From NCBI GenBank assembly GCA_045863395.1, contig BTVJ01000045.1, positions 1 to 63,142 of the forward strand: a stretch of DNA of 63,142 nucleotides, given 5' to 3'. The stretch is from Myxococcales bacterium (GTDB taxonomy: Bacteria > Myxococcota_A > UBA9042 > JABWCM01 > BTVJ01). Positions within the stretch are counted from its first letter, which is position 1; each line of letters starts with the position of its first letter. Positions 1 to 63,142 of this stretch are shown here, one piece after another. The translations under genes and the position numbers were made by a program. The notes below the pieces were generated by a model that saw only the letters and a list, made by a program, of their open reading frames with translations, was not told the origin of the DNA and ran no database searches.

Positions 1-2
1 GC

Positions 3-398
3 GGCGACGACGTCGGCGGCGGTGGCGGCGGTGGCGGCGGTGGTGACACCGGCGGCGGCGGCGGCGGCGGCACGGACACGGGCGGTGGCGCGGGCTCCGA
101 TGACACCGGCGGTGGCTCGGGCTCCGATGACACCGGCGGCGCGTCCGGCGGCGGTGGCGGCGGTGGCGGCGGCGGCGGCGGCGGCGGCGGCACGGACACG
201 GGCGGTGGCGCGGGCTCCGATGACACCGGCGGTGGCTCGGGCTCCGATGACACCGGCGGCGCGTCCGGCGGCGGTGGCGGCGGTGGCGGCGGCGGCGGCG
301 GCTGCTCGGCGACGGGCGGCAACCAGTCGACGCTTCCGGGGGCGCTCCTGCTCCTGGCCCTCGTTGGCCTCGCCATCCGGCGGCGCTTCGCGGCCTGA
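3..398 (+). CDS. C-terminal end of a Gly/Asp/Thr-rich surface protein with a MYXO-CTERM-like sorting signal (5' part outside window)
   Basis: Frame 3 is open from the window edge and reads GDDVGGGG...DTGGGSGSDDTGG...GGGCSATGGNQSTLPGALLLLALVGLAIRRRFAA, stopping at TGA 396-398. GC-x-linker, hydrophobic helix and RRR match the MYXO-CTERM pattern. Not listed in the ORF track because it has no start codon in the window. Confidence 0.85.
   Translation, partial: GDDVGGGGGGGGGGDTGGGGGGGTDTGGGAGSDDTGGGSGSDDTGGASGGGGGGGGGGGGGGGTDTGGGAGSDDTGGGSGSDDTGGASGGGGGGGGGGGGCSATGGNQSTLPGALLLLALVGLAIRRRFAA
61..300. repeat. Perfect 120-bp tandem duplication in the Gly-rich linker
   Basis: Bases 61-180 are identical to 181-300. 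Confidence 0.95.
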
Positions 399-425
399 TC
401 TTCTACGGGTGGGGTGCTCCGGCGC

Positions 426-480
426 CTCCCCCGCTCCCCCGCTCCCCCGCTCCCCCGCTCCCCCGCTCCCCCGCTCCCCC
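426..480. repeat. Intergenic 8-bp tandem repeat (CTCCCCCG)x6 plus a partial copy
   Basis: Read directly; lies between two convergent stop codons (398 and 504). Confidence 0.95.
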
Positions 481-503
481 CAGGCACGACTGACCTCAGC
501 CGC

Positions 504-1013
504 CTACTCGGGGAGCTTCACCCCCAGGTCCTTCGCCAGGTCCTTGGTCTCCACGCGGGCCAGGCCCAGCTCCTTGTCGCTGGCCTTCATCGCATCGCCG
601 TAGGCCTCCCGGATCTCGTCGGGGATGTCACGGCCGGCGTCCTGGCTCGAGCGCAGGCCCTCGGCGAGCTTCTTCGCCGCCGCGAGGCGCAGCTCCACCG
701 CCTTCGCATACCGGGCGTGGATCGCCTTGACCTTCTCCGTAGCGGGGGCGTTCTCCGCCACGGCCTTGCTCAGGGCCTCCAGAGCCGGGATGTAGTCGCC
801 CTCCACCTGCGAGAGCGAGGTGCTGGCGGCCATGCCGAACGCGCCGACGATCTTCCCTTCGATGTCGCCGATCCGGTCGACGTGGCCCTCGATGGTCTGG
901 GCCTTGTCGGTTGCGTAGAGCTTGAGGTCGTCTGCCTCCGGGCCCGCCTTGCAGCCTGCGAGCGTGAGGCAGAGCACGGCGACGGCGCCGCGCAGCATGT
1001 GTCTCCGGGTCAT
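504..1013 (-). CDS. Hypothetical helical lipoprotein
   Basis: Start chosen at ATG 1013 with AGGGAGG upstream. MTRRHMLRGAVAVLCLTLAGC is a signal peptide II with a LAGC lipobox. Confidence 0.8.
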   Translation of the reverse strand: MTRRHMLRGAVAVLCLTLAGCKAGPEADDLKLYATDKAQTIEGHVDRIGDIEGKIVGAFGMAASTSLSQVEGDYIPALEALSKAVAENAPATEKVKAIHARYAKAVELRLAAAKKLAEGLRSSQDAGRDIPDEIREAYGDAMKASDKELGLARVETKDLAKDLGVKLPE

Positions 1014-1179
1014 GGGTGCCTCCCTGGTGCGCGATGTGGCGGACCGACTGCCGGTCACGAGCGTGGCGCGCGGCCAAGGATAGCGGGAGTGAGGCGGGTC
1101 GGGAAGCGGCGAGTGGAGAGACGCTGGCAGTGGAGGACAGGTCAGCCCGAATGGCAGGGCTGACCCGCGCAGCGTCGCC

Positions 1180-2163
1180 CTACAGCATCTCGCGGACGGC
1201 GTCCCGCTCCGAGATCAGCTCGTCTGCGGTGGCGCGCAGCTTCTCCTGCGAGTAGGCGTTGAGCTCCAGGCCCTGGACGATCTCCCACCCGAAGCCGGGA
1301 GTGACCTTCACGGGGAAGGAGAAGTAGAGGCCCTCGGGGACGCCGTAGCTGCCGTCCGAACGGACCGCCATGGACGTCCACCGGCCCGCGTTCTTGCCGT
1401 TGGCCCAGGAGAAGGTGTGATCGAGGGCCGCGCCGGCCGCCGAGGCCGCCGACGAGGAGCCGCGGGCCGCGATGATGGCCGCGCCGCGCTTCTGGACCGT
1501 CTCGAGGAACGCGCCCTGGAGCCACGCGTCGTCGTTGACCACGGACGCGACGGGCTTGCCGTCGATGGTCGCGTCGAACCAGTTGGGGTACATGGTCGTC
1601 GAGTGATTTCCCCAGATCGCCAGGTCACGGATGGCCTCCACGGGCCTGCCCGTCTTGGCGGAGATCTGCGCGACGGCCCGGTTCTGGTCGAGGCGGGTCA
1701 TGGCCGTGTAGTTGAGGGGGTTCGTCCGGCGGGCCCGCGACGCGGCGATGAGGCAGTTGGTGTTGCAGGGGTTGCCCACGACCACCACCTTCACGTCCTT
1801 CTTCGCGTTCTCGTCGATGGCCGCTCCCTGCGCCGTGAAGATGCGGCCGTTGTCCTTCAGGAGGTCGGCGCGCTCCATGCCCTTGGTGCGGGGCTTGGCG
1901 CCCACGAGCACCGCCACGTCGACGTCGCCGAAGCCCTCGTTGGCGTCCGAAGTGATCTTCGTGCCGGCCAGGAGCGGGAACGCGCAGTCCTCCAGCTCCA
2001 TGACGACGCCGCGGGCCGCGTCGAGGGCCTGGGGCAGCTCGATGAGGTTCAGGATGACGGGCGTGTCCGTGCCCAGCAGGTCGCCCTTGGCGATGCGGAA
2101 GAGCAGGCTGTAGCCGATCTGACCGGCGGCCCCTGTCACTGCGACTCGAACGGCAGGCTTCAT
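1180..2163 (-). CDS. mdh: Malate dehydrogenase (cytosolic/type-2 MDH family)
   Basis: [55 protein letters not shown] and IWGNHS motifs. Confidence 0.97.
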
Positions 2164-2404
2164 GGATGCACCTCGTGCGTGGGTGTGGGCTCCGGGGGGC
2201 CGGCCGCGTCGACCGGATGCCGCGCCAGGAGCGGGCTCGGCCGTACCTTACTCCATTGGACCCGGCCCGCAAGGGGGATCGGGCGGCGTAGGGCACAAAC
2301 CTCAACGAACGTCACCGACTCCCGGTGGGCAGGGGGCGCGGCTGCCCGGGATGCGGTGACTCCAGCCTCCGCTTCTGGTAGCGTGCCCGCCCCCAGGAGG
2401 CTCA

Positions 2405-5320
2405 ATGACACCGACGCTCCCCCCTCTGGACGACCTGATGGAGGCGCTCCGCGAGGACGCCTCTCGTGACACCTGGTCCCGCGGCGTTGCCCTTGCGCGG
2501 GCCGGGGCCTTCCTGCAGCCGAGCACCGAGCCCGACGAGGTGGTGGTGAAGCTCGCCATGCAGGGCGGGGCCATCAGCCCCACCGTGACCTTGTGGCCGG
2601 CGGACGCCGACTGGGCCTGCGACTGCGCGTCCAGCGAGGACGTGTGCCAGCACGCCGTCGCCGCCGTCCTCGCGCTGCGCCAGGCCCAGCAGGAGGGTGC
2701 CGTCGTCGCCCCCCCCCGGGTGGAGACCTGGGAGGTCGCCTACCTGTTCAGCCGTGGTGAGGGGGGCCTCCACTTGGAGCGGGAGCTGGTCGCTGGCGCC
2801 TCGACACGGCCCCTGGAGGTCGCACTGTCCTCGCTGGTCTCCGGACGGGTCACGGGCCCTCGGGTGGCGCCGACCCGCGCTGACCTGACCGTCGAGCAGG
2901 TCCTCGGGACCAAGATGGGGGGCTGGCTGAACCCGCACCAGGTCGCGCGCGTGCTCGGTCTGCTCGCGCGCCACCCGCGGGTGACGTTGGACGGCGTCCC
3001 GATCCAGCTCGACGGCACCCCCGTGACGCCCATCGTGCGTGTGGACGAGCGGCCGGGGGGCTGGGAGGTGCGGGCCCTGGATGACCCCACGGTCACAGCG
3101 CGCTTCCCCAACGGGGCGGCGCTGTGCGGAGACGTCCTGCGCCCCGTCGGGGAGCTGGAGCTGACCGGGCGGGAGCGGGACGAGCTCGGCAAGGGGCGCT
3201 TCTTCGGCCCCCACCAGGTGGACGTGCTGGCCGCCGAGGTGCTGCCGTCCCTGCGAGCGCGCAAGGTGCCGCTGGACGTGCGTGCGAGGCGCCTGCCCGC
3301 CATGGTGCGCGTGGCGCCGCGCCTGGAGATCGTCGCGTCCCGGCGGGGCGACTACCTCTCCGTCGTGCCGTCCATCGTCTACGGAGACCCGCCCATCGCC
3401 CGGGTGGACGGCGGGCGCCTCACGATCCTGGGCGACGGCACGCGGGTGCCGGTACGCGACGAGCCGGGGGAGGCCGCCATCTCGCGCAGCATCGCGACCC
3501 TGCTCGGGACGGGGCCGGGGCGCGCGCTGGCCCTCGGGGGAGAGGAGGCGGTCGCCATGGCTGCCCGGCTCCGCGACCGCCCCGAGGTGCGCGCCGAGGG
3601 GCTCGATGCCTTCCGTCTCGCGGCGCCCCTGGAGCCGCGCCTCGATCTGTCCGGGGGATTCGATCTGCGCTTCGAGGCGAGCGGGGCCCGGGCCGACGCG
3701 GGCGCGGTCCTGCGCGCCTGGCGGGAGGGGCACTCCCTCGCCCCGCTGCTCGACGGCGGGTTCTCGCCCATCCCCACGGCCTGGCTCGACGCCCATGCGG
3801 CGCGGCTCACGGACCTGCTCGCCGCGCGGGAGGCGGCGGGCGGTGACCTGCCTCGTGCGCTCTTGCCGGATCTCGCGCGGCTGTGCCAGGAATTGGACGT
3901 CCCTGCACCACCAGCCTTCTCGGAGCTGCGTGTTATCGTCGATGACTTCGATGGTGTGCCACAGGCGCCGCTGCCGCCGGATCTGACTGCGACCCTGCGC
4001 CCCTACCAGCGGCGGGGCGTCGACTGGCTCACGTTCCTGCGCGATACGGGGATGGGGGCGCTCCTCGCCGACGACATGGGCCTCGGCAAGACCGTCCAGG
4101 CCCTGTGCGTCCTGCGGGGCCGCACGCTAGTGGTTGCGCCGACCAGCGTCATCGCCAACTGGGTGGCGGAGATCCGGCGCTTCCGGCCCGCCCTGAGCGC
4201 GGCGGTGTACCACGGTCCGGGGCGCCGCCTCGTGCCTGCCGACATCACCGTCACGAGCTACGCCATCCTGCGCCTGGACGCGGACGTGCTCGCCGCCGAG
4301 CGGTGGGGAACGGTGGTGCTCGACGAGGCCCAGACCATCAAGAACCCTGACAGCCAGGTGGCCCGGGCTGCGTACCGCCTCCAGGCCAATCACCGGGTTG
4401 CGCTGACCGGCACGCCCGTCGAGAACCGCCTCGACGAGCTCTGGAGCCAGCTCCACTTCCTCAACCGGGGCCTCCTCGGGGGGCGCGCCGACTTTGCGGA
4501 GCGGTATGCCGGGCCCATCGCTGCTGGAGACGCCGCCGTCGCGCTGCGCCTGCGGGAGCGCACCCGGCCCTTCGTGCTGCGGCGTCTCAAGCGGGACGTC
4601 GCGCCGGAGCTGCCACCCCGCACGGAGCTGGTGCTGCGCTGTGAGCTGAGCGAGGCAGAGCGCGAGCTCTATGACGCGCTCCATGCGGCTGCCCGGGAGG
4701 ACGTCCTCCGCGAGCTCGCCTCAGGCGCAAGCGTCATGCGCGTCATCGAGCTGCTGCTGCGGCTCCGGCAGGCAGCCTGCCACCCGGCGCTGGTGCCTGG
4801 CCAGTCCGCCGAGCGCTCGGCCAAGGTCGACCTGCTCATGGAGAGTCTGGACGTGGCGGTCGGCGAGGGGCACAAGGCGCTGGTGTTCTCCCAGTGGACG
4901 TCCCTGCTCGACCTCGTCGAGCCGCACCTGCGGGCAGCGGAGATCCCCTTCATCCGCCTCGACGGGTCCACCATGGACCGGGGGGGCGTGGTCGAGCGCT
5001 TCCAGGCGGCGGATGGACCGCCGGTGATGCTGGTGTCGCTGCGGGCGGGCGGCACGGGCCTCAACCTGACCGCTGCGGACAACGTGTTCCTGCTCGATCC
5101 GTGGTGGAACCCCGCAGTGGAGGACCAGGCCGCCGACCGGGCCCACCGCATCGGCCAGGACCGGCCGGTGTTCGTGCACCGCCTGATCGCGCAGGACACC
5201 GTCGAGGAGCGGATCCTTGCGCTCCAGCAGACCAAGCGTGAGCTGGCGGACGTAGCCCTCGGGGACGCGCGCCTCGGAGCGGCGTTGACCCGGGAGGACC
5301 TGCTCGCGCTCCTGGACTGA
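2405..5320 (+). CDS. SWIM zinc finger + SNF2-family helicase
   Basis: N-terminal CDC...CQH (SWIM); [43 protein letters not shown] and [11 protein letters not shown]. Confidence 0.95.
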
Positions 5321-5451
5321 CGGGGCGACCGCCGTGAACGGCGCGCCGGGGGGGCGGGTCCCGGCTGCGTGGGGGGTGACCTCCGGCGCGTTGGCGTGCA
5401 CAATGCCCACGTCTGGTGACCGTGGACGTCGCAGGGAGTGGAGGATCGATC

Positions 5452-6231
5452 ATGGGGAGCCTGGTAGGGAGACACGCGCTGGTCTGCGGCGCGTCCGGCG
5501 GCATCGGCCGGGCGTCGGCCCTGGCCCTGGCGGAACGGGGGGCGGTCGTGACCGCGTTGGCGCGGAGCCGCGAGAGGCTCGGCCCGCTGGTCGCCCTGCT
5601 GCGAGAGGCGGGTGCCCCTGAGGCCCACGCGCTGGTCGCCGACCTGGACGAGCGGGCCGTGCTCGAGGAGCGGGTAGGTGCCCACCTGGCCGTAGGCCCC
5701 ATCCACATTCTCGTGAACAACGCGGGGGGGCCGCCCCCGGGCCCGCTGCTGGCGGCCACGGAGGGCGACTTCCTGGCCGCCCTCGGGCGCCACCTGTTCG
5801 CGGCCCACCTGCTGGTGCGGCTGGTGCTGCCCGGCATGGTCGCGGCGGGGTACGGGCGCATCATCAACGTCGTCTCCACGAGCGTCTACGAGCCGATCCC
5901 CAACCTGGGTGTCAGCAACGTGACGCGGGCGGCGGTCGCGGGGTGGGCGAAGACTCTGGCCGGGGAGCTCCCGCCCGGCGTGACCATCAACAACGTGCTG
6001 CCGGGCTTCACCGCGACGGATCGCCTTGCCTCCCTCGGGGCCGCCATCGCGGCGCGCACGGGGCGCACCGTGGACGAGGTGCGCGCGGACTGGGCGGCCC
6101 AGGCGCCGGAGGGGCGCCTCGGGCAGCCCGAGGAGGTGGCGGCGGTCGTCGCCTTCCTGGCGTCACCGGACGCGAGCTTCGTGCGCGGGCAGAGCATCGC
6201 TGCGGACGGCGGTCGCATGCGCTCCATCTGA
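5452..6231 (+). CDS. SDR-family oxidoreductase
   Basis: GASGGIG Rossmann motif, ILVNNAGGP, SNVTRAAV (atypical SDR active-site segment) and NNVLPG. GGAGG precedes ATG 5452. Confidence 0.9.
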   Translation: MGSLVGRHALVCGASGGIGRASALALAERGAVVTALARSRERLGPLVALLREAGAPEAHALVADLDERAVLEERVGAHLAVGPIHILVNNAGGPPPGPLLAATEGDFLAALGRHLFAAHLLVRLVLPGMVAAGYGRIINVVSTSVYEPIPNLGVSNVTRAAVAGWAKTLAGELPPGVTINNVLPGFTATDRLASLGAAIAARTGRTVDEVRADWAAQAPEGRLGQPEEVAAVVAFLASPDASFVRGQSIAADGGRMRSI

Positions 6232-6244
6232 GGTCTGAATCAGG

Positions 6245-7456
6245 ATGCAGTTCGACGTCTTCTTCTCCATCAGTCAGACGCCGGTGGGTGGGCACACACC
6301 CTCCGAGGCGGAGATGTTTCGGGGCTTCCTGCACGAGGTGGAGGCCGCCGACGCCTTGGGGTTTGGCACCGCCTGGCTCGCCGAGTCCCACCTGTCGTCC
6401 GAGGTGCAGAAGCGCCACGCCGGCGCGGTGATCCCCCACTGGCAGGGGGAGGTCGGCCTCAACACGGACCTGTTCCAGGCCGCCAACGCGGTCTTCCGGC
6501 GCACGAGGCGCATCGAGGTGGGCTCGGCGGTGATGAGCCTGCTCTGCAACGGCGGCCCCGTGGCTGCGGCAGAGCGGGTGGCCGCGTTCCTCGGCTGGCA
6601 CGGCCTCGACCCGGACGAGCGTCGCCGGGTCCACGTGGGCTTCGCGGGCGGGCGCTTCGAGTACATCAATCGTCCCTATGGGGTGATACCCCGGTCGCCG
6701 CTGGAGGAGGCGGCGTGGCCCGTCGTCAAAGGGCTGATCCTGGCGGAGGCGTCGGAGATCTTCCTGCGGCTGCTGCGAGGGGACGTGGTGGCGAGCGATG
6801 GGCCGGAGGCGACACTGACCCGCGCCGGCTTCCGCTCAGACGCGGACTGGCAGCGTGTCCGGGACCTTGGAGGGGGGGACGTGATCCCCGTGCCTCGCCG
6901 GTGGACCTTCGAGCCCTTGCAGATCGTGCCTCGGGAGTGGCGCCGGGACCTCTTGACCCTGACGCTGGGCTCCCACGACCCGGCGCTCCAGGTGGCGGTC
7001 AACCGGATCCTGCCCGTCCGGGTCTTCAACCTCTCCATCACGCGGCCGGAGATCATCGACGCCACACACGCGCGCATGGCGGCGGCCTTCCACCCGGACG
7101 GCGGGCCGTGGAGGCGGGAGTACATGCCGCGGACCGTGTTCGTGTTCATCAACGAGCAAGGGCACCTGTCGCCCGAGGGGAGGCGCGCAGCGGCCCGAGA
7201 GGAGGCGCGCGCCGCGCTGTCTGCCTACTGGACGGCCCTGGAGGGAACCATCGACCCGGCCAAGGTGGAGAACGCGGCGGACAACGCGCTGGTCGGCGAC
7301 GCGCGGGAGGTGGCGGCGCAGATCACCGAGCGGTTCCACCCCGACGACCGCCTGATGCTCTGGTTCGACTTCTTCAACCATGACGTGGGGCGGGTCATCG
7401 CCAACATGGAGGCCTTCATGACGCAGGTGGTGCCACTGCTCGGGGGGGCGCGATGA
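6245..7456 (+). CDS. Luciferase-like (LLM) flavin-dependent monooxygenase
   Basis: EVEAADALGFGTAWLAESH, TRRIEVGSAV and C-terminal FMTQVVP are typical of the bacterial luciferase-like family. Confidence 0.88.
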   Translation: MQFDVFFSISQTPVGGHTPSEAEMFRGFLHEVEAADALGFGTAWLAESHLSSEVQKRHAGAVIPHWQGEVGLNTDLFQAANAVFRRTRRIEVGSAVMSLLCNGGPVAAAERVAAFLGWHGLDPDERRRVHVGFAGGRFEYINRPYGVIPRSPLEEAAWPVVKGLILAEASEIFLRLLRGDVVASDGPEATLTRAGFRSDADWQRVRDLGGGDVIPVPRRWTFEPLQIVPREWRRDLLTLTLGSHDPALQVAVNRILPVRVFNLSITRPEIIDATHARMAAAFHPDGGPWRREYMPRTVFVFINEQGHLSPEGRRAAAREEARAALSAYWTALEGTIDPAKVENAADNALVGDAREVAAQITERFHPDDRLMLWFDFFNHDVGRVIANMEAFMTQVVPLLGGAR

Positions 7457-8577
7457 GGGGGCCTGGGCAGGAGCTGTACCCGACGTCTCCCATCGGGGAG
7501 GCGACCCCGGGGATCCCCACCGGGCGGGACGTGGAGTGGGAGCCGCTGGTCGACTACCGTCGCAACGGGGTGAGCGAGACCACCATCCACGGGGCGGTGG
7601 CCTGGGCGAGCGGCGGGCGCATCGTCCATTCGTTTGGGGGGAACGTGCTGTGCTACGGGCGCAGCATGATGAAGCCGCTCATGATCAAGGTGTTCGCGGA
7701 GGCGCTGGCGCCGGTGCTGGACTGGCGCCAGAAGGCCATCGCCGTGGCCTCCCACAACGGGGACACGGAGCACGTCGCCGCCGCCATGTCGATCCTCGAC
7801 GAGAGCGAGCACGGCCTCGTGCAGACGCCGCTCGACGTGCCGCTCGTGCAGTTCGGGCGCCAGGTGCGGCGGCCCCGGCGGTGGTATCACACCTGCTCGG
7901 GGGAGCACGCGGCCATCCTGCGGGGCTGTCGGCTCCTCGGGTGGAGCCGGGTGGGCTACACGCTGCCCCACCACCCCTTCTTCCAGGCATACGTGGACCA
8001 GGTGCGCCGCTTCCTCGGGGCGGACTGGAGCCCGCTGCGGGTGGCGCGCGACGGTTGCGGCCTGCCGACCATCTCCAACACGGTGGGGGAGCTGGCGGTG
8101 CTCTATGCGGGGCTCGCCCGCACGCGCGGAGAGGACTGGATCTGGGAGGCCATGATGCGCCACCCGGACCTGGTCGGCGGCTTCAACCGCCTGGACAGCA
8201 CGATCCTCAAGTCCTGCGGTGGGCGGGTCCTGGCCAAGGAGGGGGCGGACGGGTTGTTGGGGATGGCCATCGACCACCCGGACCACCCGGACGGGCTCGG
8301 CGTGGTCATCAAGATCGCGCACGGGTGGAACCCGCGCGCCACGTGGACCATCGCGCGCGCGGTCCTCGGGGTGCTGGGGCTCGAGCTGCGGAACCCTTAT
8401 GGGGTGCGGCGCCAGAAGGCCTTCGTGGTGCCGGGCATCGTGCCCCCGGAGCTGCTGCCGCGTCTGTTGGAGGTCCCCACCTGGGACGAGTGGGACCCGG
8501 ACACGGATCGCTGGACCTACGACTGGGACGAGCACGTGGGCGGGTTTCCCCCGCTGCCCGCGGCGAGGGAGCCATGA
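7453..8577 (+). CDS. Rhizobium-type (class 3, Asparaginase_II) asparaginase homologue
   Basis: RSMMKP, ASHNGD, TCSGEH (canonical NCSGKH), DGCGLP and AKEGADG. ATGA overlaps with both neighbours. Confidence 0.85.
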   Translation: MRGPGQELYPTSPIGEATPGIPTGRDVEWEPLVDYRRNGVSETTIHGAVAWASGGRIVHSFGGNVLCYGRSMMKPLMIKVFAEALAPVLDWRQKAIAVASHNGDTEHVAAAMSILDESEHGLVQTPLDVPLVQFGRQVRRPRRWYHTCSGEHAAILRGCRLLGWSRVGYTLPHHPFFQAYVDQVRRFLGADWSPLRVARDGCGLPTISNTVGELAVLYAGLARTRGEDWIWEAMMRHPDLVGGFNRLDSTILKSCGGRVLAKEGADGLLGMAIDHPDHPDGLGVVIKIAHGWNPRATWTIARAVLGVLGLELRNPYGVRRQKAFVVPGIVPPELLPRLLEVPTWDEWDPDTDRWTYDWDEHVGGFPPLPAAREP

Positions 8578-10007
8578 GGATGGTGCGAAACCTGATTGGG
8601 GGCAATCACGTCGCGGCGGATGAGGAGATTGACGACGTGTCGCCTGCCACCGGGGAGGTCCTCGCGCGGATTCCCAGGTCTCAGGCGAGTGACGTCGCTG
8701 CCGCCGTGGCCGCCGCCCGTGCGGCCGCCCCGGACTGGGCCGCGGTGGGGGTCGATGGGCGCGCCCGGCTCCTGGAGCGGCTCGCCGACGCCGTGGAGGG
8801 GCGCTTGGAGGAGCTGGCCGCCCTGGAGTCTGCCGATACGGGGAAGCCGGTCTCGCTGGCGCGGCGTATGGACATTCCCCGGGCGGTCGCCAACCTGCGC
8901 TTCTTCGCCGGGGCGGTCCGCCACGCCGAGACTCCCTGCCACGAGATGGACGGCGCCCTCAACTACACTTCGCGCCGCCCCCTCGGGGTGGTGGGGCTGA
9001 TCACTCCCTGGAATCTCCCCCTGTATCTGCTCACGTGGAAGGTGGCCCCCGCGCTGGCGACGGGAAACACGGTCGTCGCCAAGCCCAGCGAGCTGTCTCC
9101 GCTGACCGCGGCGGCCTTCGGAGAGCTCGCCGTGGACGTGGGGATCCCCCCGGGGGTGCTCAACATCGTACATGGGCTTGGGGGGGAGGCGGGGCAGGCG
9201 CTGGTCGAGCACCGGGACGTGCGCGCGGTCTCCTTCACCGGGGGTACGGCGACGGGCGCCCGCGTGGCGGCGACGGCCGCGCCGCGGTTCGCCAAGCTGT
9301 CGCTGGAGCTCGGCGGCAAGAACGCCACGGTGATCTTTGCCGACGCAGACCTGGACGCCGCCATCGAGGGGGCGACCCGCGCGGCGTTCACCAACCAGGG
9401 GCAGGTGTGTCTGTGCGGATCACGAGTCCTGGTGGAGCGCCCGGTCTACGAGCGCGTCGTCGATGGGCTGGTTGCTCGCGCTCGCGCGCTGCGGGTGGGC
9501 GATCCCGCAGACTCGAGCACCGAGGTGGGGGCGCTGATCTCCATCGCCCACCGGGACAAGGTGGAGTCCTATCTCCGTCTGGCCCGCGAGGAGGGCGGGC
9601 GACTCCTCTGCGGGGGAGAGCGCCCGGAGTTGCCGCCGCCGTTGAGCAACGGCGCCTTTCTGACCCCCGCGGTCATTGCGTCTCTCTCTCCGACGTGCCG
9701 TGTCTCAACCGAAGAGATCTTCGGCCCGGTCGTCACGGTCCACCCCTTCGACGCGGACGCAGACGCTGTGGAGATGGCCAACGGAGTGCGGTACGGCCTG
9801 TCTGCGTCCGTCTGGACGCGCGATCTCGCCCGCGCGCACAGGTTCAGCGCGGCGCTCGACGTGGGGATGGTCTGGGTCAACACCTGGCTGCTGAGGGACC
9901 TGCGCGTCCCCTTCGGCGGCACCAAGGACAGCGGCGTGGGGCGAGAGGGGGGGCGCTGGTCCCTCGAGTTCTTCACGGAGGCAAAGAACGTGTGCATCAA
10001 GGTCTGA
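8574..10007 (+). CDS. amnC: Aldehyde dehydrogenase, 2-aminomuconate/2-hydroxymuconate semialdehyde dehydrogenase type
   Basis: DIPRAVANLRFFA, ITPWNLPLYLLTWKVAPALA, LELGGKN, NQGQVCLCGSR and WLLRDLRVPFGG. Starts at an ATGA overlap (8574). Confidence 0.85.
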   Translation: MRMVRNLIGGNHVAADEEIDDVSPATGEVLARIPRSQASDVAAAVAAARAAAPDWAAVGVDGRARLLERLADAVEGRLEELAALESADTGKPVSLARRMDIPRAVANLRFFAGAVRHAETPCHEMDGALNYTSRRPLGVVGLITPWNLPLYLLTWKVAPALATGNTVVAKPSELSPLTAAAFGELAVDVGIPPGVLNIVHGLGGEAGQALVEHRDVRAVSFTGGTATGARVAATAAPRFAKLSLELGGKNATVIFADADLDAAIEGATRAAFTNQGQVCLCGSRVLVERPVYERVVDGLVARARALRVGDPADSSTEVGALISIAHRDKVESYLRLAREEGGRLLCGGERPELPPPLSNGAFLTPAVIASLSPTCRVSTEEIFGPVVTVHPFDADADAVEMANGVRYGLSASVWTRDLARAHRFSAALDVGMVWVNTWLLRDLRVPFGGTKDSGVGREGGRWSLEFFTEAKNVCIKV

Positions 10008-10048
10008 TGCGGTGATCGGCAACCTTCCCCATTGAGCGCCGCCGCGGT

Positions 10049-11155
10049 CTACTCCCGGCTGTGCGCGAGCAAGAACGCCATGGCCTTCTCGGCAAAGGCC
10101 GCTGAGAATGCGGGGATGTGGGTGCTCCCCTGCATGGCCCACAGCTCGACGGACGTGCCCGCGTCACAGCCTTGCCACCGCGTGACCTGCGTCTCGGCGC
10201 CCCCCACCTGGTCGTCGATGTCCAGAGGGTCGCCCGCGATGCCGCTCGGGTCACAGCCGTCCTTGGTGACCCACCGGCCCGCGGTCTCCTCGGCGCCGGG
10301 ATAGACCAGGCCTCCACCGAAGGCGATGGTCTCGTCCTCCGTCCCGTGGACCTGGAGCACGGAGACGGCCCCCGTCCCCTTGCACTTGGACTCGGACTTG
10401 AACGTGGCGCCGGCGATGCTGACGAGCGCCGTGATGCGGTCCGGTGCGTCGCAGGCCATGCGGTAGGACATGAACCCGCCGTTGGAGTGCCCCACCAGGT
10501 AGACGCGCTTGTCGTCGATGGTGTAGCCGGCGGACGCTTCGTCGATGAGCGACAGCACATAGGAGACGTCGTCCACCCCCACCCCGTAGAAGTCGCAACA
10601 GTAGTCGGTGGCGTTCCAGAACAGGTTGCCTTGCGCGTCCTTCGTGCCGTCCGGCACCACGAGGATGAAGCCGTCCTGGGTCGTGCGTCCGCTCAGCCCG
10701 AGGTAGATGTTCTGCACGAAGCCGTTGGCGGAGTAGCCGTGGAGCAGGATGACCAGGGGCCACGCCTTGGAGGGGTCATAGTTGCTCGGGGCATAGACCA
10801 CCGCGGGGCGGTCACCGCCGATGGACGTGGGCGGGGGTGGCTTCGGGTTGGCGGTATCGGCAGGCGTAGCCGTGTCCGTGGCGTCCGCAGGCTCGGCGGC
10901 CGCAGCCCCCCCGTCGCCCCCGGGCCCGCCGTCCGCGTCATCCGGCGGGGGGACGGTGTCCGCAGGCTGGAGGCCGGCGTCGAGGTCTTGCGCCGCATCG
11001 GGCACAGGGCCCGTCTCTGCGCCGCCGTCGACGGCGAGCTCGGCGGTGTCGGCGCCGCCTCCCGTCGTGTCAGCAGCGGTCTCGGGCGAGGCCGCGTCGC
11101 AGGCGACGACGAGCGCAAAGACGGCGAGCAGCGAGGCGGTGGCGTGGTGTGTCAT
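10049..11155 (-). CDS. Lipoprotein alpha/beta-hydrolase (LpqC/PHB-depolymerase-like esterase)
   Basis: Lipobox VVAC, an acidic Pro/Ala linker, then PLVILLHGY, WNATDYCCD, GHSNGGFM nucleophile elbow and VHGTEDET. Confidence 0.85.
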   Translation of the reverse strand: MTHHATASLLAVFALVVACDAASPETAADTTGGGADTAELAVDGGAETGPVPDAAQDLDAGLQPADTVPPPDDADGGPGGDGGAAAAEPADATDTATPADTANPKPPPPTSIGGDRPAVVYAPSNYDPSKAWPLVILLHGYSANGFVQNIYLGLSGRTTQDGFILVVPDGTKDAQGNLFWNATDYCCDFYGVGVDDVSYVLSLIDEASAGYTIDDKRVYLVGHSNGGFMSYRMACDAPDRITALVSIAGATFKSESKCKGTGAVSVLQVHGTEDETIAFGGGLVYPGAEETAGRWVTKDGCDPSGIAGDPLDIDDQVGGAETQVTRWQGCDAGTSVELWAMQGSTHIPAFSAAFAEKAMAFLLAHSRE

Positions 11156-11292
11156 GGTGTCGCAGGCTACCACCCGATGCGCCCCCCGTCGAGGCGGGCA
11201 CCTGCGCGCTGGCGCAGAAGCCGCGCGGGCGGCTATCATCGCCGGGCAGAGGCTCCCAGGATGACCACGCGGCGCCGCGGAGAGGACAGCAG

Positions 11293-12180
11293 ATGGCAGG
11301 AAGGATCGTCTCGGGCATGCTCGCCCCCCACCCGCCGCACCTGGTGTACGCGGAGAACCCGCCGCAGAACGAGCCCCGCGCCGAGTGCGGGTGGGAGATG
11401 CTGCGGTGGGGCTACGAGCGCGCGCGCCGGAGCCTGGATCAGAAGGGCTACGACGTCATCGTCGTGCACTCCCCCCACTGGAAGACCGTGATCGGCCACC
11501 ACCTGCTCGGCGTGCCGAGCTTCCAGGGCCTCAGCGTGGACCCGATCTTCCCGAACCTGTTCCGCTTCCACTACGACCTGCGCGTCGACGTGGAGCTGGC
11601 GGAGGCCATCGCCACCGAGGGGGCGGCGGCGGGGCTCGACATGAAGATGATGCGCAACCCAGACTTCCGCGTGGATTACGGGACCATCATCTCCTGCCAC
11701 ATGGTCAACCCGCGCTGGGACGTGCCAATCGTGGCCATCTCGTCCAACCGGGCCTACTACCAGTTCTCCGACGAGGTGGGCGACGCGCAGATGACGGCGC
11801 TGGGCGAGGCGACGCGAAGGGCCGTCGAGCGGACCGGGCGGCGCGCGCTGCTCCTCGCGTCCAACTCGCTCTCGCACCGCCACTTCACGGAGGAGCCGCC
11901 CATCCCCGAGGACATGAGCCGCGAGCACATCTACCACCATGGGCAGTACCTGTGGGACATGCACGCCCTCGACCTGATGCGGCGGGGCCGGACGCGGGAG
12001 CTGGTCCACGAGATGCCCGAGCTCATCGACCACGCGACCAGCGAGTGCAAGGAAGGCTCGCTCACGTGGCTCCTGGCGGCGCTCGGCTTCCCGGCCTACC
12101 CGGCGGAGGTCCACGCCTACGGCACGGTCATCGGGACCGGCAACGCGGTGGTCCAGTGGGACCCGGAGGTGGGGGCATGA
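11293..12180 (+). CDS. amnB: 2-aminophenol 1,6-dioxygenase beta (catalytic) subunit
   Basis: LAPHPPHLVYAENPPQNEPR..GWEMLRWGYERAR, HSPHW, SVDPIFPNLFRF, FRVDYGTI and YGTVIGTGNAV closely match known AmnB/CnbCb. Confidence 0.92.
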   Translation: MAGRIVSGMLAPHPPHLVYAENPPQNEPRAECGWEMLRWGYERARRSLDQKGYDVIVVHSPHWKTVIGHHLLGVPSFQGLSVDPIFPNLFRFHYDLRVDVELAEAIATEGAAAGLDMKMMRNPDFRVDYGTIISCHMVNPRWDVPIVAISSNRAYYQFSDEVGDAQMTALGEATRRAVERTGRRALLLASNSLSHRHFTEEPPIPEDMSREHIYHHGQYLWDMHALDLMRRGRTRELVHEMPELIDHATSECKEGSLTWLLAALGFPAYPAEVHAYGTVIGTGNAVVQWDPEVGA

Positions 12181-13595
12181 GCGGCGTCATCCGAGGGCTC
12201 ATCGTGCCCGGGCAGCCGCACCCGCTGTTGGCCCCTGACGGCTCTCCGGCGTGGCGCTCCTTGCGATCCGCCTTCGAGCGGGTGCGTGACGAGCTCCGCA
12301 CGTGGGAGGCCGACCTCCTCGTCCTCTACTCGACGGGCTGGCCCAGCGTCATCGGGCACCAGATGCAGGCGGACCCGGCCCCTCAGTGGGTCCACGTGGA
12401 TCAGGAGTGGCATGCGCTCGGGAGCATCCCCTACACGCTGCGCATGGACCCACAGTTCGCGGCCGCCTGGCGCGACGCGGCCCAGGCCCGGGGGCTCCAC
12501 GCCCGCACGGTCGCCTACCGCGGCTTCCCCGTCGACACGGGCACCATCGTCGCCTTGCGGCTCCTGGACCCCGACAATCGGATCCCCGCGTGCGTCGTGA
12601 GCTGCAACATGTACGCGGACCGGGCGGAGACCCTCGTGCTGGGCAAGGCGACCCGGGACGCCGTGCTGGCCACCGGGCGGCGCGCCGTCGCCGTCGCCGT
12701 GACCGCTCTGTCCAACCGCCTGCACACGGAGCCCGTCGAGCCCGCGCACGACCGCATCTCGTCGCTGAAGGACGACGAGTGGAACCGCAAGCTGCTGGAG
12801 CTGCTCGCCGACGGGCGCCTGGAGGACGTGAGCCAGCTCGCCCGCGAGTTCGCCGCCCAGGCCAACGGCGACTCCAAGGGCAGGGCGCTCTGGTGGCTCG
12901 CTTCGACGCTCGGGCAGCACAACGACTACGCCGGGACGGTCTACGCCTACGAGCCCGTGTGGGGGACCGGGGCCGCGCTGGTCGGGCTCGTGCCTGCGCA
13001 GCGTGCCGCCGCCCAGCGGGAGTTCGACGAGGCGGACCCCGAGGTCCATCGGGGGGATCGGGGAGTCCTCAGTGTCTCCCCGGAGGCCGCGCACGAGGCG
13101 AACGGGCCGCCGCCCCTTGCTGGTGCCCAACCGGCTATCGCCCCCGCGCCCTCCGCGCCGCCGCCACGGGAGGACGTCGTCCGCACGGACGCAGCGCCCC
13201 GCCCCGTCGGCGCCTACCCCCACGCGCGGCGGGTCGGGGACCTGCTCTACCTCTCGGGCATCGGCCCTCGCACCCCGGGGACCGACGCCATCCCGGGTGG
13301 GCCCGTCCGCGACCAGGACGGCTCCCCCCGCGACTATGACGTGGCCGCCCAGACCCGCCAGTGCATCGCAAACGTCGGCGCCATCCTGGAGGCGGCGGGG
13401 TCCAGTTTGGGGCGCGTCGTGGACGTCACGGTCTTCCTCATCGACATGGCGCGGGACTTCGCCGCCTTCAACGCGGTCTACGCAGAGCACTTCGCCGCAG
13501 TGGACGCGACCCGCACCACCGTGGAGGTGCGCGCCCTGCCGACGCCCATCGCCGTGGAGCTGAAGGTCGTCGCCCGGGCGGGGGACGCGCCATGA
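12177..13595 (+). CDS. amnA: Fusion of 2-aminophenol 1,6-dioxygenase alpha subunit and RidA-family 2-aminomuconate deaminase
   Basis: N-terminus has IVPGQPHPLL, YSTGWPSVIGHQ, FPVDTGTI and YEPVWGTGAA (AmnA-like). After a Pro/Ala linker, from about 13176, APRPVGAYPHARRVGDLLYLSGIGPR...TRTTVEVRALPTPIAVELKV is RidA/AmnD-like. No internal stop. Confidence 0.88.
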   Translation: MSGVIRGLIVPGQPHPLLAPDGSPAWRSLRSAFERVRDELRTWEADLLVLYSTGWPSVIGHQMQADPAPQWVHVDQEWHALGSIPYTLRMDPQFAAAWRDAAQARGLHARTVAYRGFPVDTGTIVALRLLDPDNRIPACVVSCNMYADRAETLVLGKATRDAVLATGRRAVAVAVTALSNRLHTEPVEPAHDRISSLKDDEWNRKLLELLADGRLEDVSQLAREFAAQANGDSKGRALWWLASTLGQHNDYAGTVYAYEPVWGTGAALVGLVPAQRAAAQREFDEADPEVHRGDRGVLSVSPEAAHEANGPPPLAGAQPAIAPAPSAPPPREDVVRTDAAPRPVGAYPHARRVGDLLYLSGIGPRTPGTDAIPGGPVRDQDGSPRDYDVAAQTRQCIANVGAILEAAGSSLGRVVDVTVFLIDMARDFAAFNAVYAEHFAAVDATRTTVEVRALPTPIAVELKVVARAGDAP

Positions 13596-14230
13596 GCGAC
13601 GACATCATCGACATCTCCCCCGTGGTGTCTCCGCGCATCGCCGTCTGGCCCGGTGACGTGGCCTTCCGCCGCACGGTCGCGCTCTCGATTGCGGCCGGAG
13701 ACAACCTGGAGCTGTCGTCCGTAGAGACAACTCTGCACGTCGGCGCACACGCAGACGCTCCGAGCCACTATCTCCTCGGTGCCCCCGGCATCGGCGAGCG
13801 CTCACTGGACCTCTACGTGGGCCCCTGCCAGGTCATCGCCGTCGACGTGCCCCGGGGCGAGCGAATCCGCCCCAACCACCTGCCGCGCGGCCTGCGCATC
13901 ACCTCCCCGCGGGTCCTGTTCAAGACCGGGAGCTTCCCCGACCCGGAGCGCTTCAACGAGGACTTCGTCGCCCTCTCCCCCGAGCTGGTCCACCTCGTGG
14001 CCGCCGAGGGAGGCCGCCTCGTCGGTATCGACACCCCGTCCATCGATCCCTGCCACGACAAGGAGCTGCGGTCTCACGCTGCGGTCGCAGCCCACGACAT
14101 GGCCGTCTTGGAGGGCCTCGTCCTCGATCACGTCGAGCCGGGCGCCTACACCCTGATCGCCCTGCCGCTGCGCCTAGCAGGCGCCGACGCCTCTCCGGTG
14201 CGGGCGGTGCTCTTGCGGGACGAGGCGTAG
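13592..14230 (+). CDS. kynB: Cyclase-family arylformamidase (kynurenine formamidase-like)
   Basis: IDISP..VWPGD, HVGAHADAPSHY (HxGxHxDxPxH), LVGIDTPSID, VLEGLVL and ADASPVRAVL. ATGA overlap with the upstream gene. Confidence 0.88.
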   Translation: MSDDIIDISPVVSPRIAVWPGDVAFRRTVALSIAAGDNLELSSVETTLHVGAHADAPSHYLLGAPGIGERSLDLYVGPCQVIAVDVPRGERIRPNHLPRGLRITSPRVLFKTGSFPDPERFNEDFVALSPELVHLVAAEGGRLVGIDTPSIDPCHDKELRSHAAVAAHDMAVLEGLVLDHVEPGAYTLIALPLRLAGADASPVRAVLLRDEA

Positions 14231-14378
14231 CGCACTGGTCTCGGCCCTGTCGTCGGTGTCACTCGCCCACGATCCCGCGCTTGCCCTTCCGTTCCGGCCC
14301 CCGTACCCTGCGTCCGCTCGCAACGTTGGCGCTGATCCGGGGCGGTCCCGGGCGCGCCCGCGGGAGCAGGTGGTCTTC

Positions 14379-15992
14379 ATGAGTCACATGCGGTGGTGGG
14401 CGACCTCCCTGGCGCTCGCGTTGCCCCAGGTAGCCGTCGCGGCCGAGGCGCCCGAGGCTCCTGACGGGCCTGTCGCGTCCGTGGCGGAGGTTGCGGCACC
14501 TGCCGCCCCGGCCGACGACTTCGACCTGGGCGATGGGTGGAGCGTCGACCTGGGCCTCTTCGTCGAGTACCGGGTGGCCATGTCCCAGGTCTCGGGCGTC
14601 CAGCTCGGGCGACCCCTCGGCGAGGACCAGGGGCAGCTCGAGCCCACCGTCGGGTTCGAGAACCGCCTGCGCCTCGCGGGGCACGCCGCCTTCAAGCACC
14701 GGACGGGCTTCCTGCGCCAGGTGCGGCTGGATCTGGCCGCCGACCTGTTCTCGGGGCCGTTCTCCTCGTCGCTGGAGGACGAGCTGCTGCGGTACGACCC
14801 GCTCCAGCCCACGGCAGATCTGGCCTCCCGCGACTCCCAGTACCTGCGCGTCGCGTCTGCCGAGGTCACCACGATGGCGGGGCGTGTAGCCGGTGGGCGC
14901 ATGGCCAGCACCTGGGGGCTCGGCATCCTGGCCCAGGGCGCCGCGGACGACCCGCTCCAGTTCGGCTTCAAGCGCACGGGTCACCTGGTCAACCGGGTCG
15001 CCTACACGATGATGCCGTCGGTGTGGGCGCTCGGGGACAAAGGGGCGGTCGACGCCCCCTTCATCATCGGCGCCGCCTACGACTGGCTGGTCCTGGACGA
15101 CCGGGCCGACGAGCGCGAGGACGACAGCGGCAACAACATCATCGCGCTCCTCGGGTGGTTCGGCCGCGACCTGCAGGTGGGGGCCTACGGGGTCCGGCGC
15201 ACGCAGCAGAACGCGCTGGGCCTGGAGACCTCCGCCTGGGTGGGCGACCTCTACGCCCATGGCGTGCTCGACGTCGACGGCTGGAAGCTCCAGGCGGCCA
15301 CCGAGTGGGCGGTGATCTCGGGGGAGACCGAGGCCTTCCGCTCCTACGCCAACCCGGAGACGACGGACGTGCTCCAGGTGGGCGGCGTGGTGCGCTTCGA
15401 CGTGGAGAAGGACTGGTTCGTCGCGCGCCTGGAGGGCGGCTACGCCAGCGGCGACTCGCGGCCCTACGACGACACCATCCACACCATGAGCTTCGCGTCG
15501 GACTACCGGGTGGGCATCGCCCTGTTCCCCGAGCTGATCCGGCGGCACACGGCCGTCGCGGCCTACAACGCCCAGGACCCGCGCTTCACCGGCTTGCCGC
15601 CTGTGGGCTTCGACGACACCCCCACCCGCGGCGGGGTCACCGGCGCCATGTACCTGCATCCGGTGCTGGGCTTGCGCCCCTTCCCGTACCTGACGCTGCT
15701 CACCGGGGCGGTGATCGCGCGCGCCAGCGAGGACTACGCGGACGTCTACCGCACCGCATTGGCAGGGGGCACGCCGACGGGGCCCCGCGGAGCCACCCAC
15801 CAGCGCGACCTCGGTCTGGAGCTGGACGTGGGCGTGCGGTTCCACCACGCCATCGGTGCCGGAGTCTCCGTGGCCGCGCGCTTCGACGCGGGCGTGCTGT
15901 TTCCCGGGGCCGTGTTCGACGACGCGGACGGCAACGCGGCCTCGGCCCTTGCGGTCACGGCGGGGCAGGTCATGCTCCAGGGGGAGTGGTGA
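14379..15992 (+). CDS. Putative outer-membrane beta-barrel protein
   Basis: Signal peptide ending AVA-AE, alternating amphipathic strands, GRMASTWGLGILA, LGLELDVGVRF and a terminal aromatic W. Confidence 0.7.
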   Translation: MSHMRWWATSLALALPQVAVAAEAPEAPDGPVASVAEVAAPAAPADDFDLGDGWSVDLGLFVEYRVAMSQVSGVQLGRPLGEDQGQLEPTVGFENRLRLAGHAAFKHRTGFLRQVRLDLAADLFSGPFSSSLEDELLRYDPLQPTADLASRDSQYLRVASAEVTTMAGRVAGGRMASTWGLGILAQGAADDPLQFGFKRTGHLVNRVAYTMMPSVWALGDKGAVDAPFIIGAAYDWLVLDDRADEREDDSGNNIIALLGWFGRDLQVGAYGVRRTQQNALGLETSAWVGDLYAHGVLDVDGWKLQAATEWAVISGETEAFRSYANPETTDVLQVGGVVRFDVEKDWFVARLEGGYASGDSRPYDDTIHTMSFASDYRVGIALFPELIRRHTAVAAYNAQDPRFTGLPPVGFDDTPTRGGVTGAMYLHPVLGLRPFPYLTLLTGAVIARASEDYADVYRTALAGGTPTGPRGATHQRDLGLELDVGVRFHHAIGAGVSVAARFDAGVLFPGAVFDDADGNAASALAVTAGQVMLQGEW

Positions 15993-18900
15993 TGAGCGGA
16001 GTGTGGAGAAGGGCAATGACGAATGTGCGCGGGGCCGTCGTGACGGGGGCGCTGATCACGCTGGCAGCCGTCGCCGGTTGCCAGGGCGACGACACTCCCG
16101 GCCTGGGCCCGGCGCTGCTCAAGGGCCAGTTGCCCGGGCCCCGGGTCGTGTTCGATCCGCTCCGGCGCCCGGACCCCGAGGTGCCGTTCCCGAGCGATCT
16201 GGCGACCCGCATCGGGCCGGACGGCGCCTCGTCCCTCAATGTGAGCACCGAAGGGGCGACCGCCTACGAGCGCCGGTTCCGCAAGCACCTGAACGAGATT
16301 CCGGGCTTTTCGGGCATGACGCCCATCTCCGTCTCCTTCGACGCCCCCATCGACCTGCGCACGGTCACCGACAAGACGGTGTTCGTCATCAACGTGCAGC
16401 CCGGATCCAAGCGGTTCGGCGAGCGACTCCCCCTGGATCTCGGGCGCGGCTGGTTCCCCCACGACATCATCCCGACCAGCTATCTGCCGCACGACACCTA
16501 CAAGGACGACACCAGCATGGTCTTGCCGCCGGACAACCTGGCGGACCTGGACGGCGACGGGGTCCCGGAGACCCGTGTCTACCACTACGAGAACTCCACC
16601 AACACGCTGGACATCCGCCCGCTGGTGCCCATGGAGGCGGGTTCGCGGTACGCGGTCGTTCTGACACGGGGCGTCAAGGGCTGGAAGGACGGCAACTACA
16701 CGTCCATCGTGAGCCCCTTCGAGGCCGTCAACCACGACAGCCAGACCGAGTCTCTGCGGCGCGCCTTGCCGTCTCTGGACGAGGTGGGGGTCAAGCCGGG
16801 CCACATCGCCTTCGCGTGGACCCTGACGACGGGCGACCTGGCCAAGACGTTCCGCACCCTGCGCGACGGCCTGTATGGCCGCGGCACCTTCGCCTGGCTC
16901 GCGGAGCAGTTCCCGCCGGGCATCCACGACGTCTATGACCTGAGCGTGGAGTTCGACGGCGACGACAGCCACCCGAACCCGGACTACAAGTACCCGTATG
17001 TGGCCAACGACACGCGCTACGTCCTGCAGGGGGCCTACCTGAACAGCGTCATGGCGCTCATAGGCGCCTTCCAGGCGGGCCTGGGCGTGGACTTCGACCA
17101 CGTGGACTACGTGGTCTTCGGCGAGATGATCACGCCGAGCTTCCGCGCCACCGAGGACAACGTGTGGGACGTGGACCTGGCCGCGGGCACGGGCAGCGTC
17201 GCACCGGAGGCCGTGCCGTGGATGATCACGGTCCCGAAGACCACCGAGCACCACAAGCCGCCGTTCCCCGTGGTCGTGCACGCGCACGCGACGGCGACGA
17301 GCCGCATCGAGGTGCTGGTGCTGGCCGGCAAGCTCGCCCAGGCCGGCCTCGCCACCATCTGCATCGACGCGGTGGGCCACGGGCCAATCCTGACGGAGCC
17401 GAAGAAGATGCTCCTCGACGCGCTGGGCGGCGACGCCTCGAACCCCTCGACCATGTCACTGGTCGCGGGCATGGCGCGGGCGCTCCTCGGCCCGCTGCTC
17501 TTCACGGACTGGGAGACGAAGCTCCCGGCGGACATGTCCCTGGACGACATGCTCGCGGTGATGCTCGAGAACGGCTTCATGCAGCAGCTCGCGCTGAAGG
17601 GGCGTGCAGTGGACGACGACGGGGACTGCAACATCCGCGGCGGCGAGGCCTACTACACCCCCGACCCCTTCCGTCTGCGGGACGCCATGCGCCAGACCAC
17701 CCTCGACTACATGGTCGCCGTGCGCATGCTGCACTCGCTGTCTCAGAGTGCGGTGCCGACGCCGCCCAAGGAGCCGCGCAAGGCCACGCCCGCAGAGCTG
17801 ATGCCCAGCTTGCTTTCGGGCGACTTCAACGCGGACGGCACCCTCGACGTGGGCGGCCCGGACGTGCCGTACTTCATGTCCGGCGTGTCTCTCGGCGGTA
17901 TTCACACGGCGCTGACCGCCCCGCTGGAGGAGTACATCGTCGCCGCAGCCCCGGTGGTGGCGGGCGCGGGCATCGCCGACATCTTCGTGCGCACGAAGCT
18001 CAAGGACGTGGTCACGCCCATCATGCACCTGGCGTCGGGGCCGCTGGTCGTCGGCTGCCCCCAGGAGGATGGGACGGTCGCCGTCAGCTTCAACGACGAC
18101 TCGGACCGGTGCAAGATCACCGAGCGCACCACCTGGAAGGGCACCGACGGCACCTGCCTCGCGCTGCCCGAGGTGGCGAGCATCGTCCACGCCAGCCTGA
18201 AGGTGCCGGCCGGAGGGCGCGTGGTGGTCACCCACCTGCCGAGCGGGTTGTCGCACGAAGAGGTGGCAGACGCCACCGGCGCCTTCGCCGTCCCCATCGA
18301 GGCGGACATCGGCGACCCATTGCGCATCGACGTGCTCTCCACCAGCGGCGCGCCGGTGGACGGCGCGGACCTGATCTCGCCGTACCAAGGGGTGGCGAAG
18401 CCCCGCAACACCCCGGACTTCCGCCGCCTGGTGCAGCGGGTGGCCAACGTGCTGGAGGGCTCCGACGCCATCACCGTCGCGGACCGGGTGCTCTTGGACC
18501 CGCTCCCCGGCTACCCGGCCACCAACACGCTGCTCCTGCTGGCGGCGGGCGACCGCACGGTGAACTTCGCCGCGGGCCTCGCCCTGGCGCGCTCCATGGG
18601 CCTCTTCGGCAAGGACCTGGTCTCGCCCGAGGCGTCCTATCGCGCGTGGACCGAGGGCGCCATCAAGGACCGCCTGCTCGTCGACAGCGACGTGAGCGCC
18701 CCAATCCTCGACGAGAGCCACCCCGAGGGCGGCCCCGGGCTCTGCCGCAAGGTGGAGACGGGCACGCGGGGCGTCTCGGCCCTCTGCCTCGCCGACGTGA
18801 AGGGCCACCACGAGTACATCGCCCAGGCCAAAGGCTCGGACGCCTTCCCTCCGCTGGAGGGCTACAAGCCCACCTACACCGAGTACCACGCCAACATGAT

Positions 18901-19021
18901 CGTCTCGTTCTTCCACTCCCTCGGCACCCGCGTCGAGGAGGACCCCTGCTGGGCGGACTGGAAGTGCGCCACGGACAAGGGCCTCACCGCGAAGTGGGCG
19001 GAGGCGGTGGGGGCGGAGTAG
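15992..19021 (+). CDS. Large lipoprotein with an Ig-like N-terminal region and an alpha/beta-hydrolase (lipase-like) domain
   Basis: Lipobox VAGC; VPFPSDLATR/GFSGMTPISVSFDAPID N-terminal module; FPVVVHAHA, CIDAVGHG and SGVSLGGI nucleophile elbow. TGATG overlap with the upstream gene. Confidence 0.8.
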   Translation: MSGVWRRAMTNVRGAVVTGALITLAAVAGCQGDDTPGLGPALLKGQLPGPRVVFDPLRRPDPEVPFPSDLATRIGPDGASSLNVSTEGATAYERRFRKHLNEIPGFSGMTPISVSFDAPIDLRTVTDKTVFVINVQPGSKRFGERLPLDLGRGWFPHDIIPTSYLPHDTYKDDTSMVLPPDNLADLDGDGVPETRVYHYENSTNTLDIRPLVPMEAGSRYAVVLTRGVKGWKDGNYTSIVSPFEAVNHDSQTESLRRALPSLDEVGVKPGHIAFAWTLTTGDLAKTFRTLRDGLYGRGTFAWLAEQFPPGIHDVYDLSVEFDGDDSHPNPDYKYPYVANDTRYVLQGAYLNSVMALIGAFQAGLGVDFDHVDYVVFGEMITPSFRATEDNVWDVDLAAGTGSVAPEAVPWMITVPKTTEHHKPPFPVVVHAHATATSRIEVLVLAGKLAQAGLATICIDAVGHGPILTEPKKMLLDALGGDASNPSTMSLVAGMARALLGPLLFTDWETKLPADMSLDDMLAVMLENGFMQQLALKGRAVDDDGDCNIRGGEAYYTPDPFRLRDAMRQTTLDYMVAVRMLHSLSQSAVPTPPKEPRKATPAELMPSLLSGDFNADGTLDVGGPDVPYFMSGVSLGGIHTALTAPLEEYIVAAAPVVAGAGIADIFVRTKLKDVVTPIMHLASGPLVVGCPQEDGTVAVSFNDDSDRCKITERTTWKGTDGTCLALPEVASIVHASLKVPAGGRVVVTHLPSGLSHEEVADATGAFAVPIEADIGDPLRIDVLSTSGAPVDGADLISPYQGVAKPRNTPDFRRLVQRVANVLEGSDAITVADRVLLDPLPGYPATNTLLLLAAGDRTVNFAAGLALARSMGLFGKDLVSPEASYRAWTEGAIKDRLLVDSDVSAPILDESHPEGGPGLCRKVETGTRGVSALCLADVKGHHEYIAQAKGSDAFPPLEGYKPTYTEYHANMIVSFFHSLGTRVEEDPCWADWKCATDKGLTAKWAEAVGAE

Positions 19022-19148
19022 AGCGGCGCGAGGGGTGTGCTGCCTGTCGGATGCTCTGCTCAGCGGGTGTGGGAGACCCCGGGATTGACGCCACCAGCAG
19101 ACTGCGTACAGTGGCACCCAGGACCCCGAACCTCGCCGGAGGAAAGCC

Positions 19149-20705
19149 ATGCCGGGTGTAGAGACGCAGCCCCAGGTACGCACGAACGCTCCGAGCGGTG
19201 GGTTGGACGCGGGGCCGCAGGAGCGGGTGATGCCCAAGGGCTTCCCGGCGACCGGGTACGCGGCCCAGCAGGCCTCCGTCGCCCCGGCGGCGGCTCCGGG
19301 TGTCGCGACGGAGAAGCTCGACGACGGCGCAGCGGAGCTCAAAGCGCCGGACGCGGCGGCCCCGACGGGCCCGACGTTCAAGTCCGACCGCTTCCAGCGA
19401 GACCCCGTCCTGCAGAAGGTCCTCGAAGGCAAGCAGTACCTCCGCCAGGGGAGCGGCGGCCTCGCGGTGCGCAAGCTCCAGCAGGCGCTCCTCGATCTCG
19501 GCTACACGCTGCCCAAGTTCGGCGTCGACGGCAGCTTCGGCGGCGAGACGGACAAGGCGGTCCGCGCCTTCCAGGCAGCAGAGGGTGCGAAGGAGGACGG
19601 CGTCGTCGGCCCCGAGACCCTCGGCAAGCTGGACGCGCGGTACGCGACCTTCCAGCCCTACGTGGCGCTCGCGCAGGGCGCCGGCAAGACGGAGGCCGAG
19701 CAGCTCGCGAAGACGCGGACGCTGAAGCCCTCGGAGGCCGAGGCCGCGACCAACGCCCTCGCCCAGAACAAGCCCGGGGCGACGGGCCCCTTCAAGGAGA
19801 CCCTGCCCGACGGCCGCAAGTACGAGCCGGAGATCGAGAAGGCCCTGATCGCCGCGACGGACGAGGCGCTCGCGCGGCTCGTGACGGGCAAGGCGGACAA
19901 GCGGAAGGACGCGGCCAACCTCTACGACTGGAAAGAGATCGAGGACGTAGCGACCATCGGCAAGCGGGAGACCGACGCGGTGTTCGGCAACTATGCCTCG
20001 AAGCCGGCGCTGAAGTCGGGCATCAATCTCAAGGATCAGTGGGAGGTCGAGGAGAAGAAGCAGGGCAAGATGACGGCCGACCAGCTCCTCGACGTGGCGC
20101 GGGAGCTGACCGATTACTTCCTGCAGACGCGGCCCCAGGTCCTCGCGGTCAAGAAGGAGCACAGCGCGGGCAGCGGCGCGAAGGAGACGGCCATCGCGCT
20201 CGCCGTCCGCGAGCGGGTCGCGAAGGCGCGCACCGCCGATCTCTGCGCCATCCAGAAGGCCTGGCCCGGCGAGGCCACGCCGTCGACGGGCGAGGTGCGG
20301 ATTCAGCGCTTCAAGGGCGACGACGCGGCGAAGACGCGGCAGCAGATGTGGAGATACCTGCGGACCTTCATCCACGAGTATCTCCACACGGCGACGCACC
20401 CGAAGTACTTCGAGTATGCCGGAACCCTGAGCGGCGACCGCGAGAACGCCTTGAGCGAGGGCATGACGGACGTCCTGACCAAGACGGTCTGGTCCAAGGT
20501 GGCGTTCGCGGATCCGAAGCTGCAGAAGGACGTCGAGGGCCCGTACTTCGTGCCCGGCAGCCCGGTCACGGTGCCGGACATGCCGCAGTACCGGTCGACG
20601 CCGCGCGCCGAGGAGATGATGGGCATCGTCGGGGCCCACAACGTCTATGCGGCGTACTTCCTCGGCCACACGAAGCTGATCGGCGACAAGCGGAAGGCGC
20701 CGTGA
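19149..20705 (+). CDS. Peptidoglycan-binding domain protein with a C-terminal HExxH zinc-metallopeptidase-like domain
   Basis: LRQGSGGLAVRKLQQALLDLGY..FGVDGSFGGETDKAVRAFQ..DGVVGPETLGKLD (PG_binding_1); FIHEYLH...LSEGMTD. GGAGGA RBS; no Sec signal visible. Confidence 0.85.
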   Translation: MPGVETQPQVRTNAPSGGLDAGPQERVMPKGFPATGYAAQQASVAPAAAPGVATEKLDDGAAELKAPDAAAPTGPTFKSDRFQRDPVLQKVLEGKQYLRQGSGGLAVRKLQQALLDLGYTLPKFGVDGSFGGETDKAVRAFQAAEGAKEDGVVGPETLGKLDARYATFQPYVALAQGAGKTEAEQLAKTRTLKPSEAEAATNALAQNKPGATGPFKETLPDGRKYEPEIEKALIAATDEALARLVTGKADKRKDAANLYDWKEIEDVATIGKRETDAVFGNYASKPALKSGINLKDQWEVEEKKQGKMTADQLLDVARELTDYFLQTRPQVLAVKKEHSAGSGAKETAIALAVRERVAKARTADLCAIQKAWPGEATPSTGEVRIQRFKGDDAAKTRQQMWRYLRTFIHEYLHTATHPKYFEYAGTLSGDRENALSEGMTDVLTKTVWSKVAFADPKLQKDVEGPYFVPGSPVTVPDMPQYRSTPRAEEMMGIVGAHNVYAAYFLGHTKLIGDKRKAP

Positions 20706-21292
20706 GGCGCATCGGGGCGGCGCTCGCGCTCATGGGGACCATGGCGCTTGCGACCGCCGAGGAGCGAGCGATGGACACCGGTGCCACAGATCGTTGCAGG
20801 CAGGCGCTGACCGCACTCCGTGGCCTCGACCTGACCGGCTGGGCGGGCCTCCCGGAAGCCTGCGGGCTCGCCGATGTCATGAGCGCCCTCGGTGTGCCGC
20901 AGGAGTCCGTGGGACGCGGCCTGCTCGGCAGCGAGAAGGCCGCCCATGCGCTGCGGCTCGTCCGCGTGGAGGGGCACGACGAGCCGGTGCGGCTCTGGTT
21001 CGACGGGGACGCGCTCCTGGCGCTGGACGTCGAGTATCCTGAGCCCACCGGCGGACTCGCCGCCTGGGAGCGCACGCTCGGCAAGCCGTCGTTGGTGCTC
21101 GACTTCGTCTGGGGTCACCTGCCGGTCCGCGAGGGTGAGCGCGTCTGGCCCGAACGCGGCGTCGCAGTCTTCGTCAACGCCGCCAACGGCGCGCTCCTGC
21201 GGGCATTTTTCTTCCGCCCCACGACCGCCGACGTCTACACGCGCCGCCTCCGCCTCGACCTCGAGACACGGAGATTGCCCGACGGGCCGTAG
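20702..21292 (+). CDS. Hypothetical protein coupled to the upstream peptidase (possible partner or immunity protein)
   Basis: GTGA overlap with the 20705 stop and an N-terminal hydrophobic stretch. Alternative ATG at 20771 is preceded by GAGGAG. Confidence 0.7.
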   Translation: MRRIGAALALMGTMALATAEERAMDTGATDRCRQALTALRGLDLTGWAGLPEACGLADVMSALGVPQESVGRGLLGSEKAAHALRLVRVEGHDEPVRLWFDGDALLALDVEYPEPTGGLAAWERTLGKPSLVLDFVWGHLPVREGERVWPERGVAVFVNAANGALLRAFFFRPTTADVYTRRLRLDLETRRLPDGP

Positions 21293-21314
21293 CCGCGAGT
21301 CGGCCGCCAATCCC

Positions 21315-22313
21315 TCACTCCTCGATTCCCACCCGGCGCAGGATGTCGTGACAGAGACGGGCGAAGTCGTCGCGGCACCGGCCCACCGCCTTGACGTGAG
21401 CACCCATGGCGCCGTCTGCCGGAGTCAGGCGAAACATGGGCTTCCGGGCGTCCTGGGCCAGCGGCATCAAGCTCTGATAGTGGCGCAGGACGCCGAGACA
21501 GGACGGGTCCTCCTGGAAACCGAGACCGGCGGCTGAGCTGTCGTCCAGCACGAAGCGATGGTAGATCTCTGGCGCGCGGCCCACCCAGCGGTCATAGGCC
21601 CTGACAGGCCGGTCGAGGCGCATCCCGGTCTGCATCACCAGGTAGCCGAGCGGGTTCATACGCCCCGCCGGCAATTCGAGGCCCGCGTCCAGGTCCATTG
21701 GCCGGCGCGCCAGCCGATCATCCCAGGCCGCGCGCCAGGAGCGCAGCGTCGGCCCCAGGTTTCGCAGCCCCTGCATGGAGAAGAGATCCGGGGACAGGGG
21801 CGTGAGCACGTGGTCGGCCGCCAGCAGGGCGGAGCGGTTGATTGCCCCCAGGTTCGGGCCCACGTCGATGAGCACGACCTCTGCCTCGTGCTCCTTGGCG
21901 GCGGCCGAGATGGCGCGGTGAAACGCCGACTGCACGCGGAAGGCCGCCTCGTCCCGGTCGAGGACCTTGGGCCAGGTCTCAGACAGCTTGTCTTCAAAGG
22001 CGGACAGGGCGAGGTCACCCACGAGCAGCCCCAGGCGATCATCCACCGACTCGACGTGCGGGGCGCCGATGTCCCCCGTGCCCCGCAGGATGGGGCGCAG
22101 GCACCCGAGCAGAGTCTCCGTGTGCTCCCCGTCCAGGGGCCACAGCTCCTCGAGGCGGTCCTCGTCCAGACACATGGCCGTGAGGTTGGACTGGGGGTCC
22201 AGGTCGACCATGAGCACGCGATGTCCCAGGTCGCCGAGCATGGACGCGATGTGGTACACCAGGGTTGTCTTGCCGACTCCCCCCTTGTTGTTGAAGAAGG
22301 CGAGAGAGATCAT
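21315..22313 (-). CDS. ParA/MinD-family ATPase (long orphan type)
   Basis: FFNNKGGVGKTT, VDLDPQSNLT and LIDVGPNLGAINRSAL. Confidence 0.9.
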   Translation of the reverse strand: MISLAFFNNKGGVGKTTLVYHIASMLGDLGHRVLMVDLDPQSNLTAMCLDEDRLEELWPLDGEHTETLLGCLRPILRGTGDIGAPHVESVDDRLGLLVGDLALSAFEDKLSETWPKVLDRDEAAFRVQSAFHRAISAAAKEHEAEVVLIDVGPNLGAINRSALLAADHVLTPLSPDLFSMQGLRNLGPTLRSWRAAWDDRLARRPMDLDAGLELPAGRMNPLGYLVMQTGMRLDRPVRAYDRWVGRAPEIYHRFVLDDSSAAGLGFQEDPSCLGVLRHYQSLMPLAQDARKPMFRLTPADGAMGAHVKAVGRCRDDFARLCHDILRRVGIEE

Positions 22314-23548
22314 GGCCGTGGCCTCAACGTGGCGAGGACGTGGCCCCTCCCGACGTCGAACGCGGGGGGCGGGTTGCCGTTTTGCAGGCAGCTCCTGCGG
22401 GCGATGGCGATGCCCATGCCGAACCGCTGGACGAACCCCAGGAGCTTCAGCCCCTCAGCGAGCAGCGGGTTCCGGTAGTCGGTCGCGTAGGGCTCTCCGA
22501 AGGTCTCGGGAGTGACACACCCATAGGGCCCGCCAGGGCTCGCGATCTCGATGCGGTCGTCAAACCAGGTGAGGCGCACGGGGGCGTTGGACTCGTAGGT
22601 CCGGTGCATCAACGCGTTCGCGAGGAGCTGCATCACCGCCTCGTGCGGATAGTCCGGCTGGCGGACATCCGTCGGTCCGGTCCCGACGGAGAGGGGCGTG
22701 CGGATGCCAAGGGAGACGAGGTCCGAGGCCTGCCGAAGGATGTGCGGCACCGGCCCCGAGAGCACCTTCTGATCGGCCACAGGGTCCCCCAGCTCTCGAC
22801 CCTGGACGCGGAGGAACTGCACGTAGGCCCCAGGGAGCCACGCGCCTGGGTCGCGGCCGAGGAGCAGCACGGCCCCAATCGTCGGCTCCCCCGTCGGGGC
22901 GAGCAGGTGGAGCGCGCGGAGGCGATCCGCGGTGGAGCGGTCGTTTGTCTCCAGGACGTCGCGGGCGAAGGCGGCCGGCAGGTAGGTGGAGGTGAACGCG
23001 TCGAGGTCCAGCTCGTCGAGGGTCGCGCCTCGCACGGGTCCGCGGTCGTGCTCCCGGTCGCCCGAGCGACGCCGCTCGGTCAGGATGCGCTCCTCGTCCC
23101 GGCTCGCGATGCCGCGGCGGGGCCCGACGCGGATCCACACCCGCCCGTCGTACCGCACCGGCGGGTCGCCGGATGGGTGGACGGTCACGACGGCCACGGC
23201 CGCGCCGCCCAGGGTGCGCCGCTGCACGACCATCACCGGCAGCGGGAGCACCTTGCCGTCGCTGCGGATGGCGCCCAGGTTCTGAAGGAGCTCGTCGGTG
23301 ATCGCCAGCCCCGTCGGTGTCCCGTCGTCGCGGAGCCCTACCATGACGACGCCGGGGAGGCCCGAGCCGGGGAGGTCATTGGCGAAGGCGCAGACGGCCT
23401 GGGCGATCTTCTCGCGAGCAGAGCCGGCGAAGGACTCCTTGCGCTCGACCCGATCCGACTCCAGGTCCCGGGCCAGCGCCTCCAGCTCCGTGTTGCTCCA
23501 CATCATCGACTCCGCACCAAACAGATCGTCTACCGACTCGTCCTTCAT
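22310..23548 (-). CDS. AlbA_2 (Schlafen-like) domain + HATPase_c_4-like protein
   Basis: ESDRVERKES..AVCAFAND..GVVMVGLRDDG, then LLANALMHRTY..FDDRIEIASPGG..YRNPLLAEGL..VQRFGMGI. ATGA overlap with the ParA gene. The true start may be about 45 nt downstream of 23548. Confidence 0.85.
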   Translation of the reverse strand: MKDESVDDLFGAESMMWSNTELEALARDLESDRVERKESFAGSAREKIAQAVCAFANDLPGSGLPGVVMVGLRDDGTPTGLAITDELLQNLGAIRSDGKVLPLPVMVVQRRTLGGAAVAVVTVHPSGDPPVRYDGRVWIRVGPRRGIASRDEERILTERRRSGDREHDRGPVRGATLDELDLDAFTSTYLPAAFARDVLETNDRSTADRLRALHLLAPTGEPTIGAVLLLGRDPGAWLPGAYVQFLRVQGRELGDPVADQKVLSGPVPHILRQASDLVSLGIRTPLSVGTGPTDVRQPDYPHEAVMQLLANALMHRTYESNAPVRLTWFDDRIEIASPGGPYGCVTPETFGEPYATDYRNPLLAEGLKLLGFVQRFGMGIAIARRSCLQNGNPPPAFDVGRGHVLATLRPRP

Positions 23549-23608
23549 GCCACATGGACGATGCGGGCGCCAGCCGCGGGGGAACTCCTTCGTGGTCGGC
23601 CGAGTGGC

Positions 23609-25543
23609 TCACACCCCGGAGGCGGTGGCGCGCCCGCCGCGTGGCCCGCCCGTCAGGCTCTTCGCCAGGATCGCCGCCCGGACGGCCCGGGCCTCCCGCA
23701 CCCACTGGCCGTCGTGAGTAGCCCAGGCGATGAAGGCGTCCAGGTGCTCCACGATGCGCGCCACCGCGTCCGGGTCGCGGTAGAAGCTCGGGGCCAGGTG
23801 CGGCTCGGTGCGGGGGCCGTCGTGCAGCGGGAGCAGGCGGATGCGCAGGCCTCGCGCCCGCGCCAGCTCGCCGAAGGGGATCAGCGTGTGGGCCGCCGTC
23901 GGCTGCACCACGAAGCTCAGCGAGACGCCGAACGGGCGGAAGTGGCCGTCTCGGAACCGGAGCAGGGCGTCCACGTTGCGCAGCAGCTCCTCCAGAGCGA
24001 CGCCGCGCTGGACCTGCTCGTAGACCTCCGGGGTGCCGGCGTTGACGCTGATGGTCACGTCGCCGAGGCTGCACTTGGTCATGCGCGCCAATAGGCGCTC
24101 CGTGAGGAGGCTCCCGTTGGTCACCAGGTTGACCACGGGGTCTGGCGTGCGGGTGGCGTCGAAGCTCTGCAGGAAGCGGATGGTGTCGGGGCTGGCCAGG
24201 GGCTCGCCGCCGAGGAGCGTGATGTTCTCCAGGGTGGGGAGCAGGCGCTCCACGTCGTCCCAGATGGCGGCGCTCAGCTCCCGGCGGGGCGTGCGCCCGT
24301 AGTCGCACATGATGCAGTCGTAGTTGCAGTAGGTGCTGGGCGCGAAGGCGAGGCGGGTCGGCAGCCCGCGGACCTCCTCGCGGCGCTCGGCGATGTCCTC
24401 CGCCAGCAGGAGCTGGTTCTCCACGAAGCGCGGGGAGCCGTCCTGGATGCGGAGCGCCTTCTCCGACCACGCGTGGTCGTAGAGGCGCGGGCAGATGGGG
24501 CGGCAGAGCGTCTCTAGAGTACCCGCGCCCATGACACGGCGCGCCTCCCGGTACCCAGGGCCGTTCCAGACGTCGAGGAGGGACTCGCCGTCGAGCATCG
24601 CTCGTGCGCCGATGGTCCACTCGGTGCAGCACTGGTGGACCTCGCCGATGGGATCCACCACCTGGAGCGTGGTCCAAGGAGTGGTGCACACCACCGGGGG
24701 CGCCGTCCGCCTGGCGATGATCGCGGCAGACACCGGGCGGTGCCGCAGGCGCTGGGGCGGCGCCGCGTCCACGAGGACGGGCGTCGGCTCCACGTCCAGC
24801 GCCCCCGGGTCGCGGAAGTGGCAGCGGGTGGCCAGCGCGCAGGCGGCGCACGCGGGAAGCACGTCGTTGGGGGTGTCCCGATCACGGAGGGTGCTGCTCC
24901 AGGCGCCGCGGCGGAGCTCCCAAGCTCGTGGCACGGCGCACGGGGGCAGGTAGCCGCGGTGGGGTATGCGCCAGCCGGAGAGCTGCAGGTTGTCGCACCG
25001 GCCGAGCAGCGCCTCGATGGCGTCCGCGGGGATGGGCCCCGGCTCGGTGCGCTCGTCCTGGCGCGTGATCTCCAACCACACCGGCGTCGGGGCGACCCGC
25101 GCGGCCAGGGGGGCCACGATGGCGAAGGTCGACGGCCGGACGGCCGCGATGACGTCCACGGAGAGCCCGACGGCCTGGGCCCGCGCGACCGCCGCGACGG
25201 GCTCGCCCACGCCCAGCCGTGCGGCCATGCGCTCCCCGAGCGCCTCGGCAAACACGGAGACCCCCGTGGCGCCGGCAGCGGCGAGGCGCGAGAGCACCTG
25301 GGCCGACAGCGCGGCGGCGGGCGCCTCGACCCAGACCCGCAGGGGTTCGAAGCGGCGGCGGTTGGCGTCGAGGAGCTCCCACAGGTGGGGCCAGGCCGTG
25401 GCGTCACCCCCGCCGAGGCGCAGGGTGGGGGCGTCATCGTGGACCAGGACGGACGCGAGGTCGGGCGCGGCGCCGGGGGCGCACACCGAGCACGAGGGGC
25501 ACCGGCGGGGGCACTCCGGCGAGACGACGACGCGGCGGATCAT
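23609..25543 (-). CDS. Radical SAM/SPASM protein with an additional degenerate N-terminal radical-SAM-like domain
   Basis: N-terminal CPRRCPSC..LRLGGGD; mid CAACALATRC; SPASM-like CTTPW..QCC..LLDVWNG..CRPICP; then CNYDCIMC, LLGGEPL and VTNGSLL. GGAG precedes ATG 25543. Confidence 0.85.
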   Translation of the reverse strand: MIRRVVVSPECPRRCPSCSVCAPGAAPDLASVLVHDDAPTLRLGGGDATAWPHLWELLDANRRRFEPLRVWVEAPAAALSAQVLSRLAAAGATGVSVFAEALGERMAARLGVGEPVAAVARAQAVGLSVDVIAAVRPSTFAIVAPLAARVAPTPVWLEITRQDERTEPGPIPADAIEALLGRCDNLQLSGWRIPHRGYLPPCAVPRAWELRRGAWSSTLRDRDTPNDVLPACAACALATRCHFRDPGALDVEPTPVLVDAAPPQRLRHRPVSAAIIARRTAPPVVCTTPWTTLQVVDPIGEVHQCCTEWTIGARAMLDGESLLDVWNGPGYREARRVMGAGTLETLCRPICPRLYDHAWSEKALRIQDGSPRFVENQLLLAEDIAERREEVRGLPTRLAFAPSTYCNYDCIMCDYGRTPRRELSAAIWDDVERLLPTLENITLLGGEPLASPDTIRFLQSFDATRTPDPVVNLVTNGSLLTERLLARMTKCSLGDVTISVNAGTPEVYEQVQRGVALEELLRNVDALLRFRDGHFRPFGVSLSFVVQPTAAHTLIPFGELARARGLRIRLLPLHDGPRTEPHLAPSFYRDPDAVARIVEHLDAFIAWATHDGQWVREARAVRAAILAKSLTGGPRGGRATASGV

Positions 25544-25692
25544 GCTGCTCCAGGGGTGGTGGTCACGGCGCCTCGGCTCCGGGTGGCCAGTGCCCCGGTC
25601 GTGCGGGGCCATCGTCACGAGAGCCTCGGCAGGTGGCGCACGGCCCCGTGAAGTCTACCGGTCGGGTCATTGCCGGGCAAACGTGCGAGGGG

Positions 25693-25721
25693 TTGAAGTC
25701 GCCGGCGCGGTCCGCTAGAGT
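25693..25721 (+). promoter_or_regulatory. Putative sigma70-type promoter of the metal-uptake operon
   Basis: TTGAAG (25693-98), 17-nt spacer, TAGAGT (25716-21), about 60 nt upstream of ATG 25783. Confidence 0.5.
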
Positions 25722-25782
25722 CCGCCACGGCCCGCGCTGCGGGCACCGACGCATCCTCGCTTGGACCACCGGAACGTCGCCG

Positions 25783-26178
25783 ATGCACCGCACGCCCACC
25801 GCCGCACGACCCGCACGCGCCCTGCTCGGCGTGGCGCTGGCGCTCGTGCTGGCCCAGCTCGGGGCGTCGCTTCACTACGTCGCGGTGCCGCACACGACCT
25901 GCGCCCATGGCGACGTCGTCCATGGCGACCCCGTGGGGAGCCACCGGGATGCTCCACCCGCGGAGGACTCCTGGGCGTCGGACCCGCCCGCGTCCCACGA
26001 GCACGACCACTGCACCCTGGCCGTCGAGGTGCGCTCGTGGCACCAGCCGGGCTGCCCGCAGACTGGCGTCGACTCTCTCCGCGCCGCCCTCGTCGCGTCG
26101 CCGTTGGCGCTCTCCGATCCCGCCTCCCCCAACAGCCCCGTGTGGCTGCTGGCCCCCAAAGCATCTCCACCCGCCTGA
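25783..26178 (+). CDS. His/Cys-rich leader protein, DUF2946-like, ending APKASPPA
   Basis: Hydrophobic N-region, H..VPHTTCAHGDVVH, HEHDHC and a C-terminal Pro-rich tail. First ORF before the metal receptor. Confidence 0.72.
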   Translation: MHRTPTAARPARALLGVALALVLAQLGASLHYVAVPHTTCAHGDVVHGDPVGSHRDAPPAEDSWASDPPASHEHDHCTLAVEVRSWHQPGCPQTGVDSLRAALVASPLALSDPASPNSPVWLLAPKASPPA

Positions 26179-26272
26179 ACGCGTCGCTCTGGTCCCGGGC
26201 CTGAGATCCGCAGGTCCCCTCCTGAAGACGATGCGGGCGCCTCCGCGTGGTGGGGCGCCGTCGAGGTACGTC

Positions 26273-27586
26273 ATGTCAACGTGCGGAAGGGGCGCCCCGT
26301 GGCGCCTCTTGCGGTGTGCGTGCGGGGCAGTCGCTCTGGCGTCTGTGACCCCGATCCTCGCAGCGGAGCCTGAACCGACCGAGCAGCCCGTCGCTCCTGT
26401 TGGGACGCCCGCCGGGGCCGAGCCCGAGCGAGACGAGGCCGAGCCCCAGCCCACGCTCACCCCCGAGGAGCAGGAGGCCCTGGAGCGCAGCCTGGGCGCC
26501 GACCAGGCCGCGAAGCCGAGCGCGCTGGACGCCCTGGGCCCCGTGGGCGGCGCCATCCAGAGCATGAACCCGGACATCGCCGTCGTCCTGGACTTCGCCG
26601 CCGCCTGGTTCAGCGGCGACGGCGCCCGGGGGACCGGCGGGCACGACCCGCAGCGCACGGGCTTCAACCTGCAGCAGCTCGAGATGAGCATCGGCGCCTC
26701 GGTGGACCCGGTCTTCCGCTTCGACGCCAACTTGGTGTTCGCTCAATACGGCGTGGAGCTGGAGGAGGCCTACGGCACGACCCTCGGCATCCCGGGCGGG
26801 CTCCAGGTGCGCTTCGGTCAGATGCTGACGCGCTTCGGGCGCATCAACTCGACCCACCCCCACGCCTGGAGCTTCGTGGACCAGCCCCTGGTCAACGGCA
26901 AGATGTTCGGCAGCGAGGGGAGCCGCGGCCTCGGCGGCGAGCTGTCCTGGCTCACGCCCCTTCCTTGGTACGTGGAGCTTGTGGCGTCTGCGTCGGAGGC
27001 CGGCGGCGAGGCCACCGCGCGCAGCTTCTTCGGGGGCGACGACCTCGGGGTGTCGGGTCCCGAGGACCTGCTCTACACCCTGGCGCTCAAGCAGTTCTTC
27101 CCCTTCGACGACGACTGGTCGCTGGCCTGGGGCCTCTCCGCGCAGCTCGGGCCCAACTCCACGGGCAACGGCAACCGCACGGAGATCTACGGCTCCGATC
27201 TCTACCTGCGCTACTACCCCGTCGCGACCCAGACCCGCATGTCGCTGAGCCTGACCGTGGAGGGGATGTTTCGGACGCGCCAGGTGCCCGATGATGTGCT
27301 CCAGGACTGGGGAGGCTACGCGCAGCTCGTGTGGGGAATTGATCGCGAGTGGGAGGTGGGAGCCCGCGCCGAGGTGGTCTCGGGCCGCGAAGGCGACCCG
27401 CTGGACCCGCAGTGGGATGGCGACCGCGCTCGGTACGCGCTCGAGGGCACGTACTACCCGTCGCACTTCTCGCGCATCCGTCTTCAGGCCGCGGCCGACG
27501 TGCCCGCGTGGCTCGACGAGCCGGTCTGGTCCGTGGCGCTCGCCGTCGAGCTGGTCGTAGGCGCCCACGGCTCCCACGCATTCTGA
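26273..27586 (+). CDS. Zinc-regulated-type outer-membrane receptor/porin
   Basis: MNPDIAVVLD, GGHDPQRTGFNLQQLE, ASVDP, FGRINSTHPHAW, PSHFSRIRLQ and C-terminal GAHGSHAF. Confidence 0.82.
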   Translation: MSTCGRGAPWRLLRCACGAVALASVTPILAAEPEPTEQPVAPVGTPAGAEPERDEAEPQPTLTPEEQEALERSLGADQAAKPSALDALGPVGGAIQSMNPDIAVVLDFAAAWFSGDGARGTGGHDPQRTGFNLQQLEMSIGASVDPVFRFDANLVFAQYGVELEEAYGTTLGIPGGLQVRFGQMLTRFGRINSTHPHAWSFVDQPLVNGKMFGSEGSRGLGGELSWLTPLPWYVELVASASEAGGEATARSFFGGDDLGVSGPEDLLYTLALKQFFPFDDDWSLAWGLSAQLGPNSTGNGNRTEIYGSDLYLRYYPVATQTRMSLSLTVEGMFRTRQVPDDVLQDWGGYAQLVWGIDREWEVGARAEVVSGREGDPLDPQWDGDRARYALEGTYYPSHFSRIRLQAAADVPAWLDEPVWSVALAVELVVGAHGSHAF

Positions 27587-27597
27587 GAGGAGGTCCC

Positions 27598-28506
27598 ATG
27601 AAGTCCGTCGTGTTTGCGCTCTGTGTCGTGGCTCTCGCCGTCTCCCCCCGCGCCGAGGCCCGCGTCGAGGTGGTCGCGACGCTGCCCGCGCTCGCCGCCC
27701 TCGCGCAGGAGGTGGGCGGGGACCTCGTGACGGTCACCTCGCTCCTCGCGCCCACCCAGGACCCCCACTACGCCGACCCGCGCCCGAGCCTGATGCTGGC
27801 GCTGAGCAAGGCCGACCTGGTCATCGCCAACGGCCTCGACCTGGAGGTGGGGTGGCTACCGCGCCTGCTGGTCGGCGCCCGCAACCCGCGCGTGCAGCCC
27901 GGTGGCGAGGGCTACCTGGACGCATCGACGGCGGTGCAGCGCCTGGACGTGCCCGAGCGGGCAGACCGCAGCCAGGGCGACGTCCACCCGGGTGGGAATC
28001 CGCACTTCCTCTTCGACGCCCGCGCCGCGTCCGCCATCGCCGGCGCCATCGCGGCGCGCCTCGCGGCGCTCGACCCCGCCAACAAGGACCGCTACTTCGA
28101 GAGGGGGAGGAAGGCCATGAAGGAGCTGTCCCTCTTCGCGACGGCGGAGACCCGCCGCTTCCTCGACCTGGGCCCCGAGCGGCGCCGCGTGGTCTCCTAT
28201 CACAAGTCCTTCCCGTACCTGTACGCATGGCTCCACCTGGAGGAGGTGGCGACCGTGGAGCCCAAGCCCGGGATCAGTCCAGACCCAGGCCACGTGGCCA
28301 AGGTGCTGGCCACCATCAAGGCCAACGGGGTGCCCGCCATCCTGGAGGAGGAGTTCTACCCGACGAGCACGTCCGAGACTCTGGCCCAGCTCGGCAAGTC
28401 GTCCCTGGTAATCGTCACGGGCGGGCCGCGCTTCGACTCCGGTGAGACCTACCTGGGGTGGCTCCGGTCCGTCACGGGGAAGGTGTACGATGCGCTGGCA
28501 CGGTAG
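27598..28506 (+). CDS. znuA: Metal (Zn/Mn) ABC transporter substrate-binding protein
   Basis: QDPHYADPRPS, NGLDLEVGWL, GDVHPGGNPHF, YHKSFPY and EPKPGISP. GAGGAGG RBS. Confidence 0.9.
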   Translation: MKSVVFALCVVALAVSPRAEARVEVVATLPALAALAQEVGGDLVTVTSLLAPTQDPHYADPRPSLMLALSKADLVIANGLDLEVGWLPRLLVGARNPRVQPGGEGYLDASTAVQRLDVPERADRSQGDVHPGGNPHFLFDARAASAIAGAIAARLAALDPANKDRYFERGRKAMKELSLFATAETRRFLDLGPERRRVVSYHKSFPYLYAWLHLEEVATVEPKPGISPDPGHVAKVLATIKANGVPAILEEEFYPTSTSETLAQLGKSSLVIVTGGPRFDSGETYLGWLRSVTGKVYDALAR

Positions 28507-29335
28507 GACGCTCGGGCTCTGTCTCGGTCTGGTGTCCGCCTGCGCCTTCGAGCCCGGGCAGCCCTGGGGGCGTGCGGAGCTGCACCTGGAGGCGTCCTTC
28601 GCACCGGCCGAGGGGCGCCTGACCGCAGACGGGCTCCTCCGGACGTCCAACAACTACCTGATCCGCGTCGACTCGCTCTCCGTCCACGTCGGGTCTATCT
28701 CGCTGACCATCAATCAGGGCGGCGCGGAGTCTACATTCGACCCGGCGAGCCCCCCAGACGGCTACTCACTCTGCCACGGAGGGCACTGCCACTCCGACGA
28801 CGGGCGCCTCGTCTCCTACGAAGACATCGCCGCGGAGCTGGGTGGGGATGACTCCGCCGTGACCGTCAGCCGGGAGGCGGACGCAGACGTGGCGCTGGCA
28901 CAGACTCCAGGGGTGGTCCCGCTGGGGCGCTGCGCGGACGAGTGTCGCCTGGAGCGGGGCGATCTCGGTCGCGTGGAGGTCTCTCTCAGCGAGATCCGCT
29001 TCGAGGCGCGCGTATTCGACATCGCCCCGTCGGACGGCAAGGGGCTGCCCGACGAGGGGATCCCCATCGTCGGGACGATCCCGCTGGACGCCCGCATCGG
29101 CGCCCCGACCAGCGGGAGTGTCGCGCGGGGCGAGCCCATAGGAGTCCGCGTCCGGGCGTCGCTCAGCGTGGCAGAGGGCCTCTTCGATGGCGTGGACTGG
29201 ACCACGGAGCTGGGCCTGGTCGGTCCGGTGACCGACCCCGTCAACGCCGGGGCGTTTCCGGCCGTGTCGGCCCGGATCGCAGAGAACGCGGCGGGCAGCG
29301 TGCTCGCCGTGACGGTGGAGCGCTTCGATCCGTGA
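28490..29335 (+). CDS. Putative metal-binding lipoprotein
   Basis: Lipobox VSAC and FDPASPPDGYSLCHGGHCHSDDGRLVSYEDI. Confidence 0.75.
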   Translation: MRWHGRTLGLCLGLVSACAFEPGQPWGRAELHLEASFAPAEGRLTADGLLRTSNNYLIRVDSLSVHVGSISLTINQGGAESTFDPASPPDGYSLCHGGHCHSDDGRLVSYEDIAAELGGDDSAVTVSREADADVALAQTPGVVPLGRCADECRLERGDLGRVEVSLSEIRFEARVFDIAPSDGKGLPDEGIPIVGTIPLDARIGAPTSGSVARGEPIGVRVRASLSVAEGLFDGVDWTTELGLVGPVTDPVNAGAFPAVSARIAENAAGSVLAVTVERFDP

Positions 29336-29353
29336 TTCTACGTGGAGGATGAC

Positions 29354-29845
29354 ATGAGCAATCTGCCCCGCACTTTGGCCCTGCTGGCAATCCTGGGGTT
29401 GGGAGACGGCTGTGAAGCGGGCGGCGGGTCCTCCGTCGCCCCGGGCGAGAGCATCGACGACGAGGCATGCGAGCACCTGGCCGACGGCCCGTTCGCGGAC
29501 GTCGCGGCCTCAGTGGATGCACCGCCGGATGTCTCCAAGGGCCACACGGCTCATCGGGTGGCCCTGGCCGACGTCGCAGGCGGCAAGGGGGGCGCGGTCG
29601 CCTACGCCAACGCGACCGCCGGGGACGTGACCATCTTCCTGAGCCGGGACGTGCCCGTCGCGGTGACCGGGCCTGGCGGCTCTCCCATCGTCGCGGAGGA
29701 CTCCCACAAGGGCAGCGCGTGCTCCGCCATCGCGGTGAGCCATGTCTTCCCTCTGCCGGTCGGGACCTCGACGCTCACCTTCGGGCCCACCACCGAGACC
29801 TCGGTCACGGTGGTCATCGAGGCGGGTCACGACCATGCCGACTGA
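29354..29845 (+). CDS. Putative His-containing exported or lipoprotein in the metal-uptake operon
   Basis: Hydrophobic leader followed by Cys, EACEHLADGP and C-terminal GHDHAD. GGAGG RBS. Confidence 0.7.
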   Translation: MSNLPRTLALLAILGLGDGCEAGGGSSVAPGESIDDEACEHLADGPFADVAASVDAPPDVSKGHTAHRVALADVAGGKGGAVAYANATAGDVTIFLSRDVPVAVTGPGGSPIVAEDSHKGSACSAIAVSHVFPLPVGTSTLTFGPTTETSVTVVIEAGHDHAD

Positions 29846-30563
29846 GCTCCTCTTGGCGGCGCGCGCCCTCCGGGTGGGCCACGCGGGGGTGCCCGTGCTC
29901 CCTCCGGTGGACCTGGAGCTTCGCCGCGGTGAGCTGTGGGGTCTCGTGGGGCCGAACGGCGCCGGAAAGTCCACGCTGCTGCGCACTCTTCTCGGCCTCC
30001 TGCCGCGGGTGGGCGGCGCCATCGACACTACCCCAGGCCTCCGCGTCGGCTACGTGCCGCAGCGCAGCGAGCTGGACATGACCGGCCCGCGCCGTGTCGT
30101 GGACGTGGTCCGCGGGGGGGCGGAGCAGGGGTGGTCCTTCCTGTCTCCGCTCGCGCCGCTCCGCGCTCGCGCCGCCGTTCGCCGCGCTCTCCGCGACGCC
30201 CACGCGGAGCCCCTCGCCGCCGCCCAGCTCTCGGAGCTCTCCGAGGGCCAGAAGCAGCGGGTGCTGCTGGCCCGGGCGCTGGCATCGGAGCCCGCGCTCT
30301 TGGTCCTCGACGAGCCGACCAGCGCCATGGACGGCCGCACGGAGCGGGCCGTCTACGCGGTGCTCCAGGAGCTGCGGGCGGCCCGCTCCCTGGCCGTGGT
30401 CATGGTCAGCCACCACGTGGCGCTGCTGGCGGACCACGCCACGCACCTCGCCCTCGCGGACGGCGACTGCGGCCTCTTCCTCTCCGGACCCGCCGACGTG
30501 GTGAGCGCCGATCCCAGCTTCCGGTCCCAATGGGGCCACCACGGCAGCCATACGGGGGCGTGA
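29835..30563 (+). CDS. znuC: Metal ABC transporter ATP-binding protein
   Basis: GPNGAGKSTL, GYVPQR, LSEGQKQRVLLARAL, LDEPT and VSHH. Confidence 0.92.
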   Translation: MPTELLLAARALRVGHAGVPVLPPVDLELRRGELWGLVGPNGAGKSTLLRTLLGLLPRVGGAIDTTPGLRVGYVPQRSELDMTGPRRVVDVVRGGAEQGWSFLSPLAPLRARAAVRRALRDAHAEPLAAAQLSELSEGQKQRVLLARALASEPALLVLDEPTSAMDGRTERAVYAVLQELRAARSLAVVMVSHHVALLADHATHLALADGDCGLFLSGPADVVSADPSFRSQWGHHGSHTGA

Positions 30564-30566
30564 ACG

Positions 30567-31457
30567 GTGGAAGAGTCTCTCACCCTCTCCGACTTCTTCG
30601 GCGCCTGGGAGCTGTTTCGGGGCCCCGCCCTGGCGGGCGCGGTGGCGGGCGCCCTCCTCGGGACCCTGGGCGTCTACATCGTGCTCCGCCGCATGGTCTT
30701 CCTCTCGGCGGCGCTCTCCCAGGTTGCGGGCCTGGGCGTGACCGTCGCCTTCTACGCGCACATCCACTGGGGAGTGACGGGGCTCCTGGCGTCGCCGACC
30801 CTCGGGGCCGTCGCGGCCACGCTGCTCGGCGCCGTCGCGCCCGCCCTCGACCGGAGCGCCATCGGGGCCCGCCGGGACGCGCTCCTCGGGGTCGCCTTCC
30901 TCGTGGGCGCGGCGGGGTCCCTCGCTCTCGGGACCCGCGTCGTGCAGGAGCTCCACGACGTCCAGGCCCTGCTGTTCGGCAGCGCCGTCGTGGTCCTAGA
31001 CGAGCAGCTCTCGCTCCTCCTCTGGACCGCCGTGGTCTTGCTGGCCCTCCACCTGTGGTGGGTCCGCGGCTTCTCCGAGGTGAGCTTCGACCCGGATGGC
31101 GCCCGGGTCCGCGGTCTGCCAGTGCGCACCTTGGAGCTGACGCTGCTCGTCTCCCTCGCCGTCGCCATCTCCATCTGCACGCGGGTGCTCGGCGCGCTGC
31201 CGGTGTTCGCCTTCTCCGTGCTCCCCGCCGTCGCGGCGCTCCAGCTCTCCCCGAACGTGCCCCGCGCGCTGCTCCTCGCCGGCGTCATCGGCGCCTGCGC
31301 GGGCTTCGGGGGCTACGTCGCTGCGTTCCTGTGGCGCCTCCCCGTCGGGGCCTCCCAGACCTTGCTCGCCGTGGTGCTCGTCGTCGTCGCCGTTGCCCTC
31401 CGCGCTCCCCTGAGGTTGCTCCGGGCCCGGCGCCTCCGGCGGCTGGCGGCGAGCTGA
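30567..31457 (+). CDS. znuB: Metal ABC transporter permease
   Basis: GVYIVLRRMVFLSAALSQ, LLFGS and SFDPDGARVRG; multiple TM segments. Confidence 0.9.
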   Translation: MEESLTLSDFFGAWELFRGPALAGAVAGALLGTLGVYIVLRRMVFLSAALSQVAGLGVTVAFYAHIHWGVTGLLASPTLGAVAATLLGAVAPALDRSAIGARRDALLGVAFLVGAAGSLALGTRVVQELHDVQALLFGSAVVVLDEQLSLLLWTAVVLLALHLWWVRGFSEVSFDPDGARVRGLPVRTLELTLLVSLAVAISICTRVLGALPVFAFSVLPAVAALQLSPNVPRALLLAGVIGACAGFGGYVAAFLWRLPVGASQTLLAVVLVVVAVALRAPLRLLRARRLRRLAAS

Positions 31458-31520
31458 CCGTGTGGTAGTCTGCGCGTCGCGTCGAGGACGGCCCCACCTC
31501 GCGCGCAAGGAGCAGCGCAC

Positions 31521-32147
31521 TTGACCCGGCCAGAGACCCCCATCGCCGCGGAACAGCTCCTCGCGACCCCTCGCTGGACCAGGGAGCAGGTGCTGGCCCT
31601 CCCCGGGCGGTGCCGAGGCTCACTCGTGGCGCGCTGGGCCGACGGGTGCCGCCGCCGGTGGGGCGAGGAGGGCGTCCGCGCGGTCCGGGAGGGGCTCGGC
31701 CCTCTGTCCGCAGCGCTCCCCGACGACCCGGACCCGGACTCGTGGATCCCCGTTGCAGCGCAGATCCTGGCCACGGATCTCGTCATCGACCGCCTGCTGG
31801 GGGGCGACGCCGCGGCGCTCGAGGGCCTGCTCCACGACGACACGGTGCGAGCGCGAGACAAGGTCGTGACCTGGGTGGTGCGCACCCTGGGGCCGGCGAC
31901 GGTCTTTCGCGGGGCGCGCCGCCTGCACCCCCATCTGTACGACGTGGGGGCGGTCGAGCCGGAGGTGTCCGGGTGCGAGGCCACCCTGCGCTGGACGGGC
32001 TCTCCCCTCTTCGGCAACCCGACCTTTCGGGTGCTGCAGGTGCTCGGTAACCGGATCCTGCTGCGCATGATGCGCCGAGAGGTGGTGGATCTGCGCGCCC
32101 TGGACGCTGGCGCCTCCGCCTTCGGGCTCTACCTCCGGTGGCAGTGA
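31521..32147 (+). CDS. Hypothetical protein
   Basis: TTG start with AAGGAG upstream; fills the gap between znuB and the protease gene; protein-like composition. Confidence 0.65.
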   Translation: MTRPETPIAAEQLLATPRWTREQVLALPGRCRGSLVARWADGCRRRWGEEGVRAVREGLGPLSAALPDDPDPDSWIPVAAQILATDLVIDRLLGGDAAALEGLLHDDTVRARDKVVTWVVRTLGPATVFRGARRLHPHLYDVGAVEPEVSGCEATLRWTGSPLFGNPTFRVLQVLGNRILLRMMRREVVDLRALDAGASAFGLYLRWQ

Positions 32148-32248
32148 CTGGGTCAAGTTTTCCGTTGTCAAGCGCGCTCGGCAGGGCTAGCATCAGTGCG
32201 ACTCAACTTTCGCGAGCGGCCGGTCAACCTCAACCGAGCGAGCACACC

Positions 32249-33259
32249 ATGTCGGGATTCCAGCACCAGACCAAGAGCGGGCAGACGAAGCCCTCCGTCG
32301 AGCCGGCGCCCGAGGCGCGGGGTGCCGCGTCCAAGACCCTGGGGGCCATGGGCTTCCAGGCCGGCGCTGAGGCGGTCAAGCCCAAGGCAGCCGCGCCGGC
32401 TTCGGACCACACGGGCGATCCCGTTCAGGACGTCACCCCCAAAAAGGTGGAGGAGGCCCCGGTCCTCGTCGAGGATCCGGCCCTCCGCGAGAAGCACCGC
32501 GACGGCTCCATGGAGTACAAGCGGTACGAGGGCGACCTCTTCGTCAATGGCGTCTCCGCCGAGGACGTCGAGCAGGGCTCCATCGCCGACTGCTACCTGG
32601 TCGCGGCGCTGTCCGCCACCGCGAAGGCCCACCCGGACCTGATCACCAACGGCGTCAAGCCTGCCGGCAAGGGCGCCTTCGAGGTCCGCTTCTTCGAGCG
32701 CGACTACAGCGGCAAATACAAAGAGGTGTGGATCAAGGTGGACGCCGACCTGGCCACCGCCAAGGGAGGCAGCCGCCCGGCCTACGCCCGCTCGACGGAG
32801 AAGAACGAGCGCGGCATGGAGCTGTGGCCGGCCATCTACGAGAAGGCCTACGCCGTCTGGAAGAAGGGCTACGACAAGATGGGCGAGGGCGGCTCGTCGC
32901 AGGCGGCCCTGGAAGCCCTGGTGGGCAACCGGGTCCAGGCGACGACCCTGTCCTACACGCCCGAGGACCAGATCTGGAAGAAGCTCCAGGCGGCCACCAA
33001 GGACGGCAAGATGGTCAAGGCCGGGTCCGCGGGCACGCACGGCAAGGAGCAGGAGGGTATCTACAAGGACACGAACCTGTACGCCTGGCACGCCTACACG
33101 ATCATGGGCATCGAAGAGAAGGACGGCCAGCGGTTCGTCATCCTGCGCAACCCCTGGGGCCGCACCGAGCCGGGCAACGATGGCAAGGACGACGGCATCT
33201 TCAAGCTGACCATCGCCGACTTCGTGAAGTACTACAGCAACATGAACCTGGAGCTGTAG
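32249..33259 (+). CDS. Calpain-like (peptidase C2) cysteine protease
   Basis: DVEQGSIADCYLVAAL (Cys), LWPAIYEKAYA, WHAYTI (His) and LRNPWG (Asn). Confidence 0.92.
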   Translation: MSGFQHQTKSGQTKPSVEPAPEARGAASKTLGAMGFQAGAEAVKPKAAAPASDHTGDPVQDVTPKKVEEAPVLVEDPALREKHRDGSMEYKRYEGDLFVNGVSAEDVEQGSIADCYLVAALSATAKAHPDLITNGVKPAGKGAFEVRFFERDYSGKYKEVWIKVDADLATAKGGSRPAYARSTEKNERGMELWPAIYEKAYAVWKKGYDKMGEGGSSQAALEALVGNRVQATTLSYTPEDQIWKKLQAATKDGKMVKAGSAGTHGKEQEGIYKDTNLYAWHAYTIMGIEEKDGQRFVILRNPWGRTEPGNDGKDDGIFKLTIADFVKYYSNMNLEL

Positions 33260-33286
33260 GTCCCTCTGCTCCAGCCTCGGCCGAAT

Positions 33287-33316
33287 CGGGGTGCCCGCGC
33301 TCGCTCGGGCGCCCCG
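33287..33316 (+). terminator. GC-rich stem-loop after the protease gene (putative terminator)
   Basis: CGGGGTGCCCG / CGGGCGCCCCG 11-bp stem with one G-U, followed by a pyrimidine-rich tract; lies between convergent genes. Confidence 0.55.
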
Positions 33317-33438
33317 GTGCTTCTCTTCTCTCGCAATATCTCAGCCAACCTCTGCCGCGATGCTCGTAGAGCCGCCCAACGCCATGCCTTGGCGGCTCGC
33401 CCCGGAGGCACGTCGCTGTCCCGCGTGCTGGTCCCCGG

Positions 33439-34434
33439 CTACTCCAAGGCACCCGCGGTCGCAGGGGTGGGGCGGGCGGCCCCATGGAGATCCGCGCCGC
33501 TCGGGTGGGTCCAGAGCCCACGCGCCGGCGACGTGGCCGAGGGGCGGTGATCGTCGCCGAGCTCCGGGTCGCCGACCACGTTCCCGGCGGCCGTGTCGAG
33601 CAGGGGAGGGCGCCCCCGCAGCACGGACGCCTCGAAGCGAAGGGCCGGCCGGGGCGGCTGGGGGTCCCCGTGCATCACGGGCCCCGCGCCGTGGTCCACG
33701 ATGCACCCAGATACGACCAGCTCGGGCGCGCGGGAGGCTGTCCCGTCCACCGCCAAAGCAGCCGCCCCCGCGTTCCCCGCAAGGGTCGTCCCCACGAGCG
33801 CCACGCGCGCCCCATCGCTGGCCCGCACCACCGCGCCCCGGCCCGCGTCGTTGCCCGTGATCAGGGAGCCCTCGACGCGCACCCGCGCCGTGCCGTCCGC
33901 GAGCAGCGCCGCGCCGCCCCGCTCGGCGACGTTCCCCTCGAGGCGGCAGGACTCGATGTGCAGGTCCCCGTCATTGGTGCGGATGGCGCCGCCCCCATAG
34001 GAGCCGCCCCGGTTGTCGCGCAGGGTGCAGCCCCGCAGCACCACCGTCGCCATGCCCTCCACCTGCACCGCGCCTCCCGCCTCCCCGGCCACGCCGCCTT
34101 GAAGGACGAGCCCCTCCAGCAGGATGGTCCCCTCCATGGCCGACGTGCCGAACACGGGGCCTCGCCGCCCCGCGTCCAGGATCACGCCGGGCCCCGTGGC
34201 GCGCAGAGTGGCCGCCTGCTCGACGCGGATGGGGGCCCCGTAGGTGCCGGGCAATAGACAGAGGGTGCCGCCTTCGGGCAGCGATCCGATGGCGTCTCGC
34301 AGGTCGTCGCTGGGGGAGAGGGTCCGGGTGCAGGTCATGGCGCCTCCGGTGCGTGGGCCTGGTGGCGAGGGTTCGGCGAGCGCTGCCCCAACGAGGAGCC
34401 CGAGCCCCGCGGCCGACAGCCATTGGACGCGCAT
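33439..34434 (-). CDS. Secreted right-handed parallel beta-helix repeat protein
   Basis: Signal peptide ending ALA-E; LCLLPGTY; repeated GGA(I/V), xxCxLxxN units. Confidence 0.8.
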   Translation of the reverse strand: MRVQWLSAAGLGLLVGAALAEPSPPGPRTGGAMTCTRTLSPSDDLRDAIGSLPEGGTLCLLPGTYGAPIRVEQAATLRATGPGVILDAGRRGPVFGTSAMEGTILLEGLVLQGGVAGEAGGAVQVEGMATVVLRGCTLRDNRGGSYGGGAIRTNDGDLHIESCRLEGNVAERGGAALLADGTARVRVEGSLITGNDAGRGAVVRASDGARVALVGTTLAGNAGAAALAVDGTASRAPELVVSGCIVDHGAGPVMHGDPQPPRPALRFEASVLRGRPPLLDTAAGNVVGDPELGDDHRPSATSPARGLWTHPSGADLHGAARPTPATAGALE

Positions 34435-34458
34435 GGGGCCGCCTCCGTCAAGCCTGTC

Positions 34459-36678
34459 CTAGTAGTGCCGCTCCAGGACGTACCAGCCGAAAGCGCGCAG
34501 CATCAGCTTGACCATGGAGTCCTCGATGAGCGGGTCGAGGGTCTGCCACGCCGACTCGATGAGGTCACGCGACTGGGTGACGCACGCCTCGATGGCGCCG
34601 CACTCCTCCAGCAGCTCGATGACCGCGTCGATGCGTCCCTGCTCTTCGTGCTTGGCGGACACCTCGTCCCACAGCCAGCGCCGCCGGTCCGCGTCGAGCG
34701 CCACCATGCCCTTGGCCACGGGCATGGTGATCTTGCCGTGGCTGATGTCCTCGCCCCGGCTCTTGAGGTCGCCCTTGAACCCGCGCAGGTTCAGCACGTC
34801 GTCCATGATCTGGAAGGCGAGCCCCACCGCCTCGAAGTAGCGCCCCACGCCCTCGATCTGCTCCTCGCTTCCTTTGCCCGCCACGGCCCCCATGCGCGCG
34901 AGGGCCCCCGCGGGCGCCGCCGTCTTGAGGCGGTGGACCGCGAGCACGTGCTCCTCCAGGGAGGCGCCGTCGCCGGTCTCGACGACGGACGGCATCATCC
35001 AGCCCATGCCGTCGATGTCGAGGGCCTGGCCTGCGTGGCCGGCGCGCAGGGCCTCGAAGTAGAGATCGTAGAGGCGCAGCTTGTCCCGGTCGGACACGTG
35101 CGATCCGGTGAGCAGCTTCTGCCCCATGAAGTAGCAGGCCGTGCCCGCGTTGATGGCCAGCGCCTCGCCGAAGATCACGTGGCAGGTGGGGCCGCCCCGG
35201 CGCCAGGTCGAGCGGTCCTGCACGTCGTCCACGATCAGCGAGCCCGTGTGCATGAGCTCGGGCATGGCCAGCCACTGCACGTACCTGCGGGAGTCGCCCC
35301 CGACCACGTCGCAGCAGGCCAGCGCCGCATAGGAGCGCCAGCCCTTGCCGCCGCGGTCGGTCATGGTGCGCACGGGCCGCATCATGGTGCGCTTGAGCTG
35401 CTCGATGTCCACGCCGCGCATGTAGTGGTCCCGCTCGGGGCTCGCGACCAGGTTGCGCGTCTCTTCATACGTCGGCTCCGTGGGCACGAGCGCCCGCACG
35501 GACTTGCGGACCTCCTCACCCACTGCCGAGAAGAACTGGTCCAGGGTCTCGACGCTGGAGAAGCCGCTGCGCTCGACCCACGCCAGGCCCCGGACCTCTG
35601 CCCCCCCGATGGTCCCCGCCGCGTCGCAGCGCCCCTCCCAGAAGGCGGGCTTCGAGAGGACCGTGACGAACTCCTGGTCTGCGGCCGCCGCCACCAGCTC
35701 CAGGGTCAGGTCGGCGCTCGGCACCGTGAGGGTCCACCGGGTCGGGTAGTCGTTGAAGGTGCGGGTGCTCCGCCAGGGTTCGCTCGGCGCCAGGGTCATG
35801 TCGTTCCAGGACGACACCTCGCCGCCGGCCCCGACCAGGACGGCCTTGCGCCCCACCGTCTCTCCGGTGCGCGTGTCGACCATGTGGTAGGCGGTCACCT
35901 CGCGCCCGTCGTCGAGCTGGACCGCGAGCCAGCTCCACGCCACGTCCTCGTGGCCGCGGCCCTCCTCGAAGCGGCCGCCCAGCTCGTGGTCGTACCAGCC
36001 CTGGCCCGTCGCCTCCACGTCCGCCCCCCGCGTGAAGACCGTGCCGGTCACCTCGCAGCGGGGGATGAAGTAGTAGAACATGGTGTCGCCGGAGACGCCC
36101 CGCACCACTCCGTCGTCCCCGTGCCGGACCGGCCCCTTGGTCGGGCGGAAGGTCAGGTCGCAGCCCACGTTGTAGTAGTCGTGCTCCAGGTGGAGGTGGT
36201 AGCTCCCGTCGTCCTGCCGCCGAAGGGTCGCCCCACTGTAGTCCAGCTCCAGGCGCTCCTGGCTGACGAAGACCTCGCCGTCGAAGAGGCGGTCCGGGTA
36301 GGGGACGCGGCCTTTGGCGAGCACCTCCCGCATGGCGCGTCGAAGGCGGGGATCCCGCGTGCCCTCGCCCTTGTCCAGCCTCTGCAGGCCCAGCTCCGGG
36401 GCCCTCCGGTCGACCCGCGACTCGGCCAGGTACTTGCCCGAGTCCGCGTCGTACAGCGCCCAGGTCAGCGAGTGGGCGTACTCGGGGAGCTTGGTCTCCT
36501 CGTCGCGGCCGGTTACGATGCGGAAGAACGCCGCGAAGAGGGAGACGGATCGCCCGTCGGCGAGGCCCAGGTGGCAGTTCAGGTACCACCACTCCGTGCC
36601 CGACGACTCGTGGGGCGGATCGTGCCGCCGCAGGTCGATGAGCCCGTCGGAGGGCCAGTCGCTCGGTCGCTTCACCAT
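34459..36678 (-). CDS. AttH/CrtC (lipocalin-like hydratase) domain fused to a trans-polyprenyl diphosphate synthase
   Basis: N-terminus has PPHESSGTEWWYLNCHL, MFYYFIPR, GWYDHELG, WSWLAVQLDDG, YPTRW and FWEG. C-terminus has RGGKGWR, LIVDDVQD..RRG, GQALDI, KTA and AFQIMDDVLN. GAGG precedes ATG 36678. Confidence 0.88.
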   Translation of the reverse strand: MVKRPSDWPSDGLIDLRRHDPPHESSGTEWWYLNCHLGLADGRSVSLFAAFFRIVTGRDEETKLPEYAHSLTWALYDADSGKYLAESRVDRRAPELGLQRLDKGEGTRDPRLRRAMREVLAKGRVPYPDRLFDGEVFVSQERLELDYSGATLRRQDDGSYHLHLEHDYYNVGCDLTFRPTKGPVRHGDDGVVRGVSGDTMFYYFIPRCEVTGTVFTRGADVEATGQGWYDHELGGRFEEGRGHEDVAWSWLAVQLDDGREVTAYHMVDTRTGETVGRKAVLVGAGGEVSSWNDMTLAPSEPWRSTRTFNDYPTRWTLTVPSADLTLELVAAAADQEFVTVLSKPAFWEGRCDAAGTIGGAEVRGLAWVERSGFSSVETLDQFFSAVGEEVRKSVRALVPTEPTYEETRNLVASPERDHYMRGVDIEQLKRTMMRPVRTMTDRGGKGWRSYAALACCDVVGGDSRRYVQWLAMPELMHTGSLIVDDVQDRSTWRRGGPTCHVIFGEALAINAGTACYFMGQKLLTGSHVSDRDKLRLYDLYFEALRAGHAGQALDIDGMGWMMPSVVETGDGASLEEHVLAVHRLKTAAPAGALARMGAVAGKGSEEQIEGVGRYFEAVGLAFQIMDDVLNLRGFKGDLKSRGEDISHGKITMPVAKGMVALDADRRRWLWDEVSAKHEEQGRIDAVIELLEECGAIEACVTQSRDLIESAWQTLDPLIEDSMVKLMLRAFGWYVLERHY

Positions 36679-36793
36679 CGGCTGTCCCTCGTGGTTGGGA
36701 TTGACGCAGCGTGGCAATCGTGTAACGACCCGGGGGGCGTCGTGTCAAGGCAAGGATGCGGGCGCCAACGTCACCGCAAAGGAGCGCATCACC

Positions 36794-38284
36794 GTGAACC
36801 CAGGCACTCAGGACGGCTTCCTGCCGTCGCCAACCCCCGAGCGGGGCATCTACTGCAACCGGACGCTGAACCTCCGCTCCATCCGGGCCATCGGTTACGA
36901 CATGGACTACACTCTGATCCACTACCGCATGGAGGAGTGGGAGCGGACGGCCTACGCGCACATCAAGGCGCGCCTCCTGGAGCGCGGGTGGCCCGTGGAG
37001 GGGCTGGCCTTCGACGCGGCCCTCGTCATCCGGGGGCTGGTCATCGACACGGAGCTGGGCAACCTGGTCAAGGCCAACCGCTTCGGCTACATCAAGCGGG
37101 CCTCCCACGGCACGCGCATGCTGGCGTTCGACGAGCAGCGGTCCACCTACGAGCGGGTCCTCGTGGATCTGTCCGACCGGCGCTGGATGTTCATCAACAC
37201 GCTGTTCTCCATCTCGGAGGCGTGCATCTACGCGCAGCTCGTCGATCTGCACGACCAAGGAGCGTTGCCCGACGTGGGCGGCTACGGTCCGCTCTACGAA
37301 ATGGTCCGGCGCACGCTGGACGAGGCGCACATGCTCGGCGATCTCAAGGCCGAGATCATGGCCGACCCGGAGCGCTTCATCGAGACGGACCTGGAGCTGC
37401 CGCTGGCGCTCATGGACCAGCGGGCGGCGGGCAAGAAGCTCCTGCTCGTCACGAACTCCGAGTGGGAGTACACGCGGTTCATGATGCAGTGGGCCTTCGA
37501 CCGGCTGCTCCCGGCGGGCCAGACGTGGCGGGATCTCTTCGACGTGGTCATCGTGGCGGCGCGCAAGCCGGACTTCTTCGGCACGCGCATGCCCCTGTTC
37601 GAGGTGGCCAACGAAGAGGGGCTCCTCCGCCCCGCCATCGGCGGGCTGCGCCCCGGCGGCATCTACCATGGCGGCAACGCCTCGCTGGTCGAGGCGCACC
37701 TGGGGTTGTCGGGAGAAGAGATCCTCTACGTCGGGGACCACGTGTTCGCCGACGTGCACCTCTCCAAGAGCATGCTCCGCTGGCGCACCGCCCTCATCTT
37801 GCGGGAGCTGGAGGACGAGGTCGCCGCCGTGGAGCGGTTCAGGCCCGTGCAGGACGACATCGGGCGGCTCATGGCCGAGAAGGAGGGCCTGGAGCGCCAG
37901 ATCGACGTGCTGCGCCTTGCTCTGCTACGGACGCAGCGCAAGTATGGGCCGCAGCCCAGTGGGAAGGAGTCGGACCTCCACCGGGAGGTGGCAGCGGTCC
38001 GGGCGCGGGTCGCCGAGGTGGACAGCCGCATCGCGCCGCTGGCTCAGCGGAGCGGGGAGCTCGTCAACCAGCGGTGGGGGCCGCTCCTGCGCACCGGCAA
38101 CGACAAGAGCCACCTGGCGCGTCAGATCGAGCGCTACGCGGACATCTACACGTCCAGGGTGTCCAACTTCCTCGCCCACACGCCCACCGTGTACCTGCGG
38201 TCGCCGCGTGGCAGCCTGCCTCACGATCCGGCGGTGGCCGGCCCGACTGCCGTGACGCGCGGCGGCGGGAGCCCGATGCCGTAA
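36794..38284 (+). CDS. HAD-IG family 5'-nucleotidase
   Basis: IYCNRTLNLRSIRAIGYDMDYTL, LVTNS, ARKPDFF, LYVGDHVFADV and RYADIYTSRVSN. GTG start with AAGGAG upstream. Confidence 0.93.
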   Translation: MNPGTQDGFLPSPTPERGIYCNRTLNLRSIRAIGYDMDYTLIHYRMEEWERTAYAHIKARLLERGWPVEGLAFDAALVIRGLVIDTELGNLVKANRFGYIKRASHGTRMLAFDEQRSTYERVLVDLSDRRWMFINTLFSISEACIYAQLVDLHDQGALPDVGGYGPLYEMVRRTLDEAHMLGDLKAEIMADPERFIETDLELPLALMDQRAAGKKLLLVTNSEWEYTRFMMQWAFDRLLPAGQTWRDLFDVVIVAARKPDFFGTRMPLFEVANEEGLLRPAIGGLRPGGIYHGGNASLVEAHLGLSGEEILYVGDHVFADVHLSKSMLRWRTALILRELEDEVAAVERFRPVQDDIGRLMAEKEGLERQIDVLRLALLRTQRKYGPQPSGKESDLHREVAAVRARVAEVDSRIAPLAQRSGELVNQRWGPLLRTGNDKSHLARQIERYADIYTSRVSNFLAHTPTVYLRSPRGSLPHDPAVAGPTAVTRGGGSPMP

Positions 38285-38366
38285 CGAGCGCCGCGCGTTG
38301 GGCTTTCGCCGGGCTGCACGTTGGCGTATCCTGCGACCGCCACGTTCGTAGCTCTCGGAGGTCGCA

Positions 38367-41300
38367 ATGAAGCGCAGCCGGCTGTTGTGTGTCGCTCTGT
38401 TCGCCCTCCTGGGCGCGTGCTCCGAAGGCGGCGTGCCCGGGGCAGCCAGCGAGGACGTCCAAGCAACTCCCCCCGACTCATTCAGCAACGGCAACGGCAA
38501 CGGGAGCGGTGACGTCGGCGCGACGGTCGACGTAGGCTCTTCGAGCGGCGGCGACGTCTGGACCAAGCCCGACGGCGACTACAACCCCGACGACCCGAGC
38601 CCCGGCCAGACGGGCTGGAGCTGCGAGTCCGATGCCGACTGCGAGTCGGGTCACTGCGTCGAGACGGTCCTGGGAATGAAGTGCACGGAGGAGTGCACCG
38701 AGAACTGCCCCGCCGACTGGGTGTGCAAGAACGTCGCGCTCAACCCCCAGGTGCTCTTCCTCTGCATGCCCCCCGAGCAGGATCTGTGCAAGAGCTGCAA
38801 CAGCGACACGGACTGCGGCGGCGCCAACGACCGCTGCATCGAGGTAGGAGCCAAGGGGACGTGGTGCGCGGTGAGCTGCAAGGCCGACGACGACTGCATC
38901 GCCGGGTACGCCTGCAAGCAGGTCGCGACCAACGGGGACGGAAAAGACTACCAGTGCCTCCCGAAGACCGGCTCCTGCATCTGTACGCCGGAGCTCGACG
39001 GGACGACCCGCGAGTGCCAGAAGACCAACGGGCTTGGGACCTGCTACGGGACCGAGAAGTGCGACGGCGCCAATGGGTGGGGCGGGTGTACGGCCAAGAT
39101 GGCGGCCCCCGAGGTCTGTAACGGCGAAGACGACGACTGCGACGGCCTGGCCGATGAGGGGCTGGACCCGGAGCCCTGCGAGAAGTCGACGGGGTGGGGC
39201 AAGTGCTTCGGCGAGCAGTTCTGCGCGGGGACCGCAGGGTGGAAGTGCGACGCCAAGGAGGCGACGCAAGAGCTGTGCAACGGCAAGGACGACAACTGTG
39301 ACGGTGTCACCGACGAGGGGTGGGGCCAGGTGGGCGGGACCTGCGACGGGGACGACGAGGACACCTGCGCCAACGGCACCTACGAGTGTGCCAACGACGG
39401 CATGGGGCTCATCTGCGTGGGCGACGTGCCGAAGGCCGAGAAGTGCAACGGCCTCGACGACGACTGCGACGGCTTCACGGACGAGGACTTCGCGATGCTC
39501 GCCAAGCCCTGCGACGGCCCCGACCCGGACACCTGTGCCGCTGGCCTGTTCGCCTGTACGGCGGACGGAAGCGACGTGGCCTGCGTGGGAGACGTCAACA
39601 CGGTGGAGGTCTGCGACGGGGCGGACAACGACTGTGACGGAGCCACGGACGAGGGCTTCCCGGACTTCGATGGGGACCTGGTCGCCGACTGCGTGGACCC
39701 GGACGACGACAGTGACGGTGACCCGGACGCAACGGACTGCGAGCCGAAGAACCCGGCGGTCCACGCGGGCGCGGTGGAGGTGTGCAACGGCCTCGACGAC
39801 GACTGCGACGGCGTGAAGGACCAGGGCTTCCCGGACACGGACGGCGACGGGGTGGCAGATTGCGTCGACGACGACGACGACGGGGACGGCATCAAGGACA
39901 AGGCCGACAACTGCCCGTTGGTCTCGAACCCCACCCAGGTGGACACGGACGACGATGGGCTCGGGGACGCCTGTGACGACGACGACGACAACGACGGGCT
40001 GATGGACCCCGAGGACAACTGCCCGACCGTCGTCAACGTGGACCAGCTCGACTTCGACAAGGACGGGAAGGGCGACGCCTGCGACGACGACGACGACAAC
40101 GACACCTACCTGGACACGGTGGACTGCAACCCCTTCAACGCGGCGGTGAACCCGGGCGCGTCGGAGATTTGCGACGGCCTCGACAACAACTGCAACGGCA
40201 TCGTCGACGAGGGCTCGCCGGACACGGACGGGGACGGCCTCAAGGACTGCACGGATCCCGACGACGACAACGACGGAGACCCAGACGCTTCGGACTGCGC
40301 GCCGCTCAACGATCTCATCTACCACGGCGCCTACGAGCTGTGCGACGGCAAGGACAACGACTGCGACGGGTTGACGGACGAGGGCTACCCGGACGTGGAC
40401 CAGAACGGGGTGCCCGACTGCGCGGACATCGACGACGACGGCGACGGAGATCCGGACGACACCGACTGCGCGCCCCAGAACCCGGCCATCCACCACGGCG
40501 CCAAGGAGCTGTGCGACGGGATCGACAACAACTGCAACGCGCTCGTCGACGAGGGTCACCCCGATACGGACGGCGACAAGGTCCCCGACTGCATGGACGA
40601 GGACGACGACAACGACGGCCTGCCAGATGGGGCCGACAACTGCCCGCTGATCGCCAACCCGGGCCAGTCGGACTGGGACAAGGACGGCAAGGGCGACGCC
40701 TGCGACGACGACGACGACGGCGACGGTGACCCCGACGTGACGGACTGCGCACCGCTGGACGCCTCGATCAGCACCAAGGCGGCCGAGGTCTGCAACGGCA
40801 AGGACGACAACTGCAACGGCCAGGTGGACGAGGCCGGGGCCCAGGGCTGCACGACCTGGTATCAGGACAAGGACGACGACGGCTTCGGCAGCGCGACCAA
40901 TCCGCTCTGCCTGTGCGGACCGAAGTCTCCCCACACGGCGACCAAGCCCGGTGACTGCGACGACGTGGACTCGAAGATCAATCCGCTGGCCAACGAGCAG
41001 TGCAACGGTGTCGACGACGACTGCGATGGGCAGATCGACGAGGCGGACGCGCTCGGGTGCACGAACCGCTACTTCGATGGCGACGCGGATGGGTTTGGTG
41101 TGCTGGACGATCTACAGTGCCTGTGCGCGGCGGCAGGCAAGTACCAGGCGACGGCGTTCGGAGACTGCAACGACACGAACGCTGCGGTCAATCCCGGCGC
41201 CCCGGAGCAGTGCGACGGCATCGACAACAACTGCAACGGCCAGGTCGACGAGAAGGACTCTGGAGGCTGCACCGTCTGGTACCAGGACTTCGACGCGGAC

Positions 41301-44300
41301 GGCTTCGGCGTGGGGTCGACGGCCCAGTGTCTGTGCAAGTCGTCGGGCTCACTGACGGCCTCCAAGGCCGGAGACTGCGACGACAACAACGCCCTGATCA
41401 ATCCCGCCTCCCCCGAGGTCTGCAACGGCAAGGACGACAACTGCAACGGGAGCGTGGATGAGGACGGGTCGGCCGGCTGTACCACGTGGTATCGCGACGG
41501 GGACGCAGACGGGTGGGGTGCGTCGAAGGACGCCAAGTGTCTCTGTGGCCCGACCGGGGAGTACACCTCGGCGAAGGGCGGCGACTGCGACGACTCCAAC
41601 GCCAAGGTGAACCCGGATCAGAAAGAGATCTGCAACAACGCGGACGACGACTGCGACGGCTGGGTGGACAACACGCAGGCGACGGGCTGCACCGTCTACT
41701 ATCTCGACAAGGACAATGACGGGTATGGCCTGGCTTCGGACTCCGAGTGCACCTGCGGCCCGAAGGGTGTCTACAGCGCGACCATCCCGGGGGACTGCGA
41801 CGACCTGAACCCGAGCATCCACCCGGAGGCGCCGGAGCTCTGCAACTCCACGGACGACAACTGCAACGGCATCGTCGACGAGGGCGCCAGCGACCAGTGC
41901 GTGCCGTTCTACAAGGACGCGGACGGCGATAGCTGGGGCATTGGGACGGACTTCAAGTGTCTCTGCGGCGCGTCGGGGCTCTACAAGGCCATCAAGGCCG
42001 GGGACTGCAACGACACGAACGCCTTGGTGAATCCCGGCGCCGTGGAGATCTGCGGCAACGGCCTCGACGACAACTGTGACGGCAAGCAAGATGAGCCAGA
42101 CTCCAAGGGCTGCACGGTGTTCTTCGTCGACGCGGACAAGGACAACTGGGGTGTGCCGTGGAACACCAAGTGCCTGTGCGCGGCCAACGCCCAATATTCG
42201 GCGACGGTTGGCGGAGACTGCGACGACACGCGGCCGGAGGTCAACCCAGCGGCAAAAGAGGTGTGCAACAACATCGACGACGACTGCGACGGTGTGCTGG
42301 ACACGGAGGGATCGGTCGGCTGCACCACGCGGTATCTCGACGCGGACGGCGACTCCTGGGGCAAGACCGGTGATACGAAGTGCCTCTGCGGCGTCATCGG
42401 GGCCTATACGGCCTCGAAGGGCGGCGACTGCAACGACGCGGAGCCCAACGTGTGGCCGGGCGCCGTCGAGAAGTGCAACGGCATCGACGATGACTGCGAC
42501 GGGGTGGTCGACGAGGAGGGCTCCGTCGGGTGCAGCACCTTCTTCCTCGACGCGGATGGTGACGGGTTCGGTCTCAAGACCCAGGCGAAGTGCCTGTGTG
42601 CTCCGAGCGGCGGGTACGGCGCCATCCTGGATGGCGACTGCAACGACAATGCACCGCTCGTGAATCCGGCAGCCACGGAGGTGTGTGGCGGCGGCGACGA
42701 CGACTGCGATGGGCTCGTCGACGAGGCCGGCTCGACGGGGTGCACGACCTGGTACAAGGACCTGGACGGAGACGGCTTCGGGCAGTCCAAGGACTCACAG
42801 TGTCTGTGCGCTGCGCAGGGCGACTACAAGGCCAGCGTGGGCGGCGACTGCAATGACACGAACCCGATTGTGTCGGGTGGCTCGCCCGAGACCTGCAACG
42901 GCTACGACGACGACTGCGACGGAGACATCGACGAGGCTGGCGCAGACGGATGCGTGACGTTCTACGTGGACGGAGACAAGGACGGGTACGGCGCGCCGGG
43001 CACGGGGGCCTGCGTGTGCAAGGCGACGGCGACCCTGACGACCAGCACGGCGGGCGACTGCAACGACGGGGATGCGACCGTCCACCCGGGTGCGACGGAG
43101 GACTGCAACGGCAAGGACGACAACTGCAACGGGCAGACCGACGAGGGCCAGGGTGCGCCTGCGTGCGAGAACTGGTTTGCAGACAAGGACAAGGACGGCT
43201 TCGGGGTCATCTCCGACTTCAAGTGTTACTGCGGCGCGACGGGAGACTACTCGACGAAGAGCGTGGGGGACTGCAACGACGGCAACGCAGCGGTCAGCCC
43301 CTCGGCCACGGAGAAGTGCGACGGCGTGGACAACGACTGCGACGGCCTCACGGACGAGGCCGGCGCGCAGGGCTGCCAGGCTTGGTTCCAGGACAAGGAC
43401 GCCGATGGGTACGGCAAGACCGGAGTCTCCCAGTGCCTGTGCGGCGCGTCGGGCGAGTACTCAGCGGTGCTCGCCGGTGACTGCGACGACAACGCGGCCT
43501 CGGTGAATCCGGGCGCCAAGGAGCTCTGCAACACGGTGGATGACGACTGCGACGGCGTCATCGACGAGGAGGGCTCCCTCGGGTGCGGCACATTCTTCCT
43601 GGACGTGGACGGCGACAAGTATGGCGTCACCGGGCAGACCAAGTGCCTGTGCAAGGCGACGGCGCCCTACGCGGCGCTGCAGGGCGGTGACTGCGACGAC
43701 ACCAAGGGCAACGTGAACCCAGCGGGTACCGAGGTGTGCAACGGCTACGACGACAACTGCAACGGCGCCATCGACGAGCTCAACGCGGTCGGGTGTCTGC
43801 CCTTCTACAAGGACGAGGACCAGGACGAGTATGGCGTCGCCTGGGACGCCAAGTGCGCCTGCTCCCCCTGGACCATCTACACGGCGGTGGTCACCGGAGA
43901 CTGCGACGACACGAAGGGGGCGGTGAATCCTGGCGCGGCGGAGAAGTGCAACGGCGCGGACGACGACTGTGACGGCATCGTGGACGAGGAGAACGCGGTA
44001 GGCTGCACGGCCTACATCCGCGACTTCGACAAGGACGGATACGGCAAGACGGGCGACACCCTCTGTTTATGTGCTCCCGCCGGAGTCTACACGGCGGTCT
44101 GGGGCGAGGACTGCCAGGACGACGACCCTGCGATCAACCCGGACGCCGACGAGGTCTGCAACAGCATCGACGACGACTGCGATGGCTATGTCGATGAAGG
44201 GGTTGGCGGCGGCTGCGTGCCCTTCTACTGGGACGGCGACGGCGACGGCTGGGGCAACGCCGAGGTGTGGCAGTGTCAGTGCGGCGCGGCCGGCAACTAC

Positions 44301-47300
44301 AAGGCCACCAAGAAGGGGGACTGCAACGACGTCGATGCGGACGTACACCCGGCCGCCATCGAGGCCTGCAACGGCAAGGACGACGACTGCGACGGCGTGG
44401 TGGACGAGCAGGACGCCTTCGGGTGCCAGCCTTACTACCTGGACGTGGACGTGGACGGCTTCGGTGTCGCAGGCAACTCCAAGTGCCTGTGCGCAGCCGC
44501 GGGGCAGTACTCCGCGGCCGCAGCGGGGGACTGCAACGACGCGGACAAGCTGATCAGCCCAGCGGCGACCGAGGCCTGCAACGGCAAGGACGACGACTGC
44601 GACGGTGCCGTGGACGAGCAGGATGCGACTGGCTGCACGGTCTACTTCATCGACAAGGACCAGGACGGCTTCGGGCTTGCGGGGAACAACCGCTGCCTGT
44701 GCGCGCCCGAGGCCCTCTACAGTACGACTGTGGGCGGCGACTGCGACGACACCAACTCCACCGTGAAGCCGGGAGCCCAGGAGGCCTGCAACGGCTTCGA
44801 CGACAACTGCAACGGGCAGGTCGACGAGCTGGGGGCGAGCGGGTGCGTGGTGTACTACGAGGACGCGGACAGCGACGGGTACGGGAAGGCGTCCGTGAGC
44901 CAGTGCCTGTGCTCCCCGAGCGGCAACTTCAAGACGACGCTCTTCGGAGACTGTGCCGACGCGGATGCGACCGTCTACCCAGGCGCTTCGGAGAAGTGCA
45001 ACGGCAAGGACGACAACTGCAACGGTCAGACCGATGAGCAGGACGCCGTCGGGTGCGTCGCGTATCTCCTCGACACGGACGGTGACGGGTACGGCGTCAG
45101 CGGCACGGCGAAGTGCTTCTGCGCGCCGTGGACGACGTACACCGCGACCGTCGGCGGGGACTGCGCCGACGGAGACGGCGCGGTTCACCCCGGCGCGACC
45201 GAGGTCTGCAATGGCAAGGACGACGACTGCAACGGAGTCTCCGACGACGAGAACGCCATCGCGTGCCAGACCTTCTTCCTGGACCAGGACGGCGACGGCT
45301 TCGGCAAGGACGGCGTCAGCAAGTGCCTGTGCGCAGCGACCGGTGCGTACTCCTCCAAGACGGCGTCGGACTGCAACGACACCAACGGGGCGGTCTATCC
45401 GGGCGCGCCGGAGATCTGCAACGGCGTGGACGACAACTGCAATGCCCAAATCGACGAATTGAACGCGGTCGGCTGTCTCCTCTACTACAAGGACGCCGAC
45501 GACGACGGGTATGGCCTGACGGCTGACTCCATCTGCTCCTGCAAGCCTCAGGGCCAGTATGACACCTTCCTCAAGGGAGACTGCAACGACGCGAGCGCAG
45601 CCGTCTTCCCCGGCGCCACCGAGGCCTGCAACGGCCTGGACGACGACTGCGACGGGCTCATCGACGAGGCCGGCGCGCTCGGCTGCCAGAGCTGGTACAA
45701 GGACGTGGACGCGGACGGCTGGGGCAAGGACAATGACAGCCTGTGCTTGTGTGCGCCTGACGCGCAGTACAGCAGCCTCAACAAGGGAGACTGCGACGAC
45801 ACGAACGCGAACATCAACCCGGCGAAGAAGGAGGCCTGCAACGGCTTCGACGACAACTGCGACGGGTCCGTCGACGAGCAGAACGCGCTCGGGTGCGTAG
45901 CCTGGTTCGAGGACGTGGACGGGGACGGGTACGGCAAGACCGTCTCGTCCAAGTGTCAGTGCGGCCCGGTGGGGGTCTTCTCGACGAAGCTACCCGGCGA
46001 CTGTGACGACAACGACGCCACGGTGAGCCCCGGCAAGCAGGAGGTCTGCAACGGCAAGGACACGGACTGCGACGGAATCCCGGACGACGGCTGCGACAAG
46101 GACGGCGATGGGTACTGCGACATCAACATGGTGGTCGCGTTGCCGGTCTCCTGCCCGGGCGGCCCCGGGGACTGCAACGACATGGACCAGGCCCTGCATC
46201 CAGGAGCCGTGGAGTTGTGCGACGGCATCGACAACGACTGCGATGGTCAGGTGGACGAGGGCGTGCAGTCTCCGTGCGGCGGGTGCAACGCCGTGTGTCA
46301 GTTCGGCGTGGGCCCCTTCAAGGACGGCCCGTTCGTCGGTGACGGCATGGACGGCACGAGCCTCGACCCGGACGGCAACGTCATCCTCAACACGGAGACG
46401 CTGAAGTTCCAGTACATCTGGATCTCGAACAGCGGCCAGGGCACGGTCTCCAAGCTCTCGACGACGGATGGCAAGGAGGTCGCGCGCTACAACGTGTGCA
46501 ACGACCCGTCGCGAACCGCGGTGGACAGCCAGGGCAACGGGTGGATCGCCTGCCGCGGCGACGGCGCCGTGGTCAAGATCGCCTTCTCCGAGATCGACTG
46601 CATCGACAAGAACAGCAACGGCACCATCGAGACCTCACGCGATGTCAACGGCAACGGCAAGATCGAGGGCAACGAGATGCTTGCCGCGAACACCGACGAG
46701 TGCGTGCTCTTCAAGGTGGCGCCGGACGGGTCAGGCGGGCTTGCGCGCGCCTTGGGCATCGACTGGGAGGACAACGCCTGGGTCGGCATGTGGAACACGA
46801 AGCGCCTGTGGCGAATCCACCGGAAGACCGGCCAGGTGCTGCAGAAGATCGACGTGTCGCACCGGCCCTACGGCATCGCCATCGCCAAGAACGGCCTGAT
46901 CTGGACGTCGTCGCGAGACCTGATGCGGCTGAGCCGACTCGACCCGACGGGCGTGCTCCCCGAGGCGGTCTACGCTCCTCCTTCTTGCCAGGGGTCCTAT
47001 GGCCTCGCCATCGACGAGAAGGGGCGCATCTGGATTGCCAACTATGACTGCAGCCAGGTGAACCGCTTCGACCCGGCTACTGGAGCGTGGGTCGCCGTTG
47101 CGGCCGCAAACCGCCCACGTGGCGTCGCAGCGGACGGGAAGGGGAACATCTTCGTGGCGCTGGACGCCTCGAACACCGTGATCAAGCTCAACTCGGAGAC
47201 GGCGGCCATCACGGGCAGCCTCAACCTGGGTGCCAACCGGTTCCCCATCGGCATGGCCGTGGACTTCGACTCCAATGTGTGGGCGGTCAATTACACGTCT

Positions 47301-47741
47301 TCTTCTGCGACGAAGATCAACCCGGCGAACATGACCCCCATCTTCGAGACGGCGACGGGCGCGAACCCCTACACCTACAGCGACATGACCGGGTTTGCGC
47401 TGAAGACGGTGGTGGCGCCGCTCGGCTACTACCGGCACATCTTCGAGGGCTGGGCCGGCGCCCAGACCCAGTGGCAGCAGATCACCGCCGACTTCGTGGC
47501 TCCGACGGGGACCGCCATCGAGGTCCGCTTCCGGGCGGCCAACACCCTGGCCGCCCTGTCGGCCGCAGCCTGGAGCACAACGAAGGGGCCCTTCCCCCCC
47601 GCATCGATGCCCATCAATCTGGCCCAGGACGGCACCATGCTCGGCCGGTTCGTGGAGGTCGAGGTCAAGCTGATCAGCAATGCTCCCGGCGTGAGCCCGG
47701 TCCTGAAGAGCCTGAGCATGGTGGCGAGCCTGGCGCAGTAG
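38367..47741 (+). CDS. Giant (3124 aa) Cys/Asp-rich repeat lipoprotein with thrombospondin-type-3-like and MopE-like repeats and a C-terminal beta-propeller
   Basis: Lipobox LGAC; E.CNG.DDDCDG..DE units; DNCP...NP.Q.D.D.DG.GDACD units; C-terminal IWISNSGQGTVSK...SRTAVD...PYTYSDMTG. Confidence 0.92.
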   Translation: MKRSRLLCVALFALLGACSEGGVPGAASEDVQATPPDSFSNGNGNGSGDVGATVDVGSSSGGDVWTKPDGDYNPDDPSPGQTGWSCESDADCESGHCVETVLGMKCTEECTENCPADWVCKNVALNPQVLFLCMPPEQDLCKSCNSDTDCGGANDRCIEVGAKGTWCAVSCKADDDCIAGYACKQVATNGDGKDYQCLPKTGSCICTPELDGTTRECQKTNGLGTCYGTEKCDGANGWGGCTAKMAAPEVCNGEDDDCDGLADEGLDPEPCEKSTGWGKCFGEQFCAGTAGWKCDAKEATQELCNGKDDNCDGVTDEGWGQVGGTCDGDDEDTCANGTYECANDGMGLICVGDVPKAEKCNGLDDDCDGFTDEDFAMLAKPCDGPDPDTCAAGLFACTADGSDVACVGDVNTVEVCDGADNDCDGATDEGFPDFDGDLVADCVDPDDDSDGDPDATDCEPKNPAVHAGAVEVCNGLDDDCDGVKDQGFPDTDGDGVADCVDDDDDGDGIKDKADNCPLVSNPTQVDTDDDGLGDACDDDDDNDGLMDPEDNCPTVVNVDQLDFDKDGKGDACDDDDDNDTYLDTVDCNPFNAAVNPGASEICDGLDNNCNGIVDEGSPDTDGDGLKDCTDPDDDNDGDPDASDCAPLNDLIYHGAYELCDGKDNDCDGLTDEGYPDVDQNGVPDCADIDDDGDGDPDDTDCAPQNPAIHHGAKELCDGIDNNCNALVDEGHPDTDGDKVPDCMDEDDDNDGLPDGADNCPLIANPGQSDWDKDGKGDACDDDDDGDGDPDVTDCAPLDASISTKAAEVCNGKDDNCNGQVDEAGAQGCTTWYQDKDDDGFGSATNPLCLCGPKSPHTATKPGDCDDVDSKINPLANEQCNGVDDDCDGQIDEADALGCTNRYFDGDADGFGVLDDLQCLCAAAGKYQATAFGDCNDTNAAVNPGAPEQCDGIDNNCNGQVDEKDSGGCTVWYQDFDADGFGVGSTAQCLCKSSGSLTASKAGDCDDNNALINPASPEVCNGKDDNCNGSVDEDGSAGCTTWYRDGDADGWGASKDAKCLCGPTGEYTSAKGGDCDDSNAKVNPDQKEICNNADDDCDGWVDNTQATGCTVYYLDKDNDGYGLASDSECTCGPKGVYSATIPGDCDDLNPSIHPEAPELCNSTDDNCNGIVDEGASDQCVPFYKDADGDSWGIGTDFKCLCGASGLYKAIKAGDCNDTNALVNPGAVEICGNGLDDNCDGKQDEPDSKGCTVFFVDADKDNWGVPWNTKCLCAANAQYSATVGGDCDDTRPEVNPAAKEVCNNIDDDCDGVLDTEGSVGCTTRYLDADGDSWGKTGDTKCLCGVIGAYTASKGGDCNDAEPNVWPGAVEKCNGIDDDCDGVVDEEGSVGCSTFFLDADGDGFGLKTQAKCLCAPSGGYGAILDGDCNDNAPLVNPAATEVCGGGDDDCDGLVDEAGSTGCTTWYKDLDGDGFGQSKDSQCLCAAQGDYKASVGGDCNDTNPIVSGGSPETCNGYDDDCDGDIDEAGADGCVTFYVDGDKDGYGAPGTGACVCKATATLTTSTAGDCNDGDATVHPGATEDCNGKDDNCNGQTDEGQGAPACENWFADKDKDGFGVISDFKCYCGATGDYSTKSVGDCNDGNAAVSPSATEKCDGVDNDCDGLTDEAGAQGCQAWFQDKDADGYGKTGVSQCLCGASGEYSAVLAGDCDDNAASVNPGAKELCNTVDDDCDGVIDEEGSLGCGTFFLDVDGDKYGVTGQTKCLCKATAPYAALQGGDCDDTKGNVNPAGTEVCNGYDDNCNGAIDELNAVGCLPFYKDEDQDEYGVAWDAKCACSPWTIYTAVVTGDCDDTKGAVNPGAAEKCNGADDDCDGIVDEENAVGCTAYIRDFDKDGYGKTGDTLCLCAPAGVYTAVWGEDCQDDDPAINPDADEVCNSIDDDCDGYVDEGVGGGCVPFYWDGDGDGWGNAEVWQCQCGAAGNYKATKKGDCNDVDADVHPAAIEACNGKDDDCDGVVDEQDAFGCQPYYLDVDVDGFGVAGNSKCLCAAAGQYSAAAAGDCNDADKLISPAATEACNGKDDDCDGAVDEQDATGCTVYFIDKDQDGFGLAGNNRCLCAPEALYSTTVGGDCDDTNSTVKPGAQEACNGFDDNCNGQVDELGASGCVVYYEDADSDGYGKASVSQCLCSPSGNFKTTLFGDCADADATVYPGASEKCNGKDDNCNGQTDEQDAVGCVAYLLDTDGDGYGVSGTAKCFCAPWTTYTATVGGDCADGDGAVHPGATEVCNGKDDDCNGVSDDENAIACQTFFLDQDGDGFGKDGVSKCLCAATGAYSSKTASDCNDTNGAVYPGAPEICNGVDDNCNAQIDELNAVGCLLYYKDADDDGYGLTADSICSCKPQGQYDTFLKGDCNDASAAVFPGATEACNGLDDDCDGLIDEAGALGCQSWYKDVDADGWGKDNDSLCLCAPDAQYSSLNKGDCDDTNANINPAKKEACNGFDDNCDGSVDEQNALGCVAWFEDVDGDGYGKTVSSKCQCGPVGVFSTKLPGDCDDNDATVSPGKQEVCNGKDTDCDGIPDDGCDKDGDGYCDINMVVALPVSCPGGPGDCNDMDQALHPGAVELCDGIDNDCDGQVDEGVQSPCGGCNAVCQFGVGPFKDGPFVGDGMDGTSLDPDGNVILNTETLKFQYIWISNSGQGTVSKLSTTDGKEVARYNVCNDPSRTAVDSQGNGWIACRGDGAVVKIAFSEIDCIDKNSNGTIETSRDVNGNGKIEGNEMLAANTDECVLFKVAPDGSGGLARALGIDWEDNAWVGMWNTKRLWRIHRKTGQVLQKIDVSHRPYGIAIAKNGLIWTSSRDLMRLSRLDPTGVLPEAVYAPPSCQGSYGLAIDEKGRIWIANYDCSQVNRFDPATGAWVAVAAANRPRGVAADGKGNIFVALDASNTVIKLNSETAAITGSLNLGANRFPIGMAVDFDSNVWAVNYTSSSATKINPANMTPIFETATGANPYTYSDMTGFALKTVVAPLGYYRHIFEGWAGAQTQWQQITADFVAPTGTAIEVRFRAANTLAALSAAAWSTTKGPFPPASMPINLAQDGTMLGRFVEVEVKLISNAPGVSPVLKSLSMVASLAQ
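40830..46080 (+). repeat. About 25 degenerate 210-bp (70-aa) coding repeats
   Basis: Counted 25 units of GC..(W/F/Y)(Y/F).D.D.DG(F/Y/W)G...C.C......GDC.D....NP...E.CNG.DD.C.G..DE at about 210-bp spacing. Boundaries are approximate. Confidence 0.9.
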
Positions 47742-47859
47742 GGGGGGCTCGGCCCGTCACGGCCTCCGCACGGAATTGGAGGCTCGCCTCGAGGCGTCGA
47801 GGGAGGCGGGCACCCCGCGCTGCGGTGCCGGACGCACCGTCTGGCACCGCGCCGAGATC

Positions 47860-48381
47860 TCAGCGCAGGGCCGCGACCAGCCGTCCCAGCACGGCGGCAG
47901 ACCCGCACTCGCCCGCGGCGGCCGCCGCCGCGAGCTGCCCGCGGGTCGCCTCGAGCACCAGGAGCCCGTTCGCGTAGGCGGGCGTGCCCGCATAGATCCC
48001 CGTCAGCAGCAGGGTGTGGGCGACCTCGGCGATGGAGAGGCCCTCCATCAGACCCCAGTAGATGTGCACCGCCAGGGTCATCCGCTCCTTCTGGGCAGCG
48101 AGCAGCGCGATCAGGCAGCGCTCGCGATCCCTCGCGGCCAGCGGACCACCGTGATACTGGGCCGCTCCGATGGCGGCGGTGTAGGGCGCGCCTGGAGGAT
48201 GCATGCGCGCCAGCGTCCCCGTGGCGGCCGCGAAGAGGACCCGCGGGTCGTATGCAGCGCGAAGCGGAGCCAGGTCCGTCAGCTCGCCCGGCCCTGGCCA
48301 GGCGGTGGCTTCGCTGTCGCCGCTCCCCTCGTCACGCCGTGCCGGATCCTCCTGGTGCGCTTCCCTCTCCTCGCCGCTCAT
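47860..48381 (-). CDS. Carboxymuconolactone decarboxylase/AhpD-like protein
   Basis: LAARDRERCLIALLA..LAVHIYWGLMEGLSIAEVAHTLLLTGIYAGTP. GGAGG precedes ATG 48381. Confidence 0.7.
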   Translation of the reverse strand: MSGEEREAHQEDPARRDEGSGDSEATAWPGPGELTDLAPLRAAYDPRVLFAAATGTLARMHPPGAPYTAAIGAAQYHGGPLAARDRERCLIALLAAQKERMTLAVHIYWGLMEGLSIAEVAHTLLLTGIYAGTPAYANGLLVLEATRGQLAAAAAAGECGSAAVLGRLVAALR

Positions 48382-49222
48382 TGCGCCCTCCGTTGCGGGG
48401 CGCGTCGTCGCGCCCCTCTGGGTGGAAGATGGTGTCGAGCAGGAACCGGGTCTGCCCGCCGGTGAAGTCGATGGTCGCGCCGTTGAACCAGTCGCCGATG
48501 GGGCCAACGAGGGCGCTTAGGAGGGTGGCGACCTCCTCCACCGTACATAGCCGCCCCGCGGGAGTAGCGCGCGCGATGCTCGTCGCCACCTGCTCCCATG
48601 CGCCCCCCGGGAACGCCAGGCGGATGGCTGGCGTGTCCACGAGCCCGAACTCGACCAGCATGACGCGGTGGCCTTGCGGCGCAAGCTCCAGGGAGAGGTG
48701 GCGCACGTAGATGGCGAGCGCGGCCTTGGACGCGCTGATCAGCCCGAAGCCGTCCGCCGCGTCGTGGACGATGGGGTTCGTCAGGCCAATGAGGCGGGCG
48801 CCGGGGGCAAGCAGGCCGCGTCCAGCAAGCTCCTGCGCCCACCAGACGAAGGAGTGGGCCATGGCGTCGAACGTCCGATGGATCTGACGCGGGCGCAGCG
48901 TGTCTCGGTGACCGGGGGCAAGGTGCCCGAAGGAGCCGCACGCGAGAGCGTGGACGAGCACGCCGACGCTCCCCGGACCTGCGACCTCCTCGACCTCCGC
49001 GGCCCCCGCGACCACGCCCTCGTGGGTGGCGGCGTCCGCCTGGCGCCAGTGGCAGCGTCCGCCGGCGTCCTCGATGTGCGTGAGGACATCCGCTGCGCCG
49101 TCGGGGTGGTTGCCACGATGCACGCCGAAGACGTCGAGTCCCGGCGAGCTCGCGAGGGCCTTCGCAGCCGCAGCGCCGGTCCCGCTCGTCGCCCCCAGCA
49201 CCACGGCCCACCGCCGGCTCAT
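48332..49222 (-). CDS. SDR oxidoreductase, enoyl-ACP-reductase (FabL-like) type
   Basis: LGATSGTG, LISASKAAL, GLVDTPA, TPAGRL and FNGATIDFTGG. Confidence 0.8.
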   Translation of the reverse strand: MSRRWAVVLGATSGTGAAAAKALASSPGLDVFGVHRGNHPDGAADVLTHIEDAGGRCHWRQADAATHEGVVAGAAEVEEVAGPGSVGVLVHALACGSFGHLAPGHRDTLRPRQIHRTFDAMAHSFVWWAQELAGRGLLAPGARLIGLTNPIVHDAADGFGLISASKAALAIYVRHLSLELAPQGHRVMLVEFGLVDTPAIRLAFPGGAWEQVATSIARATPAGRLCTVEEVATLLSALVGPIGDWFNGATIDFTGGQTRFLLDTIFHPEGRDDAPRNGGRNERRGEGSAPGGSGTA

Positions 49223-49944
49223 GAGTTCCTCCCGCGGGCCCGGTCGACCAGCGCCTGTACGCAGCCAGCGACTCGCTCGTGCAACGCCTCCACTGCCGTG
49301 TCATCCGAGAAGTCCAGCCCCACGGCATCCATGATGGGTTCTCCGATGATCTGCCGCATGCGCACCGGGAAAGGCGGTGACAGTGGCCACAGGCCAAGGG
49401 GGCCCACTCCGAGCCACAGGGGTACTCCCGGTGGGAGGCCCACGCGGCGCCCGAACTGGTGGCCATCCACGAGCCCCAGGTAGGCGTCGTCCACGCCGCT
49501 CGCCCCCACGGGGATGATCGGGAGGCCATGCCGAGCGGCCAGGCGCAGGTATCCGCGGCGCCTGCCCCAGTCCACTCGGTAGCGGTGGCGCGCGGATCGC
49601 ATGCCCTCCCGGGTCCCGCCCGGCAGCGTGATCACGTGCTCGCCGCGCGCGATCACGGTGCGGAGGCCCTCTCCGTCCCCCGTGACGAAGCCCAGGGCGT
49701 CGAAGAAGGCCCGCGCTCTCGGACTGCGGTCAAAGCCGCTATGGACGATGCCGTGGGGAAGGTAGCCGAGCCGGTCATGGACCGCGACCGACAGCATGCA
49801 CATGTCGAAGGCGACCGGGCGGCCATGGTAACCAACGAGGAGCGCCGAGCGCCCGATGCGGAGGTTGTCGAGACCGGACACGTCGTAGCGGTTCCAAATA
49901 CTGAAGAACCGCCAAAAACCGAGCCAGATGGCCTTTGGGTCCAT
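49219..49944 (-). CDS. Lysophospholipid/diacylglycerol acyltransferase family protein
   Basis: LLVGYHGRPVAFD, LPGGTREG, RRGYLRLAARHGLPIIPVG and IIGEPI. Confidence 0.85.
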   Translation of the reverse strand: MDPKAIWLGFWRFFSIWNRYDVSGLDNLRIGRSALLVGYHGRPVAFDMCMLSVAVHDRLGYLPHGIVHSGFDRSPRARAFFDALGFVTGDGEGLRTVIARGEHVITLPGGTREGMRSARHRYRVDWGRRRGYLRLAARHGLPIIPVGASGVDDAYLGLVDGHQFGRRVGLPPGVPLWLGVGPLGLWPLSPPFPVRMRQIIGEPIMDAVGLDFSDDTAVEALHERVAGCVQALVDRARGRNS

Positions 49945-50912
49945 CACGCGGCCTCTTGGTAGAGGAGGGCACCGTGAGCCATACCCGCGCCCACACCGAC
50001 CAGGAGGACGCGCTCCCCGGGGCCGATGCCCTGGCGTCTGAGCGCGTCGAGCCCCACCGCGATCGACGCCGCGCCAACGCTGCCGATGTCGCCCACGACG
50101 GGCACCACCCGGTCGGGTGCCACCCCGAGCGCCTCCACGACGTGCCCCAGCATGGCCCCGTTGGGCTGGTGGGGAACGACTCTGTCCACGTCCTCGATGC
50201 GCAGCCCGGCCTGAGCGAGGACCCTCTGCGTGCTCCGGACCAGGGCGTCGATGGCCGCGGCGCCGATGTCCTGGTTGGAGGCGGCAAACCGGATGGTCTC
50301 GCCCGCACCCGTCAGGCCCGGGTGTGCCAGCGCCACCGAGCCGCGCAGGCGCCCGTCGTTGCCAAAGGACGACGCGAGCACGCCGGAGCCGCGTTCTCCG
50401 CTCCCGATGATCGCGGCTCCCGCGGCGTCCGCCAGCACGAGCCAGGGGCGCGGGTCGGCCGGAGTCAGGAAGCGGCTGAGGACCTCGACGGCCACTACCG
50501 CCACGGGCCCGAGGCCCGTCGCCACACACCGGACCGCGACGTCCAGCGCGCTCAGAAACCCCATGCACGCGTTGTTCAGGTCGAAGCCGTCGCAGGTCTC
50601 CGCGAGTCCGAGCGCCTCCAGGATCGCGTTGGCGTTGGCCGGGATGAGCGCGTCTCCGCCCGTCGACGTGGCCACGATCACGCGCCGCAGCGCGCCAGCT
50701 CCCAGGCCGGCGTCGGTGAGCGCCCCCGCCAGCGCCTGGGCGCCCAGCGTGGCCACGCTCTCCGTGGTCGCGTGGTGGCGGGTTCGGATCCCCGTGCGCG
50801 CCTCGACCTCCGCGACGGTCCGCCTGAGGGACCCCCGCGCGAGCAGCGTCGCGGTGTCCATGGGGGGGCCGGGGAGCGCCGTAGCGGTCCCGAGGATCCG
50901 AGCCGGGAGCAT
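49944..50912 (-). CDS. 3-oxoacyl-ACP synthase III (FabH-like) protein
   Basis: RTGIRTR, FDLNNACMGF (Cys), VPHQPN (His), GSVGAAS (Asn position is Ser) and GVGAGM. GGAGG RBS. Confidence 0.85.
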   Translation of the reverse strand: MLPARILGTATALPGPPMDTATLLARGSLRRTVAEVEARTGIRTRHHATTESVATLGAQALAGALTDAGLGAGALRRVIVATSTGGDALIPANANAILEALGLAETCDGFDLNNACMGFLSALDVAVRCVATGLGPVAVVAVEVLSRFLTPADPRPWLVLADAAGAAIIGSGERGSGVLASSFGNDGRLRGSVALAHPGLTGAGETIRFAASNQDIGAAAIDALVRSTQRVLAQAGLRIEDVDRVVPHQPNGAMLGHVVEALGVAPDRVVPVVGDIGSVGAASIAVGLDALRRQGIGPGERVLLVGVGAGMAHGALLYQEAA

Positions 50913-51026
50913 GGCGTCCCTCCTTGGGTCAGGTAGCACGCATGGTAGCGCGCATCGGGCCGGGCGGCCAAGGGGCAACGTGGGTGGCCATTGCGCCCGA
51001 GCGCCAAAGCCCTTAGCCTCGCCCCC

Positions 51027-53300
51027 ATGACAGGTGCAACCTCCGTAGTGACCCGCAAGGAGCTGCTCGACGACGGCCTCGGATGGCTCCTCGAGGCGGC
51101 GTTCTTCCCCTCGCTTCGTCGCGACGAGCAGGACCGGGTGCTCGCGGAGCTCCGGTGGCGCGATGTCCCCGCGGGGGAGCTCCTCATCGCCCGGGGTGTC
51201 CAGGGGCGCGGCGTCGACCTCATCGTCAGCGGTCACGTGGTGGTGCTGGCGCCCGACGAGCACGGGACGCTGGTCGTGACGGCGCGCCAGGGGCCCGGTC
51301 ACCTGCTCGGAGAGCGATCCTTGCTGCGCGGCACCCACACCTCCGCCGAGGTGCGAGCGACGAGCCCACTTCGGACGCTGCACCTCCCCGCGGCTGCGTT
51401 CCGCACGCTCATCCTCGAATCAGAGCGCCTGCTCTGCTACGTGACCGACCTGGTCGATCTTCGGGAGAGAACCCACGAGCTCCTGGAGACAATGCTTCGA
51501 AACCCCTTCCTGCGCTCTCTGGGGCGCGACGATCTCGACCGGCTCGTGGAGTCTGCTCAGCTCGTGCGCCACCCTGGGGGCACGGCCCTGGTCGGGGCTG
51601 GCGAGCGGACCAGGGACGTCTACGTGGTCATCCGCGGTCGCGTGGGCGTGTATGCGCCGGCGCGCGGCAAGCGCAAGCGCCGGGAGCGCCTGGCCGTGGA
51701 GGGGCCCGGCGGGCTGGTGGGCCACGCGGCCGTGCTGTTGGAGCGCCCGCGCAGCGCGGACGTGGAGACCCTGGAGGACTCGGAGCTGCTCCGCCTGTCG
51801 GACGCCACGTTCATGGACATCGTGCTGCGCAACCCGCTCGTGCAGCGCCGCATGATGCAGACCCTTGCCACCCTCGACCTCTCCGGGGCCGAGGATCGCC
51901 GCCCGGGGGGCCTCGTCGTCCTGGTCTGCGGCGCCGAGCAGCGCCTCGGCTCCACGACGCTGGCCTACGGCGTGGCCGCCACCCTCCAGCAGGTTGCGCC
52001 GGTGGTGCTGGTGGATCTGGATGGCGCCGCGTCCGCAGCACGCCTGGGGGTCCGGGCGTGTCCCATCCTGGTGGGCGACGTCTCCGCCTTCGAGGGGGAG
52101 ACCTCCTGGCCCCTTCGCCTCCTGTGGCCGGCCTCGCCGGGTGACGCTGCCCGCCTGATCCGGGCGCTCGCTCTGCCCGGGCCAGCCGGCCGCATCGTCG
52201 TGATCTCGGGGACCCTGGGCACGGAGGCAGGGGACCTGGCCCTCGACGAGGCCGAGACCGTGGTCTGGGTGCGCAACGCCCGTGACGACGAGCGGGACCT
52301 TCCCGTGCGGCGCGGCCAGCTCCGGGTGCAGGCGGTGCGGGTGCAGCAGACCGTCGCCCTGCCCCTTGGCGCGTCGCGGAAGGCAGGCCGCGTCCCCGAT
52401 GATCTCGGGAGCGTACACCGCTTCTGGCGCACTGGAGACCTGGACGTGGTGGGCACCGACCGGACCCCGCTGGGAGCCGCCTGCGGCCGGCTCGTCCGGT
52501 TGTTGAGGGGGCGCAGCGTGGGCTTGGCCCTCGGAGGCGGTGGCGCCCTCGGCTTCGCCCACATAGGGCTGATCCGGTCCCTGGTGGCGGCGGGCATCCC
52601 CGTCGATGCGGTCGCGGGCTCATCGTTCGGCGCGCTGGTCGGCGCGGTCTATGCGGCGCGCGGGCTCGACGGACTCGATGAGCTGGTCGACCGCCGCGCG
52701 GAGCTGCTCCGCAACGTGCTCTCCGCCTTCATGCACACGGGCCCCATCGAGCGCTTCGTCGACCGGCTCACTGGCGGGGCGGAGCTCGGCACCACGCCCA
52801 TCCCGTGCTACCCCGTCGCGCTGGACATCACCAAGGGCCGCGAAGTGGCCGTCACCTCTGGGAGCCTGGGCTTCGGGGTGCGCGCGTCGGGCAGCCTGCC
52901 TGGCGTGTTCCCGTCGCTGCGCCACGGCTACGCCCGCCTCGTGGACGGTGGCATCGTCAACAACGTCCCGGCGTCCATCGTCTGGGAGGCGGGGGCCGAC
53001 TTCATCCTTGCGTCCAACATCATCCCATCGAACCCGCTGGGGATCATTCAGCAGGGCCCGTGGCGCCGCGCCCTGGGGCGCATGGACGACCTGGTGCGCT
53101 CCATGTACTTCATGATGTCCCAGAACGGGCGCGACCGCGCCGTCCTTGCTGACTACGTCTTCGACCTGGCCCTCGAGGGCTACAACGTCTACGACTTTCA
53201 CCGTGGCGCCGAGATCGCTGCCGCCGGCAGGGAGCAGGCCACGCTCCAGCTACCGCAAATCCAGGGCGCCTACGCCAGCGATCTGTCCGTCCAGTTCTGA
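51027..53300 (+). CDS. Tandem cNMP-binding domains + patatin-like phospholipase (NTE-like)
   Basis: LLGERSLL..TSAEVRA and LVGHAAVL..PRSADVET cNMP folds; GGGGALGFAHIG, GSSFG and LVDGG patatin motifs. Confidence 0.9.
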   Translation: MTGATSVVTRKELLDDGLGWLLEAAFFPSLRRDEQDRVLAELRWRDVPAGELLIARGVQGRGVDLIVSGHVVVLAPDEHGTLVVTARQGPGHLLGERSLLRGTHTSAEVRATSPLRTLHLPAAAFRTLILESERLLCYVTDLVDLRERTHELLETMLRNPFLRSLGRDDLDRLVESAQLVRHPGGTALVGAGERTRDVYVVIRGRVGVYAPARGKRKRRERLAVEGPGGLVGHAAVLLERPRSADVETLEDSELLRLSDATFMDIVLRNPLVQRRMMQTLATLDLSGAEDRRPGGLVVLVCGAEQRLGSTTLAYGVAATLQQVAPVVLVDLDGAASAARLGVRACPILVGDVSAFEGETSWPLRLLWPASPGDAARLIRALALPGPAGRIVVISGTLGTEAGDLALDEAETVVWVRNARDDERDLPVRRGQLRVQAVRVQQTVALPLGASRKAGRVPDDLGSVHRFWRTGDLDVVGTDRTPLGAACGRLVRLLRGRSVGLALGGGGALGFAHIGLIRSLVAAGIPVDAVAGSSFGALVGAVYAARGLDGLDELVDRRAELLRNVLSAFMHTGPIERFVDRLTGGAELGTTPIPCYPVALDITKGREVAVTSGSLGFGVRASGSLPGVFPSLRHGYARLVDGGIVNNVPASIVWEAGADFILASNIIPSNPLGIIQQGPWRRALGRMDDLVRSMYFMMSQNGRDRAVLADYVFDLALEGYNVYDFHRGAEIAAAGREQATLQLPQIQGAYASDLSVQF

Positions 53301-53367
53301 ACCGTGTCCTGCCTCGTGGCCGTCCCGCTGGGCCTGGGCTATCATCCGCGGCGCGCGGAGGAAGCGA

Positions 53368-54858
53368 ATGCCCGGCGTGGATCTCCTGTTCGTCGACGGC
53401 GACGTGCTCACCCTGGCGGGGCAGGCGCGACCGGCTCGCGTGCTCGCGGTCGACGGTGGCCGCATCGCCTACGTCGGGGACCGGGTCCCGGACAGCCTGC
53501 GCGCCAACGCGCGCCAGGTCGTAGAGCTGCGAGGGCGGGCGCTCGTGCCTGGGTTCCACGACGCCCACGTACAGCTAGGGCTGTCGGCCGCCTTCGCCCG
53601 AGGGCTCGACGTCAGCGCGGCCGACCTGGACGCGGTTGGAGACATCGTCCGCACCTGGCGGCGCTACGAGCCGGACGCTGCCCCGATCCTCTGCCACGGC
53701 CTGAGCGAGGCCCCCCATGGCGCCCTGCCTCACCGCATGGAGCTGGATCGGATCGAGGCGGAGGTGCCCCTGATGATCCTGCGCTGGGACGTTCGGGCGG
53801 CCTGTGTCAACACACCGATGCTCCTCGAGCTGGATCTGGCGCTGGACACGCCGGGCTACGATGGGGGCGCTGCCATCGACGAGAAGACTGGCACCCTCAC
53901 GCGAACCGCACTGTGGACCGCCCTCGCCGGCGTGTCTGGCATGATGCCGCCGAGCGAGCTTGTTCGCGGTCTCCTGCAGGTGTCCAACGCCGCTCTGGAG
54001 CGTGGTGTCACGACGCTCCAGTGCATGGAGGGCCTCGGCTTCCTTCGGGGGCGCGAGGTCGCCACCATCCGGAGCGCTCGGTCGGCCGTTCGCGCTCGCC
54101 TGCTCCCCTATCACCGCTCCACGCAGGAGCGCCACCGATCCCTCGGAGGGCACCTGGTGGCGGTGTTGGACGGACCGCCCGGCTCCCTCGACGCGCTCGG
54201 GGGCGGAGGCGGCCACGTGGACCAGGATGCCCTCGACAGGCTGGTGCTCGCCGCCCACAAGCGAGGCTACCAGGCCGTGATCGGCGCGACCGGAGAGCGG
54301 GCCATCGAGGCCGCGCTGAGGGCCTTCGAGCGGGCGCTGCGCGTCGCCCCCCAGGTCGATCACCGGCACCGCATCGACGGTGCCGCCTGCGCCACGGACG
54401 AGCAGATCCGCCGCATGGCCGACCTGGGCCTGACCGTCACGCTGCTCCTCCGCGGACCGCATTCGCCTGTGGGTGCGCTCCCGGCGCGCCGGCTCCTGGA
54501 CCGCGGTGTGCTGGTGGCTGCGGGCTCGGGCGCGCCCGTGGGAAGGGTGGACCCGATGCGTGCCTTCGTGTCCTTGATGGAGGCGGGGCTCTCCCGATGG
54601 GAGGCGCTGAGCTGCCTCACGGCCGATGCGGCACGTGCGGGGCTGGCCGAGGGCGACACGGGGACCCTGACGCCGGGCAAGCGTGCGGACCTCGTGCTCC
54701 TGTCCGGGTCGCCCCTCGCCGCCGACCTGGCCACCCTCCGCGTCAGTGAGACCTACGTGGACGGCCAGCGGGTGCTCCCGCAGCCCCTGAGCGTCGTGCG
54801 GTACCTCTGGGGGAGCGTCGGGGGGCGCATCCTGTCCGCTCTTGGCCTCGGTCCGTAA
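53368..54858 (+). CDS. Amidohydrolase_3 (YtcJ-like) family protein with degenerate metal-binding motifs
   Basis: AVDGGRIAYVG, ELRGRALVPGFHDAHVQ, GTLTPGKRADLVLL and TYVDG. GGAGG RBS. Confidence 0.85.
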   Translation: MPGVDLLFVDGDVLTLAGQARPARVLAVDGGRIAYVGDRVPDSLRANARQVVELRGRALVPGFHDAHVQLGLSAAFARGLDVSAADLDAVGDIVRTWRRYEPDAAPILCHGLSEAPHGALPHRMELDRIEAEVPLMILRWDVRAACVNTPMLLELDLALDTPGYDGGAAIDEKTGTLTRTALWTALAGVSGMMPPSELVRGLLQVSNAALERGVTTLQCMEGLGFLRGREVATIRSARSAVRARLLPYHRSTQERHRSLGGHLVAVLDGPPGSLDALGGGGGHVDQDALDRLVLAAHKRGYQAVIGATGERAIEAALRAFERALRVAPQVDHRHRIDGAACATDEQIRRMADLGLTVTLLLRGPHSPVGALPARRLLDRGVLVAAGSGAPVGRVDPMRAFVSLMEAGLSRWEALSCLTADAARAGLAEGDTGTLTPGKRADLVLLSGSPLAADLATLRVSETYVDGQRVLPQPLSVVRYLWGSVGGRILSALGLGP

Positions 54859-54965
54859 CCGGTTGGTTCGGCCGGTGCCCGCCCAACCTGCCGTTCCGTG
54901 GACGGTTCCCCGGGCCAGGCGGTCGGGAGGGCGTTGGACCGCGCCGCGCTTGGCGATCCTGACGG

Positions 54966-54995
54966 TTGACACCCCCGCGCGGGCCGTGGTACTCC
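54966..54995 (+). promoter_or_regulatory. Possible sigma70-type promoter upstream of the M23 peptidase gene
   Basis: Perfect TTGACA at 54966-71, and TGG-TACTCC 18 nt later (weak -10 with an extended TG). Confidence 0.35.
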
Positions 54996-55060
54996 CGCCG
55001 GAGCTTCAACTCGCCTGCCGTAGCGCCGACGCCGGGCAACGCTGAACGTGACGAGGTCCG

Positions 55061-56434
55061 ATGAACTTGAGGGAGAACCCGATCTACCTGCGAGGAGGCC
55101 GACGGCGGACCGCCGGGAGCATCTCGCTGACCCAGATCGGGACCTTTCTGCTCATCGCGCTGGTCATGCTTGTCAACTACTACGTGTTCTTGCGCGAGGA
55201 GCCCAGCCCCGCGCCCCCGTCCATCGAGAAGAAGATCAACAAGAAGGCGGACCCGCCGGCCCCCGAGCGCCGACCCCAGCGCGATGGCGCAGAGCCCGCG
55301 CCAGTCCCAGGCGTCCCGGAGGGGGGGGCCGTGTTGGCGGGCCAGCTCGAGCGCGGAGAGACCCTGCTCGCCGCGCTCAAGGCGAAGGGCGCGCCGCCCA
55401 AGGCGCTTCAGCCGTTCATCGCCGAGATGCAGAAGGTCTTCGATTTTCGCACCGCCCGCGTGGGCGACCGCTTCCGACTGGTCGTCGCGCAGAGCGGAGC
55501 CATCGCGCGCCTCGAATACGAGACCGGCCCGCTCGATCGCTACGTCGTGCGGCGGGAGGAAGGTGAGCTCGTTGCCATCAAGCGCGCCGTACAGACGCGC
55601 ACGGAGCTCGTCGAGGTCGGTTGCACCATCAAGTCGTCGATCTACGAGAGCTTCCAGCGCTGCGGCGAGCGGGCCGCCCTGGCCTCGCGCTTCGTGGACA
55701 TCCTCGCCTGGGACGTGGACTTCTTCCAGGACGTCCGCAAGGGCGACGAGTTCAAGATCGTCGTTGAGAAGCAGCTCGTCGATGGCGACCAGTTTGCAGG
55801 CTACGGCAACATCCTCGCCCTGGAGTACACGGGCAAGTTTGGCCAGCAGCGCCTGTTCTGGTTCAGCGACCCGGATGGCGAGGTCAGCGGGTACTTCAAG
55901 GAGGACGGCAAGTCCGCCCGCAAGGAGTTCATCAAGACCCCGCTCAAGTTCACGCGCATCTCCTCGGGCTACAGTCACAATCGCTTCCATCCGGTGCTGC
56001 ACGAGCTCAAGAAGCACCTGGCTGTCGACTATGCCGCGCCCATCGGGACTCCCGTGTGGTCCGTCGCGGCCGGCACGGTCACCTATGCGGCGCCAAAGGG
56101 ACCGAGCGGGAACCTGGTCGCCGTACAGCACGCGAACGGCTACACCTCCTACTACGCGCACCTCCAGAAGTTCGCCAAGGGCATCAAGGTAGGCGCTCGC
56201 ATCGATCAGAAGACCACCATCGGCTACGTCGGCAACACCGGCCGCTCCACGGGACCGCATCTGCATTATGCCCTGAAGCACAAGGGCCGCTTCGTCAATC
56301 CCCAGACGGTCAAGCTCACCACGGCCAACCCCGTCCCCGTCGAGCACCTGGAGGCGTTCAAGGAGCTGGTCGAGGAGCGCTTGAAGCAGCTCGAGGCGAT
56401 CAAGGTCATCGGGGTCGATGAGACGAAGGCCTGA
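55061..56434 (+). CDS. M23-family peptidoglycan DD-endopeptidase (MepM-like)
   Basis: N-terminal TM; RISSGY..RFHPV..HLAVDYAAPIGTPV, YAHL and GRSTGPHLHY. Confidence 0.93.
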   Translation: MNLRENPIYLRGGRRRTAGSISLTQIGTFLLIALVMLVNYYVFLREEPSPAPPSIEKKINKKADPPAPERRPQRDGAEPAPVPGVPEGGAVLAGQLERGETLLAALKAKGAPPKALQPFIAEMQKVFDFRTARVGDRFRLVVAQSGAIARLEYETGPLDRYVVRREEGELVAIKRAVQTRTELVEVGCTIKSSIYESFQRCGERAALASRFVDILAWDVDFFQDVRKGDEFKIVVEKQLVDGDQFAGYGNILALEYTGKFGQQRLFWFSDPDGEVSGYFKEDGKSARKEFIKTPLKFTRISSGYSHNRFHPVLHELKKHLAVDYAAPIGTPVWSVAAGTVTYAAPKGPSGNLVAVQHANGYTSYYAHLQKFAKGIKVGARIDQKTTIGYVGNTGRSTGPHLHYALKHKGRFVNPQTVKLTTANPVPVEHLEAFKELVEERLKQLEAIKVIGVDETKA

Positions 56435-56440
56435 GCACTG

Positions 56441-57952
56441 GTGAGCGCCACCCGCGAGTCCTTCCTGGTTGGCGATACCGCGCGGCGTCTGTTCCTGATC
56501 CTGTGTGGCCTCGCTCTCTTCGTCGCCGGCTCCCTCTATCTGCACGTGGACAGCACGCACATCGACCGGGCGTGGCTGGTCACCGGCGGACCGGGCGGCC
56601 TCGTCGCGGGGGAGACGACAGCCTTTCGCGTTACCGGGAGGCTCCTCGACGAGCGTGCAGATGTCCGAGTGGACGTGCTCCAGGCGCGCGCTGCGCGGGG
56701 TGGGGCTCAGGCGCGCGTCGATGGGGTCGTGGCGATCCCTGGTCGACCCGCCACCGTGGTCCTCCCAACTGCCGCGCTGGAGGGCGTCGAGGAGCTCGCC
56801 CTCGACGTGGATGGGGGGGCGGGGTCGCGCACGCTGATCATTGGACTGGACGGGTCCCGCGGAGGGGCGGCGGACTTGCCGCCCATTGCGGATGGGATCA
56901 TCGAGGGAGCATCGACGCCCCATCGCGTGGAGGTGATCCCCGTAGGCGGCGTGCTGGTCGCAGGCGTGCCCGTGGAGGTGCTGGTTCGGGCGACTGCAGG
57001 GGCCGGAGACCCGCTCATTGGCGCGATCATCACGGCGACGGTGCGAGGGCGCGAGCCCATGACCTGTACGACCGACACAGCGGGGCTCTGCTCGCTCGGA
57101 GAGCTCAAGGCGTCGAGCCGCCAGGTCCTCCACCTTGCGCTGGTCGCGCCCTCTGGCGAGCGATCCGAGCACACGTCGACCCTGGATCCGGCCACCGTGA
57201 AGACCGCACTGTCACCGGCGCTGGCGATCCTCCCCACTGGCGCGGACGTGCCGGCCCGCTTCGTGGTGCGCTCCTACTACGATGATGAGCTGGTGTATTG
57301 CGACCTCTGGGGCGGCGGAGTCGTCGCGTGGTCCGAGACCCACGCGCTTCAGGGGGGGCGAGCCACCCTCGAGGTTCCGATCCCGGCGACGGGTGTGTGG
57401 CGCCTCCAGTGCGCGTATCACCCCGCCATGCCCGGCGGAGCCTGGGCGACCGCCGTCGTCATGCGCTCGGAGCGGGGCACGTCACCCTTGAGGGCGCACG
57501 CACAGGACAGCGATCTGAGCCCTTGGCTGGCAGCCGTTCCGCCGGACGGCGCCCTCGGGGCTGGCGAGCTTGCCCGGCTCATCGACCTCCTTGGGAGCCG
57601 CATGCGCTTCGAGCCCCAGTCCGCGGTCGTGCTGCTCGACACCAGCGCCCATGACGAGGCAGCGCTCGCAGTCAGGGTGGCCGACACCAAGCGGACGTTG
57701 CTCTTCGTCATCGGCGGGATCTTCGCCGTCATGGTCTTGTGGATGCTGCTGAGCGTTGCGCTCGGCTACCAGCTCGTCCGCCGTGGCTTCCGAACGTTTC
57801 GGCGGGAGCAAGGTGAAGACCCCGACACCGATGCGGAGGATGGCCGTCCGACCATGAGCCGCAGCCAGGCTGCGGTCCAGGTGGCTGCGCTGATCATCAT
57901 CGTCGTGCTCAACGTGCTGGCCATCCTCATGTTGCTGCGGATGATCGGTTGA
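56441..57952 (+). CDS. Hypothetical membrane protein (N-terminal TM, extracytoplasmic beta-rich region, two C-terminal TMs)
   Basis: GTG start 6 nt after the M23 stop; three clear hydrophobic segments. Confidence 0.7.
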   Translation: MSATRESFLVGDTARRLFLILCGLALFVAGSLYLHVDSTHIDRAWLVTGGPGGLVAGETTAFRVTGRLLDERADVRVDVLQARAARGGAQARVDGVVAIPGRPATVVLPTAALEGVEELALDVDGGAGSRTLIIGLDGSRGGAADLPPIADGIIEGASTPHRVEVIPVGGVLVAGVPVEVLVRATAGAGDPLIGAIITATVRGREPMTCTTDTAGLCSLGELKASSRQVLHLALVAPSGERSEHTSTLDPATVKTALSPALAILPTGADVPARFVVRSYYDDELVYCDLWGGGVVAWSETHALQGGRATLEVPIPATGVWRLQCAYHPAMPGGAWATAVVMRSERGTSPLRAHAQDSDLSPWLAAVPPDGALGAGELARLIDLLGSRMRFEPQSAVVLLDTSAHDEAALAVRVADTKRTLLFVIGGIFAVMVLWMLLSVALGYQLVRRGFRTFRREQGEDPDTDAEDGRPTMSRSQAAVQVAALIIIVVLNVLAILMLLRMIG

Positions 57953-58269
57953 GGCCAGCCGTGTGAGCGCCCGGCGCGCTCCAACGTCGGTGACGCGGTC
58001 CTGAGCCGGTCGGCGGCGTTGCTGGCAGGTGGGGCGCCGTGGTAGCCTCAGCGATGTGTGTGTGTGGTCCATCGAGGCGCTGCGCCTCGATTGCTCTCAC
58101 GATGTGTTCAACGGATCTGGCTGAATGGGCGAACTGACCGGAACTTGCGCTGACCGTGGTGTGAAGTCGGCCCACACAGTGATCGGCGCCGCCGCTGGGG
58201 GGCGAACAAGCCTGGCCTCGACGCGGGCGGCTGGTGCTCGGTACGCGCCGTCCCGAGCGCAACCCTGCC

Positions 58270-58821
58270 ATGGATGAGCCTATCCGTGCCCGCTATGCGG
58301 ACCCCTGGGGTGGGTTCTTCATGGTGCGGCCTGGCCGGGAGTCCGATGCTGCGCGGTTGCTCCAGTTCAAGCAGCGCGTCTTTCGGGAGACGGAGTTTCT
58401 CCTCCAGGGTCCGGAGGACTTCCACAGCGACGAGGACCAGGAGGCCGTCTTTCTGCGACGGTTTCGCGTGAGCCAGAACAGCGTGTACCTGGTAGCGGAG
58501 ACGGATCGGCGCATCATTGGGACCCTCAGCATCTATGGTGGCTACTTCAAGCGGAACCGGCACGTGGGACACCTGGGCATGGGTGTGTTACGGGACGTGT
58601 GGGGGGGCGGCGTCGGGGGAGCGCTGCTCGACCAGGGGATCGACTGGGCGCGAACCAACCCATACATCGAGAAGCTGTCGTTGCAGGTCTACCGATCCAA
58701 TGAACGCGCCATACGGCTCTACTTGCACCGGGGCTTTGAGCGAGAAGCCACGTTGGCTGACGAGGTGCGCCTGGACAGCGGGGAGTATGTGGACCTGATC
58801 GTCATGTCGCGTCGGGTCTAG
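58270..58821 (+). CDS. GNAT-family N-acetyltransferase
   Basis: HVGHLGMGVLRDVWGGGVGGALL and LSLQVYRSNERAIRLYLHRGFERE. Confidence 0.92.
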   Translation: MDEPIRARYADPWGGFFMVRPGRESDAARLLQFKQRVFRETEFLLQGPEDFHSDEDQEAVFLRRFRVSQNSVYLVAETDRRIIGTLSIYGGYFKRNRHVGHLGMGVLRDVWGGGVGGALLDQGIDWARTNPYIEKLSLQVYRSNERAIRLYLHRGFEREATLADEVRLDSGEYVDLIVMSRRV

Positions 58822-59055
58822 TAGCCAAGTTGGCCCCGGCGCGAGTGTGTGGTGCAGCTGGAGCAGCGTTTACGCCCAGAGGGAACCCAGGCTGCTCCCC
58901 GCTCTTGCATCCCGGGCTTGTGCTGGTCGCGGCTCTTCGCGTCTGACCGGCCGGAGGCCCAGGGCTGGGGCTTCGCGGTTCGTGGTGTCTGAATTCGTGA
59001 TCGGCTCGGCGCGCTTGGAGGCGCGGCCGGGCTTGGACCCACCAAGGAGGGTGCA

Positions 59056-59685
59056 GTGTCTCGGCAGCAGGATCATCGCAACAGGCCGCGGAAGTCCGGG
59101 CCTGCAGGCGTGGAGCGGTCGGTATCGGGGAGGAACCTGGTCGTGGGGTCACAGCCTCTCGGGCCCGTACACGACGACGATGACGTGGAGGAGATCGCCC
59201 CGCCAGGTAATCGGAGGAGCGAGCCACCGACCTCGGGGGCCCCAGGGGAGGCGCAGGCGACCGGCGGTGACCTGAGCGGGCGCCCGGGAGGTCGACAGGG
59301 TGGGCGAGGTGGCCCGGGTCGAGACCGTCAACGGTCCGGACAGCAGGGTGGGGGCCAGCGAATCGCGTCGGGCGCCGGCCCCGCGCGGGGGCACTCGACC
59401 CCGGCGGGCGCCTCGGCAGGCAGCCCTCCGAGCGGGGGAGGCAGAGCGCGCGGTGTTCTGGCCGATGACGACCCGTTTTGGCAGTTCGGCACGCCCGTGG
59501 AGCTGTGGGGCTCTACGAGGGCGAGTGCGGCTCGTGGGCCACGGGGACGGGGAGAGGGTGGTTCCGAGCGCAAGCGCTACCATGAGTGCCGGACCTGCGG
59601 TGTCAAGATCGAGGTGCGCCGCTCTGCCCAGAATCGGGGGAAGACCCCTTGCCCCACCTGCGGGCGATGGATGGAGCTACGCTGA
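59056..59685 (+). CDS. Hypothetical protein: disordered Gly/Arg-rich region with a C-terminal zinc-ribbon-like CxxC...CxxC
   Basis: AAGGAGG precedes GTG 59056; C-terminal HECRTCG...TPCPTCGRWM. Confidence 0.65.
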   Translation: MSRQQDHRNRPRKSGPAGVERSVSGRNLVVGSQPLGPVHDDDDVEEIAPPGNRRSEPPTSGAPGEAQATGGDLSGRPGGRQGGRGGPGRDRQRSGQQGGGQRIASGAGPARGHSTPAGASAGSPPSGGGRARGVLADDDPFWQFGTPVELWGSTRASAARGPRGRGEGGSERKRYHECRTCGVKIEVRRSAQNRGKTPCPTCGRWMELR

Positions 59686-60012
59686 CGCAGGCGCCGCGTG
59701 GGTGCTGCGCAGGGGCCGCGGTTCGGGCTCCCAGCGGAGACTGGCGGCATGGCGACTGGTGCCGGGTCCGGGTGCGATGGGCAGCGCGGTTCGACGACAC
59801 CTCCCGCAGCGGCGAGTCGGTGATGAGTCACCGTCGGGCTTGTCACGCGATGCGTTGCTTGGCTCCGCCCTCCCTGCCACTCGAGGGCCGTCGCTTCCCC
59901 GCCAGTCGCAACCTCCAACCCACTGAATACTAGTAACAATTCGAGGTGGTGCGTTGCGCCCGACGGGGCAATTCAGCCCTCTCGATGCTCAGAGGGTCAG
60001 CAACGAATATGG

Positions 60013-60296
60013 GCGCGGCCTCATGCGCCGAGTTCGCGGCGGACCAGCCTCGGCCAACCCCGCGGAGGTACTCCTAGTAGGGCGTCGCAAAAGTAATGAT
60101 GCAATCCGGAGGGTCGAGGCGCCCCGCCAGGCGTTCGGCCCAAGCGCCGGAATACTCATGGTATTTCAAGCTTGGGCCGGGCGCCTGGCGGGGATGGATC
60201 GGCCCCCCCGGTTGCATCATTACTTCGGCGACGCCCTACTAGTACCTCCCTGGGTTGGCCGGGGCCGAGCCGCCCGAAGGCGGTCATGAGGGGCGT
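60013..60296 (+). ncRNA. About 284-nt imperfect inverted repeat forming one long rod-like hairpin (candidate structured RNA or fold-back element)
   Basis: Paired blocks: 60019-25/60285-91, 60051-60/60252-61, 60064-71/60242-49, 60075-88/60228-41, 60091-104/60212-25, 60122-33/60182-93, 60136-45/60170-79 and 60151-55/60161-65, with loop TCATG. The repeat is certain; the RNA identity is inferred. Confidence 0.5.
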
Positions 60297-60343
60297 GCAG
60301 CACCTTGTTGCTGACCCCGTCAAGGAGCCTGCCGGACGATGTA

Positions 60344-62302
60344 CTAGAAGCACGCCCCGCATGCTCCGCATGCGTCCGGGCAGCAGTCCCCAGCTAGTGG
60401 GCAGAGAGAGTCGCACCAGCACCCGGGGCCTTGGCCTCCGCATTTTCCTACGCAGTAGGTCGTTCCGCCCCCTCCGCCGCAGTAGCCGCACGTTGCGCAG
60501 GCGTCCGAGCAGCAGTCCCCGAAGCTGACGCACTGCGAGTCACAGTAGCAGTTGCCACTGGACCCAGCGCCGCCGCACTTTCCGGTGCATGGGCCACCAC
60601 CGCCGCCGCCCCCGCCCCCTGCGCAGTATCCGCAGGTCGTGCATGCGTCGGCGCAACAGTCGCCATAGCTGACACAGTCCGCGTCGCAGTAACAGTCACC
60701 GGTGGCGCCGGCGCCACCACAGTTACCAGTACATGCTCCTCCGCCGCCGCCTCCGCCTCCCCCGCACACGCCGCAGGCCGTGCATGCATCGGAGCAGCAG
60801 TCGCCATAGGAGACACAGTCGGCGTCACAGAAGCACTGACCGTCTGCCGACTGACCGCCGCACTTGCCTGCGCACGAGGAGCCTCCGCCCCCGCCCCCGC
60901 CCCCGCCTCCGCCGCAGTAGCCGCACACTCCGCATGCGTCCGTGCAGCAATCGCCAGTGGTCGGACAGGATGAGTCGCACCAGCATCCGCCCGGTGCCTG
61001 TCCTCCGCACATCCCGGCGCAGCTCGATGCTCCGCCTCCGCCTCCGCCGCCCCCACCACCGCAGTAGCCGCAGGAGGCGCAGGCGTCGGCACAGCAGTCT
61101 CCCATCCCAACGCAGGTGTCATCGCACCAGCAGCCCGACGCGCCTTGACCGCCGCACTTCCCGGCGCACTCAGCGGCGCCACCTCCCCCGCCCGTGCACT
61201 GGCCCGTCGCGCCGCAGGCCTGTCCCGCTGGGCAGGTGCCGCACAGGCCCCCGCAGCCGTCGGAGCCGCACGACTTCCCTGCGCAGCTTGGCGTGCATCC
61301 GGACCCACCCGTGCATTTGCCCGCCGCGTCACACGTCTGGCCCGCGGGACAGCCTCCACAAGTTCCGCCGCATCCATCCGAACCACACTGCTTCCCGGCG
61401 CAGTTTGGCGTGCAGCCACCCCCTGCCTCCTGGCACTGCCCACTCGTGTTGCACTTCTTGCCAGCTCCACACGTGCCGCAGACCCCACCGCACCCGTCCG
61501 GCCCGCAGGCTTTTCCCGCGCAGGCAGGGATGCAGCCGCCTGACGCCTGGCACTCCGACGCGGCGTTGCAGAAGGATCCCGACGGACAGCTCCCGCACGT
61601 GTCCCCGCAGCCATCCGGTCCGCACTGCTTGTTGGCGCAGTTCGGGACGCAGGCCCCTCCCTGGCACTGGCCAAGCGCGGTGCAGGTCTGGCCAGCGAGG
61701 CAGGTGCCGCAAATGCCCCCGCAGCCGTCGGGACCACAGATCTTCCCTGAGCAATCTGGAATGCAGGCTGAAACGCACTGCCCGGTGGTGTTGCACACCG
61801 AGCCTGGAGCGCACTCGCCGCACGACCCTCCGCATCCGTCGTCCCCGCACGCGACGCTCGTGCAATCGGGCTCGCAGGGGCTCCCGCAGATCCCGTTGCT
61901 GTTGCACGTCTCGCCGAGGGGACAGGTCCCGCACGAGCCGCCGCAACCATCATCTCCACAGTGCTTGTCGTCACACGCTGGCACACAGTCGGAGGCTACG
62001 CAGCTTCCCACCGGCCCACAGGCGAACCCCGCGGCGCAGGTCCCGCAGGATCCTCCGCAACCGTTCGAGCCACACTCCCGGCTGCCGCAGTTGGGGATGC
62101 ACCCCATGGGGTCCGAAAACGGCGATGATGGTAGGCCCCCACCACCTCCGGCATCGATCCCGTAGGGGACCCCATAGGGGTCCAGGACGACGCCGGTCGT
62201 CGTGCCCTTGGACGAGTCGCAGCCCCCTGCAAGGAGCGCCATGAGCAGCATCGCGGCGCCCAGATAGCTGAGTGCGCAAACGGGCCGGGATAGCAGGATC
62301 AT
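60344..62302 (-). CDS. Cys/Gly-rich repeat lipoprotein (CGxDGCGGxCGxC repeats plus somatomedin-B-like repeats)
   Basis: Lipobox-like AGGC after a hydrophobic stretch; 8 units of C.P.C.GK.CG.DGCGG.CG.C, then 6 units of C.G.CGG....C(W/Y/F)CD..C...GDCC.DAC. Confidence 0.85.
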   Translation of the reverse strand: MILLSRPVCALSYLGAAMLLMALLAGGCDSSKGTTTGVVLDPYGVPYGIDAGGGGGLPSSPFSDPMGCIPNCGSRECGSNGCGGSCGTCAAGFACGPVGSCVASDCVPACDDKHCGDDGCGGSCGTCPLGETCNSNGICGSPCEPDCTSVACGDDGCGGSCGECAPGSVCNTTGQCVSACIPDCSGKICGPDGCGGICGTCLAGQTCTALGQCQGGACVPNCANKQCGPDGCGDTCGSCPSGSFCNAASECQASGGCIPACAGKACGPDGCGGVCGTCGAGKKCNTSGQCQEAGGGCTPNCAGKQCGSDGCGGTCGGCPAGQTCDAAGKCTGGSGCTPSCAGKSCGSDGCGGLCGTCPAGQACGATGQCTGGGGGAAECAGKCGGQGASGCWCDDTCVGMGDCCADACASCGYCGGGGGGGGGGASSCAGMCGGQAPGGCWCDSSCPTTGDCCTDACGVCGYCGGGGGGGGGGGSSCAGKCGGQSADGQCFCDADCVSYGDCCSDACTACGVCGGGGGGGGGACTGNCGGAGATGDCYCDADCVSYGDCCADACTTCGYCAGGGGGGGGGPCTGKCGGAGSSGNCYCDSQCVSFGDCCSDACATCGYCGGGGGTTYCVGKCGGQGPGCWCDSLCPLAGDCCPDACGACGACF

Positions 62303-62546
62303 TTTCGACTCCTGTGATTGCTTCCGCGCGTCACCACTCACGACCTGGTCGCGTCCGAATGCCTCGTCTGCGGCGGAGGAGTGGCACCCAACCGCGCGCG
62401 TTGGCAAGCGAGTCACCAACTGGCGCCAGGCCCTGTTGGGTGCTCAGCCGACTCCATGCACAGCTCCCGCGCCGCACTCCTCAGGATGTCGCAGCGCCTC
62501 TACACGGGCAAGCTAAATTCCACGGCTTGGCGAGTCCGCGGGGTGA

Positions 62547-63140
62547 CTACCCACAGTAGCCGCACTTCGCGCACACGTCCGTGCAGCAGTCGCCGTAGCT
62601 TGCGCAGGTCGAATCGCACCAGCAGCCAGAAGGAGCCTGGTTGCCACAGTACCCAGTGCAGCTCGCAGTGCCCCCACCCCCGCCGCAGTACCCGCACTGG
62701 GCGCAAGCATCGGAGCAGCAGTCGCCCGAGGACACGCAGGTGGAGTCGCACCAGCAGCCTCCAGAAGCCTGCTTCCCGCAGACGCCCTTGCACGAGTTGG
62801 GCGTGGTGCCTCCTCCGCCACAGTAGCCGCACTGGGCGCAGGCGTCGGAGCAGCAGTCGCCCGAGGACACGCAGGTGGAGTCGCACCAGCAGCCCCCGGA
62901 GGCTTGGCCGCCGCAGACGCCCTTGCACGAGTTGGGCGTGGTGCCTCCTCCGCCGCAGTAGCCGCACTGGGCGCAGGCGTCGGAGCAGCAGTCGCCCGAG
63001 GACACGCAGGTGGAGTCGCACCAGCAGCCCCCGGAGGCTTGGCCGCCGCAGACGCCCTTGCACGAGTTGGGCGTGGTGCCTCCTCCGCCGCAGTAGCCGC
63101 ACTGGGCGCAGGCGTCGGAGCAGCAGTCGCCGTAGGTGGC
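62547..63140 (-). CDS. C-terminal part of a second somatomedin-B-like Cys-repeat protein (5' part outside window)
   Basis: Frame open from the window edge; repeated CKGVCGGQASGGCWCDSTCVSSGDCCSDACAQCGYCGGGGTTPNS. Confidence 0.85.
   Translation of the reverse strand, partial: ATYGDCCSDACAQCGYCGGGGTTPNSCKGVCGGQASGGCWCDSTCVSSGDCCSDACAQCGYCGGGGTTPNSCKGVCGGQASGGCWCDSTCVSSGDCCSDACAQCGYCGGGGTTPNSCKGVCGKQASGGCWCDSTCVSSGDCCSDACAQCGYCGGGGGTASCTGYCGNQAPSGCWCDSTCASYGDCCTDVCAKCGYCG
62680..63131. repeat. Near-identical 135-bp tandem repeats (about 3.3 copies)
   Basis: GACACGCAGGTGGAGTCGCACCAGCAGCC recurs at 62731, 62866 and 63001. Confidence 0.92.
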
Positions 63141-63142
63141 GC

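Follow-up and report, generated by a model that had tools for sequence, protein, structure and literature searches.

What supplies the substrate of the 2-aminophenol ring-cleavage genes between positions 5452 and 14230 of the window (the whole stretch of 63,142 nucleotides that was analysed) is the question raised by this locus. A preliminary description had proposed that a luciferase-like monooxygenase and an asparaginase homologue form it from kynurenine. Open reading frames were assigned as genes on the basis of third-position GC and the context of their start codons, and the calls were then checked against Pfam and NCBIfam. Four plus-strand genes form a first block: an SDR (5452–6231; matches to PF13561 and PF00106), a divergent luciferase-like monooxygenase (LLM, 6245–7456), an asparaginase-II homologue (ASNII, 7453–8577) and an aldehyde dehydrogenase of the AmnC/NbaE type (ALDH, 8574–10007). 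A second block, on the same strand, comprises AmnB (11293–12180), an AmnA::RidA fusion (12177–13595) and KynB (13592–14230). Inspection of the junctions revealed 4-base overlaps for LLM/ASNII, ASNII/ALDH, AmnB/AmnA and AmnA-RidA/KynB, and a spacing of 13 bases between SDR and LLM. The two co-oriented, coupled blocks described earlier were thus recovered, but a minus-strand gene between them had been overlooked, encoding a PHB-depolymerase-like esterase (10049–11239; NF050058, 130 bits, with alpha/beta-hydrolase Pfam matches). This gene converges on ALDH and diverges from amnB, indicating that each block is transcribed as a unit of its own in this genome. No esterase homologue was found in any of 80 related loci, and unrelated inserts occupy the same ALDH-amnB gap in other loci; the esterase interrupts the operon and lies outside the conserved gene set.

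The ring-cleavage genes were assigned by comparison with solved structures. AmnB, the LigB-type catalytic beta subunit of 2-aminophenol 1,6-dioxygenase, aligns over residues 1–291 without gaps to 3vsg_B (E = 5.5e-120) and 8ihg_A, both solved beta subunits of this enzyme, which favours free 2-aminophenol as the intermediate, in agreement with the preliminary description. His13, His62, His195 and Glu251, which we take to be the iron ligands and base, are all present. In the fusion protein (PF02900 and PF01042), the LigB-type alpha subunit AmnA spans residues about 1–270 and matches 7txy_A (5e-62), followed by a Pro/Ala-rich linker and a RidA domain at residues about 333–470. The latter matches 2-aminomuconate deaminase (PDB 6izh, 6e-26), and on this similarity is assigned as a RidA-family 2-aminomuconate deaminase; RidA immediately follows AmnA in 30 of the 33 loci that have both. 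For ALDH, a 2-aminomuconate-6-semialdehyde dehydrogenase, the best PDB matches are the AMSDH structures 4npi and 4i1w (E = 2.5e-150), with a TIGR03216 score of 604.6 bits that does not reach the cut-off of 693. KynB, a cyclase-family metallohydrolase (PF04199), is a kynurenine formamidase with best PDB matches to the kynurenine formamidases 4cog (4e-47) and 4cob, and its TIGR03035 score of 210 bits falls just below the equivalog cut-off of 223. It carries the stretch H-V-G-A-H-A-D-A-P-S-H, presumably the metal motif.

The remaining three proteins are the candidates for the steps upstream and downstream of this core. LLM matches PF00296 with 37.1 bits over residues 1–114 only, and returned no NCBIfam match and no PDB match by sequence. 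Its AlphaFold model (pLDDT 83.8) adopts the TIM-barrel fold of this class, with RslO1, luciferases, SsuD and FGD as top Foldseek matches, all at 13–19% identity. The 3,6-diketocamphane monooxygenase, within the same identity range, ranks only 23rd, and LLM is no closer to Baeyer-Villiger than to desulfonating, luciferase or F420 enzymes, so that homology gives no pointer to its chemistry. Homologues of LLM number in the thousands; among the matches listed, 119 others share 65–87% identity.

ASNII (PF06089, 169 bits; no NCBIfam match) is the most conserved member of the gene set, at 72–81% identity. Its only relatives in the PDB are ReAV and ReAIV from R. etli (E about 1e-17), with a Foldseek TM of about 0.57 and 20–26% identity, and by sequence it is placed as a class 3, ReAV-type homologue. 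In ReAV, Arg47 binds the alpha-carboxylate, catalysis relies on a Ser-Lys pair, and zinc is bound by a pair of Cys residues (PMC12292245). Arg47, the Ser-Lys catalytic residues and both zinc-binding Cys are kept in ASNII, fitting a beta-aspartyl substrate, whereas the zinc-binding Lys138 of ReAV is replaced with an invariant Glu (CSGEH). The motifs R-S-M-M-K, SHNG, DGC and KEGADG show at least 95% conservation across 46 ASNII orthologues. ASNII may be a beta-aspartyl-(2-hydroxyanilide or 2-aminophenyl ester) hydrolase yielding L-aspartate and 2-aminophenol.

The SDR has Ser-Asn-x-x-Arg at the expected position of Tyr-x-x-x-Lys in 50–51 of 54 aligned sequences, which by sequence places it in a clade lacking the canonical motif, and its best PDB matches are SDRs without assigned function. 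Of 69 loci with sufficient sequence upstream, 46 have a co-oriented orthologue at most 1.5 kb ahead of LLM. It is a candidate 2-oxohex-3-enedioate (4-oxalocrotonate) reductase, or a candidate NAD(P)H:flavin reductase partner of LLM. The preliminary description had called for a search of the rest of the genome for a flavin reductase. One PF03358 gene was found there, but a genome search for PF01613 gave no match and the operon contains no classical flavin reductase.

Conservation of the arrangement was analyzed in 80 loci anchored on LLM. In the 42 whose downstream sequence extends 8 kb or more beyond LLM, ASNII was present in 35, ALDH in 33, AmnB in 29, AmnA in 27, RidA in 24 and KynB in 21, with all six in 19; apart from one KynB, these genes are on the LLM strand throughout. 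Record titles place the loci in Myxococcota, Planctomycetota, Acidobacteriota, Latescibacterota, Eisenbacteria, Krumholzibacteriia, Bdellovibrionales and one Thermoplasmatota archaeon, and the carrier MAGs, which represent many phyla, come from sludge, aquatic and other metagenomes. The linkage of LLM and ASNII with amnAB and kynB anticipated in the preliminary description is therefore conserved across phyla. Clustering of all ORFs in the loci revealed tryptophan 2,3-dioxygenase (TDO, kynA) as the top recurrent extra neighbour family. TDO accompanies the operon in 26 of the 80 loci, in most of them as a co-oriented TDO-SDR-LLM or TDO-LLM, and in L028, L043, L065 and L080 the whole set from TDO to KynB forms a compact array of eight genes. 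The remaining neighbour families are housekeeping-type and occur in at most nine loci each. In L041, LLM lies among unrelated genes, as it does in L073 by ORF layout.

Kynureninase and the operon exclude each other at the genome level. Among the window ORFs scanned with Pfam and NCBIfam, none matched kynureninase, 3-HAO or another canonical family of the kynurenine pathway, as had been reported for the first two. The window's genome is 97.4% complete and encodes TDO, away from the operon, while kynureninase was not found in it (best match 21.7 bits), nor were DmpG aldolase, 4-OT tautomerase or CofE. In a sample of 300 genomes of the same phylum, excluding the window's own, ASNII was present in 39, AmnB in 41 and LLM in 38, with all three in 35 and any in 43; 48 genomes had kynureninase over the cut-off, and none of these was among the 43. 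ASNII and AmnB occurred together in 38 genomes, ASNII only in one and AmnB only in three, and TDO was present in 37 of the 39 ASNII genomes and not found in two. A second sample of 50 carrier genomes, reached through the LLM loci, again had no kynureninase over the cut-off, with two contig-end fragments in one genome; TDO was present in 47 and not found in three. The anti-correlation with kynU predicted earlier is thus borne out, with the reservation that most genomes are incomplete, mutually related MAGs and that the samples share genomes (for example, G309 is G272), so the counts overstate independence. The search for 3-HAO was run without a positive control. In three carrier genomes (G329, G346 and G330), LLM is present and neither ASNII nor AmnB was found; G172 has LLM, AmnBA-RidA-KynB and TDO, with ASNII not found; and in G056, G062 and G167, ASNII and AmnB are present with no LLM at E ≤ 1e-80.

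A kynureninase-free route of tryptophan breakdown is well supported by these data at the pathway level, and the operon probably encodes its core, in which LLM and ASNII would yield aspartate and 2-aminophenol from kynurenine or N-formylkynurenine. The kynurenine route through LLM and the asparaginase homologue, as put forward in the preliminary description, is supported as a whole, while for its Baeyer-Villiger and amidase chemistry we infer the following scheme. TDO, whose gene lies elsewhere in this genome but next to the operon in many relatives, would produce N-formylkynurenine, and KynB would remove the formyl group either at this point or later, from 2-formamidophenol. LLM, as a putative FMN-dependent kynurenine or N-formylkynurenine Baeyer-Villiger oxygenase, would insert oxygen between the ring and the carbonyl of the side chain with aryl migration. 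An O-to-N acyl shift could then turn the resulting beta-aspartyl 2-aminophenyl ester into N4-(2-hydroxyphenyl)asparagine. Hydrolysis of the beta-aspartyl compound by ASNII through a Ser acyl-enzyme would release L-aspartate and 2-aminophenol, followed by ring opening by AmnAB, oxidation of 2-aminomuconate semialdehyde by ALDH, and conversion of 2-aminomuconate to 2-oxohex-3-enedioate by the fused RidA domain. Finally, the SDR may reduce this product towards 2-oxoadipate, or feed reduced flavin to LLM. No description of a route from kynurenine to aspartate and 2-aminophenol was found in the literature searched. If correct, the proposal would represent an undescribed mode of tryptophan breakdown in bacteria and some archaea, in which kynureninase is bypassed and the ring is opened by well-known aminophenol enzymes.

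The same genes could also act in another order, with LLM substituting for kynurenine 3-monooxygenase, AmnAB cleaving 3-hydroxykynurenine (itself an o-aminophenol), and ASNII serving as a C-C hydrolase that splits the acyl-substituted aminomuconate semialdehyde through a beta-aspartyl-enzyme into aspartate and 2-aminomuconate semialdehyde. Gene content, TDO linkage and kynureninase absence fit this order equally well, ASNII keeps the residues binding an amino-acid head group, and the LLM fold cannot separate hydroxylation from Baeyer-Villiger chemistry. We nevertheless consider it unlikely, since AmnB shows a gap-free alignment to structures named as dioxygenases of unsubstituted 2-aminophenol and 2-amino-5-chlorophenol, whereas accommodating a bulky acyl group beside the amine should require a reshaped pocket. 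Aromatic hydroxylation is also atypical of LLM-class flavoenzymes, and we know of no carbon-carbon hydrolysis by the class 3 asparaginase or beta-lactamase fold.

Still less probable is a natural aminophenol precursor other than kynurenine, such as an unrelated N-acyl or N-aryl compound, for which LLM, ASNII and SDR would carry out the upper steps. The KynB homologue would then serve as a general arylformamidase, and the linkage of TDO would reflect no more than a shared role in aromatic nitrogen catabolism. The slight shortfall of KynB against TIGR03035 and the unlinked position of TDO in this genome and in 54 of 80 loci would agree with such a precursor, as would the actinobacterial ARO microcompartment, which is described as having no known natural precursor of 2-aminophenol (PMC10470539). 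However, TDO leads the recurrent neighbours beyond the operon genes, is found immediately ahead of the operon, in the same orientation, in many loci from different phyla, and is present in nearly all ASNII and carrier genomes, and the strict exclusion of kynureninase is hard to explain unless kynurenine is the substrate. That ASNII is an ordinary L-asparaginase, with LLM and SDR as unrelated passengers of a classical amn-type xenobiotic cluster, is very improbable. Public records do name it 'asparaginase' or 'L-asparaginase II', and it belongs to PF06089, but its low identity to characterised asparaginases, the invariant Glu at the zinc-binding Lys position, its translational coupling to LLM and ALDH, and its near-perfect co-occurrence with AmnB argue against this. 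Moreover, the lower-pathway amnFEHG genes are absent, the DmpG-type aldolase of the classical lower meta-pathway occurs in only 5 of the 50 carrier genomes, and the carriers belong to many phyla and are not known nitroarene degraders. For the preferred kynurenine route, a weak sign of operon expression comes from RNA-library contigs of three studies, which span all genes and bridge four gene junctions and which, by the tool's own warning, may contain DNA.

The window has a G+C content of about 72%, and genes were therefore called by third-position G+C and start-codon context. On the plus strand, the SDR gene (5452-6231; gene call with Pfam and NCBIfam) is followed by a luciferase-like monooxygenase gene (LLM, 6245-7456; PF00296, at the N-terminus only), an Asparaginase_II gene (ASNII, 7453-8577; PF06089) and an aldehyde dehydrogenase gene (ALDH, 8574-10007; assigned in the same way as SDR). 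A second plus-strand block comprises the LigB-type AmnB (11293-12180; PF02900) and AmnA, the latter fused to a RidA domain (12177-13595; PF02900 and PF01042), and a KynB of the cyclase family (13592-14230; Pfam and NCBIfam). Four junctions are 4-base overlaps, and 13 bases separate SDR from LLM. Gene calls, Pfam and NCBIfam bore out the two-block gene set of the preliminary description, which had overlooked a PHB-depolymerase-like esterase gene on the minus strand between ALDH and amnB (10049-11239). Searches by tblastn gave no homologue of this esterase in any of 80 related loci anchored on LLM, and it is therefore regarded as a local insertion. The inserts found between ALDH and amnB in other loci are unrelated (UvrD helicase, M60 peptidase, MopE-repeat proteins and NnrS), and this junction seems to tolerate insertions. 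The N-terminal 140 residues of the esterase gave no domain match.

The genes flanking LLM and ASNII encode enzymes of known kind. AmnB residues 1-291 align without gaps to 3vsg_B (E 5.5e-120) and 8ihg_A, solved beta subunits of 2-amino-5-chlorophenol and 2-aminophenol 1,6-dioxygenases, and include His13, His62, His195 and Glu251, which we take to be the iron ligands and the base. PF02900 matches both adjacent ORFs, joined by a stop/start overlap, and each subunit, the catalytic beta and the non-catalytic alpha, best matches its own PDB counterpart, the AmnA part matching the alpha subunit 7txy_A at 5e-62. By subunit pairing and kinship, AmnBA is thus a predicted 2-aminophenol 1,6-dioxygenase. 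The RidA domain scores 92 bits with PF01042, and the top match in this region is the 2-aminomuconate deaminase 6izh (6e-26). ALDH is nearest to the AMSDH structures 4npi, 4i1w and 5kj5 (about 1e-150), with weaker matches to hydroxymuconic-semialdehyde dehydrogenases (1e-130). The best PDB matches of KynB are kynurenine formamidases (4e-47); its score of 210 bits lies under the TIGR03035 equivalog cut-off of 223.05. Its motif H-V-G-A-H-A-D-A-P-S-H fits HxGxHxDxPxH, presumably the metal motif of the cyclase family, with Ala where the expected pattern has Thr or Ser.

The 80 loci were obtained by an LLM scan with one genome per species, and gene presence was scored by tblastn with the proteins of the window. 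Among the 42 loci holding at least 8 kb downstream of LLM, ASNII was detected in 35, ALDH in 33, AmnB in 29, AmnA in 27, RidA in 24 and KynB in 21. All of these genes, one KynB excepted, were on the LLM strand, and all six occurred together in 19 of the 42. SDR lay within 1.5 kb upstream of LLM in 46 of 69 loci with sufficient upstream DNA. By record titles, some of which are automatic bin labels that are plainly unreliable, the loci belong to Myxococcota, Planctomycetota, Acidobacteriota, Latescibacterota, Eisenbacteria, Krumholzibacteriia, Bdellovibrionales and one Thermoplasmatota archaeon. The linkage of LLM and ASNII with amnAB and kynB, proposed earlier from the window, is thus conserved across several phyla. 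A search for cultured carriers returned LLM and ASNII homologues almost entirely from MAGs, with no laboratory strain among those listed.

Exceptions to the gene set occur. Neither ASNII nor AmnB was near LLM in 7 of the 42 loci; in five genomes whose LLM locus had no AmnB, an orthologue (68-77% identity) lay elsewhere. ASNII and AmnB were not found in three LLM-bearing genomes (G329, G346 and G330), ASNII was not found in G172, which carries LLM, AmnBA-RidA-KynB and tryptophan 2,3-dioxygenase (TDO) on a single contig, in G051 the sole AmnBA pair is a more distant one, and three genomes (G056, G062 and G167) gave no LLM match at E <= 1e-80. Incompleteness of MAGs may explain some of these cases, not necessarily all. 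The LLM orthologues of loci L041 and L073, from G329 and G346, are of 62-65% identity, and both genomes have a TDO; the neighbours of the L041 gene encode a glycosyltransferase, a methyltransferase and CIA30-domain proteins, and L073 looks similar in its ORF layout. Three further loci (L016, L060 and L070) are rearranged, with an SDR-LLM-ALDH module followed a few kb downstream by a second module of a separate, unfused RidA, then KynB, ASNII, AmnB and AmnA.

Clustering that used no prior labels, applied to every ORF in the 80 loci, linked the operon to tryptophan. Once the genes of the operon and the antisense shadows of these were set aside, the commonest families were two TDO groups, and every other neighbour family, of housekeeping type, was confined to at most nine loci. 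TDO occurred in 26 of the 80 loci, including 22 of the 54 whose upstream DNA reaches 4 kb or more, mostly in the order TDO-SDR-LLM or TDO-LLM with all genes on one strand, and four loci (L028, L043, L065 and L080) contain compact TDO-to-KynB arrays. The preliminary description had called for a search for TDO in the rest of the genome; one was found, alone on a different contig.

The best kynureninase match in the genome of the window, which is 97.4% complete, scored 21.7 bits. In a sample of 300 further genomes of the phylum, taken to be Myxococcota from the record title of locus L015, whose genome is part of the sample, ASNII was present in 39 (in one of them partial), LLM in 38 and AmnB in 41; 35 genomes have all three and 43 at least one. 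Kynureninase exceeded the cut-off in 48 genomes of this sample, none of them among the 43, and no family had both the gene set and kynureninase. TDO was found in 141 of the 300, among them 37 of the 39 with ASNII, 46 of the 48 with kynureninase and 56 that had neither. Among 50 carrier genomes to which the loci led, TDO was present in 47 and kynureninase above the cut-off in none, with two contig-end fragments in one genome. Because the two sets overlap in genomes, and the genomes are related to one another, the counts do not represent independent trials; the predicted anti-correlation with kynureninase nevertheless held in both. A family search for 3-HAO gave no match in the genome of the window and equally none in control genomes, and is uninformative. 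At the level of the pathway, there is strong support for a conserved operon that is linked to tryptophan, does not occur with kynureninase and supplies AmnAB.

Conversion of kynurenine to a ring that AmnAB can cleave requires that an oxygen be placed on the ring carbon bearing the side chain, and that this chain of four carbons be lost. The most economical account of the gene content, we infer, assigns these steps to LLM and ASNII, as the preliminary description had proposed. In this mechanism, the flavin peroxide of LLM would add to the aryl ketone, and migration of the electron-rich aryl group would give the beta-aspartyl 2-aminophenyl ester. The ortho-amine would then capture the acyl group, forming N4-(2-hydroxyphenyl)asparagine, a beta-aspartyl amide, which is the kind of bond that enzymes of the ASNII family cleave; its cleavage by ASNII would release L-aspartate and 2-aminophenol. 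Free 2-aminophenol as a predicted intermediate gains support from the close kinship of AmnB with true 2-aminophenol dioxygenases. In an alternative order, LLM would act on N-formylkynurenine, conceivable in view of the greater electrophilicity expected of its ketone, leaving 2-formamidophenol to be deformylated by KynB. The esterase at 10049-11239 was also considered as the hydrolase of the Baeyer-Villiger ester, and was rejected because the 80 related loci yielded no homologue of it. The specific combination of Baeyer-Villiger and beta-aspartyl hydrolase chemistry has, in our estimate, a roughly even chance of being correct.

LLM scores 37.1 bits with PF00296 (cut-off 27.9) and gave no NCBIfam model match and no PDB match by sequence; its names in the Atlas are generic LLM only. 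Its homologues number in the thousands, with 119 others listed at 65-87% identity. The structural model (pLDDT 83.8) adopts a luciferase-like TIM barrel, the fold also found in bacterial luciferase and in the type II Baeyer-Villiger enzymes, the 2,5- and 3,6-diketocamphane monooxygenases, with which LLM would share a reaction in which a flavin peroxide attacks a carbonyl and migration follows. Foldseek returned 157 PDB matches at E <= 0.001, and every match listed belongs to the LLM family, with 13-19% identity to RslO1, luciferases, SsuD, F420 enzymes and 3,6-diketocamphane monooxygenase. The last (4uwm) ranked 23rd at 15% identity, and RslO1, SsuD, luciferases and FGD ranked equal or higher, so that the ranking gave no specific kinship to known Baeyer-Villiger LLMs. 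The fold match confirms the family and not the chemistry; as a sign of Baeyer-Villiger activity the comparison failed, since other chemistries were not separated. The proposed substrate, an aryl ketone amino acid, would also set LLM apart from the type II enzymes.

Dependence of LLM on F420 was considered as well. A search of the genome of the window gave no F420 ligase CofE (PF01996), which favours FMN as the probable cofactor. No PF01613 flavin reductase was found in this genome, and no dedicated reductase partner of LLM was identified. The candidates are one PF03358 gene on another contig and the atypical SDR directly upstream of LLM, for which a flavin reductase role is conceivable for this reason.

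ASNII scores 169.2 bits with PF06089 (cut-off 25), and Foldseek with its moderately confident model (pLDDT 68.7) returned only the class 3 asparaginases ReAV and ReAIV of Rhizobium etli at E <= 1e-10. These sole structural relatives, also of PF06089, are 20-26% identical to ASNII and share its fold. Across 46 orthologues, conservation of the motifs R-S-M-M-K, SHNG and KEGADG is 95% or higher, and ASNII keeps both tandem pairs of Ser and Lys (Ser48-Lys51, Ser80-Lys263; ReAV numbering) together with Arg47, Cys135, His139, Asp187 and Cys189. The ReAV zinc site Cys135-Lys138-Cys189 is altered: both Cys are present, whereas Lys138 is replaced by an invariant Glu (CSGEH). According to passages of a paper on ReAV, L-Asn is gripped at its alpha-carboxylate and alpha-amino groups by Arg47 and the zinc site, and Ser48 forms the beta-acyl-enzyme (PMC12292245). 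Taken with these residue roles, the retained residues and the Lys138 substitution make ASNII look like an active hydrolase of a beta-aspartyl compound, unlike a typical asparaginase. Its aromatic-catabolism gene context, which also distinguishes it from ReAV and ReAIV, argues against L-asparagine hydrolysis as its probable physiological role. LLM and ASNII are both small, soluble-looking proteins. ASNII further differs from ReAV and ReAIV in a 45-residue N-terminal extension and an Arg-rich loop, both modelled with low confidence. The loop (residues 126-144, TPLDVPLVQFGRQVRRPRRW) lies directly ahead of CSGEH, is almost invariant in orthologues, has pLDDT below 50 and is unlike the ReAV sequence at the same place; it could be a clade-specific lid or substrate-binding element.

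The SDR clade keeps the glycine-rich NAD(P) motif and departs from the classical catalytic motif Ser...Tyr-x-x-x-Lys, having Ser and Arg at the catalytic Tyr and Lys positions (Ser-Asn-x-x-Arg in place of Tyr-x-x-x-Lys) in 50-51 of 54 aligned sequences. A DmpG-type aldolase and a 4-OT tautomerase were not found in the genome of the window, and DmpG was present in only 5 of the 50 carrier genomes; judged from gene content, the classical lower meta-pathway appears largely missing. Possible roles of SDR are reduction of 2-oxohex-3-enedioate to 2-oxoadipate, or flavin reduction for LLM.

The lower half of the route belongs to the 2-aminophenol meta-cleavage family. Like the window, the amn (Pseudomonas sp. 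AP-3, Burkholderia xenovorans LB400), cnb (Comamonas CNB-1) and nbz (P. pseudoalcaligenes JS45) clusters contain a two-subunit LigB-type AmnBA, a 2-aminomuconate-semialdehyde dehydrogenase and a RidA-type 2-aminomuconate deaminase. In those clusters, 2-aminophenol arises from nitrobenzene via a nitroreductase and a mutase, whereas here the genes accompany TDO, KynB, LLM and ASNII, the deaminase is fused to AmnA, and the decarboxylase, hydratase and aldolase lie outside the operon and were mostly not found in the carrier genomes. The ends of the route are those of the kynurenine pathway. It shares TDO and kynurenine formamidase at the start, and 2-aminomuconate semialdehyde dehydrogenase and 2-aminomuconate deaminase at the end, with the canonical pathways (kynA-kynB-kynU to anthranilate; KMO, KynU, HAAO, ACMSD, AMSDH and AMD as in Burkholderia cenocepacia). 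It differs in that kynureninase was not found in carriers, the proposed intermediate is 2-aminophenol instead of 3-hydroxyanthranilate, and the side chain would leave as aspartate and not alanine. As the proposed route does not pass through ACMS, it would have no ACMSD step and no link to quinolinate and NAD synthesis. The bridge, formed by LLM and ASNII and perhaps SDR, is without a described counterpart, and no description of a tryptophan route via LLM and ASNII was found in searches of a full-text library that lacks part of the subscription-journal literature.

To our knowledge, two bacterial branches of tryptophan degradation are known, both via kynureninase. A third, kynureninase-free branch would combine Baeyer-Villiger oxidation of kynurenine or N-formylkynurenine by LLM, as a new luciferase-like flavoenzyme, with cleavage by ASNII, as a repurposed class 3 'asparaginase', to give aspartate and 2-aminophenol as the natural amn substrate, with the xenobiotic amn/cnb/nbz clusters recruited from it and the Tyr-less SDR acting as a 2-oxohex-3-enedioate reductase, in several phyla and Thermoplasmatota; we rate this full reading tentatively, at a little under an even chance. 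If true, it would add a branch that is widespread in environmental bacteria and yields aspartate instead of alanine, predict two enzyme activities, neither described before, and give a specific function to thousands of proteins labelled 'asparaginase' or 'LLM class oxidoreductase'. It would also supply the natural precursor asked for in passages of an mBio paper on the ARO microcompartment locus (Actinobacteria, Micromonospora rosaria), which describe the precursor of 2-aminophenol as unknown and probably natural (PMC10470539). As presented there, the ARO locus resembles the window in its 2-aminophenol meta-cleavage genes and its occurrence in non-polluted habitats. In the PDB search, the ARO AmnA (7txy_A) was the top match to AmnA of the window. 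The ARO locus has shell proteins and an upper pathway described as not identified, whereas the window operon has no shell genes and a predicted upper pathway from tryptophan. Current interest in what becomes of 2-aminomuconate is shown by a preprint of 2026 on ASPDH.

Metagenomes from bioreactors, wastewater, sludge and aquatic sites contain near-identical DNA. RNA libraries of three studies yielded contigs that span all genes and bridge the LLM/ASNII, ASNII/ALDH, AmnB/AmnA and AmnA-RidA/KynB junctions; because RNA libraries can contain DNA and contigs do not prove single transcripts, this is a weak sign that the operon is transcribed.

Other features were observed elsewhere in the window. Just 3' of kynB, two large plus-strand ORFs of 537 and 1009 residues (14379-19021) are without a Pfam domain and gave only faint NCBIfam matches (TIGR04551 family; VolA/Pla-1 lipase); their adjacency to the operon is not kept among the 80 loci. 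A 3129-residue plus-strand protein (38352-47741) contains 31 repeats of a MopE-type putative copper-binding motif together with thrombospondin type 3 repeats, and its C-terminal region bears a weak resemblance to Vgb lyase. On the minus strand, one 761-residue ORF (34459-36744) combines CrtC-type lipocalin domains with a polyprenyl synthetase domain. A manganese/zinc-type ABC transporter pair (29739-31457) lies ahead of a plus-strand homologue of calpain-family (Peptidase_C2) cysteine proteases (32051-33259). A Schlafen AlbA_2 / HATPase_c_4 protein adjoins a 681-residue radical SAM protein on the minus strand (22310-25654), and a ParA/MinD-like ATPase is encoded at 21315-22313.
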